Assembly: GCF_902459465.1 (NCBI RefSeq)
Contig: NC_047083.1
Span: 6,448,001 to 6,512,000 of the forward strand
Reading direction: 5' to 3'
Length of the DNA: 64,000 nucleotides
Source: Asterias rubens
Lineage: Eukaryota
Shown here piece after piece: positions 1-64,000 of the stretch. Positions within the stretch are counted from its first letter, which is position 1, and each line of letters starts with the position of its first letter. The translations under genes and the position numbers were made by a program. The notes under the pieces were generated by a model. It searched no databases. It had not been told where the DNA came from and saw only the letters and a list, made by a program, of their open reading frames with translations.

Positions 1-500
1 CGTCCTAACCTCTGACCCTATTACTCCCACTCTGACCTTATTAACCCCACCCTAACCTCTGACCTTGTTAACCCTACCTTAACCTCTGACCTTATTAACC
101 CCACTCTGACCTTATTAACCCCACCCTAACCTCTGACCTTATTAACGCACTGACCTAATTAATCCAACCCTAACCTCTGACCATATTAACCACATCCTAA
201 CCCCCGACCCTATTACCCCCACTCCGACCTTATTAACCCCACCCTAACCTCTGACCTTGTTAACCCTACCTTAACCTCTGACCTTATTAACCCCACTCTG
301 ACCTAATTAATCCCACCCTAACCTCTTACCTTATTAATCCCACCCTAACCTGTGACCTTATTGACTCCATCCAAACCTCTGACCTTATTAACCCCACCCT
401 AACCTCTGACCTTGTTAACCCCACCCTAACCTCTGACCTTGTTAACCCCACCCTAACCTCTGACCATATTAACCACACCCTCACCTCTGACCCAGCCCCT
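1..500. repeat. Minisatellite, ~27-bp unit (ccccaccctaacctctgaccttattaa) with ~20-bp variants; probably in a NAT10 intron
   Basis: Directly visible degenerate tandem units from base 1 to ~497; continues off the window edge. Confidence 0.9.
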
Positions 501-833
501 CCTTAATATAAACAAATATTTCATTTTGTTTTTAATTTTTTACAAGAGAGGCCCAAGCAAAAATAAACTATATCTAATAGGAAAATAGGCATCTAAAATC
601 ATCATGCTAATGCCATGCTTTTTGTACATGGTGCTCAAAGCCGCTAATGTCCTTGATTTTATGAGTCAGTGAGACTAGATTTTAGTGGACTCATTTTTTG
701 TGTGTTTTCAAAATGAGGGGGTTGAACTGTGTTGTATCCAGTTATTGTCACTGTATCCTTAATCCACAATACATATATGTACACAGTTTGAAAACACTCA
801 GAGGTAATTAAGTTGTGTTTGTTCTTATTTCAG

Positions 834-3800
834 ATTTTAGAAGACGTTTTGTATCACTTTGTTCGTACCAGTTCCACAGCTTCAAACCCTCCATGGCTTT
901 GAGTATACTTCACCACAAGGAATACAAGCCACAAACACAGCGTAAGAATAACAACTACAATATTTTGAAAAGAAATTCCTTTTTTTTTTCTTTTCGTTAA
1001 AAGGTTTTTATTAATAGCAATAACAGTGTGGGGAGCCGGTCTTCACTGTGTGGAATGGCCTTGATTGGTGGCTGGCCGTTGTTAACAGCCACCAAGCTGG
1101 TCTTTACCACACAGGCTCCCAAAACTGTTATTCCCTAAATAATGATTCGCCTGGTCTTTAAATTATTTGGCTGGTCTTGTGGCGTGTCATGGCCCAGAGG
1201 TTTAGAGCACCGGATTCAGACTCTGGTGTTTCTGATCAGAAGAGTGTGGGTTCAAGTCCCAATCAAGTCACTTGTGTCCTTTCGCAAGACACTTAGCCAT
1301 GATGCTTCATCCTTGGGATGGGACAGAAAGCTGTTGGTCCAGTGTGTTGTTTAACGCACGTAAAAGTACCCAGTACACTTAATAAGAAAAGGGGTTGGCT
1401 CCAGTGTTCCTGGTTTGATTGGCAGGATTGTAAACCATTACATTGTTCAATGTAAAAGGAGTAGGTTTCATAATAAAAAAGAAGTCCCTAATACATGCCT
1501 TGAGTGTCACTGAGTGTTGGATATGTGAGCTGTAAGAAGCAAACTATTTTTATTTTTAAAAGCTATTTTTCAGTATTTTATGTGGAAATAATTCTATGGA
1601 GGATTGTTAAAGGCAGTGTACACTATTGGTAATTACTCAAAATATTTATTAGCATAAAACCTTTCTTGAATATGAGTAATGGGGAGAGGTTGATGGTGTA
1701 GAACTGAAGTGCCATAGTTTTTGAGAAAGAAGTAATTTTCAACGAATTTGATTTTGAGACCTCGGATTTAGAACTTGAGGTCTCGAAATCAACCATCTAA
1801 ACGCACACAATTTCGTGCGACAAGGGTGTTTTTTCCTTTAATTATTATCTCGCAAGTTCAGTGACCGATTGAGCTCAAATTTTCACAGGTTTGTTATTTT
1901 ATGCATATGTTGAGATACATTGTACACCAACTACGAAGGCTAGTCTTTGACAATTACCAATAGTGTGCACTGCCTTTAATGACTTGAACATAACAAGTCA
2001 GCCTGTTTGGAAGTAATAATTCTTTGATGATTGTTAATCCTGTATTTTGTCTGTGACTTGTTGGCAGCGCTGCAAGTTAGTGAGTTAGAGTTATACTGTA
2101 CTAAGTATGATCTACAGCGTCTGGAGCTCTATTCACGTAACATGGCTGACTATCATCTCATTATGGATCTAGTACCTGCTGTTGCTAGGTTACATACATT
2201 GAATCGCTTACAGTCACATCTATCTGCTGTGCAGTTAGTAAGTTCAACATTATTTCCTTCATATGTACCTCTAGGGTTACTCAGTCCAATGTCAGTCTAT
2301 TGTCCTAATTATTGGACTGCAAAGAGACGCAGTTTCAACCTTTCACCAAGTTATTTCTTGTGATGTTATTTTGACTTTAAAAAAATGTACAATGATTTGT
2401 AAACAACTTCTGGCATAAAACTGTATGTAGCCATTGTTAGGGCAATTCTGTTCACAGTTACCAACATTTCCACAAGTGAACAAGCTGTAAACTTGTCAAT
2501 ACCACTGCTTTTAGCATAACCACATTATTTTGAAGTGAAGTGTCTCTCAAAAAGCTTTATGCTATCGAAAGCTGCTGTAGGCTGCTGTTTACTGGCATTA
2601 TTTGAATAGTGATAGCCAAACTTATACCTTCTCTTTAAAGGCAGTAGATACTATTGGTAATTACTCAAAATAATTATTAGCATAAAACCTTACTTGGAAA
2701 CGAGTAATGGGGAGAGCTCGATAGTATAAAACATTGTGAGAAAGGGCTCTTTCTGAAAGTGACGTAGTTTTTGAGAAAGAAGTAATTTTCATCGAATTTC
2801 ATATCAAGACCTCGGATTTAGAATTCGAAATCAAGCATCTGAAAGCACACAACTCCATGAGACAAGGGTGTCTTTTCTTTCAGTATTATCTTTGATGACG
2901 GACTGAGCTCAAATTTTCACAGGTTTGTTATTTTATTCATATGTTGAGATACACCAAGTGAGGAAGATTGGTCTTTGACAATTACCAATAATGTCCAGTG
3001 TCTTTTAACTGAACAATATAAGTACAATATTATAGTGACACAATTGTTTGTTTCCTTTTATTTTAAGGCGATCCTTGTTGGTCTAGGTCTGCAGCATAAA
3101 TCAGTAGATTCCCTGGTGAAGGATTTAGACTTACCGGCTACCCAGATTCTTGCTCTGTTTAATCGAATCATCCGGAAAGTGGTTCAAGAATTCACTGAGA
3201 TACAAGAGAGACAGGTGGAGAGCCAGATGGTTGTACCTGAGAAGGAGGTTATCATGGAACCAACCAGGCAAACAATGAAACAGGATCTGGTATGTTTCTC
3301 TTAAACACTATTGGTCAATACTCAAAATAATTGTTAGTAAAAAAGTTACTTGGTATAACAAACAATGGAGAGCTGTTGATAGTATACATAGAACATTGTG
3401 AGAAACGGCTCCCTCGGAAGTAACATAGTTTTTTAGAAAGAGGAAATTTCTCACTCAAATAATAAAAGACTTCCGCTGAAGCCTTTTATTATGCATCTGA
3501 AAGCACACAAAGTAACGCAACGAGGGTGTTTTTTTCTTTCGTTATTCTCTTGCAAATTAGATGACCAATTGAGCCCAAATTTGCACAGGTTTGTTATTTT
3601 ATGCATATGTTTGGATACACCAAGTGAGAATACTGGTCTTTGACAATACTAAACGTGTCCAGTGCCTCCAACCCTTTATTAATATTATTAATAAAAATGT
3701 GTGAATGGAAGTTGGTCAAACCTTGCAACTGTTTGCAGCCGCTATGGTACAAGCTGTTTGTACCACCATGGTCTCTGAAAATACTGGCTACCAACAAATT

Positions 3801-4858
3801 ATAAAATGATAAATGCTATCAGTTATCATACAATTTGTTTGATTTCAGGAAGAGGCAGCGAGTGAAATACAGAGCAAGCAGAAGAAGGAATTAGAGCGAC
3901 TGAAACTGATGGATTTAAGTCAATATTCAATCAAAGGACAAGAAGCTGAATGGAATCAGGCATTGAAATCCGGCAAGAAAAAGAGTATGGTTAGCATACA
4001 AAGGTAAGCTTGTTCATTTAGTGTGTGATTTTACCCTCAGACATGGTTGGTTAAAAGAACACAGTGCCTTGGATCAGACGAGTTGGTCTTTGAAAAGTAT
4101 TGTAACCGTTTGTTATATGATTAGAAATTTCTTTTAAAAGTAGAATATAATGATCCACACAAGTATCACTCAAAATTGCGTGGTTTTCCTTTTACCTCGT
4201 CGACAAACACGGCCGGCCATTTATGGGAGTAAAATTTTGACTCCCATAAATGGCCAACCGTGTTAAAACCACGCAATTTCGAGGCAAATGTGTGTGGATA
4301 ATTGTATTCTACTTTTAAAACATCTTTCTAACCATATGCATTTTATAACAAACGGTTACAAACGTTTTTCAAAGACCAAATCGACTGATCCAAGGCAACA
4401 TGTTCCTTTAAAACCAGTTTGACCCACGGGTTTAAATTTTGAAACACCAAATTTTTATTTTTAGAATATTGTTGTTAAAAAGAAACCCTGACTTTGTGAA
4501 GTAAAGACAACAAACATGTTGATATTTGGCATAGGGATTTACAGTTCTCTTGCGAGAAACTTTTCCTGGCGGTCTCTTTACGATTGACAATGTCTTGACC
4601 ATCCCCTTTTGCAGTTATGATCAGTAAAGGGAAAACTCCATTAAAGATTTTCATCTCACCGCAAAGACTCAGAAACTATATGTCATTTTCACCACTGTGT
4701 AACTTTTTATTTGACTTGAATGTCATTCTTTTTTTTTCAGTGCGGAAAAAGACGTCTCCATGAAGAGGAAGCCCAAGATGGAATTACAAGAAACAGATTC
4801 ACCAAAAGGGAACAAGAAAAAGAAGAAAATGAAACTTGCAAAGTCTGCCAAAGAATAA
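834..4858 (+). CDS. NAT10: RNA cytidine acetyltransferase NAT10, 3' part (last 5 coding exons; upstream exons lie before the window)
   Basis: Exons 834-941, 2068-2237, 3068-3289, 3849-4003, 4741-4858, all with AG/GT boundaries and consistent phases (1,0,0,2). Peptides DFRRRFVSLCSYQF, YDLQRLELYSRNMADYHLIMDLVPAVAR, AILVGLGLQHKSVD..LALFNRIIRKVV, EEAASEIQSKQKKE..MDLSQYSIKG..EW and a Lys-rich tail match the NAT10/Kre33 C-terminus. Stop TAA at 4856-4858. Confidence 0.95.
1176..1430 (+). mobile_element. tRNA-derived SINE, family A (partial copy)
   Basis: A-box-like tggcccagaggtttag and B-box ggttcaagtccc, followed by a body shared with the copy at 22418-22850. Confidence 0.75.
1607..1979. mobile_element. 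Non-autonomous TTAA-flanked DNA transposon (MITE family 1, Kolobok-like)
   Basis: TIR aggcagtg.acactattggtaatt ... aattaccaatagtgt.cactgcct, flanked by TTAA at 1607-1610 and 1976-1979. AG...CT termini plus TTAA target fit Kolobok (established superfamily feature). Confidence 0.85.
2635..3008. mobile_element. MITE family 1 copy (NAT10 intron)
   Basis: Same TIRs and interior as 1607-1979; TTAA at both ends. Confidence 0.85.
3301..3672. mobile_element. MITE family 1, diverged copy
   Basis: Interior similar to family 1 (cactattgg..atactcaaaataa..catctgaaagcacacaa..gtgtccagtgcct); ends degraded. Confidence 0.75.
4051..4411. mobile_element. TTAA-flanked MITE family 2
   Basis: Inverted termini ttaaaagaaca..gccttggatcag.cga.ttggtc / gacca.atcgactgatccaaggc..tgttcctttaa. 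Confidence 0.7.
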
Positions 4859-4902
4859 TTTGAGTACATGTATGATCAAGATTGCGTTCTAATTATAAAA
4901 GC

Positions 4903-5296
4903 TTAAAGGCAGTGGACACTATAGGTGAAACTCAAAATAATTTTTAGCATAAAACCTTACTTGGTAATGAGTAATGGGGAGAGGTTGATAGTAGAAAACA
5001 TTGTGAACGACGGCTCCCTTTGAAGTGACGTAGTTTTCGAGAAAGAAGTAATTCTCCACAAATTTGATTTTGAGACCTCAGTATTAGATTTTGAGGTCCT
5101 GAAATCAAGCATTTGAAGCACACATCTTTTTCGTGTGATTAGGGTGTTTTTTTTTCCATTATTATCTCTCAACTTGGATGATTAATTGGTCTCAAATTTT
5201 CACAGGTTTGTTATTTTATGCATATGTTGAGATACAGCAAGTGAGAAGACTGTTTTTTTAACAATTACATGTACCAATAGTGTCCAGTGTCTTTAA
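4903..5296. mobile_element. MITE family 1 copy in NAT10 3' UTR region
   Basis: Family 1 TIRs, TTAA at 4903-4906 and 5293-5296; starts ~45 bp after the NAT10 stop. Confidence 0.85.
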
Positions 5297-6239
5297 CAAA
5301 AGAAATTTACCGTGACACTAGAAGGTGACTACTGCAAACGAAATTTTGTTATTGGTTTTTTTTATCATGCAAATATTCAAGTCTTATTTAGAAAAGCTTG
5401 TTTATGAAAAGAGAATGTGGTGTTAGGCCATGTCACATAAAGGCAAATTACAAGCATCTGGTTCCAGAATATCCCTCAAAGCAAAAAGCCAATTGTTTTA
5501 GCTTGCATAAATTTCTTGCGAGGAAAATGGCTCACATGACTGACAAATCTTTTGCAACTAGTAAATGTAAAATGTATTGAGGTTGTTATGGTGGAATGCG
5601 CTATATAAGAACTACTTGTGGTTATTATTAGTATTATTTTATTTGCTTCAAATTGCATGTAAAAATTACCTCGTGTGATATGGCTCTAGTCTTTAAGTTA
5701 ACTTACATCTATAAACAGCCCTTTTTATTTGTTTCATGGAAATAATCATAACTCATAAATTATGATTTATCATAATCTTGTTTCCCGACTCACTGGTGTA
5801 GATTCAGTTTGACTCCCGTAATGCCCTAGTCCTGAGGTTACTGGCGCAAGAAACTCCCTCAATTTTTATGTCATTTTTTCCTGACGCTATTCAGACCTTG
5901 TTGGCTCATCATAGAATGTTTGGAGAGGAACTTCTTAGCAGAAAATGATGCTTGATAATTTACTTGAACAGTATTGACAGAGAACCAGTTAAAGGAATGT
6001 TGGACAAACATAATTTTGGCTGGTTACCTTGTTTGTCTTAGCCATAGATATAAAACCCAGGGACGCCAAGCTTTATTGTACTTTATGCTCAGCTGTGTGC
6101 ACATGCCAAGTTATTATATCACGTGATTTTTGGCAAATGGTAGATGAGCAATGCCTTTTATATTGGTTGATACAAGTGACATACATGTAGTATCTACTGT
6201 ATAAGTAGGATTTGAAACTTTGCATTGTGGAAATACGAT

Positions 6240-6455
6240 ATAGAAAGGTTTGCGGTAACACCATGTGATGACTAGATCTAATGAGTTGGGGAGATTCTGA
6301 AAAGAACCGTTGGTTTAAACTCGGCGTTTCGATCAGCGCAGAAGACGATCAGAGCATACTGATCGAAACGTCGAGTTGAAACCAACGGTTCTTTTCAGAA
6401 CCTCCCCAACTAATTAGATCTAGTCATTACATGGTGTTACCGCAAACCTTTCTAT
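6240..6455. mobile_element. Fold-back MITE (~95-bp inverted arms, ~22-nt loop)
   Basis: tatagaaaggtttgcggtaacaccatgt...cgtttcgatcag is mirrored by ctgatcgaaacg...acatggtgttaccgcaaacctttctata with few mismatches. Confidence 0.8.
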
Positions 6456-6719
6456 ACTGTATAATAGTATGTTTCCAAACATGGCCAAATATAATGGCTG
6501 TGTGCAGGCATTTGGCCGATAATTGATATTCACAAGTGCTTTTTTAAAGATGTACCGCATGTATCTTAGGAAATCGAGTACAGTTTAACAATATATTAAG
6601 CACTTACATGTACACCACCATTCTAGACGCTCCTTTATGCTCACCTGTTCCAGCAGGCTTACTAACTATTCACTTGCCATGTCTGTGCCTCGGAGAAAAT
6701 TTGATTTTGGCGCTTCGTA

Positions 6720-6750
<31 letters not shown>
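6720..6750. repeat. (GATT)n microsatellite
   Basis: About 8 perfect tetranucleotide units. Confidence 0.95.
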
Positions 6751-6751
<1 letters not shown>

Positions 6752-6956
6752 AATGATTTATTGAAGCCGCCAAGATGGACACCATGCTTTAGTTTACATG
6801 TAACTATGGCCCTTTTCGAAACCATGGCTCCAGATTGGTTCAGGCTAGATTGGCCCCGCGACCGTTTTGACATTTTGAGCATGCTTTGTGTATCTGTGCT
6901 CAGGGCTTCAGACGGCCTGAAGCGGAATCCAAAGCCGAGGTATCGAAAAGGGACTA

Positions 6957-7672
6957 ATGCCTAGGTGTATAGTTGTATGCTTCAAATCAGTGCGCCATGA
7001 TGGTTGCTGGTGTTACTTGGACTCATGTCTAGGTGTATAGTTGTATGCTTCAAATCAGTGCGCCATGAGGGTTGCTGGTGTTGCTTGGACTCATGTCTAG
7101 GTGTATAGTTGTATGCTTCAAATCAGTGCGCCATGAGGGTTGCTGGTGTTGCTTGGACTCATGTCTAGGTGTATGCTTCAAATCAGTGCGCCATGAGGGT
7201 TGCTGGTGTTGCTTGGACTCATGTCTAGGTGTATAGTTGTATGCTTCAAATCAGTGCGCCATGATGGTTGCTGGTGTTACTTGGACTCATGTCTAGGTGT
7301 ATAGTTGTATGCTTCAAATCAGTGCGCCATGAGGGTTGCTGGTGTTGCTTGGACTCATGTCTAGGTGTATAGTTGTATGCTTCAAATCAGTGCGCCATGA
7401 GGGTTGCTGGTGTTGCTTGGACTCATGTCTAGGTGTATGCTTCAAATCAGTGCGCCATGAGGGTTGCTGGTGTTACTTGGACTCATGCCTAGGTGTATAG
7501 TTATATGCTTCAAATCAGTGCGCCATGATGGTTGCTGATGTTACTTGGACTCATGTCTAGGTGTATGCTTCAAATTAGTGCACCATGAGGGTTGCTGGTG
7601 TTACTTGGACTCATGCCTAGGTGTATGCTTCAAATTAGTGCGCCATGATGGTTGCTGGTGTTACTTGGACTC
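6957..7672. repeat. Minisatellite, 68-bp and 60-bp units (~10.5 copies)
   Basis: actcatg anchors at 7021, 7089, 7157, 7217, 7285, 7353, 7421, 7481, 7549, 7609 (actcaag at 7669); short units lack 8 bp. Confidence 0.95.
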
Positions 7673-8324
7673 AAGATTTCACCCAGAACCCTTGGGTGCC
7701 AATCATGCCCATCAGGATACGCATAAGGGCAAATTTTGGCAGAGGGCAACATCTTCGCAATCAATGGTTTTAAAGTAGCAATGGTTTTCATTTTCATTTT
7801 GCAAAGGGCACTTCCATTTCAAATTTGTTCAGTCTATGGGAAACTTTTAGCGTAGAGGGGCACCAAGGCCAGGGGCATAATTCCAGTACTGGTATCTACA
7901 TGGGCCAGTTAAAACATTCTGATGAATACAAGCAAGAAGCTGAACATTTGAAGTTTAAAGGAACATTACAGAATTGGTTTTGCTATCAATTTTTATTTCT
8001 TCCCAATTCTGTAACGTTCCTTCAAGTTTATTTGATGCCATTCAATTGTTGTCCTTCACATCAACTACCCTCCAGGGAATAACTTAAATAATCCATGGAT
8101 TTATGGACTCAATTCCAATCTTAATAAAGAAACTGAGGATACACAATTCGTTCTTGTAGTTGTTTATTTATTCTTTAAATCATTATAAACAATCCAAGTT
8201 AATGGAATACACTTTTACATGGAAAACCCCCACGATATTTTACATTACTTTTTTAGGGGAAAAAACTTGTTAATTAAATAACTGTACAAATATTAAACAT
8301 GTTTTGGTTTAAACAATAAAAAAA

Positions 8325-8400
8325 TTACTGGAGTGGGACTTGAACAAACGGCCTCCAGATTAGAGTAGCTGCGCTCTACCAACAGAGCTATCTGGCCCTA
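8325..8400 (-). mobile_element. tRNA-like SINE head (degenerate)
   Basis: Reverse strand reads gggccagatagctctgttggtagagcgc...gttcaagtccc, i.e. A and B boxes, without a clean cloverleaf. Confidence 0.55.
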
Positions 8401-8857
8401 TGTTACATGTAGTATGTTGGCGGTCCCCATATTAGTCAATAGGGTGCTTTCGATTTCGGGACAGAAGCACACAGGACAGACACTCGCGCTGAGTGCTCCA
8501 ATCATGTCCTGTATGTTGTGGACCGCACAGTGACACAGAATTGACTCAAGTCCTAGTCTCGTGTGGGTCCTTTTATTTTCAGTCCCATCGCCTAAACATT
8601 GGACAACTTTTGCACTGTTGGCATCCCCTCTTCATTTTTGTTTCTGGTAGTTCTTTGTTTTCTGCTTAACTCTTTCAGTGGTAAGGCCATGAACATGTAT
8701 GATCTATTTTTATGTATTCCCAAAGCACCATTACAAGCTCGTAGCGTACAAACTTTTTTATGCACAAAAAATAGAATTAGTTACACTTGTTAGGCCCAAT
8801 ACATTATTACAGGAGGCCATTATTACCGTTACGCGTATGCAGTGATGTTTTTACTCA

Positions 8858-8934
8858 GCTTTTTCGTTCCATCCGAAAAGTACCATTGCACGCTGGCAGC
8901 GTGCAATGGTACTTTTCGGATGGAACGAAAAAGC
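8858..8934. repeat. Perfect palindrome, 38-bp arms with 1-nt loop
   Basis: gctttttcgttccatccgaaaagtaccattgcacgctg-g-cagcgtgcaatggtacttttcggatggaacgaaaaagc. Confidence 0.95.
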
Positions 8935-10229
8935 ACGGTGAGTGACTCAGCGTGCAATGGTACTTTTACTTGCTATCACGTGACAGACAACCCTCCAATC
9001 AAATGGCAAGAATCTGCTTGGGTGTGATATCAAATTAATTAATACATGTATACCAACAAAGCTGGAAGTGAAATAACTACATTGACTACATTGAGACAAA
9101 CCAGGTCAATATATCCACATAAATATACATGAACATGATTTTCAGAATCCTAGTAAATTTGCACATCTCTTGAAGTTTCATGGTCTTCTACAACAAAGTG
9201 CTTTTAAGACAAGATTGTGTATGGAAGGTGCCCCCCCCCTTCAAAGCCAGGCCTTATCGCGCTTCTGTAACACTAGTATTTTTGTTATTTAGTTTTGCTT
9301 GCATTACCCATCTTGGCATAGTGTGAACAACTACATTTGCGTTTGTGTGGTCGCCCAAAAGTTTCTAACCAGTAATAATACAGAAAATCAGTATCAGTAA
9401 TCGAGTCAAGTTGAATTCAGTTTGTTCGGTGGAGGGACATAATGCTAACAGCGCACTCAGGTCACATGACTGGGCGTTGGCTGCAAGAATGCAGCAGCGC
9501 GGTAATATTTGCCATTGTAGTTTTGAACACCCAGCAGGGTGGATACGTGTAGGTGCGCATTACAATTCTTCTTCTTATTATTATTTAGTTTATTGAACCA
9601 TAACCTAGTTTATTAGCTAAGGAGGCGCTAGAAGAACCAGTTCAGGCCGTTATAGGCCAAGGGTTACACGACTTTGGGCCTATGTGGACAGTGAAGCCTT
9701 CTTGAGACTTTAAGATAGACGGAATTGGAATCTTTCAACAGATCATACAGAAAGATAACTTCAAACTACAGAATATCATAGACCAGCATGGGAATCCGTC
9801 AAGGACCAGAGTGTATGTATTCACAACACAGCCGGTGAGTTCTACACAATTTATCTTAGAATCTTTCAAACTTACTGATGTACAAATTTTGGTGTGCTTA
9901 ATTTTCAACCCTATGTGACAAGTACATGTAGTCAACCCCTCGTATTGTCAATACTTTTATAATTTACTCAGCTCACACTTTTATTTGAGTTTCTTAAAAA
10001 AAAAAAGTTTTGAGTGGAGTTTATTAAGGAGAAAAAAATATATTGTTGAATATCTAATAACAGTATTAATAATAAAGTAAAAATAAAAACGTCGCCGGCT
10101 TTTAGTATGTTTGATTTCTTTGTCAGTCCACTATAAGCTTGCTACCTGTATAAAAGTCTAACAAGACAGCACAACCAATCAGTTGTATCAACTGTGTTTC
10201 CCGTTTCAAGATTCAAGATTCAAGACATC

Positions 10230-10376
10230 ATGGAGTATCCCTGCGTGTTCTGCACCTAGTCTGTGCGAAGAAACCAGAAGGCACTTTGCTGCGACTGCAG
10301 CAACAGATGGCAGCATCTGGCCTGTGAGATTGGGTTTTGTGCCGAGGACTACGAACGTTTCCTGGACGACTCTTAG
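10230..10376 (+). pseudogene. Degraded PHD-finger coding fragment (probably transposon-derived)
   Basis: Manual translation MEYPCVFCT*SVRRNQKALCCDCSNRWQHLACEIG: CxxC...CD.C..W.H..C spacing with an in-frame stop; absent from the ORF track. Confidence 0.6.
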
Positions 10377-11199
10377 GAGCTTCGATCGTGGCATCGAGCT
10401 GCTAGAAGAATTTGGAGATGGATGTGCGGTGACGACCCCTATATCAGTCTTCTTGGCTAGGAGTCAGAGCTAAGAAGTAAACTCAGAGCGAAAGATGAGA
10501 TAATAAAGCAACTCAGACGGCGGCCAGCTACAAATTGGAACTGTGCTGAGCTTGAGCAATTTTTTATATTATGTATAAGATTTTCCCCACATGACAGTAT
10601 TAGTGTCAACTACAAGATATCAGGTCAGTTTGTTTACCCCGAGGAGCTTGACAGTGACATCACCCTAGAAGATGATGATATGTGGGAGCCAGTTATATCT
10701 TGTTGAAAAGGGTCAGGAATTATTTTTGTTCTTGTAAATATAATGAGATTGAGAGGAGCAGTTTGGATAAAATGTTCACATATCAGTATGTTTTTTAAAA
10801 GTGTACTTTAAATTGTGTTCTTGTTAATGAGGAGTTGAGCTGCTTTGATGTCGCTGTACGTTCTTTTAGGATTCGATTAAGGACAATATGTGACTTTCTT
10901 GATTCCAATTATTGTGCTGTATTTTATCTTATTTATTATGTATGCTGTATTTATTTAACTCTAACTTCTCTGAAATTATAAAAAAGAAACATCTTCCCTG
11001 TTCAAATTGTGCTAATTCAGTCTTCCATTTATTTTTTTTTTTTACTTGTAGAAAAAGCTGTGATGGACTTGATGTTGTATCTCAAGGCGAGGAAGTCCAT
11101 GGTCAAGGCCACTCGGATGAGGAAGAAACTTCAGAGAGTGAGGACACACACTACGTAAAATTCTCACATTCAGGACTCCATCGTCTTACCATGGATCCA

Positions 11200-11350
11200 G
11201 CAGGATCGGAGACCACAGCCCTCTATGTCATCACAGAAACAAGGTTGCGCGATTTGGTACTGGAGGCACGATCATTATGTTCAAGATGCAGTCGGCCATT
11301 AGAAGTTGGTGTTGTTGCCTCAGGGTTATCTGCTCACATAACTTGGGTGA
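11200..11350 (+). pseudogene. Possible transposase N-terminal fragment with CxxC (Kolobok-like?)
   Basis: LYVITETRLRDLVLEARSLCSRCSRPLEVGVVASGLSAHITW resembles, from memory, the Y-V-x-E-x2-L-x2-L...CxxC region of Kolobok-type transposases; weak. Confidence 0.3.
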
Positions 11351-11496
11351 GTAATTTCTCGTAATGAGTACTTGAAAGACTACACAAAAAAGCGACAGAA
11401 AGACTCCAAAGCAATGAGGCTGATCAAAGTGAACTGGTTCAGATAAAAGCTGAACTGCAAAACCTAAGGACTGAGAATGAACTCCTTAAACAGAAA

Positions 11497-12360
11497 ATGA
11501 AGGACGCCGGTAAAAAATACAACTGGAAGGAAACTACTGTGCAAGAGCTGTACCGCTTCATTGCAGTTATCATTTTCATGGGCTTGGTGACGGTTTCCCA
11601 CATTCATGACATTGCAAGAATACTGGTCGGAAGAGGGATTTTTTGGGCAGCCTTTTGCCAAAACGCATCATGTCCCGGTACAGGTTTATGCCAATACTTT
11701 GGAACCTCCGTCTAAGCGATCCCGATGAAGATGAAGCCAACCAGCGACTAAAGACCATCAATAGCCCCAACTGTGACCGGCTTTTCAAAACTAAACCACT
11801 CTACAACGAACATTGTCTAGCATGCAAAGCTTTTTATGCCCCTAACATCAACATTTCCATTGATGAGCCTATAGTTGCTTCCAAAGCCCGCATCGGCATC
11901 AAACAGTATATAAAGGACAAACCCACAAAATGGGGATACAAACTCTTTGTCATTTGTGATTCCAAAACTGGTTACACGTGTGACTTTTTTATACATGCTG
12001 GCAAGAGTGAGCGTGTCACAGATAATGGGCTCACCCTAGCATGTGGGACAGTGCGGGAAAACTGCAGGGGCTTCCCAAAGACCAAGGAGAATGGTATCCC
12101 GAGAAATGCAACACGTGGTACCATTCAATGGATAAGGGACAGGGAGCTACTCTTTGTGAAGTGGAAGGACACGAGGGAGGTTACCATGCTGTCCATGATT
12201 CACTCTGCATGTGGCAATGACACTGTCCAAAGAAAGGCCAAAAATCAAGCCACTGGGTCATTTGAGAGAGTCAATGTTCCAATACATTGTAGCTCCAGGT
12301 GTAAAAGATTATAACCAACCGATGGGCGGTGTCAATTTATCGGACCAACTTGTCCAACTG
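11497..12360 (+). pseudogene. piggyBac-like (PGBD, DDE_Tnp_1_7) transposase pseudogene
   Basis: WKETTVQELYRFIAVIIFMGL, MSRYRF, DRLFKTKPL, ISIDE, QYIKDKPTKWGYKLFVICDSKTGY, CGTVR, WKDTREVTMLS, YNQPMGGVNLSDQ across frameshifted ORFs. The middle YxDNxF motif region is deleted. Confidence 0.9.
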
Positions 12361-12789
12361 TTTTCTAAATTTGGTAAATCACTTTTAAGTTCTAACAACT
12401 ATAGACATTTGCTCGCACCCAACAGAAACAATAATCTTAGAAATACTAACAAACTTTGCCCAATCAGGTGTAGAACGAACCGGTACAAAAACAGCCCAGT
12501 TCCTTCCCTAACCACCCTTCTCAACAGTCGAATTTTTAACTTCTTGTTTTTTGTGGAGCTGGAATCCAAGTTGTAGTTTTTTGTCAATAATTATTGTACA
12601 TAATCTTTTAAAACAATTTTGCTGTAAACACTTCCTATTTTAATGTTTTTATATTGTTTTTTCTTGTTGTGTATCTTTTAAACTCAATTCAGCCCTCGGG
12701 TTGCGATGTTTGAATTTTTAATAAACCAATAATAAAATATAAAAATAAAATAAAAATTATAACGTGTTGCACAAAACCAGAAAGTGGTA

Positions 12790-13240
12790 CAAAACTCATG
12801 GCATGTGCCAACGCAGCAGGCTTTTATCTACCACCAATGATGATTTTTCCAGGGGTTAGGTTTAACTAAAACCCAGTGGCAGGAGCACCTGAGGGCGCCT
12901 TCTTTGGAAGAAGTTCAAATGGTTGGATAGATTCAAAAGTGTGTTATGAATGGGTCGCAAATCAGTTCCTTCCAACAATAAAGTCAAGATTAATTCATCT
13001 CCCTGTTATTCTCTTCGTCGATGGACATAGCACTCACGTCAGCCTGCAGACGACTATGTTTTGCAGAGATTGACATCATCCTCTAGAGGGCGCTATTCAA
13101 AAAAAGACAAGAAAAAGAGCCTGTTGACCCAGCCAGCTCTTCCTCCAGTTCAGAATCTGATATAGGAATCAATGATGAATCAGATAAATCGGACATCATT
13201 CAGGGGGACTTTGTTGTGGTGAAGGTTACAAAATTAGGCC
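12790..13240 (+). pseudogene. pogo/Tigger-type DDE_1 transposase fragment
   Basis: MACANAAGFYLPPMMIFPG..., GAFFGRSSNGWIDSKVCYEW..FLP..PVILFVDGHSTH (DGHxSH motif). Confidence 0.85.
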
Positions 13241-14029
13241 AGTTCTTTTTCAGCAATAGTTTGTTATTTTTATTTATTATGATTTTTTATTTATGGAATT
13301 TACTTGCAGCTCTATACTACAATGAAAATGCAGAACGAAGACAATGCAAGATGAAGAAGATACAGCAGTTGCAGGTTTGGTGTCAAGGTTTGCAAAAGTA
13401 ACCCAACCTGTTTGCAGACTGCAGCCAACACTAGGCAACTTACGCCATAAACGTTGCGCAAGTGGACTTACGCAGTTGCGTAAAGTTTCGTGAAATCGGC
13501 CCCAGGGGCTACAGTCAATACCCGAGTGGCAGCCACTGCTTTAGCACCTGCAGGAGAACCCTGTCTTACTTGTACAGTAGGTAAAGACATCAAGCATTTG
13601 TATGTTGTCAACAACCAGATTTGGCAGCAGATGAGTTTTCTGAATGGATTAACCTCGGTATGGAGATTGACATCCCGTCATATACGTACCAGATCAAGGC
13701 TCAAGGTTCATGACCCTCGAACTGTCTATAAGACAGATATATTCACTACAATATACATGTATTTACTATCATGTTAAGTTTACCCAAACTTTGCTCAACT
13801 TACCCCGCTCTCCCCACTACCTACATTATGAAGCACTTGATATATAACCGTTTACTGATGGTCAATGTATCAGTAAGGGAGGCCGTCTTTAACTAACCCC
13901 CATTTACTGTCAGTGAATGTATCAGTAACTTGCAGGTTTTCTAATTGGTATTTGACAGGGGGTAATCTGCAGGGACAACAGCAGCATTCTGAAAGTTATA
14001 TGGAAACATAGGACAACTACGGAGTCACC

Positions 14030-14200
14030 TTCAAATGGATACACCATCGATTGCGATGACTGCCACAGCCAGCAGTACTGTAAAAACCAAAAGTACACAA
14101 TCTAAAGATGTGTTAGGTTGGTTGTGTGTGAAAATCTCTGAAAAGGGTGTTAACACCGAGAGGGTGATAGTCTACTGCCAAAGTAGAAAACATGCAGTGA
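14030..14200 (+). pseudogene. RecQ-like SF2 helicase fragment (motif III and start of helicase C domain), probably transposon-borne
   Basis: PSIAMTATAS (motif III) fused by deletion to WLCVKISEKG..RVIVYCQSRK (xIIYCxS motif IV). Confidence 0.55.
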
Positions 14201-15499
14201 GCTCTTCTCCATGTTTATGTTCCTGCAGATAATCATGCATACTTTAACATGTATCACACAAACAAAGAAATGGGTGCTACCAAAACACCAACTAAACCAA
14301 ACAATGTTATTTCATCGCTACCATCTGACAGCAGTGGTCGGCATATTACGGAAGATGATAGATCTGCAAGTATTGATGCGCAACAGAGGAAACTCATGAA
14401 GAAAATCAAAGCTGAGAAGAAGAACCTTCCTGCTCCAAGTTCTTGACTGTTTCTGCAGAAGCTCCTGGAGAGTTCTGTCTTACTTGTAGGTAAAAACATC
14501 AAGCGTTTGTTTGTTGTCGACCACAACAAACTGAGGATAAGAGGAGGAGTAACCGATATCAGCTCTCAGAAGGGAGAACCTTTGAAGACAGTTTATAGAA
14601 TAAACACTGAAAACGAAGATGAACTAAACAAAACACAACACAATCTCCTGTCTGATTTAAAGAGGACCAATGTAACCATTCATGGGGAAATAAAGTAATA
14701 AACACAAACATTGCATACAGAAAATTATTTTTTTTACCACTTTGTGCTATACCTTTGCACAGAACAAAACTCTGACAACATGTGCCTCTTTGGAGACTCG
14801 GACAAAAGTTAATCATAGATGTTGTGCATGCCAAATTTATGACTTCATAATTTTGGATTATCCTTTCAGAATACCACAACATCAAAGGCTCCAAAAGCCA
14901 TGAAGCAGAGAACGAAGACTGCACAAAAGAAGATTGCTGACAGGGACGCTCAGGAAATGATGAAGGATGAGTTGTTAAGGGAACAGTTTCCTATCAAAGA
15001 AGCTCCAGGTCCTTCAACATCAACGGAAATAAGCAGAACTGACATGCCATTGTCGGCAGTTTATGGGTACCAAATAAACACATTATTAGATTTAGATGGC
15101 AAAGACAAGTTGCGTGACACATGGGAACCTCACATAGGAAGAAAGGAATGATGCTCTCCAGGAAACTCTAGACGAACAGATTGTTATCAACCTAAAGCTT
15201 AGAAGTAAGCTCAGAGCAAAAGATGAGATAACAAAGCAACTCAGACGGCGGCCAGCTACATTTGTAACTGCGCATAACTTGAGCAACTGCTCTCTCGCCT
15301 CCATTAACCAGGCAGTTGATGGAGTTTTTATCTTCTTGTGTTGGGGCTACAGTCAATACCCGAGTGGCAGCCACTGCTTTAGCACCTGCAGGAGAACCCT
15401 GTCTTACTTGTACAGTAGGTCTGTAGGTAAAGACATCAAGCATTTGTATGTTGTCAACCACAAGAAAATGTTGATAAGAGGACGGGTAACCGATATCAG

Positions 15500-16889
15500 C
15501 TTGCGGTACTTGCTACGGCAACTCATTCAAGCGTGTGGACATACACTTGCGGTACTTGCTACGGCAACTCATTCAAGCGTGTGGACATACACTTGCGGTA
15601 CTTGCTACGGCAACTCATTCATGCGTGTGGACATACACTTGCGGTACTTGCTACGGCAACTCATTCATGCGTGTGGACATACACTTGCGGTACTTGCTAC
15701 GGCAACTCATTCATGCGTGTGGACATACACTTGCGGTACTTGCTACGGCAACTCATTCATGCGTGTGGACATACACTTGCGGTACTTGCTACGGCAACTC
15801 ATTCATGCGTGTGGACATACACTTGCGGTACTTGCTACGGCAACTCATTCATACGTGTGGACATACACTTGCGGTACTTGCTACGGCAAATCATTCATGC
15901 GTGTGGACATACACTTGCGGTACTTGCTACGGCAAATCATTCAAGCGTGTGGACATACACTTGCGGTACTTGCTACGGCAAATCATTCAAGCGTGTGGAC
16001 ATACACTTGCGGTACTTGCTACGGCAAATCATTCAAGCGTGTGGACATACACTTGCGGTACTTGCTACGGCAACTCATTCATGCGTGTGGACATACACTT
16101 GCGGTACTTGCTACGGCAACTCATTCAAGCGTGTGGACATACATTTGCGGTACTTGCTACGGCAACTCATTCATGCGTGTGGACATACACTTGCGGTACT
16201 TGCTACGGCAACTCATTCATGCGTGTGGACATACACTTGCGGTACTTGCTACGGCAACTCATTCATGCGTGTGGACATACACTTGCGGTACTTGCTACGG
16301 CAACTCATTCATGCGTGTGGACATACACTTTCGGTACTTGCTACGGCAACTCATTCATGCGTGTTGACATACACTTGCGGTACTTGCTACGGCAAATCAT
16401 TCATGCGTGTGGACATACACTTGCGGTACTTGCTACGGCAAATCATTCAAGCGTGTGGACATACACTTGCGGTACTTGCTACGGCAAATCATTCAAGCGT
16501 GTGGACATACACTTGCGGTACTTGCTACGGCAACTCATTCATGCGTGTGGACATACACTTGCGGTACTTGCTACGGCAAATCATTCATGCGTGTGGACAT
16601 ACACTTGCGGTACTTGCTACGGCAAATCATTCAAGCGTGTGGACATACACTTGCGGTACTTGCTACGGCAAATCATTCAAGCGTGTGGACATACACTTGC
16701 GGTACTTGCTACGGCAACTCATTCATGCGTGTGGACATACACTTGCGGTACTTGCTACGGCAACTCATTCAAGCGTGTGGACATACATTTGCGGTACTTG
16801 CTACGGCAACTCATTCAAGCGTGTGGACATACACTTGCGGTACTTGCTACAGCAAATCATTCAAGCGTGTGGACATACACTTGCGATAC
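15500..16889. repeat. Minisatellite, exactly 30 x 46-bp units, derived from a C2H2 zinc-finger coding segment
   Basis: Unit cttgcggtacttgctacggcaa(c/a)tcattca(a/t)gcgtgtggacataca; 15500 to 16880 = 1380 = 30 x 46. Last unit plus flank reads TCGTCYSKSFKRVDIHLRYKH. Confidence 0.95.
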
Positions 16890-17289
16890 AAGCATGAATT
16901 GAATGTGAGTTCAAAGCCAGCAACACTGCAACAAAATTGGCTAGAAACGTTTTTGTTGCACTCTTCAGGAAAGAGGAAGTGATCAGACGCAACCTGACAG
17001 GCAAGAAGTCCAATGCTCACATTGTCACAATGCTTCTGTTATCCAGGTGGACATTGGGAATGGTGTGCTGTTAGAGAAGGTGTAGAAGTAACTTGATGTT
17101 CAAACATGTGGGCACATTTCTGGTTTGTCACATCCAAACTTTTGGGCCATTTGTTTAAAGAATGATTATAGTATTAATTGATTGCATACTAAATACATAC
17201 ATCTACTTATTATTTTGATTTTCCCTATTCTATTGTTATTTTTTGAAATTTTCTTTTCGGGGTGGGGTGTTCAAATTTGAACATTGATC

Positions 17290-18300
17290 ACGCGATAAGT
17301 GATGCGATACGTGATACGCGATAAGTGATGCAATACGTGATACGCGATAAGTGATGCGATACGTGATATGCGATAAGTGATGCGATACGTGATACGCGAT
17401 AAGTGATGCGATACGTGATACGCGATAAGTGATGCGATACGTGATACGCGATAAGTGATGATAACGTGACACGCGATAAGTGATGCGATACGTGATAAGT
17501 GATGCGATACGTGATACGCGAAAAGTGATACGCGATACGTGATACGCGATAAGTGATACGCTTTACGTGATACGCGATAAGTGATATGTGATACGCGATA
17601 AGTGATGCGATACGTGATACGCGATAAGTGATGCGATACGTGATACGCGATAAGTGATGCGATACGTGATACACGATAAGTGATGCGATACGTGATATGC
17701 GATAAGTGATGCGATACGTGATACGCGATAAGTGATGCGATACGTGATACACGATAAGTGATGCGATACGTGATACACGATAAGTGATGCGATACGTGAT
17801 GCGATACGTGATATGCGATAAGTGATGCGATACGTGATATGCGATAAGTGATGCGATACGTGATATGCGATAAGTGATGCGATACGTGATACGCGATAAG
17901 TGATGCGATACGTGATACACGATAAGTGATGCGATACGTGATACACGATAAGTGATGCGATACGTGATACGCGATAAGTGATGCGATACATGATACACGA
18001 TAAGTGATGCGATACGTGATACACGATAAGTGATGCGATACGTGATACGCGATAAGTGATGCGATACGTGATACACGATAAGTGATGCGATACGTGATAC
18101 GCGATAAGTGATGCGATACGTGATACGCGATAAGTGATGCGATACGTGATACACGATAAGTGATGCGATACGTGATACGCGATAAGTGATGCGATACGTG
18201 ATACACGATAAGTGATGCGATACGTGATACGCGATAAGTGATGCGATACGTGATACGCGATAAGTGATGCGATACGTGATACGCGATAAGTGATGTGATA
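17290..18300. repeat. CpG-rich minisatellite, 26-bp unit (cgcgataagtgatgcgatacgtgata), roughly 39 units
   Basis: Directly visible; irregular units at ~17455-17590; many CG>TG/CA variants. Confidence 0.95.
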
Positions 18301-18629
18301 CCAATGTATAGACATGGACCCTTTCTTACATCTCTAACAATATCTCTGAAAATCTGATTCACATTTTTTTCTGAATGTTTCTTTTGTTTGTTTCTGTGTC
18401 ATTGCTTTGTGTTGTCCTTTCTATTTTGTCTTCCTTGTTCAATACTGTTTTGTTAAATATATTTGTTTTGTGTGTTTAAGGCATTTATAAGCTTCAGCTT
18501 CTTGTGTAATAGCTCCACTTCGTGGAGTTTTCTTGTAACAATTGTTTTGTTTCTCTAAAGTGATTATTCATGTGGAAATAAATGTTAATGAATTGAATTT
18601 AATCGAAATGTTGTATGGCTTAATTTCCA

Positions 18630-18760
18630 GGTTCACGATTCATTTATCAAAACACTGGTGGAGAACATCAAAGAGCGTTTCCCACAAACAGAGATTTTGG
18701 ACGCTATGACTGTGTTTGATGTTCACAAACTTCCCACAAGCAGTCAAGATGCAGAAGTGA
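18630..18760 (+). pseudogene. hAT/ZNF862-like transposase fragment
   Basis: Manual translation VHDSFIKTLVENIKERFPQTEILDAMTVFDVHKLP matches the F..L..N+..RFP...+.A+.+FD pattern of hAT-derived proteins. Confidence 0.6.
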
Positions 18761-19113
18761 CATAGCACAGCATGGGAAGACCATAATTAAGTATTTGAAG
18801 GTGGTTTAATTTATTGTGTTCATATTGCATCATAAGAATTGACTAGTGTATGAAAAAATCTGCAATTTTGTTTTCTTCTTAGTATGTCACAATTTTGTTT
18901 TGTTATTATTTAAGACGCTCTTTGTTAAACGCTATACATATTCATGGAGGCCTACAGGAATATCTGGTAATGTCTGCTACCTGTAAAGCAGGCAGGTAGC
19001 CGACAATTATTACTCCAAAACACAAGGCAGCAACGTGCTCACTAACAAAAGAATGCGACTTCAATCAAGATGGTGTATCGTGGCTCCTCTTGACACCAAC
19101 ATTATTAGTTTAC

Positions 19114-19265
19114 AATGTACAGGTGTAGTGTTCACAATCTTCTGTTCCCTGATGGGTTGGAGGTGATCAACCTAATCCAAGAGATCTGTAATGTACAGGT
19201 GTAGTGTTCACACTCTTCTGTTCCCTGATGGGTTGGAGGTGATCAACCTAATCCAAGAGATCTGT
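19114..19265. repeat. 76-bp direct tandem duplication
   Basis: aatgtacaggtgtagtgttcaca...ccaagagatctgt at 19114 and 19190. Confidence 0.9.
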
Positions 19266-19793
19266 TCAGTGATCTAGTGAGAGGCCCAGCAAGACTATAT
19301 CAACTGACTGGAGAAACCCCTCAGTCTTTGCTGGCTATTTCCAGAGATTTGGAACCCTTAATTACCAACCAGGGAAGAGGCAGAAGACACGCAAACCAAC
19401 CCATCAACAGAGTTTTGATGGCTCTGATATGGCTTCACCAATACCCAACGTAAGTATCCTTTCTGCCCTTTTTATCATGGACAGAGCAGCTGTGACGCAA
19501 GATATTTATTCGTTCATAACTTTACTTTGGTACTATTTGTAAATCATTTAATTCCTGGCCAAGCAGTAAAGAATGGTTTGCAATGAGGGGGCAATTGTTA
19601 CATTTCCCCGCGCAGTACGGCAATCGATGGCACCCTACATGAAATTCTGCGACCACTGGCAGGAAAATCAAAAAGATTTTTACAGCGGGTATTCTTGAAA
19701 TCATTGCATGACCACACAGGTATTAGGTTTTTACAGTTCATTATTTGTATTAACCAAATCATGTCAAGTTTAAAATACATGGCTAAGTTTTAA

Positions 19794-20118
19794 TACCGGT
19801 TTGACTTCAACCAGGGGGCAGGGGGAGACCAGCCTCCAGTCATTCTCAGTGTCGTCCCAGATGTAGTTGCTCGACTGTCTGCTGACTTACAAAGCAAGAG
19901 ACACAAAGGGTACTTTGACAACCTGTTTTGCACAATACCCCTGATGCTCCATCCAAAAGAACATGGAGTCAAGAGTGCCACCACTATTCAAAGAACTACA
20001 GGCCAGCCAAGTATGAATATTCAAGTGAGTCCTAATGCAGACCCTATTGACTGTCTCAGTTACTGATAAACTCATTGACATCTTGGTAAGGGAAACTAAT
20101 TTGTATGCCTCTCAATAC
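19794..20118 (+). pseudogene. Second piggyBac-like transposase remnant (rearranged)
   Basis: Manual translation YRFDFNQGA...DVVARLSADLQSKRHKGYFDNLFCTIPLMLH (YxDNxF motif), frameshifted KEHGVKSATTIQR, then VTDKLIDILVRETNLYASQ (N-terminal PGBD motif). Confidence 0.75.
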
Positions 20119-21880
20119 ATTTGTGACAAGCAAATTACAGTCAAATGCCAGTGCCTTGCCTCACTTTAGAGCTTTTACTTTTGATTGTCTCTTTTTCTGA
20201 TTTTCTTGGTTGTTTTCAGAATTGTTTAACATTGCAATGGCATTTTAATTGCTACTTCATAGATGTTGGTAATAATCCTCTCCCTGTATTGTTCTAATGT
20301 GTAATGTAATTGTTAATGGTTTACTCCTTTTGTACATATATTGTCATGCGTCTTTGAACAGCGCTGCCTACAATTATAAATTAAGTTATTATTTTTATCA
20401 TCCCAGCATTCTCTCTCGCATAATAGGCTTGCAGCTTTCCAAGCTGAAGGGATGATCCATCCAATAACGGCTACTGAATTCATTGATCCATCAAACTGCG
20501 CCTCTGATCCTGACTCTGTTAGAGTAGGATTTCAGGCCATAACTGAGCACTCTATGCCACTACACTCTAAGAAGTAATGCAATGTTGCACAGATTGACAC
20601 AAAGTGGATGAAGGTTTCTTACAAATACCCAAACTCTCTGCAATCTGCACTAGCTTAAAATGAAAGCAAAATTTACCATTCTACCAACTCACAGCTTTAT
20701 CTTTCAACACCCAATTTGGGATCTCTAGTGATATCTGTCCCAACCCTGTGCCTTTAAATAATTGCAATAATGCACTCATCTCAAAAACAACGGCGAATGA
20801 ACTGTAGTCCTATGTAAGGTAATGACCAACTTCAGGAATTAGGTAAAACATTACCTACTTTCTCTCTTCCCCAACCACTATGTAACATGTTTCATAACTT
20901 GATGTTTCCTTTACATGTATGTTGGCCAGATGTGAACAGTGACCTGTTTTGTCTCAAGATCTAGTCTTAGCTTAATAAAAAAATACATTCTTACTGTTAT
21001 TTACTTTTTAAACTAAAGTGGCTGAAAGCAATTTTTTTAAAAGGTAATCCTGTGCTCAGGAACCGCTGAAAAGCTGTATCAGCTCATCATTGAAAAAAAA
21101 AAAAAAAAACCCAAAACACAATTTCAGTTTGATAGCATTGTTTACCAAGAACCTAGGTGACCTAAAATCCATCCCAGGCATTTGCCCAAGTTTCAGTCTC
21201 ACTCAACTTGGTCAAAGGGGAAGCTTTTAGTCTACAATCCCAGCCATATCTCCTTGGCTCCCCTGCCCCCTTTCAATGTTCTGATTGCACAGTCTTCTGC
21301 GCCCCAGTCAACAAGAGCGAGGGGACAGGGGAAATGATTATTGTCAGTGGGAAGTGAAAAGGGAACGGCTTTATGTAACCTTAGGAATGGGTGGCCCAAG
21401 CATTTTGGCCGGGATTGTATACAGATTACCTTACAGTTTTCCATATTGGTCTATCTTTGATACTTCATTTTGATATTCATGGACTGAAACGCAGAGATTT
21501 TGGTAATTGAGTTGGCAAAATACTCTGATGGATTAGGCCATTTTATAGATTCCTTGCACAAGCAGTATACAATATTTTTCTCATATGTACAATATGTAAC
21601 AATGTAAAAAGTATTTATTGATTAACTCTCAAACTCTCTCTTCCTAGCATGAAAAAGCTTTTTCGTGTTTTTTTTGCAAGTGACTATTATTATATCTTTC
21701 TGGTCATGAAACCAATGAACTATCCAACTTGCCTTGCACAGTAACCCATAGGCCTCAAGATAGCTGTCAAGAGATGATTTTTTTAAGGAGTTTACCTGAC
21801 CTTTGACCTTTGTTGAAGGAGAGTGTTCTCTGATTGGTTGGATGAGTTGAACATGTGATGAGTTGTCATCTCATTAATGT

Positions 21881-24800
21881 CTACTTCACTCCTGCCTTAC
21901 CCTGTCTGTGTAACAAAGAGAAACAAACAAGCATCAGTCTACTGTATTATGGTACTGTGTGGTGTCATGGTCCAGTTGTTAAGAGCATCAAATATAATTA
22001 CCGTAATTAACAATTCAAAAATCTGGCCCCAACCTCAAGGTTTTGAAAAACTTCTGCCATTGACAGCGCGTCAAAATGACAATGCATTGACGAGATACAT
22101 GTTGAGATACATGTTCAAGTGAGAAGACTGGTCTTTGACAGTTACCAAAGGTGTCCAGTGTCTTTAACAAAAAGCTAAAGAGCAAGGCTTGACTTTATTA
22201 GCCATTCTTTTCGCATTTTGGTTACACTGAACCCATTGGATTAAAGAATGAATACACAGCCTTACTTGGCATTACACAGTAGGATCAGATTCTGCACAGC
22301 TGTTAATGTTGACATCTCATTCTGGCCTGTTATCAAATGTCGATCCACTACAACATGCACTGCATCCACTACACTAGCTGTATAAGACAAAGGTCAAACA
22401 CAAATATTAAATAACTCGGCCAGTGTGGCAGTGTCGTGGCCGAGCAAATGCACCATTTCAAACTCTGGCGTTTCTGATTAGCAGTGTGGGTTCGAATCCC
22501 CAGCCGTGAATCCCCAGCCGTGACACTTGTGTCCTTAAGCAAGACACTTACATGTAACCATTGCTTCGTCCTTCGGATGGGACGTAAAGCCGTTATTGGT
22601 CCCATCTGTTGTGTAATGCACGTTAAAAAACCATCAGCACTTATCGAAAAGAGAAGGGGTTCGCCCCGGTGTTCCTGGCTTTGGCTGCTAAATGCGCCGT
22701 AGGACATTGTAAACCCTTATAAGGTGCTACATAATTGGGCCTCAGAATTGCATAATTTTCAATAACCCCTCTCTCTGTGTAAATGTATATACTAAGCGCC
22801 ATGTTTGGTAGATACGTGCGCTATATAAGACTTCAATATTATTACTATAATTTTTTTCCCCCTATTTAGTGGGGTGCACTCAGTTGAGACTTACCACTGT
22901 ATGTAGCGCCATTGTCCTTGATATAGTCCTCCAATATTATTGGTAAATTAGAGAAGGTAGGTGATCGAGCAAGCTCATACACTGAAGGCTAATAACAAAA
23001 GAAAACAAATCGTAATACAAAACATAAAATGTCATTCACTTGTAGCAAGTGTCAGCATGATTGTTATTGCTCACATAAAACAGCAACTTTGTCTGAAAAT
23101 AGATAGTTAATTTATACTGCAGTTACTCTGCACTATAACATGACTTCTCTGGAAAACACTTTAAAGGCACTGGACACTATTGGTAAATTACTCAAAATAA
23201 CAATTAGCATAAAACCTTACTCAGTAACGAGTATTGGAGACTGTTGATAGTGTAAAACATTGTGAGAAACAGCTCCTTCTGAAGTAACGTAGTTTTCAAA
23301 AAAGGAGTAATTTTCCACGAATTTGATTTCGAGACCTCAGAATTAGATTTTGAAGTCTCGAAATCAAGCATCTGCAAGCACACAAGGGTGTTTTTTCTTT
23401 CGTTATTTTCTCGCAACTTCAACGACCATTTGAGCTCAAATTTTCACAGGTTTTTTATTTTATGCATATATTGAGATACACCAAGATGAAAAGACTGGTC
23501 AATTGACAATTACCAATAGTGTCCAGTGTCCTTTAAATGTTGTGTACTAAATGACTGCAGGATGAATCCTATTACTTTACTCATACATATTCATGACCGA
23601 GAGTCGACTTCTTACTGGTAGTGGTCCATTCATTATCACATGCCTGGTGCTATCTTTGCAATTTACCAAGGGCGCACGTGAGTATTCACGCACATGATAA
23701 ATACGCATGACAAGTAGAATAGCGCATTTACCATTGTGCGATCAGTCAGCCCGTGCGCTATTCTACTCGTCATGCGCTTTACGATAGTGGTACTGTTTTC
23801 TACACGCGCACAAACATCTCTTTATCAATATACAACACATAAACAAACGTATCATGGTGCATTTTATTTCACAGTCGTCATTTTCCCTTGCTCCAAACAA
23901 CTGAATATGTATGAAGTATGGTAAAACAAATATAACATGGTTTAGTCGGGTGTAGTTGATATGAGCTCCCCTCGGTATTGGAAGTTGACGAACTAGTTCC
24001 CTCGGCTTTGTCTCGGGGAATAGTTTGGCAACTTCAAATACCTTGGGGAGCTAATATCGACTAGTCACCCTCAAACAAACCATGTTATATTTGTATGGTA
24101 GTCACTTGACAAATGAATGTATCTGCAGACTGGCAAATGGCCTACATGGTCTATTGAACAAGCTGAGCACTTTGTTTGGATATTCTGCAACTTTGTGTGT
24201 ATAACACCTGCAGTAGAGCTTGCATTGCTATTTGTAGTATATCTTTGAGAAGGCAATGGGGCTTCAGGATGCTATCTCACAGATATCTCACAGACTTATA
24301 TAAGGTACATTGTAAATCCATTATTTCCAGGAATTGTGTGCCAGCTCATAAATATGTAAGCAGACCAGAGCTGCTTCGCACAAAAATTTGCTTAGCATTA
24401 AATGTCTTTCTTGATAAAAGCACGATTACCAACCAAATTTCCTATTGTTGCATATTGCTTGTTATTGTACATGTATTCAGCTGTTGTTTGCTTATCCTGA
24501 AATTCACGTGGAAATTTGGTTGGTAATCCTGTTTTTATCAAGGCAAAAAATGTCATGCTAAGCAAATTTGTGTGCTTAGCAGCTCTATGAAATTGGGCCC
24601 TGATAAGTCTGCCGCCAGCTAGCGTTCAAGAGTCTCCCATTGAACTTACCGCAGTCAAACTATAGCCACTATACGCCCACTTAGCTCCAGGAGTCTTCAC
24701 ATCTTTGTCACAACATAAGGCAGCCACACCCATACCAATTGCACACACAGGCTCTGCAGGAACACAAATCAGACAAAAGTGTCACCCAATCATGCAGATA

Positions 24801-27800
24801 CCAATAGGGTTTGAATAGAAGGCTTTTAGGATGCTTGGTGGCAGCAGACTTACCAGGTAAAATCCATGGTTATTGGTTAAGTGCGCACGCTCAGAACCAC
24901 CTAAACAATGGAAATTTACCTGGTACATGTAAGTCTGCTGCCACCTAGCATTCAAAAGTCTCCCATGCAGATGTTAATATGTATACAGAGGCAGGTGCCA
25001 ATAGGGCTGGAATAACCACCCCTCCCCCCTCCCCCCTCCCTGGACCGCTGGGCAATGGAAATTGATTGGCCTACTGTACCTCACAACTTAAAGGGAAGGT
25101 GTACTATCAATGATCACTCATTATTTTAGCCAACAACCATTTTACCAGTACTGGTATTTAAGTGACTCTCCGGAGAACGTCACTCTTCACGACTATAGAA
25201 GCTGAAACTTCTAAAGGTAAATAAAATTACAAACAAAAATCTTCATTCACAGCGAGTAAGGCCAAAAAATGTTAGCTTAACAATTCCCTGCTTAGCAGGA
25301 CACCAGGCACAACTTGTACACTCACATGGTATTTTGGCTGGTCACTTTCATCAGGTAAGCATTAAGCTTGGGCGAAATCACGATATTATCGAATATCGCG
25401 ATACTAACTTGGAAACGATTTCGATATCGGATCGATTTGGTTTTTATTGAAATATCGATATATCGAGATATATCGCGATATCGATTAAATATCGCAATAT
25501 CGGGATGTATTTTCTAGCTGAGACATCATGCACCCCATAGGTTTGGAGTAAAACCAGAAGAATAGGTCATTAGAACACATCTCTTATGCTGTGACTGTCT
25601 CTTATACAACTGAAGACTGATGATGTCAAATTTAACTAATCGCGATTATATCGAATATCGCGATATATTGTCGGCGATATATCGGGAATAAAATAAATCG
25701 ATATCGCCCAAGCTTAGTAAGCATAGTGTTGCGGTACTTACATGTAGCTACCTTAGTATGTAAACATCTCTATGAAATTAGGCCTTAACATGCTCCTAGC
25801 CTTCTGCCAAAGGGGTTCTATACATACCCAAGACACATACAATCCACAGGACTCAAAACATCAGGTGGGATTCAAACCAAACACCTCTGCAGTGCTAGAG
25901 CAGATGTCTTACTACTAGATCTGTTACATTATAGTTGTTTGCTTTGCGGTTGTCTGAACTTACTTGTTTGTGATTTGAAATGCTGCAGTATCTGAGCCAG
26001 ATCCTGATTATGAGATAGATCATACAGAGCACCAGGACAGTCAATGAGTAGAAGAGCTGAGTAACGAGTTGCTATAACAATAAAATAAACAATATCAATC
26101 AGATCCTGATTATGAGATAGATCATACAGAGCACCAGGACAGTCGATGAGTAGTAGAGCTGAGTAACGAGTTGCTATAACAATAAAATAAACAATATCAA
26201 TCAGATCCTGATTATGAGATAGATCATACAGAGCACCAGGACAATCAATGAGTAGAAGAGCTGAGTAACGAGTTGCTATAACAATAAAATAAACAATATC
26301 AATCAGATCCTGATTATGAGCTAGATCATACAGAGCACCAGGACAGTCAATGAGTAGAAGAGCCGAGTTACGAGTTGCTATAACAATAAAATAAACAATA
26401 TCAATCAGATCCTGATTCATACAGAGCACCAGGACAGTCAATGAGTAGTAGAGCTGAGTAAGAGTTGCTATAACAATAAAATAAACAATATCAATCAGAT
26501 CCTGATTATGAGCTAGATCATACAGAGCACCAGGACAGTCAATGAGTAGTAGAGCTGAGTAACGAGTTGCTGTACCCAGACAATATCATTCAGGTCAAAG
26601 TCAGTCAAGAACCAGTTTTCATTAATTACACCTTTTGTTTTAAAGACAGAGAAGAGGTCTTGTAAAGCCTCAGTGTTTTCTGATACGATATATCTTTGTC
26701 TAAGGGGATGTGGGAAGAACCAGTCATACACGTTCAAAGAGAAAATTATTTTTTGTGGTTTTTTTCCGAAGAAAGAGTTGCATGCCTGATTAAAAAATTA
26801 CAAATCAGCATTATCGATGTAAAAGAATATTGAGTATTTGAGTATTTTCGATATATCGATGGACGTTAGTGATTAGTGCACACATAATGTAAACCCATGT
26901 ACATGTAGGACAGTAAAAACATGTATAGATTAGAAGCCTACACAAGCTATTAATAGTATAAGGCATTTTGAGAAACAATATACTTTGAGGTAGTGTGGAT
27001 GCTAACAGAATCACATTTTTATGCCCCAAAATTTGAATCTGAGATGCGTAGATTGTGTAGTCTATATATGGGAATTCTCTTCCTGCTAACATATTGGCAG
27101 GGCTCGAATTTGGGGAAAAAATCCACAAGACCGCAGGGCTTGTTGCTCAGAATTTTTACTGGACCGGAAGATTTTTTACAAGACCAACATTTTATTAGGA
27201 AAAAAAAAAAGTTAACACGATAGAACAGCAGGCCTTTTTCATCCCTTAGGAGGCTTTTTTTTTGCTGTGAAACCCAATCAATAAAGTTCCATATACCTAC
27301 TTCACGTCATTCTCGCCGCATCAACAAAAAAATTCCAATTTGACAGGCAAATCACCAACAAAACACTGCAACGTGCAGCATTCATAAAAAGATCGTCATA
27401 AAAAGATTGACCAAAAATTTGACAGCAGTAGTCAGAAGCTCATCAGCGTTGGTAGCCATACTTAGCAAGACGTTTGGCAACAAGACCTTACTTTTAATCC
27501 ATGCAACACAGGGATGTGTGGTATTGCAACTAGACCTTCTTAATGCAAATTCAACACTCCTTTGTAAGGTATCAGACTTTACACATAATCAGTGGTAAAC
27601 AAACATCGCTGTACTAAGGTGTGCCGCCGCGCCGGGTACCAACACATCACTCCCTCGTCTCCACTCGCTCACTCCCCGGGTGCATAAATATAAATGGTTT
27701 GAGACTAGATGTACAAGGTGTGGGCTAAGTAAACTGAATGGAAAACTTGTATGCAGCCAGATGCACGTGAAAAAAGGACGGATTGACGTTCCGCAGGCGT

Positions 27801-30800
27801 GCTCAGAACACTGATTTGACGACAAGTAAAACAAAAACTTTTATTCTAAATGAGATTGAAATACATTTTTTAATGAAAGATAATATATTTCATATAATTA
27901 TTTGTAATAGTAACTATATTAGTATGTATACAAAAAAAACACAAGACCGCCGGACTTGTCCGGCATAAAGTTTACTGGACCGAAGCTAAAATCACTGGCC
28001 TCGGGCCTGTGGTCCAGCGTGAAATTCGAGCCCTGATTGGCTCAAGATTTTCTGCGGAATCTTGAAAACATGACCACTTCTTTGCAATGAAATTTTCACA
28101 TTCTAGTTTGATTGTATTATACATGTTCTAGTACACTTATAGGATACAAACAAAAACCAAAGGGTATATTTTACCTTTAAACATAAATTGAAAATTTATT
28201 CTTAGGTGAATTATAACCGACTTATATTAAAACGTGAAATTATATCCTAAACTAATTTCAGTTCACTATGAATAATCCACACCATTATTACATACAGTGT
28301 ACACTATGTATTCATAATTTGGTGAACATGGTATTCTAAAGGCCTGCAGGTTTACACTGTTTTACTTACCATCAATTGTATCCAACTTGACAGGTGTTGA
28401 GAACGGCTTACTCTTAAATTCATTTAACCATCGTTTGCTGCTCTCATCTTGTTCAATGAAGTCAATTGGCTTTCTCTGCAAAATATGACAAACATTTAAA
28501 CACAAATCTCTGGTTAAAGGGTCTATGAATTTGTTTTCCAACACAAAACACAATGTCCACAGATTTACATTAAACTTACACAGTTTGAAGATAATAATAG
28601 TAGAAAGATTCCCTTAAAATTCCCTTAAATATTACTTACTGAGGTGCTTTAGTTTTAGAGAAATGCTTGAGTCCAGTGTTCTTAATCGCTAGGCCATGAC
28701 ACGCCACAACAAAGTCTGCCATCTTTGAAATCAAATTTATGGAAAATTACTTCTTTCTCAAAAACTACTTTACTTCAGAGGGAGTGGTTTCTCACATTAA
28801 TGTTTCATACTATCAACAGCGCTCCATTCCTTGCACCAAGAAAGTTTTTATGCTGACAACTTTTTTGAGTAAATACACCAATTTATGTCCACTGCCTTTA
28901 AGGCAGTGCTGCTCAGAGAAGATAACAATGCAATGACTTACATCTGGTGATGCCAACTGCACACTGAATGCTGAATGACATAACGTGAAAGCATGTATGA
29001 AAGACTGTGCTGGAACTCCTGCAACATACAAACAACAAACATTGTTATACCTCTGTACAAGTTGTGAAGTTTGGTTGGTCGAGAACAAATCATGTGACTG
29101 AAACAAAAACAAAAGGTTACATGGCTCAACGGGCCGGGTAACCTGAAAAGTGATGTACACCGGTGTACATCACCTTGATCGTTCCCAGGGTTGGTCGATT
29201 TCCAGCGCTGTGTACCAAACAACCGCGGGTTCGAGGGAATTGTTTCTTGTTTGTCTGCTTATTAAACAATGAAGAGGGCAAATAGTCCGTCGTAAAAACG
29301 TTTGAAAGAAGATGACAACAGAACTTCATGAAAAGGAATAACAATTATACAAAGTTATAACAAAACAATTGTTGCACGCTGTGACTGGGGTCCAATGGGT
29401 TTTGTACACCCTCGAGGTAAAATGGCACCCTCGGCTTCGACTCGGGTTCCATTTCCCCCTCAGGTGTACCAAACCCCATGGACCCCGTCACAGCGTGCAA
29501 CAATTGTATGTTATATTTCAGTAAGGCTGAACAAAATAATTTTTGTGTTTCCGGTTACCCGACCGTCCCTAGAAAATCACGCCGACCCTGTATCTTTTTA
29601 TTTAAAAAAAACGTATAAAAATAAAATATTATGGTGCCGACCCTAAACCTCATTTTTGTGCACATCGTCCTGGTACGTTTCTATGTTTTTTCCTATATTT
29701 TTTATTCATCCAAACAAGATTGTCAGACACTTCGAACCTTTGTCATTTCGTACCTTGGTCACTTCAATCGTACGTACCCACCGGCACGCCGCGTGTCCTC
29801 CCGTCCTTCGGATCGTTATGATTTCGTCCGTCCACACACACACACCACACGCACCAGGACCTTCTCGACAAATTCAGTTGTTGTGTTTATATATTCTAGA
29901 AATGTGCTTGCAACACTTGCGCAAATTGAAGACGTGCCTACGCAAATTAAAACATTTTACCTGCGAGAATGTGCACATTTCCAACATTGCGCATTGGAAT
30001 TTTGAACTTGCGTGATTACTTTTTTAGCGCGGTTCTGTGACGTACTTGGGCTCGTCGAAAAAGGAGTGCAGGGGTGTTTTCAGAAATTTGTCACTCCGTT
30101 TATTTGCAGATAAAGTTGGGGGTCAAGCATTGCAATTTCTGAAAAGTTATTTTTTGCAATTTTGTTTTTATGACTTAAGAATACATTAATATAAATGAGG
30201 AAAGTGTTTTTGAAAATGTTTGACAAGGGTCAACACAAGCATGGTGCCCCACCGAGACGCAATCGATCGAGACTTCTCAACTCCTTTCGTTGCATGCATG
30301 TGCTGTACATGAGTATGTACATATACATAAACATGTACATCTAAACCAAACATGTACTATGTGTGTACGTGCGGCGTGTGTTTGTGCATGCCGTGTACTG
30401 TGTGTGTCACGGCACCGCATGTAAAAATAAATAGTGTTTTTCGCTGCAGCATCATGGCGGCACAGCTGGGGACAGGGGGAGTCTTCGCATTGCTGCAAGG
30501 ATCTAGCATGGCGTCTCCACAAACCTCACATATTTATATTTATTCATTTACTTTTACATAAAAACTGCAATAAAAACATGTTGTTATTTGTTCTTGAAAG
30601 AATGGTTACATGTTCTTGTGTTTGTATTTGTACTCAAACCATCCAATTTCAACTGGTGTTAATTAAGTCAGATACATGTATTCACAAATCAGTGAATAGA
30701 CAGTACTGCATGTAGGGACTATTGATATTTACATAACAAATTTGACACGGTCAGTTTTTCAATTGCGTGCGCAAAATAAAAAAAATATCAGAACATTAGC

Positions 30801-33800
30801 CTACCCTAATTTTCAGAGCCATAAAAACTTTAAGCAAAAACAAAAGTTATTGCCTACCTACCTACCCTATTCTCCTGCCACAGTGTACCGGTAATAGGAA
30901 ACACAACTATTCTTTTGTTCGGCCTAACAAATTGTGAAGTTTTATTGGTCGAGAACCAACACCGACAAAGACAGTGTGCTATACGGCTCAGGGGTCAGGT
31001 AACATGAGAAGTGATATACATCACCTTGATCGTTCTCAGCGTTGGATGATTTTTAGCGCTGTGTGATAAACACCCGCAGGTTTGAGGGAACAGTGAAGAA
31101 TTGTGTCTCATTTGAATGTTCGTCTGCTTTTAACAATGCATACTCCGTCCTAATGTTTGAAGATGACAACAAAACTTTGAGAAGAGGAATAATAATGTTA
31201 CCACTGCATTAAAAAATGGTTGCACGCTGTGACTGGGGGTCATCCTTTTTTATGCCCATCCGAATATAAACTGTAGAATAGTTGTTGAGAAAATAGAATT
31301 AGCTGTTGCAAACAACTTACCAACCAAACGGCCCAAGGGTATAAATGCAAAAAATAGTTTTTAATGGCCTGACCATTGACCCTAGCAGAGTCTTTCTCTC
31401 AGGCTAAATGACAACACAACAAACATGAACAGGTAACTAAGTGAAACATAAGCAGTGAAGTGGAAATACATGAATGGGATTAGAAAGCATACAGAAAAAA
31501 GCAAGGAGGGTTAAACAATGAATAGGGAGACAAGGGGGGGGGGGGTTGAAGTGAAGGGAATGGCTTACCATAAGAAGATGGAAACACAAATGACGATACC
31601 AAGGGTGGGGAGGTGGGGGAAAAAAGTAACTAATTAGTGAATGAGGCTCAGGCTAAAAAGCTGTGGGGAAAAAGGAGATGTCAAACTAAAAGGTTTATTA
31701 GTTGTTTCCTTCTTGCTTGAATGTTCAGACCATGGGGTTGAATGGTCTAGAGGCATCTATTCCAGAGTTTCTCCCTACTAAAACGAATATAATAGTTTTT
31801 CTACTTTTTTGGGTGTAAAAAGACTTCTGGTCAAGGAAACATTTTTGAATTAATACACTTTAGTACAAGTCCTATAGTCAAGTGGAGAACCCTGCAATTG
31901 TTCTTTTGCTGAGTGCCATACGTGCGTTATTAAGGGCGCTTAATAGCCCTGGTAGGCGTCAGTCAGCGCCACTGCACCTTGACAACCTGGGTACAAAGCT
32001 TCTTTACAGCGAACAAGAATTCGACAACAATTTTTAAGTTATGTTTCACCTGCTTTGAGAAGTTGAATTTCTGTTCAAATATTCTTGGTGTCCCCTGCTA
32101 CACTATCGACCGTTCACAACCAACAAATTATTTCCAAAAATAAGTCAAAGCTACACAAGGACAAACAAGACACCCAAGGCAAGCCCGGCATTTACTGCAT
32201 TCCCTGCGATTGCGGTAAAGTCTACATCGGGGAGACCGGCCGCAACATATCTACCAGAATCAAGGAACATCAAGCACACAGCAGACTGGGACACCTAAAC
32301 AAATAAGTAATCATCAAACACTCACACGAACAAGATCATCTTATCAAATGGAAACAAGCCCAGCTCATCGCTCCAGTCAAGTTCTGGCACCAATGCAGAG
32401 TTAGGGAGGCAATCGAGATTAAAGGCAGTGGACACTATTGGTAAATGTCAAAGACTAGCCTTCACAGTTGGTGTATCTCAACATATGCATAAAATAACTA
32501 ACCTGTGAAAATTTGAGCTGAAGTGGTCATCGAAGTTGCGAGATAATAATGAAAAAAAAAAACACCCTTGTCACACGAAGTTGTGTGCGTTTAGATGGTT
32601 GATTTCGAGACCTCAAGTTCTAAATCTGAGGTCTCGAAATCAAATTCGTGGAAAATTACTTCTTTCTCGAAAACTACGTCACTTCAGAGGGAGCCGTTTC
32701 TCACAATGTTTTGTACTACCAACCTCTCCCCATTACTCGTGCTCAAGAAAGGTTTCTGCTAATAATTATTTTGAGTAATTACCAATAGTGTCCACTGCCT
32801 TTAAGGCCCACAACACAGTTCCACAAGACATCGGATTCTTCGCGCGTTCGACCGATCGTGAAGGTAAACCATTCCTGTGGGCGATTTCTCAAAGCAATAA
32901 AATTCATTGCAAGACAAATTTTCAGTATCACCATAGTGATTTATATTGTGACGTCACTTTAGTTTTAGTTAGCAACTACGATTGATTTGCAGTTAAGATC
33001 AATCTTACACCTTTGTGAATTCGGCCCCTGAACATCGGCCGATCGCGCAAAACCATTCCTGCACAATTGGCCGATCGCGCAAAACCATTCCTGCACAATC
33101 GGCCGATCGCGCAAAACCATTCCTGCACATTCGGCCGATCGCGCAGAGCCAATCCCCTACGATCGGTTGATCGCGCATGTTCTTTGCCGAATGTTGCTCG
33201 ATCGACGGATTGTTGCGCAATCGACCGATTGTTGCGCGATCCACCGATTGTTGCGCGACCAATAGATAGTTCAATAGCGCAGCATGATCGGTCGATAGCG
33301 CAGCGCGATCGGTTGATCGCGCAGATTGACCTATAGCACCCAACATATATTCCAATAATATTTGTAGCCTTATAATTATCGTAGGAGGTCCTGTTTTCGA
33401 GGTGTCCCTAAAATCGCGGCAAATCTTTTACCTCTATGTTAACAGTCCCTAGATACAAAATTTGTGGTTTTATTTGCCAAGCAAAGAGTCTCCTCTCCCT
33501 TGACCAAAACTTAGAAACACGTAAGGCTCCACTGGATATTTGCACTTGTAAATATGCAAAAAGGTTGGTATTTTAGGCATTTCTACAAGGTACAAAAATA
33601 TGTCATAATGTTGGGGCCATATAAAAATATTTGCCCACCGAAAAAGTTTCATCAAACACTATTTCAATACACAATTCATGATGATCAAATCATGTGACTG
33701 AATATTTTGCTGAGCATTCTGGAAAAAAAATACAGAGAAGCCATGTGCCATATATCATTTTCTAATATTTTTGGAGATTTTTTTCTTAACCCGCAGATCA

Positions 33801-34889
33801 ATATTATTATTAATATAAAAAATTTAAACGATCAGCTTGTTGAATCAATTATCACTGTTTGTTTATCACTTTATTATAAATTTCAAGAGAAAAAAAAGGG
33901 GTCAAAAATTAAATAAAAATCAGATTTGAAAGCCAATGATTATTCACACTTTTATTAAATTATTTATTTTGTAATTTTTTGCAAATTACCATGGTAATTT
34001 TAAAATTTCATTAAACAATATTTTGAATAAAACGAAGATAACTGCTGGCTATAAAGTCATACACAGAGTCTCAAAGACCACTTGGTTGTAGTCACTGTAG
34101 ATGTTTCTTCCATGTATGGCTTCACCGGGAAACCATGCTTTCTTGTTTGCCGTGAAAACAGGAAAAACTCAAAACAAATGGGGCCAGTTGAAGTCAGCGA
34201 AGATCGGTGTGTAGTGTGAACATTTCAATGTCCATCAAGTTTTAATCTATGTTTGCATACTTCATACTAACAAAAGAAGGTAATTAGGGGGGTCCTACTA
34301 AAAGCCAACAACTCGCCGACAACGCCCGACCGTTTTCCGTGAACTCCCAGTTTTTTTTCTGGTTAAAAATTCACACTTTTCGTGACGTTTTTCCATTAGG
34401 GCATTGGTTGATATATATGGCATCATTCTTTTTTTCCCAATTCAAAGAAAAAGGCATAATAGCGTGAAAACTGGTAAGCGGAGGATATATGTTATTACTA
34501 ATAACCATAGAGTCTGTCCTTACTCTATGTAATAACTATATAACATGATCAAACTTTTTATGGGACTATGTATATTCATGGTGGGACTGAACTTAATACA
34601 TAAAAATGAGGCCTACGCGCACGGTACGCAGTGTGAAAATCGAACTTTTTCAACTGGGTGCCGAGTTTGTATTTGTACAAGTGCCGAGTTTGCAGGTGCC
34701 GAGTTCGCAAGGTGCCGAAGTCATGGAAGTGACCGGTACCCGTTTGGGACACCCCCACTGGCCTGGGACGATTATCAAGTTGGGGCGGAACATGCAGGCC
34801 TACGACTACGTCCTTTTTGAGAATAAATACAACAAACCTTCCTTTGCGCTGATTACAAGAAGACAACTCGCTTTAGCTGATGACGCCAT
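21881..34889 (-). CDS. GATD1: Glutamine amidotransferase-like class 1 domain-containing protein 1 (GATD1/PDDC1; DJ-1/PfpI superfamily)
   Basis: Exons 34889-34838 ([17 protein letters not shown]), 29018-28942 ([20 protein letters not shown]), 28475-28370 ([27 protein letters not shown]), 26071-25964 ([36 protein letters not shown]), 24753-24650 ([20 protein letters not shown]), 22988-22895 ([21 protein letters not shown]), 22377-22266 ([21 protein letters not shown]), 21905-21881 (KQGKAGVK*). All GT-AG with matching phases, colinear with vertebrate GATD1 as remembered. Confidence 0.95.
22418..22850 (+). mobile_element. tRNA-derived SINE family A, near full-length, in GATD1 intron
   Basis: gtggccgagc A box, ggttcgaatccc B box, body shared with 1176-1430, AT-rich tail. 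Confidence 0.8.
23161..23536. mobile_element. MITE family 1 copy
   Basis: Family 1 TIRs with TTAA at 23161-23164 and 23533-23536. Confidence 0.85.
23928..24093. mobile_element. Small fold-back MITE
   Basis: aaatataacatggttt ... aaaccatgttatattt termini, with further internal inverted matches (gagctccc / ggggagct). Confidence 0.6.
24340..24600. mobile_element. MITE family gggcccaatttcatagagctgctaagc (left end degraded)
   Basis: Right TIR ...gcttagcagctctatgaaattgggccc matches the complete copy at 62702-63274. Confidence 0.75.
24820..24965. mobile_element. Hairpin MITE flanking GATD1 exon 5
   Basis: gcttggtggcagcagacttaccaggtaaa..tccat is mirrored by atggaaatttacctggta[catgta]agtctgctgccacctagc; a partial third arm lies at 24602-24640. 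Confidence 0.7.
25355..25724. mobile_element. hAT-type MITE with 8-bp target-site duplication
   Basis: TIR taagcttgggcga...tcgcccaagctta (25363-25716); TSD gtaagcat at 25355-25362 and 25717-25724; interior rich in gatatc/cgatat motifs. Confidence 0.9.
25998..26571 (-). repeat. 102-bp tandem array overlapping the GATD1 exon 4 acceptor (6 copies, one of 90 bp)
   Basis: cagatcctgatt anchors at 25998, 26100, 26202, 26304, 26406, 26496. Confidence 0.95.
29040..29530. repeat. Interspersed repeat (second copy at ~30925-31245) followed by a small inverted-repeat MITE (29345-29515)
   Basis: tgtgaagttt..ttggtcgagaac...catcaccttgatcgtt...ttgcacgctgtgactgggg is shared with 30925-31245; acaattgttgcacgctgtgac / gtcacagcgtgcaacaattgt inverted pair. 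Confidence 0.7.
32080..32850 (+). pseudogene. Penelope-like GIY-YIG endonuclease fragment, interrupted by a MITE
   Basis: [29 protein letters not shown]...H...REAIEI|[11 protein letters not shown]; GIY..YIGET and REAIEI motifs of Penelope-like elements. Confidence 0.85.
32419..32804. mobile_element. MITE family 1 copy (reverse orientation) with duplicated TTAA target
   Basis: Element 32423-32800; removing it and one TTAA restores gag att aag gcc cac (EIKAH). Confidence 0.9.
33025..33330. repeat. CGATCG-rich low-complexity repeat with ~32-bp tandem units
   Basis: ggccgatcgcgcaaaaccattcctgcac repeated three times, then degenerate gatcg units. Confidence 0.75.
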
Positions 34890-35469
34890 TCCTCTTCTAC
34901 TGCTGAGCACACGTGTGTGTTGTCTTTAATACCACTTATTTACCTGTGAATATGATATGTCGTATCACACCCTGGTGGCCAACAGCATGCGTTTGAGCAT
35001 CCTCGTCTTAGCTAGCTGCTGGCTGTGTTTGTTCGATTGCTGTTTCGGGCCGGGTGCATGTCATGTGTCGTGTGTAGGTCAAAGGTTATTGCGCAGCGGC
35101 GTGTGTACACAGAAAGCCTCGTTGCGTCGTCTGCTGCATAAGGTTGTATAACTGTTGGCATCAGAAAACTTAAATTTCCATTGCTCTATGCCTTGGTTCA
35201 TTGACGAAAAAAAACTGTCTTATCTTATTCATTTATTTATTTATTTTCAGGCAAGCAGTACATACAAAGAAACCACACAGAAAAAATAACACTACAGAGA
35301 CCAATTTATTACCTACTGCGGATAATTGCAAACAGCGAAAATGATCCGATCTTACCAGACAAAAAAGAACATGACAACAATAAAAGTTCCTGAAAATATA
35401 GTTTACAACAAATCTATCACAAAAAAATACTTAACAACACAACAATTAGTTGTAGTTTTTGTTCATCAA

Positions 35470-35755
35470 CTTGTCCCCCGCAATCTTCTCCCCGGATGCA
35501 CACACTTGGAACACGGTACTTGGTCCCCCCCCCCCGCAATCTTCTCTCCGGATGTACACGCTTGGAACACGGTACTTGGTCCCCCCCCCCCCGCAATCTT
35601 CTCCCCGGATGTACACGCTTGGAACACGGTACTTGGTCCCCCCCCCCCCTCCCCCGCAATCTTCTCCCCGGATGTACACGCTTGGAACACGGTACTTGTT
35701 CCCCCGCAATCTTCTCTCCCCGGATGTACACGCTTGGAACACGGGGTTGGTCCCC
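35470..35755. repeat. Minisatellite, ~55-62-bp units with variable poly-C, 5 copies
   Basis: cccgcaatcttctccccggatgtacacgcttggaacacgg repeated. Confidence 0.9.
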
Positions 35756-37160
35756 GGCCGCAATTTTTTAAAGATTCCTGTCTAGGAATTACCTTTTCTT
35801 AAACCTTGGACTCTTGAATTGTTTTTAAATACCGTGTGTTTCTTCCTCACACTTCGGTAGAAGAACTGTATTTTAATTTTGCAATTTTCTGAAAAAGTAA
35901 TTGAATTATTTGTGTTATTCCAGTTGATAGTTCTTGGTGACAACAGAAACCAATTTGTTGTAGAGTGGTTAATAATTAAGACAAAGTAAGTTGAGATAAG
36001 GTTTTTTTTTTTTTTTTTGTCTTTCCATTATAGCGTACGCCCAAGAATTGCACTGTGTGTAAGACCAAACCCTGTGTCCCGCAAATGGACACTAATCTTG
36101 GGGGCAAGGGATATGACACATTGTTTGAGGGTGTCCCAAATGCCCCCCCAAAATTTGCCAAAAACTGCACCACAGAGCACCTAAAATGCAAACTTTTGCT
36201 CGGGCCCTTCAGCGGGCCCGGACCCCACACGACGTAAGGCTTTTCACACGAATGCTCCATCGTAAATTGATTTGCACCTCCCCCAATTGAAAGAGTGGAA
36301 GGGATGTGTCCCCACCCCAATTTTAAAGGGTGGTGGACACAAACGTTCCCGCGCTTTCGTTAACTCCTGTGTCTTATGCCGTAGGTTTCACACTCGCGTC
36401 CTCACTCTAGACTTTAGCCCTGTTCGCAATGGACTTAATTTTGGTAAACTAACCGAGCCAATGGGTAACTTACCCATTTTAAGTTCAATGCGAACAGCCC
36501 AGGAAGTTTTCCTCCCAGGTAAGTTACCTTACCCGAATGGGTAGTTTAACCATGGAGGAAGAAATACCGAGCCAAAGGTGCCCAGGAAGATTGATGACCA
36601 GGTCAGTTTTTAAACCGAGCCAGAAAGTCCAATGCGGACGCGACGACTCGGTTAAATCTCCCATCCGTACGAGACCCGAAGAAGCTGACACGTTTTGTTA
36701 TGGAAGAATAAGATTTCGTGATTATCGAGCTATTCAATGTTATGAAGGGGCCATCTCGGTTACCACGGTCTCGGTAAGTTTAGCCGAGTCAAATAAATCC
36801 AAGTGCGGACGGTGGGAAAGTTAACCCAGCGGAATGTTACCCAGCGGATTGGCTTAGTTTATACTCAAAATACTATGTCCAGTGCGAACACGGCTTTAGA
36901 CAGATTTTCACCCTCAAACTTGTGTCATAGATCCGCACCTAAAGATGCTGCTAACCAAACAAGTTTGCTTACACATTTTAACGGCTGTATGTTGTTTCAT
37001 TCGCTATGCATCCTATTGGCCTAAGACTACATCACAGAGCATCTATAATTACAATGCATTAGAATGCAAAATTAGTTTTCTCGGCGGGCCTTTCAGGGGG
37101 CCCGGACCCATGCCGTAAAGGGTTCATCACACCCGCTTGACCGAAGTTGACACTGCGCAG

Positions 37161-37199
37161 TTAGTTCCAAAGCTTAGGACTTCTAAGCTTTGGAACTAA
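37161..37199. repeat. Perfect 17-bp hairpin with 5-nt loop
   Basis: ttagttccaaagcttag-gactt-ctaagctttggaactaa. Confidence 0.85.
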
Positions 37200-38110
37200 T
37201 AGGAGCTGAATTGAAGGTATGCCATGCCCTTCACAAAGCAAAACAAGAATTTTTCCTCGTCAAATTTGGACAAGGAGTTTATTAATTTTAGTAAATTTCT
37301 AGAAGATTTTCTTTCTTTTGCACGCAACAATTTATTCTCGTCGCCAATGTTGTGAATGGCGCTATATATCTTATACATGTAGCAACATTCGGATATTTAC
37401 CGGATAGGTGAGTCGCACCGCTCTGGAAGCCCGGGGGTTTGGGGAGCTCTAAGGAGACACACAATCACACAGGATGGTTTCTGGAATACGACTGGCGTGG
37501 CCCAGGGTGCGCGCCCAGGGCTTGCATGGTGCTTGGTGCACGCACCGGTCACGCCTGACTTATTTGTTGCTTTTAAGCAACCTTATGACCGTGGTGCAAT
37601 CGCGCATTACACAATATTGGGTGCGTTCGTTTAGCTTCCACGGGTCATACCCGGTCTGCCCCGGTGTGTTCGGATAGCTTTTGACGTCATTCCAGGGGCT
37701 CACCCAGGTCAGCCCCCAGTGCCCTGCTTGTGGAGTGGGTCACTTGGGGGCTGGCCCCCAAGTAAACACGTCAACACGAGAGCGGTGAGTGGTCGTTCGT
37801 TTAGCTCTTGTCAGGGGCTCACCCGAGTGAGCACCGCGGGACAGTCCCAGAGAAGCTAAATGAACCATTGCTCCATGAATGAACGCACCCATAATATTGT
37901 CTCCAGTCTTTTTGTATGAACAACCAAGCATGTGACGTCAAACGCAGAGAGGAGTCTTCTATACGGTCTTCAGAATGACAATTTTTTTGTTACCACGAGA
38001 AGGACATGTTTTGTGAAAACGCAGTCAAAATGACATTCTTATTGTACAAGGAGATTTAAGTACCGTCTGTATATAGATGAACCATTGAACACATCACGAA
38101 CTGTAGCAGG

Positions 38111-41100
38111 ATGGCAGCAAAATATCCATCTCGACATACTGTTTTAGCAGTGTTGTTTGGTTTATGTGTTACCTTAACGGTGATCACAATGGTAAGTCAG
38201 TTTCCGTGTATTCATCAGAGACCGTGGAGACCGTCTTTAGGTCACACATGTACACCCATTATACATTTTAGTTCCAACTAGCGTTGCTTTTACTTGCACT
38301 TGTTTTCTAAGCACAACTTTCAACCTGTTTCACGCCCACCTCGTCTTCACCTTACCCCTGGTAGGACGTCAGTCAGTGCACGGCACTGACGTCGGGTAGA
38401 AGCTTCTTTACAATGCGAACACAAAGCTAACTAAAATTTTATTTATTTTTTACCTGATGTGAGATGTTGAAAATCCGTTCATATATTTTCAGTGTCCCTT
38501 ATTACTACATTTTCAATGAGTTCACAGCTAACAAAAATATATCCATATAGGGTTTTTGAGGCATTGCTTATGGTGAGGTATCAATGTACATGTATATTTG
38601 GTTTGGGGTAACGCCATGTGTGTATCTACTTGCCAGGTAGAGTTTGTTCTTAGAGAACTATCTTGCTTAATTCTACTACCGCGAAGTAGATAATCGGGGG
38701 TTCGGGAGACTTCTCAGTTCTGAAAAGAACTGTCCTGCTTTTAACTATATTACCAGGGCGGATGGCATAGAAAATAGACTTGTACTACTACTTTAGCTTA
38801 TAGAATCGTAATTAACTGTACTGCCGCGGAGTCATTTCTGAATTGGTCTCAACGTTTCGACTAGTTGCGACCTCCTGAAATAATGTGCTGGCCCTCTATC
38901 TCCTGAGCTATAGCCCCATGCAGCGGTCCCCTCACTCAACTCTTCTCGTTCATGCAGGCTCTCCATCAATATCCATACAAAGCAATCGAGATCCTCTCTT
39001 GCTATAGACCTTTATCACGGTGTGCTCATCTTGATTTTACTCCATTCCAACTCATTGTAACCAAACTGAGGCTGGACGAAATAATAGTCTGGTGCCATGC
39101 GCAATGAATGTTAGCATTCATGACTGTTATTGGAAAAAGGGAAAATGGCCAAGATGGTGACAGCGTAATAAATGTCTATGTAAAGTCTTTGTGTCATTTT
39201 GTATCAACCCTTTCGGCACTTCTTTTCATTTCACTAAACGTTGAAGAATACCGGTACATATATTATTTTTTAAACGCACATGGAGTGTGTGCAAAACAGA
39301 GCTGGTTTTGTGTGTTGTTGTGTTGATATGTTTGTTTTGTTTTGTTTGAACAAATCCCAGCCCGGCTATTATGCGGTATTCACACTTTTCTAGTGTCTTC
39401 TTTTTTTATCTTCCTCCTCTAAAAAATATTCCTTACAGTTATATGGTTTCGGCTGATACACTTGATCTTGAGTAATGGTAATATTTGCGCGTTTACAAAT
39501 TGAACCCCGAATGGTTCACTCCGAATCCTCTGTGCTGTTGAGACATTTCATCACGCATAATCAATAGTGTTGTATGGTGAAGAACACTTATAATCTGTTT
39601 CCTCGTACGTGTGCGCAAAAACCTTGCACGTGTGAGCAAAAACCTTGCACATGTGAGCAAAACCTCGCACGTGTGAGTAAAACCTCGCACGTGTGAGCAA
39701 AACCTCGTACGTGTGTCTGAGTAAAACCTCGTACGTGTGAGCAAAAATCTTGTATCGTGTGAGCAAAAACCTTGTATCGTGTGAGCAAAAACCTCGTATC
39801 GTGTGAGGGAAACCTCGTGTGAGCAAAAACCTTGTACGTTTGGGCAAAACCTCGTATCGTGTGAGCAGAACCTTGCACGTGTGCGTAAAACCTCGTACGT
39901 GTATAAGCAAACACTTCGTACGTGTGGGCAAAAACCTCGCACGTGTGAGCAGAAACCTCCTACGTGTGAGCAAAACCTCGCACGCGTGAGCAAAACCTTG
40001 CACGTGTGAGTAAAACCTCGTACGCGTATAAGCAAAAACCTCGTACGTGTGGGCAAAAACCTTGCACGTGTGACTAGAAACCTCGTACGTGTGAGCATAA
40101 CCTCGCACGTGTGAGTAAAACCTCCCACGTATGGGCAAAACCTCGCACGTAAAAGCAAAAACCTCGTACGTGTGAGCAAAAACCTCGTACGTGTGGGCGT
40201 AGGTCTAAGTATTTGCTTGTATAGGCCACAATAGGGCCACACCACGCCATTTTTAAAAGTGGTGTGTGTTGTGCTCTACAGGAGTGTTTGAAAGTGACTT
40301 GCCATTAGAAGTTGTCTCCTGAACGAAATGTACATAATTGTTGTGAAAACTTTCAGCCTAAAGAGAAAATATACTGCACTTTTTATACATGTTCTTCCTA
40401 CAAACTCTTCACTATTGGCCTAGCCACAACTTACTCCACATTCCTGTCCCTTTACTAGTTGTTGAAAGACAGAGTTGAGTTTGTTAAAACTCCTGCCATC
40501 CGTGCTGTCCCGTTTCAGTTGAAACAATCGCCTTCTAATGTGAGTATGATTGAAAGAAAGAACACAACCGGCCCATCCTCCACGGGTATCACCAGCCACA
40601 CCAAGACTAACGTCCAACTGATACCACCTAGAGGACACATTCAAGTCGGAGATATCATCAAGTATCGGATTCAGACGAGAGATTCCGAAGGGAGGGACCG
40701 GGTTATAGGCGGGGATTTCTGGTACGCCACTCTAAACTCAAATAATCCGCGAGCTAGTACAGCTGGTTATGTTGCTGACTACAATAACGGTACATATGAA
40801 GTCACATTGCTGGCAGCGTGGGCTGGTCAAGCTGAATTCAAACTCATTCTTGTGCATCCCAGTGAGGCTGTTGACTGCTTCAGAAATGTGATCTGGCCTG
40901 CAAAGGAAAGAGTACAGTGGAATGGATACTTCAACCATAAAGGCAAGAAAGCAGAAAGGACAACTTGCTTTTTGAGGAGTGGCGGGCCATGGACTGGACT
41001 GTGTCAATATCCAGCACACCATGCACTTGGGAAGACAATTCTTGTTTGCCAGAAACCGAAAGGTTTGTCCTGTGATGATTTCACATCTTACAATACCGAC

Positions 41101-43110
41101 TGGGATAAATGCAACCAAAAGCTGGCCGAGTTGACAAAAGGCGTAGAGTATCTATTCAAAGGGTATGTGATTGAACAGTTTATCATTTTGTTTAGCTTGT
41201 ACGGAAAATTTCCACATGGTAATCAAAACAAAACAATCAAGGTTATAACCCGAAAGAACTGGTAAGAATTATCATGTCTTGGCACTCTGATTAAAAGCAT
41301 TTTTATTTTAGTTCTGAAAACACTACTTAAACAACCTGGGTTACTGGCGTTCCCCCTTCCTGCCTAGCCATTTCCTCCATGGGTACAATGGACCATTTCA
41401 AAGTGTCTTTTGAAGGGAAATCTTAAACTAAATCAAGAACTTAAGACGACTATCTGATCTTATGATATGCTAGTCTTCTTTTTACTTTTTTTTAAAGGCC
41501 TACTGTACGGGCGCTATGAGCAACGACTGTTTGATCATGTTAGATCATGCCTTATAAATTTAACGATTGATTGATTTTACCCACAGCCCGAATTTTATGC
41601 AACCGGTGAGCATAGAGAAGAACAAGAAAATACAAATCGACGGTAAGCATACATGGTTTGTTGATCGTTTGCAATTAAGTTATAACGGCATGAGGCAGCA
41701 TAGTATCAAAGATGAACAGTTAAAAGGCGATTATAGGCTTGTACGGTCACGTGGTTACTGGAAGCCATGTTGTCTCCAGATGCAGCACAACCAAATGGGC
41801 AGATTAGTCTGGCAACCCGTGTTCGCCGATGCGTTTCTTGGGGAACTAAATTGCTTCAATCGTAAATTGAGCCCATGTCCATATCACCTTTGACATCGCA
41901 TGCATATCGCATATGCATCGCATAGTATGTTCACACATGGTCTTCATGGTCATGGAGATTCGCTGTTAAATCCGAAGTACATGCTACAAAATCAGTCCTT
42001 TCATTATGGTAGTCCTGAAAATAAAGCAAAAATCAACCATTGATAAATGATAGCACATTAGAAAATAAGAATGAACTATTGCGGGGATATCGACAAACAT
42101 TGTCCTCCATTTACTAATTTGTTGTACCGCAGCATATCCCAAAGGTTTTGTCTGATTCTCTTTTTGAAACAGCAACATTTGTCAAATTTCGTTCAGAGAG
42201 AAACAAAAGTTTACGTTGTCGAAAAACCTGCTTCTTTACATAAAACTGATTTTATTCTTTGTTTTTCAATTTTCTTCTATGTACATGTAGCTGGATTTCT
42301 CCCTCCTCTGAACGACTTACCGCGATGTCTGCCCGACCAAGACATACCAGCTGTCCAGGGTTATTGGTTGAATGGCAAATGGCACTCAATGCTCTGCAGA
42401 ATACCGGACTTTCCAAAGGACATGCTGCACAAATGTCTACGCGACAAGAAAGTCATTTTACATGGCGACTCAACCATAGGCCAATGGTATAAGGATTTTA
42501 ACAGTGTATTGAAAGCAGATAAACCCAAGGCATTAAGTTCAAATGGACGAGGACGAGGACATTTGAAGCCTGTGCAAAAGATATACCGTTCCCTTAACCT
42601 TACCGTAGCTTATACTATTTCCATCCGGAACGAGTTGGGAGCGACATCTATGGTCGCAAGGACATGAAGTACGAGGTTGATGTTCTTGACAAACTAACCA
42701 CCCTCGACTGCCAGACGTACATCATTGTGCTCAGCCCCTGGGCACACTTCACAGTGTGGACAAGCGAGAGTTTCATAGAACGGACTGCATTGATAAGGAA
42801 TGCTGTACTTCGCTTACGCAAACGCTGCCCTAATATTTTAATTGTGATTAAGGGACCACACCCTCGGCACTATCCACATATCTCATCTCATTTGTTGTTC
42901 TCGGATTTTCTTTCAAAAGAAATGATTGGAAATACATTAAGGGATGGTTTTAAGGGTACAGGTGCTTTCTACCTACCCTTGTGGGACATGAACCTGGCAC
43001 ACCCGGCAAAGAATTCCGTGCATATGCCTCACGCAGTTATAGTACAGGAACTGAACATGTTTCTAGGGTACGTTTGCGATAACTTAGCAACAGTGGGCAA
43101 TCAAAAATGA
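38111..43110 (+). CDS. NXPE family (neurexophilin/PC-esterase domain) gene; frameshifted in last exon, so pseudogene, null allele or assembly error
   Basis: Exons 38111-38191 (MAAKY..hydrophobic signal anchor), 40459-41162 (VGD..RDSEG..GGDFW..DYNNGTYEV..AWAG..LVHPSEAV), 41587-41642, 42291-43110 (GYW..W, GDST..QWY, PWAHF, IKGPH, WDM..HMP). Splice phases are consistent (0,2,1). The frame changes near 42613. Confidence 0.85.
39590..40200. repeat. Degenerate ~20-bp minisatellite (aaaacctcgcacgtgtgagc) in NXPE intron 1
   Basis: About 29 irregular units; source of the spurious ORFs at 39493-40245. Confidence 0.9.
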
Positions 43111-44002
43111 CAAATTAATAATTAATATAATGAAGTGACATTATTTTTGGATTGGGCGCTTTGGGTTATAAGAGTGATTGTTGTGGTTTATTGGCGAGAC
43201 GAAAATTATTTTGTGACTTGTTTTACTCATTTCTCAAAAACTATACACCCTGTAAGTTTAATGTAAATCTGTGGACTTTTTGAAAAAGTACCCGAATCCT
43301 TCAGTTGCAGTCTTTGAGTTGAGTTGTTTTGGGTATGTGCAAGCCCAAGTGAGATGTTATATATACTTGCAGTCATTTTTGTAATTTTCAGCCATGTTTT
43401 CAAATAATGTTGAAGTTTTTAGAAAAAAACAAAAACAAAATCAAACTTAAATTTCAAAGTTTTGAAATAATTTGTGTTTAAACAAAAATCAATCTCTCTG
43501 TCACTGGCTCGTTGAATGAGCTGAAACAATGAAAACCTTAAATGGTCATAACTCCTTATTGCAATCATGTTCTGACTTGAAACTGAAATCATTATTTAGT
43601 CTTAAATCATAATGTTCAATAGCCCAAATCGCCCAATCAAAGGCAGCGTGTCCCTGGGGAATGTGTAAAACGTTTGGTGAAACCAATTATGGGTCATACA
43701 AAAATACTCGGCTTATAGTTGTACAGCTATAAAGCAGCTTTCGGTAGAATAAAGTATTTTTTTATCATTTCACCTCGAAGTAATGCGGTTGTTAAAAAAG
43801 GTACCAATTGTTATCCCCAAAACGTGGATTCTGACCAACACTACAGTCAGAAATGTTTCTCAGATTGTTTATAAAATGCAATTTGGGATTATTCTTCATG
43901 TGTAGACATCCCGCTCCGGATTTTGCGATATCTAAAAAAATGCGTCCACTTTTTGAAATAAAATGTCCACAGATTAGTTTTATTGTCCATATCTACATTT
44001 CT

Positions 44003-44220
44003 TATAGACGATGTGACCTCTTACGTCACACGAAAATCATAACATGACTCGCGCGCATACCGCCGGGCAAAACCTTTGTGTTTTGGCAGCCAGCTAGAAA
44101 GTGTATGCAATCTTACTATGACTGACTATACGACTCTTTTTGCCCGGCGAAACATGACGTTACAGTGTTTTTTTCAACAGAGGGCGGTTTGAATGTAAAC
44201 ATAGGTCACATCGTCTATAG
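44003..44220. mobile_element. Small MITE with 17-bp TIR
   Basis: tatagacgatgtgacct ... aggtcacatcgtctata. Confidence 0.7.
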
Positions 44221-44884
44221 GATCAAAACAATCGATTGGTTAAAAACCAAAGGTGTCTCGTAAAGTAGTTACTTGCCTGGGCAATCTAGCAATCCGCCCA
44301 GGCAAATAAGTAATCCGCCCACCAGGCAAATTAGTTATCCGCCCACCAGCCGGAACTTCGTTACTGAACTTCTTGTATCAATAAAGTGTATTAAGATCAG
44401 TAAGTTGTCTTGCTCTATACCAAACTTCTTGTCTCAATAAAGTGGATTAAGATTTGTAAGTTGTCTTGCTTGTTTGAATTACAGTGTCAATTTGATTGTT
44501 CCAAACGGTAAAACAGAATTGCTAATTTTGGCACATTTGATTTGTGTCTCATTCTCATTAACGTGGTCAAGTCCAGCAACATCTAAACATTGCAATTGTG
44601 GTATCATTTTGAAGAGGAACAGTTCAGCTTTGCAATGATACATACCATATACAAAGAGAGTATTAAATAATAACAAATATACTGGATTGAAAAAAGTTTC
44701 CTTACTTTTTGTGAGCAGTTTAGGATGGAATAGCGAGATGTCGCGCTTCGCTCGGCCCCCATGCCACTAGGTAGGCGCGATTCGTGCGTAAGTATAGCGA
44801 CCTTGAAAATGATAATGTAGGGTGAACTAAGATTCGTCCAAGTTGGGAATTTAAGTGGGGTGCTTATTATTTTGGGAGTTAAGT

Positions 44885-45270
44885 AGTTTCGTGAATACGG
44901 CCCCAGGGGTCATCATTTTGTAGAATGGGTATGCTAAAAGTTGTTTCGTGAATACGGCCCTAGGGGTCATCATTTTGTAGAATGGGTATGCTAAAAGTTG
45001 TTTCGTGAATACGGCCCCAGGGGTCATCATTTTGTAGAATGGGTATGCTAAAAGTTGTTTCGTGAATACGGCCCCAGGGGTCATCATTTTGTAGAATGGG
45101 TATGCTAAAAGTTGTTTCGTGAATACGGCCCCAGGGGTCATCATTTTGTAGAATGGGTATGCTAAAAGTTGTTTCGTGAATACGGCCCCAGGGGTCATCA
45201 TTTTGTAGAATGGGTATGCTAAAAGTTGTTTCGTGAATACGGCCCCAGGGGTCATCGCTAAAAGTTGTTT
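44885..45270. repeat. 57-bp minisatellite, ~6.5 near-identical copies
   Basis: gtttcgtgaatacggccccaggggtcatcattttgtagaatgggtatgctaaaagtt; 19-aa periodicity in the minus-strand ORF. Confidence 0.95.
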
Positions 45271-45685
45271 TATCCCATGGTGCACAAGTTGTTGAGTTGA
45301 TCGGTCTGTTACGATCCGAAAATTCCCAAACTTTCCTAAATGTCGGTTATCCGAAAATTTGACGATTCTCAAACGCAACAAAGAATCAAACAAGATTTGA
45401 AAGGCGTATTGAAAGGCGTATACGCTGACCTTTGACCAATTTTGTTAAAAATATTTTTCGCTTATAACGTGATATTTTGATGAACAATCTTCTAACAATA
45501 TTATTGTCTATGATTTCACTTCACTAAATTACGTAACGGTAAGCCGATAAGTCCCTAACACCGGGGTTGTGCTTAGGATTATTCTTCCAAAAGTAAATCT
45601 TTATATTTTAAGCAGACAAAGCAACCCGACTTGTATATGCTCCTCTAAGAGTCCTGCTCAAAACACTACACATATTCGATCGTTC

Positions 45686-46479
45686 TTAAAGTCACCTGGA
45701 AGTGGTATTTTGTCAAATTAAAACTTTTGTCACTAAAATACTGTGTTTGATGAGTGGAATATGAATGAACAATTAACTAAGGTTTAACAAAATTAGTTTC
45801 CATGTTATTTACAAATTTGAAAATAAGCCCGACCCGAGAGGGCGCTGTTCGTGACGTCAATCGAGGCGCGATGAATCGCATGCAGTGCCATCACAAGATA
45901 GTGACGCTTGGCGCAAGCTAAAAACATGCCCTCAAAGTTGAAACAATACCTGTTTTTTTTTTACGTGAGGCAAATGCTCCTTTAGGTTCGTTACGTCTTT
46001 CAGGTACCTTCTTCGACTTCCCCACTAGCTGGAAAAATTGTTGGGATGGCATCATGTTTTAGAAAAGAACTTTTCTCTTCATGTCAAAATGTGTAGTGTA
46101 TTCCGGATTCTCGAAGCACGACGGCTCGAAGTGTTTGCTGCACAGCGCTGGAAAAGACTTACAAACTGACCCCATCTTTAGTTGTTTTGCTGCATCCAGC
46201 AGCAATAGGCCCTACACCTGGTCGACAAATGCAAGACATTTTTTTGTACAAACTCACGACTAGGACTTGAATGTACTTGCACGTACGTGTGTTCGATGTT
46301 CGATCGAGGCAAAGTCTGCCTCGATCGACGTCACAAAAGGGGCAGGCGGAGTCACCCCCACACAACTTTTTTTTAAAAACATATAAATCGTTAAAAACAA
46401 TTACTCACAAAATTATTTTATTGTTCAGAAACATATACTCTATTGTTTGAATTTTTTTTCTATTTTAAGGTGGCTTTAA
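45686..46479. mobile_element. TTAA-flanked non-autonomous element (family 3, Kolobok-like)
   Basis: ttaaagtcacct... / ...aggtggctttaa imperfect TIR with TTAA at both ends. Confidence 0.55.
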
Positions 46480-47004
46480 GGCAAACAAATATTCAGCATA
46501 ACTGAAGGCAATCATTGTGGAGTATCACAAAAACTTACTAAGTAAATACTTTTTGTTTTGGGTAGTAAATGTTCAAAAGCACCGGAGTAGTGCGTACGAT
46601 TATTTATCCAAAAGTACAATTTGTCATTGTTAACAGCCAAACCATCCATACCAGTTCCGAAGTCATACAACAGAAATCTGTATTCTTAATACCACATTGA
46701 CGTTTTCATAATGTCTAAAGGATGGTGCTATATAAGTAACTGATACATGTTTTGTCTGGTGTACGTCATTGGCCATATTCCGAGGGCAAAGTTAAATCTT
46801 CAAAGCTAAGTAGTTGATAACGTAACGCACATAATTCGTACGACTTCCGCACTGTAACGAGCCCCTATGGCTTTAAATAATGAAGTTGTTTGCAGAGTGA
46901 AAGATGACGGCGAACTAAGACGACACTATACGTACATCTTGGCTTGATTTGCGAGGTGTGCAGCGGTAGACTACTAGCAAGCGAAAACGAGTTTTTAATC
47001 TATA

Positions 47005-48213
47005 ATGGCAAACTTTTCGATGTTAGCTTTTGCGGAAATTTCCAGCAGCAGCTCCCAACCAGCCGTGGAAACATCTGAAATTGTCAGATATCCATTTCGG
47101 CTGATTTTATACATTGTTGTGTTTATATTCGGAACGCCTGGTAACTGCTTCATACTCCGTGTTTATTGGACCAAGTCCCACAAGACAAGCACCCATGTTC
47201 TGATTATGGCATTGGCATGGGCTGATCTTATGGTGTGCTTGTATATGATTGTTAACATTGTCAAAGAAGCTCTGTTGTTTGCACGTAGTGATCACAATGG
47301 CACAATCATTTTTGACTTTTTGGAGCCGTTTGAAACCACAGCCATTGGTACCTCGATTATGGTTACCGGAGTGATTGCAGCGGATCGCTACGATTGCGTC
47401 TGCCGTCCACATCGGCGTTTCTTTACCCACATACGGGGTAAGATAGCGATATGGGCATCGCTTCTGTTCTCGGTGTTTATCAATATCCCTCAGTTTATTG
47501 GGGGTTTCCCGGACTCTAACATTCCATCTTTAAACACGATTGTACTTGCATTTCATGTGCTTTTGATCGTTACCGTACTTGTGATGATTGCCGTTTGTTA
47601 CAGCTTAGTTTACAGAGCAATAAAGAAACACGTCAAAGTTGGAACGGTGTCGACCGCTCAAGATGAACATGGTTTAGAGCTCGAAAGTAATTTGTCGACA
47701 AAGCTTACTTCGACAGTGTCCCAAACTGTCGAGTCGGTGTTTTCATCTAATCGGGCTGGTCAACCCAGTTCAAGCAGTGATAAACACGTCAGAATGAAGA
47801 TGAGTGGGGCACCAGTTCTTCATGGTACATCCCCCTATGAAAAAACACGGACAACGTTGACACAGCGAGGTGATACGTCTACAGGGGGTCGACTCCCCGG
47901 TAGTGGCACAAATGCACGGAGGGCAAGAGAAAACCAACAGAGGGCCAACGCTGTACTCCTACAACGCAAGACAACAAAAATGCTGTTCATAACAAGTGTA
48001 GTTTTTCTGTTGACCTGGCTTCCATATTGGATATCGATTGTTGTTAGTTTTGCTATTGAGGGTGGTCTGAATATCAACCCCGTTGTTGTGCGAATATTGG
48101 ATGATCTCCTTTTATTACTTTACTCTAACAACCTTCTTAATCCAATCATTTACGGAATTGCAAACAAACGATTCAGGAAAGACTGCCGGGATATGCTACG
48201 CAAGATCTGCTAA
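47005..48213 (+). CDS. Intronless class A (rhodopsin-like) GPCR, orphan peptide-receptor type, 402 aa
   Basis: GTPGN (TM1), LAWAD (TM2), DRY in ADRYDCVC (TM3), FLLTWLPYW (TM6), NPIIY (TM7), helix 8 FRK; uninterrupted ORF. Confidence 0.93.
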   Translation: MANFSMLAFAEISSSSSQPAVETSEIVRYPFRLILYIVVFIFGTPGNCFILRVYWTKSHKTSTHVLIMALAWADLMVCLYMIVNIVKEALLFARSDHNGTIIFDFLEPFETTAIGTSIMVTGVIAADRYDCVCRPHRRFFTHIRGKIAIWASLLFSVFINIPQFIGGFPDSNIPSLNTIVLAFHVLLIVTVLVMIAVCYSLVYRAIKKHVKVGTVSTAQDEHGLELESNLSTKLTSTVSQTVESVFSSNRAGQPSSSSDKHVRMKMSGAPVLHGTSPYEKTRTTLTQRGDTSTGGRLPGSGTNARRARENQQRANAVLLQRKTTKMLFITSVVFLLTWLPYWISIVVSFAIEGGLNINPVVVRILDDLLLLLYSNNLLNPIIYGIANKRFRKDCRDMLRKIC

Positions 48214-48436
48214 GCAATTCCATGTTAATGACACCTTTCCTTATCTTATATGGATTATACCTTTTTAGTTATACAATATTTTAAATAATGTGCAAGTTCA
48301 TGTATGATATATTCTCACGCACAGTTAACGTTGTAAGGTACCGGGTATTTGTCTGACTCTGCCAAATTGGATGGTGTTTGGTTTCTGTGTGAAAACTTAC
48401 TGAAAGGCACTGGACACTAAAGTCATACGAGGCATA

Positions 48437-48526
48437 CATAGTAAAACTAGTCACTCTCGGTGATCCCCGGAGCAGCCTATCGATAGGCTGTTCCGGGGAT
48501 CACCGAGAGTGACTAGTTTTACTATG
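48437..48526. repeat. 90-bp loopless near-perfect palindrome (45-bp arms, 1 mismatch)
   Basis: catagtaaaactagtcactctcggtgatccccggagcagcctatc|gataggctgttccggggatcaccgagagtgactagttttactatg. Confidence 0.95.
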
Positions 48527-48854
48527 ACACTCGAAGCAGTCAATATTTGTATACTATCTTACATCTTGTTTCTTCCTCTAATAATGACAGACTCATCGTG
48601 CGCGATTTTGTTGGAAACCATAATAAATGATTCTTGCTGATTATTTTCCAGGTCCAGTGTTTGCATTCCTACACATTCATCCCTTTCCTTTGTTGATAAA
48701 CAAACCGCCTTGGTTGGCATGGACGGCCGAAATTGGTAAAACACTCCATCGTATGAACATATGTATTAACCAAATTCACGACTTTGGCAAAATACCATAA
48801 TTAGTTGTTTTGTTTTCAACAAAATCAACACAATGTTTGAATAGATTTGTAACA

Positions 48855-49092
48855 TGCTCTTAACGCAAGCACCTCCACGCTCTGAATTAACGAACCGCAT
48901 AGATACTGTACTGCACGGTACATATACAGTACTTGATACCGTGGGGTTGAAGCTTGGTTTTTCGAGGTTTTTGAGGTTGAAACCTCATAAAACCCATGCT
49001 TCGACCCCATGGTATCAGTACTGTTATGTACCGTGCAGTAGAGTATCTATGTAGTTTTTGAATTCAGAGTGGGCCGGTGCTTGCGTCAAGAG
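48855..49092. mobile_element. Degenerate fold-back MITE
   Basis: gctctt.acgcaagcacc...ctctgaatt...atagatact.tactgcacggtacat is mirrored on the right by atgtaccgtgcagta.agtatctat...aattcagag...ggtgcttgcgt.aagagc. Confidence 0.7.
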
Positions 49093-49758
49093 CCTTGGAA
49101 AGGCTACTCGTGATTTAATGTTCTGCGACAACGGACTCCGCATCCAATTATTTGTACGGTATTCACCCGAGGGCGGAGGCTAATAAGTTTCAACTTCATT
49201 ATAGGCGGCAAGGCCAACAATGGCGACTATCCTCCATAACTCGTGGTCATCCACCGTCAGTCTCTGTTTTCTACTTTTACTATTTTCTCTCACAGAAGGA
49301 AATTGGTTTTGCGATTTTCGCGTTTACAGTAAAACAGTTAGGAATTGAGTAATATTGACCAGATATCGGGTGGCATCAGCCTAAGTGCAACATTAGCTCT
49401 TTTACTTCTTGATTCACCTGCCGTCGATGTCACCTAACTCTTCCTGACTTAAGTTTAATCTTAGGACTAAGGACGAGTTAAATTCGCGTATCCATAGAAG
49501 TAGGGTGCATTGAACCCATCCCAAGTTAGGATGGTCACTCGTCCTAACTCGAGATAAGATTAATCATAGCGTTTTGTGAAATCGGCTGCAGAACTAATGA
49601 CGTCATTATTACAGACATTCATATCCCTTAATGTGACTAGGGAATCAATGTGTGGTGAGAGGTTTTTAACTAGTGGTATAAACTCGCCAAAGCCTGGTTC
49701 TTGATAATTTTACCGAGACGAAGTTCTTTCATGCAAAACTGACCCGAACGGCAATTTT

Positions 49759-51568
49759 GTGGCGCTCGGCTTGGATATTTATGGTTGTAATATTACTTTA
49801 ATTAATTTATATGGTCCTAACAAAGATGATCGTAATTTTTATGAAACTGTGAATGGTATTATTACTGATTACGATAATCCACACACAATTATCTGCGGAG
49901 ATTGGAATTTGGTATTGGATGTCAGAATTGATTGTTTTAATTATGTCAACATTAACAACCCGTTGGCTAGGCAGAGAGTGTTGGATTTGTGTTACCAATT
50001 AAATCTCATTGATCCCTGGCGCATTCAAAATCCAGAGTCTAAGAAATACACTTGGAGGCAAAACTCTCCATTAAAACAGTCCAGGCTCGATTTCTTTTTA
50101 ATTTCTTCAGAGTTGAACACTAAACTAGCCTCTTTCGATATTAAACCGGGTTATCGCACTGATCATTCAATGGTTGATTTGCAACTCGATTTTAATCAGG
50201 TAGAAAGAGGTGTTGGTTATTGGAAATTTAATAATTCTCTTCTTATGGATGCGATTTATGTTGACCAGGTTAAAACCACCATTAGAGAGATTGTCGATCA
50301 GTATGCCGCCTCGCCCTATCAACGTTCAAATCTGAGTGACATTCATCCTAAGGATGTTAATTTTATTATTAATGATCAACTTTTTCTTGAAATGTTACTG
50401 ATGGAGATTAGAACTAAGACCATTTCCTATGCCGCCTGGAAGAACAAAAATTCACGTAAGGCTGAATCAAACCTTGAAAAAGAAATTACAGTTCTATCCG
50501 AGAAAGTTGCCAAGGGAGAGGTTGCATCAAACGAAATGTTAAAATAAAAGCAGGCTGATCTCGTTAACCTTCGTAAGAAAAAAATGGAAGGCGTTTTAAT
50601 ACGGTCAAAAACTAGGTGGATGGAACAAGGGAAAAAGCCTTCCAAGTATTTCCTTAATATGGAGAAACGTAATTGTGTAAATAGAAGCATTAGTCGTGTT
50701 GTTACAGATAATAATAGTGTGCTGACGAGCTCGTGTAGTATCCTTAATGAAGCTAGGCTTTTTTTTTACAAAAAACTGTACTCTTCCTCTGATACAAACG
50801 ACAGGGCTAATTTGCAACATTTGTTTAGCATATATGATTCTGCAGTTCTTTCTAACTTGACTCGGGATCGTTTGGAGGGTCCGTTGTCATATCAAGAAAT
50901 TTTGAACGCCCTGAAAAGGAGTAAAAACGGAAAGTCTCCGGGGTCAGATGGTTTTAGCTTTGAAATTTTTAAATTCTTTTTCTGAGATTTGGCATGGTTT
51001 CTATTGCGGTCTCTGAATTTTGGCTACGAAACAGGAAGTTTTTCAGTCACCCAGCAATGTGTGATTTTCACCCTATTACCAAAAGGGGATAAACCCCGTC
51101 AATTCTTGAAGAACTGGAGACCCATTTCCCTATTAAATATTACGTACAAACTGGCCTCTTCTTGTATAGCAGAGAGAATTAAAACATGCCTTCGTTCTAT
51201 TATACATGAACAACAAAAAGTTTTTTTGCAAGGTCGCTATATAGGGGAAAACATTCGTTTAATGTATGATTTGCTTAACTACACAGACAACAACAACAAT
51301 CGTGGTATGTTTCTTTTAGTTGATTTTGAGAAAGCCTTTGATTCGGTCTCCCATGACTTTATTCTCCAGATTCTTGAGCTGTTTAATTTTGGCCCTTCAA
51401 TACAAAATTGGTTCCAAGTGTTGTACAATGGTGCAAAAGCCTCTGTATTGAGAAATGGTTTCTTGTCAGAATCTTTTCAAATTGAGCGGGGTTGCCGGCA
51501 AGGTGACGGCTTAAGCCCTTATTTGTTCCTTTTGTGTGCCGAAATTCTGGGCAAAATGGTTCGCAAGG
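49759..51568 (+). mobile_element. Tx1/L1-clade LINE ORF2 fragment (APE endonuclease C-half plus RT N-half), truncated
   Basis: NLYGPN, GDWN, DPWR, YTW, SRLDFFLIS, TDHS, WKFNNSLL; KSPGSDG, WRPISLLN, DFEKAFDSV, GCRQGDGLSP. One frame with two in-frame stops (50545, 50983); ends before YADD at the DIRS left end. Confidence 0.92.
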
Positions 51569-51900
51569 TCTACTTCACTCTACTTACCTGTAGAGCGAAT
51601 ACTACAATTGCATTGTTCCCTATGCCGGCAGGCAAATAGCTAAGAGTTTTACACACAATAGCGCCCTCAAGAGTCCCATCCCCAACGCCCTGTGACATGC
51701 GCAACACGTCGGCGTCCTCTTTTTCTCTTAGCCGGCAAAGACAGCGGACGTGAGTACGTGAATTGTCCGTATTGAGGTAGATTCTTTGCCCCTTTTAGCT
51801 TATAAGAGTGTAATTTAGACAGATATCCGATAGAAAATAAAGGATAGTCTGTAAGAGAATTTCTTGTAGAGTTGTGTGAATTTCTTGAAGTGAGTTAATT

Positions 51901-54144
51901 ATGAGTTATAAGAAATCGGGGAGGACAGGGTTTGTCGTTGAAGGTGGGACCTACATCCCTCCGAGACAGCCCGAGTCCTCGGGGGATTGCGGCGGTGACA
52001 TTACGTCGCCGCCAAAGCAATCTCCCAGTCAGCCCCCTCAGCCACAGCCGGCTGCCGGGGCTGACGGATCTGTAACCGGCCGAACGGGGGACCTTACGGT
52101 CTCGCCGTCTCCGCCGGGATCCGCCCGACAGAAGGGGAAACGCCCCGGTAAGGCCAAAAAATCGCTCAGTACCGGGGCGACACCCAAAAAGGGACGAGTT
52201 GGTAAGCGGGACTCCACTACGGGGCCCGCCCCATCGATCCCAGGCCAGCCAGCGGGGCACGCACAGCCGGAGGGGGTACCCCTCCACGGCTCGGTGCACC
52301 CAGGGCTGGGTACAGGGCATGCACAGCCGGAGAAATTACCTCTCCACGGCTCAGTGCACCCGGCCCCCCACAGTGCACACGCAAGTACCGCGGTGCCCAG
52401 GGATGGCCTTTTATACCGCCGCCCTGACCAGGCAGCCTGCGCTATCGGGCTTGGGGCAATGGCGGTCGCCAAAGAGATTGGCAACGGGGTACAGACCCCT
52501 TGGGGCCCCGTCGGAACGCTACGTTCCGAAGGGTCGCCCTCTACTTCAGGGTTTACCCGCTGCTCGGGTATTCCCGCCCCGCAGCCGACCTCCGACACTA
52601 CAACGGAGTCTGCTCGGGGACGCCCCTCCAAAAAGGGCAAGAAAGCCCGCCCTCGTAGCCCCAGCTCGAGCGGCTCCACCTCTGGTCGCCCCCACCGTGA
52701 CAAACGTCACAAGGGCGGGGACCCGATCTCGAGGGAGGAATTTTTGGAAGCTTTTCACACCCTCGCGGCCTCAATTACGGGTCGTCGCGAGGGTGGTGGA
52801 CAAGGCCCCTCTGACTTGGCCACCGAACCGGTGCCCCACAGTCAGCACGGCCATGGGTGGCTTGCGCCGGGCCAACGGGGACTCCCCCACACGGCTAGCC
52901 GTGCGCCGGATTCCCCCCCGGGTTTGCCACAACCGCCCGCTAACCCATACGTTCAGGGGCGGCTGGCTACCACCCAATGGGGACCCCCTCAGGGAGGCCC
53001 GCCATGCATCAGCCTGCACCCGTCGGCGGCCTTTGAATCCGACCATGGGCGCCGTGATGATGCCGGTTCGGAATCCCGTTCTTCGATGACATCTCGTCCC
53101 TCCGACTCGGCCGACTCGGCCAATGAGGAGGACGAGTTGGTCACCTCCATTCAACGATTGTCAGTCTCCGAGACCGAGCTACGCTTGGTTCAGAGAGATA
53201 TGATAAGAGTTATGAATCTCCCCTGTGAGCCGGAACCCCCCTCCGACGAACGCCAATCGTTCAAAAAGAGGGCGGGCCCCGCAACGGGCGCAGCTAAACC
53301 CTTCCCGGTGATGCCCTTGGATCGGGTGTGCAGCGACAGGATGGATGGGGTAATGGGAACAAAAAAATGGACCCCGTACTCCAAACGTACGGAGCCGTAT
53401 TACCGTTTCCCTCCAGCGGATTTTCAGAAATATTTCGCCACTCCCGTTCTGCCAGACTCAGCCTCCGACAAGCTGATCGCGGACAGGGGATCATCATCTT
53501 CCAAGCTTCCGTTTGCGGACAAGATCCGCGGCAAATTGGAGGACGTCGCCCGGAAAATGGATTCTTCGGCACGCATGGGTATGCGCACAACATCCTTTCT
53601 CCTGCTCCTAACAGAATATCTGGAGCAGGGGTGCGACGAGGAAAACATGGTGCCGGCGGACATGATGATTGCGGCCCTTCATTGTTTGGACAACGGTCTT
53701 TGTTCCATCCTCGACCAGTTCACTAAGATCACGACCCTGGCGACGACGTCACGCCGCGCCAATGTGCTAGATGCACTTTTCCTACCATCAGCCGGGGCGC
53801 GTAAACGCCTCGACGATCTACCACTCACCGGCGTCGACTTATTTTCTGGGCAGTTTCAGACGTCCATGGAGGCTGAAGCGAAGCGCCTCAAAGCCACGGA
53901 CAAAATCAATCTGAAAAAGCCCAACGCCCCGCCTAAAGCCGTGGGTAACAAGGCGAAGAAACAACCTTCATTCGTCATCCCCCGCCGCCGCCAACAAAAG
54001 TCGACCCGTGGCAGTTTTCGTGGCCGCGCCGATAACACAGCGGGCGCACGTTACCCACAGACTCAACCTGGCCAACCACGCACCCAGTCGGGTCGTGGTT
54101 TCCGAGCGCCCGCCCCCCGTTATACCGGGGCGTGGCGCAAGTGA
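51901..54144 (+). CDS. DIRS ORF1, gag-like protein (747 aa)
   Basis: Long intact ORF upstream of RT; low-complexity N-half, helical C-half with RRANVL...R..L..LP.TG..LFSG motif typical of DIRS gag. Confidence 0.85.
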   Translation: MSYKKSGRTGFVVEGGTYIPPRQPESSGDCGGDITSPPKQSPSQPPQPQPAAGADGSVTGRTGDLTVSPSPPGSARQKGKRPGKAKKSLSTGATPKKGRVGKRDSTTGPAPSIPGQPAGHAQPEGVPLHGSVHPGLGTGHAQPEKLPLHGSVHPAPHSAHASTAVPRDGLLYRRPDQAACAIGLGAMAVAKEIGNGVQTPWGPVGTLRSEGSPSTSGFTRCSGIPAPQPTSDTTTESARGRPSKKGKKARPRSPSSSGSTSGRPHRDKRHKGGDPISREEFLEAFHTLAASITGRREGGGQGPSDLATEPVPHSQHGHGWLAPGQRGLPHTASRAPDSPPGLPQPPANPYVQGRLATTQWGPPQGGPPCISLHPSAAFESDHGRRDDAGSESRSSMTSRPSDSADSANEEDELVTSIQRLSVSETELRLVQRDMIRVMNLPCEPEPPSDERQSFKKRAGPATGAAKPFPVMPLDRVCSDRMDGVMGTKKWTPYSKRTEPYYRFPPADFQKYFATPVLPDSASDKLIADRGSSSSKLPFADKIRGKLEDVARKMDSSARMGMRTTSFLLLLTEYLEQGCDEENMVPADMMIAALHCLDNGLCSILDQFTKITTLATTSRRANVLDALFLPSAGARKRLDDLPLTGVDLFSGQFQTSMEAEAKRLKATDKINLKKPNAPPKAVGNKAKKQPSFVIPRRRQQKSTRGSFRGRADNTAGARYPQTQPGQPRTQSGRGFRAPAPRYTGAWRK

Positions 54145-56215
54145 CTTGACAAACTCCGCGCGGCCTCCCACCGACGGACCCGTGGGGGGCCGCCTCCGGA
54201 ACTTTCTGGGGTCCTGGGGGCAAGTGACCTCCGACCGGTGGGTCCTCGAAACAATCGGCCGCGGTTACGCGCTCGAGTTTACGAGGACCCCCCCGTCGGA
54301 CATGCTCAGCCGGCCGACACCCGTGCCGTCCGACTTGGCAAAGCGCCGCTCCCTCGAGGGGGAAATAAACGCCCTCCTCCTCAAGGGGGCGGTGCGTATC
54401 GTCCCCCGTTCTGGGACTCAGACGGGCTTCATGTCAACCTTCTTCTTGACTCCCAAGAAGGAGGCTGGCGTGTGGCGCCCGATTTTGAACTTAAAACCCC
54501 TCAACAAGTTCATCCGTCCGAAGCGTTTCCGTATGGAGACGCTCAGGACTATACTGAGTTCCATAGTGCCACCCGCATGGGCGGCGAGTATCGACCTGAA
54601 GGACGCATACCTACACGTCCCAGTCAGGCCGGAGCACCACAAATTCCTACGTTTCCTATACAACGATACCCTGTACGAATTTGTGGTGCTCCCATTCGGA
54701 CTCTCCACCGCACCGCGGGTGTTCACCCGCATTGCAAAGACAATCGGGGCGGCACTGCGGAGGCGGGGCATCATGATATTTATATATCTGGACGACTGGC
54801 TGGTCGTGGGCCCTTCTCGGGAGGAGACGGAGGCAGCGCTCCAATATACCTGGCGCCTGACCTCCGACCTCGGATTTATAATCAATACCGAGAAATCCCA
54901 CCTTATCCCCTCGCAGGTTCCCACCTTTCTGGGTGCGTCTCTCGACCTGCGCAGGGGATTGGCCCGCCCTTCGGAGGAACGCCTACTGAACCTTCGGCAG
55001 TGCGTTTCTCTCTTCCTCCCAGCAGTGGTGGCCCCAGCGCTGGCCTGGCTCAGACTGTTGGGCCTTATGGCCAGCATGGTGGATTTGGTGGACTTCTGCA
55101 GGTTGAGGATGAGGCCCATCCAACTTCACCTGCTCTCCTTTTACAGGCCCATCCGTCACCAAATCCACCACCTGGTGCCGACAACGCCCTGGCTAGTCCC
55201 CCACCTTCGCTGGTGGCTAGCCGATGCGAACATCTCGCAGGGCCGGGCCTTTCGTCCGCCCCCGCCGTCGGTGACCGTCACGACCGACGCGTCACTCCTC
55301 GGCTGGGGGGCAACCCTCCACCCGCGTCAAATCGCAGGCGTGTGGGGTTCCGAACACCGATCGGCCCACATCAATGTCCTGGAAATGTTGGCAGTCTCCA
55401 ACGCACTACGGCATTTCCAGTCGGACGTCAGGGACCGTGCGGTTCTGGTGAGATGCGACAACGCCACAGTCGTGGCCTACATCAATCACCAGGGGGGCAC
55501 CCGGTCGGGTCGCCTGTGTGCACTGGCCTGGGACCTCATCCACTGGTGCACACAGCCGGGAACAGCACTATCAGCAGTGTACATTCCGGGCGTAGAGAAC
55601 GTCACAGCCGACGCTCTCTCAAGGGGCTGGATTGCCCCCACGGAGTGGTCCCTTCTCCCACAGGTGGCTCGGTCGCTCTTCCACTTGATCGACCGACCAC
55701 ACGTGGACCTGTTCGCCTCCCATGCGAACCACCAGTTGCCGATCTACTGCGCAAGGGGCCCAGACCCCAACGCATGGAAGATCGACGCTCTATCAGTAGA
55801 GTGGGACGGCCTACTGGCTTATGCATTCCCACCCATCTCGCTCGTCTCTCGGGTTCTGACCAAGATCGAGCAAGAGGATTGCCGGGTCCTTCTCATAGCC
55901 CCGTTCTGGCCCCGGCAACCGTGGTTCCCACGACTCATCAGGTTACTGGTCCACCGTCCGGTGATCCTACCAGGGCGAGCGGATCTCCTGTACCAGCCCA
56001 GTTCGGGGATGGCCCATTCGGCTCCGGGGGATCTTCACCTGACGTGCTGGGTGCTGTCACGCGATCCCTCCGCTCAGCAGGCCTTTCGCAACGGGCTGCA
56101 ACAATCGCAGCCCAGTCACGACGGGCCTCCACCAGGAAGGTATACAACAGCCGACTACGCCATTTCTTTAAATGGTGTGGCCGGGAATCCCTCCATCCTA
56201 CCAATACTTCTGTAG
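54008..56215 (+). CDS. DIRS ORF2: reverse transcriptase, RNase H and Dam-like methyltransferase domain
   Basis: WRPILNLKPLN, SIDLKDAYLHVP, LPFGLSTAPRVFT, YLDD; RNase H TTDASLLGWG, HINVLE, RCDNATVVAYINHQGGT, N..ADALSR; MT-like VDLFAS...DAL...W...AYAFPP. True start unknown. Confidence 0.95.
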   Translation: MAVFVAAPITQRAHVTHRLNLANHAPSRVVVSERPPPVIPGRGASDLTNSARPPTDGPVGGRLRNFLGSWGQVTSDRWVLETIGRGYALEFTRTPPSDMLSRPTPVPSDLAKRRSLEGEINALLLKGAVRIVPRSGTQTGFMSTFFLTPKKEAGVWRPILNLKPLNKFIRPKRFRMETLRTILSSIVPPAWAASIDLKDAYLHVPVRPEHHKFLRFLYNDTLYEFVVLPFGLSTAPRVFTRIAKTIGAALRRRGIMIFIYLDDWLVVGPSREETEAALQYTWRLTSDLGFIINTEKSHLIPSQVPTFLGASLDLRRGLARPSEERLLNLRQCVSLFLPAVVAPALAWLRLLGLMASMVDLVDFCRLRMRPIQLHLLSFYRPIRHQIHHLVPTTPWLVPHLRWWLADANISQGRAFRPPPPSVTVTTDASLLGWGATLHPRQIAGVWGSEHRSAHINVLEMLAVSNALRHFQSDVRDRAVLVRCDNATVVAYINHQGGTRSGRLCALAWDLIHWCTQPGTALSAVYIPGVENVTADALSRGWIAPTEWSLLPQVARSLFHLIDRPHVDLFASHANHQLPIYCARGPDPNAWKIDALSVEWDGLLAYAFPPISLVSRVLTKIEQEDCRVLLIAPFWPRQPWFPRLIRLLVHRPVILPGRADLLYQPSSGMAHSAPGDLHLTCWVLSRDPSAQQAFRNGLQQSQPSHDGPPPGRYTTADYAISLNGVAGNPSILPILL

Positions 56216-57096
56216 GGGAGGTGGGGGACTTCCTGGTGTATCTCCTAGATAGCGGCCTGACGACTGATACGGTCAAAAATTACAGATCAGCCGTCGCCGC
56301 GATCCACCCCGGATTCCCAGACGGTTCCACCGTCTCAGACAACGGGGCCCTTAGCCAGTTGATCAAGGGGATGTTTGTCACCCGTCCCCCAGAACGCAAA
56401 CTCGTCCCGTCTTGGGATCTGTTTGACGTTCTGTCAACCTTGGCAGGGCCTCCTTACGAGCCTATGGATTGCTCCACACTCCTACAGCTCTCAGTCAAGT
56501 TGGCGTTTCTCCTGGCCGTCGCTACTTCGCGACGGCGCAGTGAGCTGCACGCCCTGTCGGTAGAGACCGGACATATCCGATGGGAACCAGGCGGAGTCCG
56601 CCTGGTCCCCACGACCGGCTTTTTAACAAAGAACCAGTCAAGTTCCTTCACGCCCCCGGACATTTTTGTCCCGGACATCAAGTCCTTTTCATCAGAGGCG
56701 AAGGACAAACTGTGGTGCCCCGTCCGGGCACTTAAGTGGTACTTGAATCGTACGAAGTCACTTCGTACGGACCATAAAAAGCTGTTTGTGACGACAACAC
56801 CGCCCTTTCGGCCGGCGTCACAGTGCACCATCTCACGATGGATCGTGACTGCCATCCGCTCCGTGCCGGGCGGCTGGCCGGCGACCGAGAATACGGTTCG
56901 GGCGCATGATGTTAGCGGGGTATCCGCCTCTTGGGCCTTCTTTAAAGGGGTTCCCTTAGCAGATATCACCAAGGCGGCCTGCTGGAAGTGTCCTAACACC
57001 TTCAGCGACCTCTACCTGAAGGATGTCCTCCAGACAGACGGCAGAGCCGGGAGAGAAGTGCTGAAGACGGCCAGTCAAGCTTCCCAGAAACACTAA
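54238..57096 (+). CDS. DIRS ORF3: tyrosine recombinase (conserved part ~56100-57096; long N-terminal extension overlaps ORF2)
   Basis: SAM-like VKNYRSAVAAIH, VPSWDL, LAVATSRRRSELHAL, CPVRALKWYL, AHDVSGVSASWA, TFSDLYLKDV. Confidence 0.92.
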   Translation: MGPRNNRPRLRARVYEDPPVGHAQPADTRAVRLGKAPLPRGGNKRPPPQGGGAYRPPFWDSDGLHVNLLLDSQEGGWRVAPDFELKTPQQVHPSEAFPYGDAQDYTEFHSATRMGGEYRPEGRIPTRPSQAGAPQIPTFPIQRYPVRICGAPIRTLHRTAGVHPHCKDNRGGTAEAGHHDIYISGRLAGRGPFSGGDGGSAPIYLAPDLRPRIYNQYREIPPYPLAGSHLSGCVSRPAQGIGPPFGGTPTEPSAVRFSLPPSSGGPSAGLAQTVGPYGQHGGFGGLLQVEDEAHPTSPALLLQAHPSPNPPPGADNALASPPPSLVASRCEHLAGPGLSSAPAVGDRHDRRVTPRLGGNPPPASNRRRVGFRTPIGPHQCPGNVGSLQRTTAFPVGRQGPCGSGEMRQRHSRGLHQSPGGHPVGSPVCTGLGPHPLVHTAGNSTISSVHSGRRERHSRRSLKGLDCPHGVVPSPTGGSVALPLDRPTTRGPVRLPCEPPVADLLRKGPRPQRMEDRRSISRVGRPTGLCIPTHLARLSGSDQDRARGLPGPSHSPVLAPATVVPTTHQVTGPPSGDPTRASGSPVPAQFGDGPFGSGGSSPDVLGAVTRSLRSAGLSQRAATIAAQSRRASTRKVYNSRLRHFFKWCGRESLHPTNTSVGEVGDFLVYLLDSGLTTDTVKNYRSAVAAIHPGFPDGSTVSDNGALSQLIKGMFVTRPPERKLVPSWDLFDVLSTLAGPPYEPMDCSTLLQLSVKLAFLLAVATSRRRSELHALSVETGHIRWEPGGVRLVPTTGFLTKNQSSSFTPPDIFVPDIKSFSSEAKDKLWCPVRALKWYLNRTKSLRTDHKKLFVTTTPPFRPASQCTISRWIVTAIRSVPGGWPATENTVRAHDVSGVSASWAFFKGVPLADITKAACWKCPNTFSDLYLKDVLQTDGRAGREVLKTASQASQKH

Positions 57097-58405
57097 CTGG
57101 TGAGTCCACTTTCCTCTCTTATACATGTAATAATTTATATATTACCTATGTGCATTGGACATTTAACGAGGTGTACCTATTATGTTTTTACCCCATAATG
57201 GCGATACCCCCCTAAGGTCTTGCGCACGATTCGCGGGCCCCCAGGGCCGCGCGCGTCGTTCTCGCGGTTCCACGCGCTTGGACCGACCTGTTAACCCTGG
57301 TCCGGCCCTCTGTTGCGTAGCCCGTCTCTGGCCCCTTGGCGCCCGCTTACCGGCGGGCAGTCTAGGGCCCTCCTTGGGGTTCTTAGGCACGCCCCGTGTC
57401 CTACGCCCCTGTAGACATACGATAGCCTGCGTATACCCACCGCCTACTCGGTGCGAGTCTATGCAATTGTAGTATTCGCTCTACAGGTAAGTAGAGTGAA
57501 GTAGACCCCCACCCCACAGTAGTGTGGGTGGGTCTACGAGCGAATACTTACCTCCTACCCCACTATACGAGTGGTTCTTGAGTACTTAGGCGCGTATCGC
57601 TTGACGAAAAAGAGGACGCCGACGTGTTGCGCATGTCACAGGGCGTTGGGGATGGGACTCTTGAGGGCGCTATTGTGTGTAAAACTCTTAGCTATTTGCC
57701 TGCCGGCATAGGGAACAATGCAATTGTAGTATTCGCTCTACAGGTAAGTATTTTTTAAAAAAAATAATGGGACTCTTTCAAACTATTGGTTCAAGGTTAA
57801 CTTTGTATTTTGTTTATTTCTTTGATGTTAATATTACGTATTTTCAGCGTGTTTGTAATATGAGGAGTGGTCTTAAGTGTAAATAAAAAATTCCTCCGTG
57901 AATAAAAAAAAAAAAAAAAAATACCTTTACCTTCATAATGTAAATTTGAAAACGACATTTTGGTAGCTTTGCCCTCGCCTCTCGTCACTCGTACGCGATT
58001 TATGCGTTGTTTTCTACCGATGTTAATGGGCCAATTTAATAAATGAAACTAACATCTTGTTTCTGCCTCTCATAACAGCTAAACGCGCGCGACTATGTTG
58101 GAACATGGAAGAATAAATTAGATATTCATCCATGGTTGGAACCAGACTGAATGATTCTGCCGCAGACGACATTCACTTCAGTGCATTCGCTCAACTTTTC
58201 GGGCTCTTTCACTATGAATAATTGTATCGTTTTTTTAATAACGAATTTTGAAAAGATTTTGTTTTAAAATGTTCTCGAATATATATAACTTCACAAAAGT
58301 TGTTCTTTTATTTTGTGTTCCTGGCATGGGCGTCAATTTGACTTGAAATAGGGGGGGGGGGGCTTCGGGATTCTTATCATTTACGGCGTGGGGTCCGGAA
58401 CCCAC

Positions 58406-59174
58406 TTAAAGGATTCGGATACTTTTTCAAAATGTCCACAGATTTACATTAAACTTACAGGGTTTGAAGATAATGATAGTGGAAAGCTTCCCTTCAAATA
58501 ATATGTACTAAGGTTGTGTAGTTTTTGAGAAATGAGTAAAACAAGTCACAAAACAATTTTGGTCTCATGAGTTGGCACGGTTGGCTTGTGCGTAAAGCAC
58601 TCGCCTCTCACCAAGGTGACCCCGGTTCGATTCCCGGTCGGGGCCATAATTATGTGAGTTGAGTTGTGCGTTGGTTCTCTGCTGTGCCACGAGGGTTTTC
58701 CAGACAATCCGGTTTTCCTCCCTCAGGAAAAAATCAAACACTTTCGATCTTGGCTGTGCTCCGTGGTCATAATGTGTTGATGTGGCTGGCAGCTAAATGC
58801 GCCCTTGCATGCCTGCTTCTCGAACACGTTGTAGCCGCGTCCTTCGCAATTCAGCTCTTAGCTGCGAGTAAGAATGATTAGCCCCCAAAATTATTATTAT
58901 TATTATATGAGACCAAAACTATTTTAGCATGTAAAATCCCCTTTACCAGTTATGATATTATACCAAAACCATAGCATAACTGGTTAATACGTTTTTACAT
59001 GCTAAAACTGAGACGAAAATTATTACTTTTACTCATTTCTCAAAAACTACAGCACCGCAGTAAGTAAAGTTTCAAGGGAAGTTTTTTACTATTATAATCT
59101 TCAAACTGTGTAAGTTTAATATAAATCTGTGGACATTGTGTTTTTTTTTAGCAAAAAGTGCATATACCCTTTAA
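58406..59174. mobile_element. TTAA-flanked non-autonomous element (family 4) carrying a nested SINE
   Basis: ttaaaggattcggatactttt ... aaaagtgcatataccctttaa; interior aatgtccacagatttacattaaacttac also at 28550 and in reverse at 43250-43300. Confidence 0.7.
58572..58907 (+). mobile_element. tRNA-derived SINE family B
   Basis: ggcacggttggc A box, ggttcgattccc B box, (tta)n tail; reverse copy at 62885-63215. Confidence 0.85.
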
Positions 59175-59429
59175 GTGCCCCGGGAATATGTCTTAATGCT
59201 CCCTGGTGCAGTCTAGGCCTTTGAAGAGAAATCTTTTGAACCTACTGATGATCTGTAATGATTCAAAGTTAGGAATTAGTGCAGTAGAAGTTAGTGCGAG
59301 TTTTTTAACAGTGATAGGTCTAGTGTGTTCATTTTAGGAACTGATAACACGCACTTCAGATAATTAATTTGTATAGACTTTTGTTTTCTCGTACAAAGTT
59401 TATTTTAAATTATTTGGAGCAATTTATCA

Positions 59430-61700
59430 TAAATACTTTGATGCTCATTTTAAACTGACTCATCTTTCTTAGAAGACCTAGGGCCTACTTGTATTTGTGT
59501 TGCGTTTGCATAAATACTTTGTTGCTCATTTTAAACTGACTCATCTTTCTTAGAAGACCTAGGGCCTACTTGTATTTGTGTTGTGTTTGCATAAATACTT
59601 TGTTGCTCATTTTAAACTGACTCATCTTTCTAAGAAGACCTAGGGCCTACTTGTATTTGTGTTGTGTTTGCATAAATACTTTGATGCTCATTTTAAACTG
59701 ACTCATCTTTCTTAGAAGACCTAGGGCCTACTTGTATTTGTGTTGTGTTTGCATAAATACTTTGATGCTCATTTTAAACTGACTCATCTTTCTTAGAAGA
59801 CCTAGGGCCTACTTGTATTTGTGTTGTGTTTGCATAAATACTTTGATGCTCATTTTAAAACGACTCATCTTTCTTAGAAGGCCTAGGGCCTACTTGTATT
59901 TGTGTTGTGTTTGCATAAATACTTTGTTGCTCATTTTAAACTGACTCATCTTTCTTAGAAGACCTAGGGCCTACTTGTATTTGTGTTGTGTTTGCATAAA
60001 TACTTTGTTGCTCATTTTAAACTGACTCATCTTTCTTAGAAGACCTAGGGCCTACTTGTATTTGTGTTGTGTTTGCATAAATACTTTGATGCTCATTTTA
60101 AACTGACTCATCTTTCTTAGAAGGCCTAGGGTCTACTTGTATTTGTGTTGTGTTTGCATAAATACTTTGTTTCTCATTTTAAACTGACTCATCTTTCTTA
60201 GAAGGCCTAGGGCCTACTTGTATTTGTGTTGTGTTTGCATAAATACTTTGATGCTCATTTTAAACTGACTCATCTTTCTTAGAAGGCCTAGGGCCTACTT
60301 GTATTTGTGTTGTGTTTGCATAAATACTTTGATTCTCATTTTAAACTGACTCATCTTTCTTAGAAGGCCTAGGGCCTACTTGTATTTGTGTTGTGTTTGC
60401 ATAAATACTTTGATGCTCATTTTAAACTGACTCATCTTTCTTAGAAGGCCTAGGGCCTACTTGTATTTGTGTTGTGTTTGCATAAATACTTTGATGCTCA
60501 TTTTAAACTGACTCATCTTTCTTAGAAGGCCTAGGGTCTACTTGTATTTGTGTTGTGTTTGCATAAATACTTTGTTGCTCATTTTAAACTGACTCATCTT
60601 TCTTAGAAGACCTAGGGCCTACTTGTATTTGTGTTGTGTTTGCATAAATACTTTGTTTCTCATTTTAAACTGACTCATCTTTCTTAGAAGGCCTAGGGCC
60701 TACTTGTATTTGTGTTGTGTTTGCATAAATACTTTGTTTCTCATTTTAAACTGACTCATCTTTCTTAGAAGGCCTAGGGCCTACTTGTATTTGTGTTGTG
60801 TTTGCATAAATACTTTGTTTCTCATTTTAAACTGACTCATCTTTCTTAGAAGGCCTAGGGCCTACTTGTATTTGTGTTGTGTTTGCATAAATACTTTGAT
60901 GCTCATTTTAAACTGACTCATCTTTCTTAGAAGGCCTAGGGCCTACTTGTATTTGTGTTGTGTTTGCATAAATACTTTGTTGCTCATTTTAAACTGACTC
61001 ATCTTTCTTAGAAGACCTAGGGCCTACTTGTATTTGTGTTGTGTTTGCGTAAATACTTTGATGCTCATTTTAAACTGACTCATCTTTCTTAGAAGGCCTA
61101 GGGCCTACTTGTATTTGTTTTGTGTTTGCATAAATACTTTGTTTCTCATTTTAAACTGACTCATCTTTCTTAGAAGGCCTAGGGCCTACTTGTATTTGTG
61201 TTGTGTTTGCATAAATACTTTGATGCTCATTTTAAACTGACTCATCTTTCTTAGAAGGCCTAGGGCCTACTTGTATTTGTGTTGTGTTTGCATAAATACT
61301 TTGATGCTCATTTTAAACTGACTCATCTTTCTTAGAAGGCCTAGGGCCTACTTGTATTTGTGTTGTGTTTGCATAAATACTTTGTTGCTCATTTTAAACT
61401 GACTCATCTTTCTTAGAAGACCTAGGGCCTACTTGTATTTGTGTTGTGTTTGCATAAATACTTTGATGCTCATTTTAAACTGACTCATCTTTCTTAGAAG
61501 ACCTAGGGCCTACTTGTATTTGTGTTGTGTTTGCATAAATACTTTGATGCTCATTTTAAACTGACTCATCTTTCTTAGAAGGCCTAGGGCCTACTTGTAT
61601 TTGTGTTGTGTTTGCATAAATACTTTGATGCTCATTTTAAACTGACTCATCTTTCTTAGAAGACCTAGGGCCTACTTGTATTTGTGTTGTGTTTGCATAA
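59430..61700. repeat. 81-bp satellite, ~28 copies
   Basis: taaatactttgatgctcattttaaactgactcatctttcttagaagacctagggcctacttgtatttgtgttgtgtttgca; anchors 59430 and 59511. Confidence 0.97.
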
Positions 61701-62701
61701 AAATGTGTTTTCTTTATGATTGATAAGAACACTCAAAGGCACTGTATAACACTTTTGGTAGTCACTCAAAATAACTGTTAGCATAAAAACTCACATGGCC
61801 TGACATTACAGTAAGATGTCTAATGTTTGCAAACAGATTAAAGAACAATCAAAATAAGAATAAGGTGTTGTGTTTGAAGGTTTAATGTCAACTTAACTTC
61901 TTGCATAGAGCGATTTTGATCATGCTACAAACATTAACTTAAATAAATGCTTTGTCAGATCGAAATCACTCGTTTTACCTTAAAGTACATACTGAATAAA
62001 TACAATACTTTGAAACATAAAATTTCTTATAGCTTGTTTTTTTTTAAGGCACGCAATCCCAATAAAAATTGTAGGATTGCAACACTTAACTTCCTTCTGA
62101 AACGGATATTGGAAAGTCACGGCCCTGGGACACAGAGCGGACGCCCAGATACGTGGTAGTTAGCTATCAACGGTCTCTGCATTCGGAGGACAAGTTCCTG
62201 CTGCACAAGTCAAGTATTCGCAGCTCATGCGAATTACATTTATAGGTAAGTAAAAATTAAATTGATAGTGTAGCTTTTGAAGATAAATAAACCAGGAACA
62301 ATAAACGGTTGAAAATCTATACATGCTTCGAAGGGATATGACATCCTACGCTTTTTAATTTAGTATGCGATGACAATAAGTGTTTGGTAGTTTGTTTATT
62401 TTGTGTATTTCCATTTGCACAGTTTAAACAAAAATCAACAACAGTAATTGTTTATGAAAAATGTAATAACGATGATACAAGTTTAACCCCCTCCTGTAGT
62501 GGAGTACCCATACAACCTTTGTAAAGCGCCTATTCATCGAGATCAATGTGCTGAAAAGAACAAAACCATAGGAACCAAACTACAATAAATAACATCTGAC
62601 ACTAATAAGTTTTGGAGATTTTATGAACAAATGGCAAAGATTTTTCTGAGGCGTTAATGGGAGGTTGTTCCATATTCACGTAGCAATAAAGAACAAGTTC
62701 T

Positions 62702-63274
62702 GGGCCCAATTTCATAGAGCTGCTAAGCACACAAATTTGCTTAGCATGAAATTTCTTCCTTAAAAAAAACCAGGATTACTAACCAAATTTACATTTGTCG
62801 CTTATTGCTCGTAACTGGTATTCAGCTGTTGTCTGATTATCCTGAAAATCACGAGGAAATTCGGTTGGTAATCCTGTTTTGATAAATAAATAAATTTTTG
62901 GGGGCTAATCATCCTTACTCGCAGCTAGAGCTGAACTGCGAAGAGCGCGGCTACAACGTGTTCGAGAAGCAGGCATGCAAGGGCGCATTAAGCTGCCAGC
63001 CACATCAACCCATTATGACCACGGAGCACAGCCAAGATCGAAAGTGTTTGATTTTTTGCTGAGGGAGGAAAACCGGATAGTCTGGGAAAACCCTTGTGGC
63101 ACAGCAGAGAACTAACGCACAACTCAACTCAAATAAAAATGTATGGCCCCGACCGGGAATCGAACCGAGGTCACCTTGGTGAGAGGCGAACGCTTTACGC
63201 AAGCCAACCATGCCAAGGGAGAAATTTCATGCTAAGCAAATTTTTGTGCTTAGCAGCTCTATGAAATTGGGCCC
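62702..63274. mobile_element. MITE gggcccaatttcatagagctgctaagc with nested reverse SINE B
   Basis: Long TIRs at both ends; 62885-63215 is the reverse complement of 58572-58907. Confidence 0.85.
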
Positions 63275-64000
63275 TGGTTGTGAGCAGATGAGAGTGTTAT
63301 GATGGTTGGGTGTTCGGTTTATAGGCGTATGGTATCAGAAGCTTTAGCGTGGCGGTTTGCAAGGCAAGATGATAAGAAGCCTGGTGCTAGTCCTAGGAGA
63401 CATTAGACACAGTTTGAAAGTAAAACTTTGAAAGTTACTCTCTCTTTGACCAGAAGTCAATGTAACTGATGAAAGTATCCAGATTGCGATTGTTTCATAA
63501 CTTATAGGCCTACTAATTGTATGTGAAAATACATACTGCCAACTATTACCATATCAAAAAGACTTCACTATTAGCCTATAATATAAAGAAATCGAATTGA
63601 TAATGACATGCTGATTTAGAACATGAATGACCTTCTTATATATATCAGGTTTAATTTATAAGTTAACCGGAAAGGAGTTAACAAATTAAGGTAGAAGTTT
63701 ACGATAATTGGAAGAAACCAAATCCACTCTACAGATAACAGCAAGACGGATAAGGTTATCTTGTCTTGTAGCAAGGAAATTACACGAAGATGAACTTGGA
63801 TCTAATTATTTATATAATCAAAGCCATGAATGGCAATTTGGACGTTAACAAAATCTCCCAGCTTTAGAAGTTTATATTTGAAGCAAAGAGGAGTGGCATG
63901 TGCATTGTGCTAGATAGGACACACATTACGATTTGCATGTTGTTTAACAGATGTAGTAGTCTTCTTGAACTAGTAGACTTCTTGAAGGAGAGGTACACTT

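Follow-up and report, generated by a model that had tools for sequence, protein, structure and literature searches.

The GATD1 gene of the sea star Asterias rubens carries, at the boundary of intron 3 and exon 4, a tandem array that multiplies the splice acceptor into six copies served by a single donor. We suggest that this array is probably an exon-boundary minisatellite of the "mirage" type, whose upstream units are spliced out with intron 3 and leave the length of the protein unvaried. The striking set of six in-frame acceptors would then most likely be an intronic minisatellite with one working acceptor. This corrects the first reading of the locus, by which the array tunes protein length through the choice of acceptor, a claim left unsupported by the sister species, the annotated 225-aa product and the fold of the protein. 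Positions are those of the window, i.e., the whole 64-kb stretch of A. rubens DNA that was analysed (Table 1).

Table 1. Features of the array and of the neighbouring GATD1 exons (P0004, annotated GATD1 protein; X18, RNA assembly)
Feature	Positions	Strand	Description and source
GATD1 exon 3	28370-28475	-	106 nt, ends ...ACAATTGATG then gtaagt; tblastn with P0004, sequence, X18 contig
Ancestral 3' end of intron 3, before the distal unit	26570-26599	-	tttgacctgaatgatattgtctgggtacAG; weak tract, 0.50 pyrimidines at -20 to -3
Tandem array	25998-26571	.	TRF: period 102, 5.7 copies, 92% matches, score 1001
Five upstream units	26072-26569	-	exon-like starts 26569, 26467, 26377, 26275, 26173; sequence, TRF, script
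Authentic exon 4	25964-26071	-	108 nt; exact match to P0004 residues 79-114
GATD1 exon 5	24650-24753	-	104 nt, KPVCAIGMG..., nucleophile-elbow strand; tblastn with P0004, sequence, X18 contig

The minus-strand gene had been named GATD1 (glutamine amidotransferase-like class 1 domain-containing protein 1, of the DJ-1/PfpI superfamily) in a preliminary description, and the annotated protein and matches to solved structures agree with that name. By tblastn, its exons match exactly the NCBI GATD1 protein of A. rubens (XP_033646125.1, 225 aa, here P0004), which is not named as one among several isoforms; at the Ser of DLSHNQ and the Lys of DKDVKT, P0004 and the window agree and A. amurensis differs. 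The solved GATD1 chains 8a3p_A and 7nd2_E match P0004 over residues 7-218 with E ~4e-75. There are 250 homologues at E <= 1e-30, and among the 120 homologues listed every named one is GATD1 or bears the older name Parkinson disease 7 domain-containing protein 1; a protein-cluster search with the translated array matches GATD1 from A. amurensis and other deuterostomes. The Pfam family DJ-1_PfpI (PF01965) scores 20.4 bits on residues 67-129, below its gathering score of 26.6, which reflects a weak profile and is not evidence against the fold, because many GATD1 orthologues carry a precomputed PF01965 match. Pfam searches with single exons gave chance matches only. P0004 carries exactly one exon-4 unit, so that 26071 is the sole acceptor behind the annotated, canonical product.

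TRF finds one array at the GATD1 exon-4 boundary, arranged head-to-tail and with a unit size in the minisatellite range. The 102-bp unit had been described as the end of the intron plus the start of exon 4, and both TRF and the sequence bear this out: every unit spans the intron-exon boundary, which is fixed by P0004 and by the orthologues of Acanthaster and Patiria, and repeats the splice signal. Each upstream unit consists of a 72-nt exon-4-like part (60 nt in the unit starting at 26467) and a 30-nt intron-like part ending in AG, and the first 72 nt of the authentic exon 4 form the last unit of the array. Five of the six acceptors are preceded by the identical 30 nt tgattgatattgtttattttattgttatAG, and the distal one (26569) by ...attgtctgggtacAG. 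At the internal acceptors a branch-point-like CTGAT lies at -28 in each case, and the tract is 0.72 T. This is the only occurrence of the array in the whole 417.6-Mb genome.

The exon-3 donor, which follows base 28370, has to pair with one of these acceptors. A script places AG-preceded exon starts at 26071, 26173, 26275, 26377, 26467 and 26569, with the donor after 25964 (GTAAGT) common to all of them, so that exon 4 could be 108, 210, 312, 414, 504 or 606 nt long; each length is a multiple of 3, and the coding frame (frame 2) runs without a stop from every start. The claim of six in-frame, stop-free options with one donor and these lengths was thus accurate. Also upheld was the report of a 90-bp unit in which a 1-nt and an 11-nt deletion together keep the frame: the unit starting at 26467 lacks G7 and the 11 nt at unit positions 53-63. 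Each extra unit would add an exon-4-like stretch ending in (S/A)HNQDL, followed by IDIVYFIVI. Variants specific to single units occur at unit positions 9, 14, 20, 29, 32 and 57.

Comparison of orthologous loci, as the preliminary description had proposed, gives little reason to think that these open frames are maintained. In A. amurensis (locus L002) the orthologous array is made of four units, with a TRF period of 101. There the proximal acceptor alone gives an in-frame exon, of 108 nt; the three upstream acceptors would give 209, 310 and 412 nt (mod 3 = 2, 1 and 1) and run into many stops, and the distal unit contains an in-frame stop of its own. In Acanthaster planci and Patiria miniata, exon 4 is single-copy with the same boundary as in Asterias, and a tandem repeat is absent at the locus. 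The frame of the extra units is therefore not conserved in A. amurensis, and the outgroups have a single copy. The preserved frame of the 90-bp unit had been taken as a hint that upstream acceptors are used; the out-of-frame, stop-ridden acceptors of A. amurensis speak against this, and a pair of deletions keeps an open frame by chance in 20-27% of cases.

The two Asterias arrays have a common origin. The internal units of both species share a modified intron-like part, ttgtttattttattgttaYag, which is set apart from the ancestral intron end by several substitutions and a T-rich insertion of 7 nt; an array of at least two units is therefore older than the split between A. rubens and A. amurensis. 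The A. amurensis counterpart of the ancestral intron-3 end is tttaacctgaatgatattgtctagttatAG, and the tract of the distal acceptor differs between the species at 3 of 12 positions. Within each species the array appears to be homogenised: by unit distances, internal units are nearest to units of their own species, and distal or edge units are the most diverged. For example, units 2 and 3 of A. amurensis share a 1-nt deletion and are mutually nearest, and its decayed distal unit has at least 11 differences. This pattern shows that the units undergo concerted evolution. Between the internal units of A. rubens and the real exon there are 1-3 substitutions, against an intron identity between the species of only 91-95%; the A. 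rubens copies are therefore young. As to the earlier claim that copy number varies, it holds between species (six units versus four); variation within A. rubens is suggested by an RNA assembly graph (X18, below) that misfits the reference allele.

These observations suggest the following scenario. In the Asterias lineage, the last ~30 nt of intron 3 (CTGAT, T-rich tract and AG) and the first 72 nt of exon 4 would have been duplicated in tandem, and unequal exchange may then have expanded, shrunk and homogenised the array. Productive splicing would join the exon-3 donor to 26071, the acceptor nearest the exon-4 donor, and the five upstream units would leave with intron 3 as non-coding decoys, to give the normal GATD1 of 225 aa. 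The choice of 26071 could be made by exon definition, since it has the shortest distance to the downstream donor. The upstream units of A. rubens would still be open because 102 is 3 x 34 nt, because the intron-like part happens to be open and because the copies are young. The array, its A. amurensis orthologue, the single-copy outgroups, the canonical product and the canonical path in RNA are observed; we infer that 26071 is used exclusively or nearly so, that the upstream units are neutral and that exon definition is the cause. Counting against this scenario, five of the acceptors share the same 30 nt upstream and ~72 nt downstream, and the sequence gives no ground for the silencing of the upstream ones; a unit-to-unit junction found in RNA at about a third of exon depth, a bias towards synonymous substitutions and the low joint chance of six open frames, all described below, also weigh against it.

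Arrays of this kind are known from lancelets. In amphioxus, mirages are minisatellite-like duplications in which intron-exon boundaries are repeated in tandem, found in Adh3, the globin genes BflGb6 and BflGb9, troponin C and PGBD5, which duplicate splice sites without giving rise to aberrant mRNAs (PMC3087553; PMC3902484). The closest parallel is BflGb6, in which an intron's 3' end and the 5' portion of exon 2 are repeated, as the corresponding parts are in the starfish, in units of 150-160 bp, with six and three units in two haplotypes; its units evolve in concert, and splicing was found undisturbed by RT-PCR (PMC3087553; PMC3902484). The starfish array shares with the mirages (whose units measure 10-160 bp) the boundary-spanning unit, the variable copy number, the repeated splice signals and concerted evolution from which edge units are excluded. 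It differs in its host and in that all of its acceptors are in frame and stop-free, with five of them identical; moreover, the splicing of the lancelet genes is reported to be regular, whereas the starfish array is known from sequence and an RNA assembly. In the literature searched, mirages were not described outside lancelets. The starfish array is therefore most likely a mirage-type member in a new phylum, the echinoderms, of a kind that is itself already known.

Two other systems are instructive. In human F7, a 37-bp VNTR in intron 7 spans the exon 7 donor, and its pseudo-sites are identical and in principle able to function, yet they are silent (PMC1557585). As in the starfish, the edge unit of a minisatellite spans the boundary, and F7 chooses the site contiguous with the exon (PMC1557585); however, F7 repeats a 5' splice site downstream of the exon, whereas the starfish array repeats a 3' splice site upstream of it. 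The 5'-to-3' scanning rule of F7 cannot be transferred as it stands, because it would favour the distal acceptor, and the annotated product does not use that one. The second is the Rogers model, in which introns are gained or extended by tandem genomic duplication (PMC3265369; PMC4974935). Here too an internal tandem duplication carrying splice signals is made harmless when the spliceosome removes the extra copy, although the starfish array lengthens an existing intron and creates none.

The main alternative, which we consider possible though doubtful, is that upstream acceptors are used appreciably, at least in some alleles, so that in-frame GATD1 mRNAs contain one or more additional 102-nt units. 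Isoform length would then be set by acceptor choice and by allele, either as a tolerated by-product or, less likely, as a selected function. The internal 3' splice sites are consistent with such use, being identical and each having the same CTGAT and T-rich tract. Exons of 210 and 312 nt fall within the size range of exon definition and should still be manageable by it. What the published mirages would lead one to expect is the opposite, since they leave splicing undisturbed (PMC3087553, PMC3902484).

The openness of all six options also favours upstream use. Only one of the three frames of the 102-nt unit is open throughout. The chance that the unit length is divisible by 3 is ~1/3, and the chance that the 30-nt intron-like part is open in the continuing frame is again ~1/3. 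Two random deletions within one unit restore an open frame at the frequency given above, and a random substitution creates a stop in 3.3% of cases. The joint chance that all six frames are open is ~0.02, unlikely but not remarkable for a feature that was chosen because it looked odd. Because the sister species is out of frame, the frame has not been maintained over time. The substitutions among the A. rubens units point in the other direction: of six events, four are synonymous (T20A, A14G, T29C, C32T) and two nonsynonymous (Y>N, A>S), a bias (P = 0.045, with 26% expected to be synonymous at random) that supports use of the upstream units. However, purifying selection acts on the real exon, and exchange of the units with it could give the same bias.

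RNA provides a hint of upstream use and also evidence for the canonical path. In X18, an RNA assembly (Logan contigs of a public run), a 391-nt contig of depth 11.7 contains exon 3 without differences (28370-28475) and 29 nt more, and a 2928-nt contig of depth 14.2 contains exon 5 at contig positions 83-186, again without differences, and runs on to the 3' UTR; the 82 nt with which this contig opens would represent the end of exon 4, joined to exon 5. The major paths thus run from exon 3 to a unit start (11.7) and from exon 4 through exon 5 to the 3' UTR (14.2). A third contig, of 105 nt and depth 4.72, or about one third of exon depth, corresponds exactly to 26351->26247 and reads from a G57 unit through the intron-like part into the first 29 nt of the next unit. 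Next to the array, the unique intron sequence (26502-26809 and 28196-28349) shows a depth of zero, although coverage holes by themselves prove nothing. To judge from their coordinates, the contigs end where a de Bruijn graph would make them end: its paths would meet in one common node (G plus unit positions 1-29) and part again at position 57, where T leads to exon 5 and G to ATTGAT.

The depth of the junction contig, set against uncovered unique flanks, speaks for upstream use; that depth is inflated, however, by repeated k-mers. The k-mers of the junction contig occur 2-5 times in the reference allele (mean 2.97), so that the depth per copy would be ~1.6 if unspliced RNA were evenly covered. 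Evenly covered unspliced RNA of the reference allele is nevertheless a poor fit, because the lack of contigs from the unique flanks would then have P ~1e-4 or less. Isoforms of the reference allele fit poorly as well, because T57 -> intron-like junctions are missing: on the reference allele, a transcript with the G57 -> intron-like junction also carries two T57 -> intron-like junctions. These two should break the 2928-nt contig, which was found unbroken, and the hint of an isoform therefore calls for an unseen allele that differs from the reference. Given another array allele, both unspliced RNA and an isoform are possible sources, and the X18 animal probably carries one. The junction RNA would then be either unspliced, from a longer and more uniform array, or an isoform with one additional unit, making up ~1/3 of transcripts. 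It is mainly because of this contig that our confidence in the sole use of 26071 is not higher.

A contig or read that joins exon 3 to a unit running on into the intron-like part is absent; X18 has the internal unit-to-unit contig only. Three raw RNA runs (X22-X24, 2026), mapped on 24500-29100, place 0-2 reads on the GATD1 exons, too few to decide, and an exon 3-exon 4 joint is not listed among them. The 22,000-29,000 reads that these runs place on 24500-29100 are nearly all from dispersed repeats, at 90-95% likeness. Such repeats lie in GATD1 introns 2, 3 and 4 (24500-24650, 24808-24961, 25270-25731 and 28504-28811) and draw hundreds to thousands of RNA reads at that likeness in every run mapped; many of these reads continue into sequence that does not match, suggesting families of transcribed transposons, and they swamp read mapping here.

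At the level of protein, the evidence argues against upstream use. The public product is the single 225-aa protein, and GATD1 orthologues across animals have 210-225 aa with one copy of the segment. A protein with the repeat unit or a junction peptide was not found among 5.8 billion protein clusters: a 212-aa array translation retrieved normal GATD1 of 210-225 aa only, and a 67-aa two-unit query had no match. Exact look-ups of P0004, of P0004:88-225 and of the 35-aa product of an X18 unitig returned no record, which is weak evidence, and the spliced exon 3-exon 4 joint had no matches in JGI metagenome contigs. One GATD1 sequence of unusual length, P0007 (metaclust, 316 aa), was considered as a repeat-bearing isoform and rejected: this vertebrate-like protein from another animal is unrelated, and the two tandem copies of the exon 2-4 segment within it could be a real internal duplication or an assembly artefact.

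The predicted structure points the same way. In the AF2 model of P0004 (pLDDT 91.3), the 24 repeated residues 79-102 comprise a core strand (84-87), a loop with a helix (93-96) and the start of helix 101-112, and the segment directly precedes strand 117-120, which bears the conserved Cys118. R81, Y82, G92, D96 and L97 are invariant in 32 orthologues. By this model, a second copy of the segment followed by IDIVYFIVI would sit inside the alpha/beta core and duplicate the core strand, and such an insert would presumably be harmful or at best tolerated. A stronger form of the alternative, namely that some alleles of A. rubens, unlike A. amurensis, truly use one or more upstream acceptors to make GATD1 proteins with extra 34-residue units, the synonymous excess and the deletion pair being traces of constraint, seems unlikely to us.

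Two further possibilities can be set aside. The array is real and not an assembly artefact, because the independent assembly of the sister species has the orthologous array, with four units and the same modified intron-like part, and because the X18 contig reproduces the unit-to-unit junction exactly; in addition, the array spans only ~600 bp and 22-35% of its words are present in several public runs, so that a collapsed or expanded repeat at a single-copy locus is very improbable, even though tandem repeats are sometimes mis-assembled, as happened in a draft genome to a globin mirage of amphioxus (PMC3087553). A longer GATD1 in which 26569, the distal acceptor, is the genuine one and the entire array is coding is barely credible: this acceptor adjoins the ancestral end of the intron, and the units leave the frame open throughout, but its pyrimidine tract is the weakest and has diverged between the species, A. 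amurensis would be frameshifted, and the animal orthologues are of normal length with one copy.

The array is of some interest for the study of splice-site choice. Five identical 3' splice sites 102 nt apart constitute a natural test of the roles of donor distance, transcription order and exon definition, and a counterpart to the F7 IVS7 model for 5' splice-site choice. The two Asterias species form a useful pair, in which products of upstream acceptors would be in frame and stable in A. rubens and out of frame and decayed in A. amurensis, making leaky use measurable. The occurrence of the array in both species also suggests that mirages are more widespread among the minisatellite-rich genomes of marine invertebrates.

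Finally, the 64-kb window contains 11 minisatellite arrays including that of GATD1. The region is thus repeat-prone, and it is unsurprising that one array straddles an exon boundary. The ten others (4-492, 6951-7673, 15500-16889, 17285-18294, 19114-19265, 33027-33177, 35469-35755, 39601-40195, 44881-45256 and 59428-61701) range in period from 21 to 128 bp, reach 39 copies and together make up ~13% of the 64 kb. Several minisatellites are open in more than one frame; 17271-18362, for example, has ORFs of 250-363 aa in three frames. In a search of the whole window against Rfam, no family reached its gathering score. The G+C content of 52001-57000 is 0.53-0.62, as compared with ~0.40 elsewhere in the window, and this interval likewise has no Rfam family match. 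In A. amurensis, downstream of GATD1 (L002, 20787-21303), regularly spaced tblastn matches resembling WINEFSS mark another tandem array.
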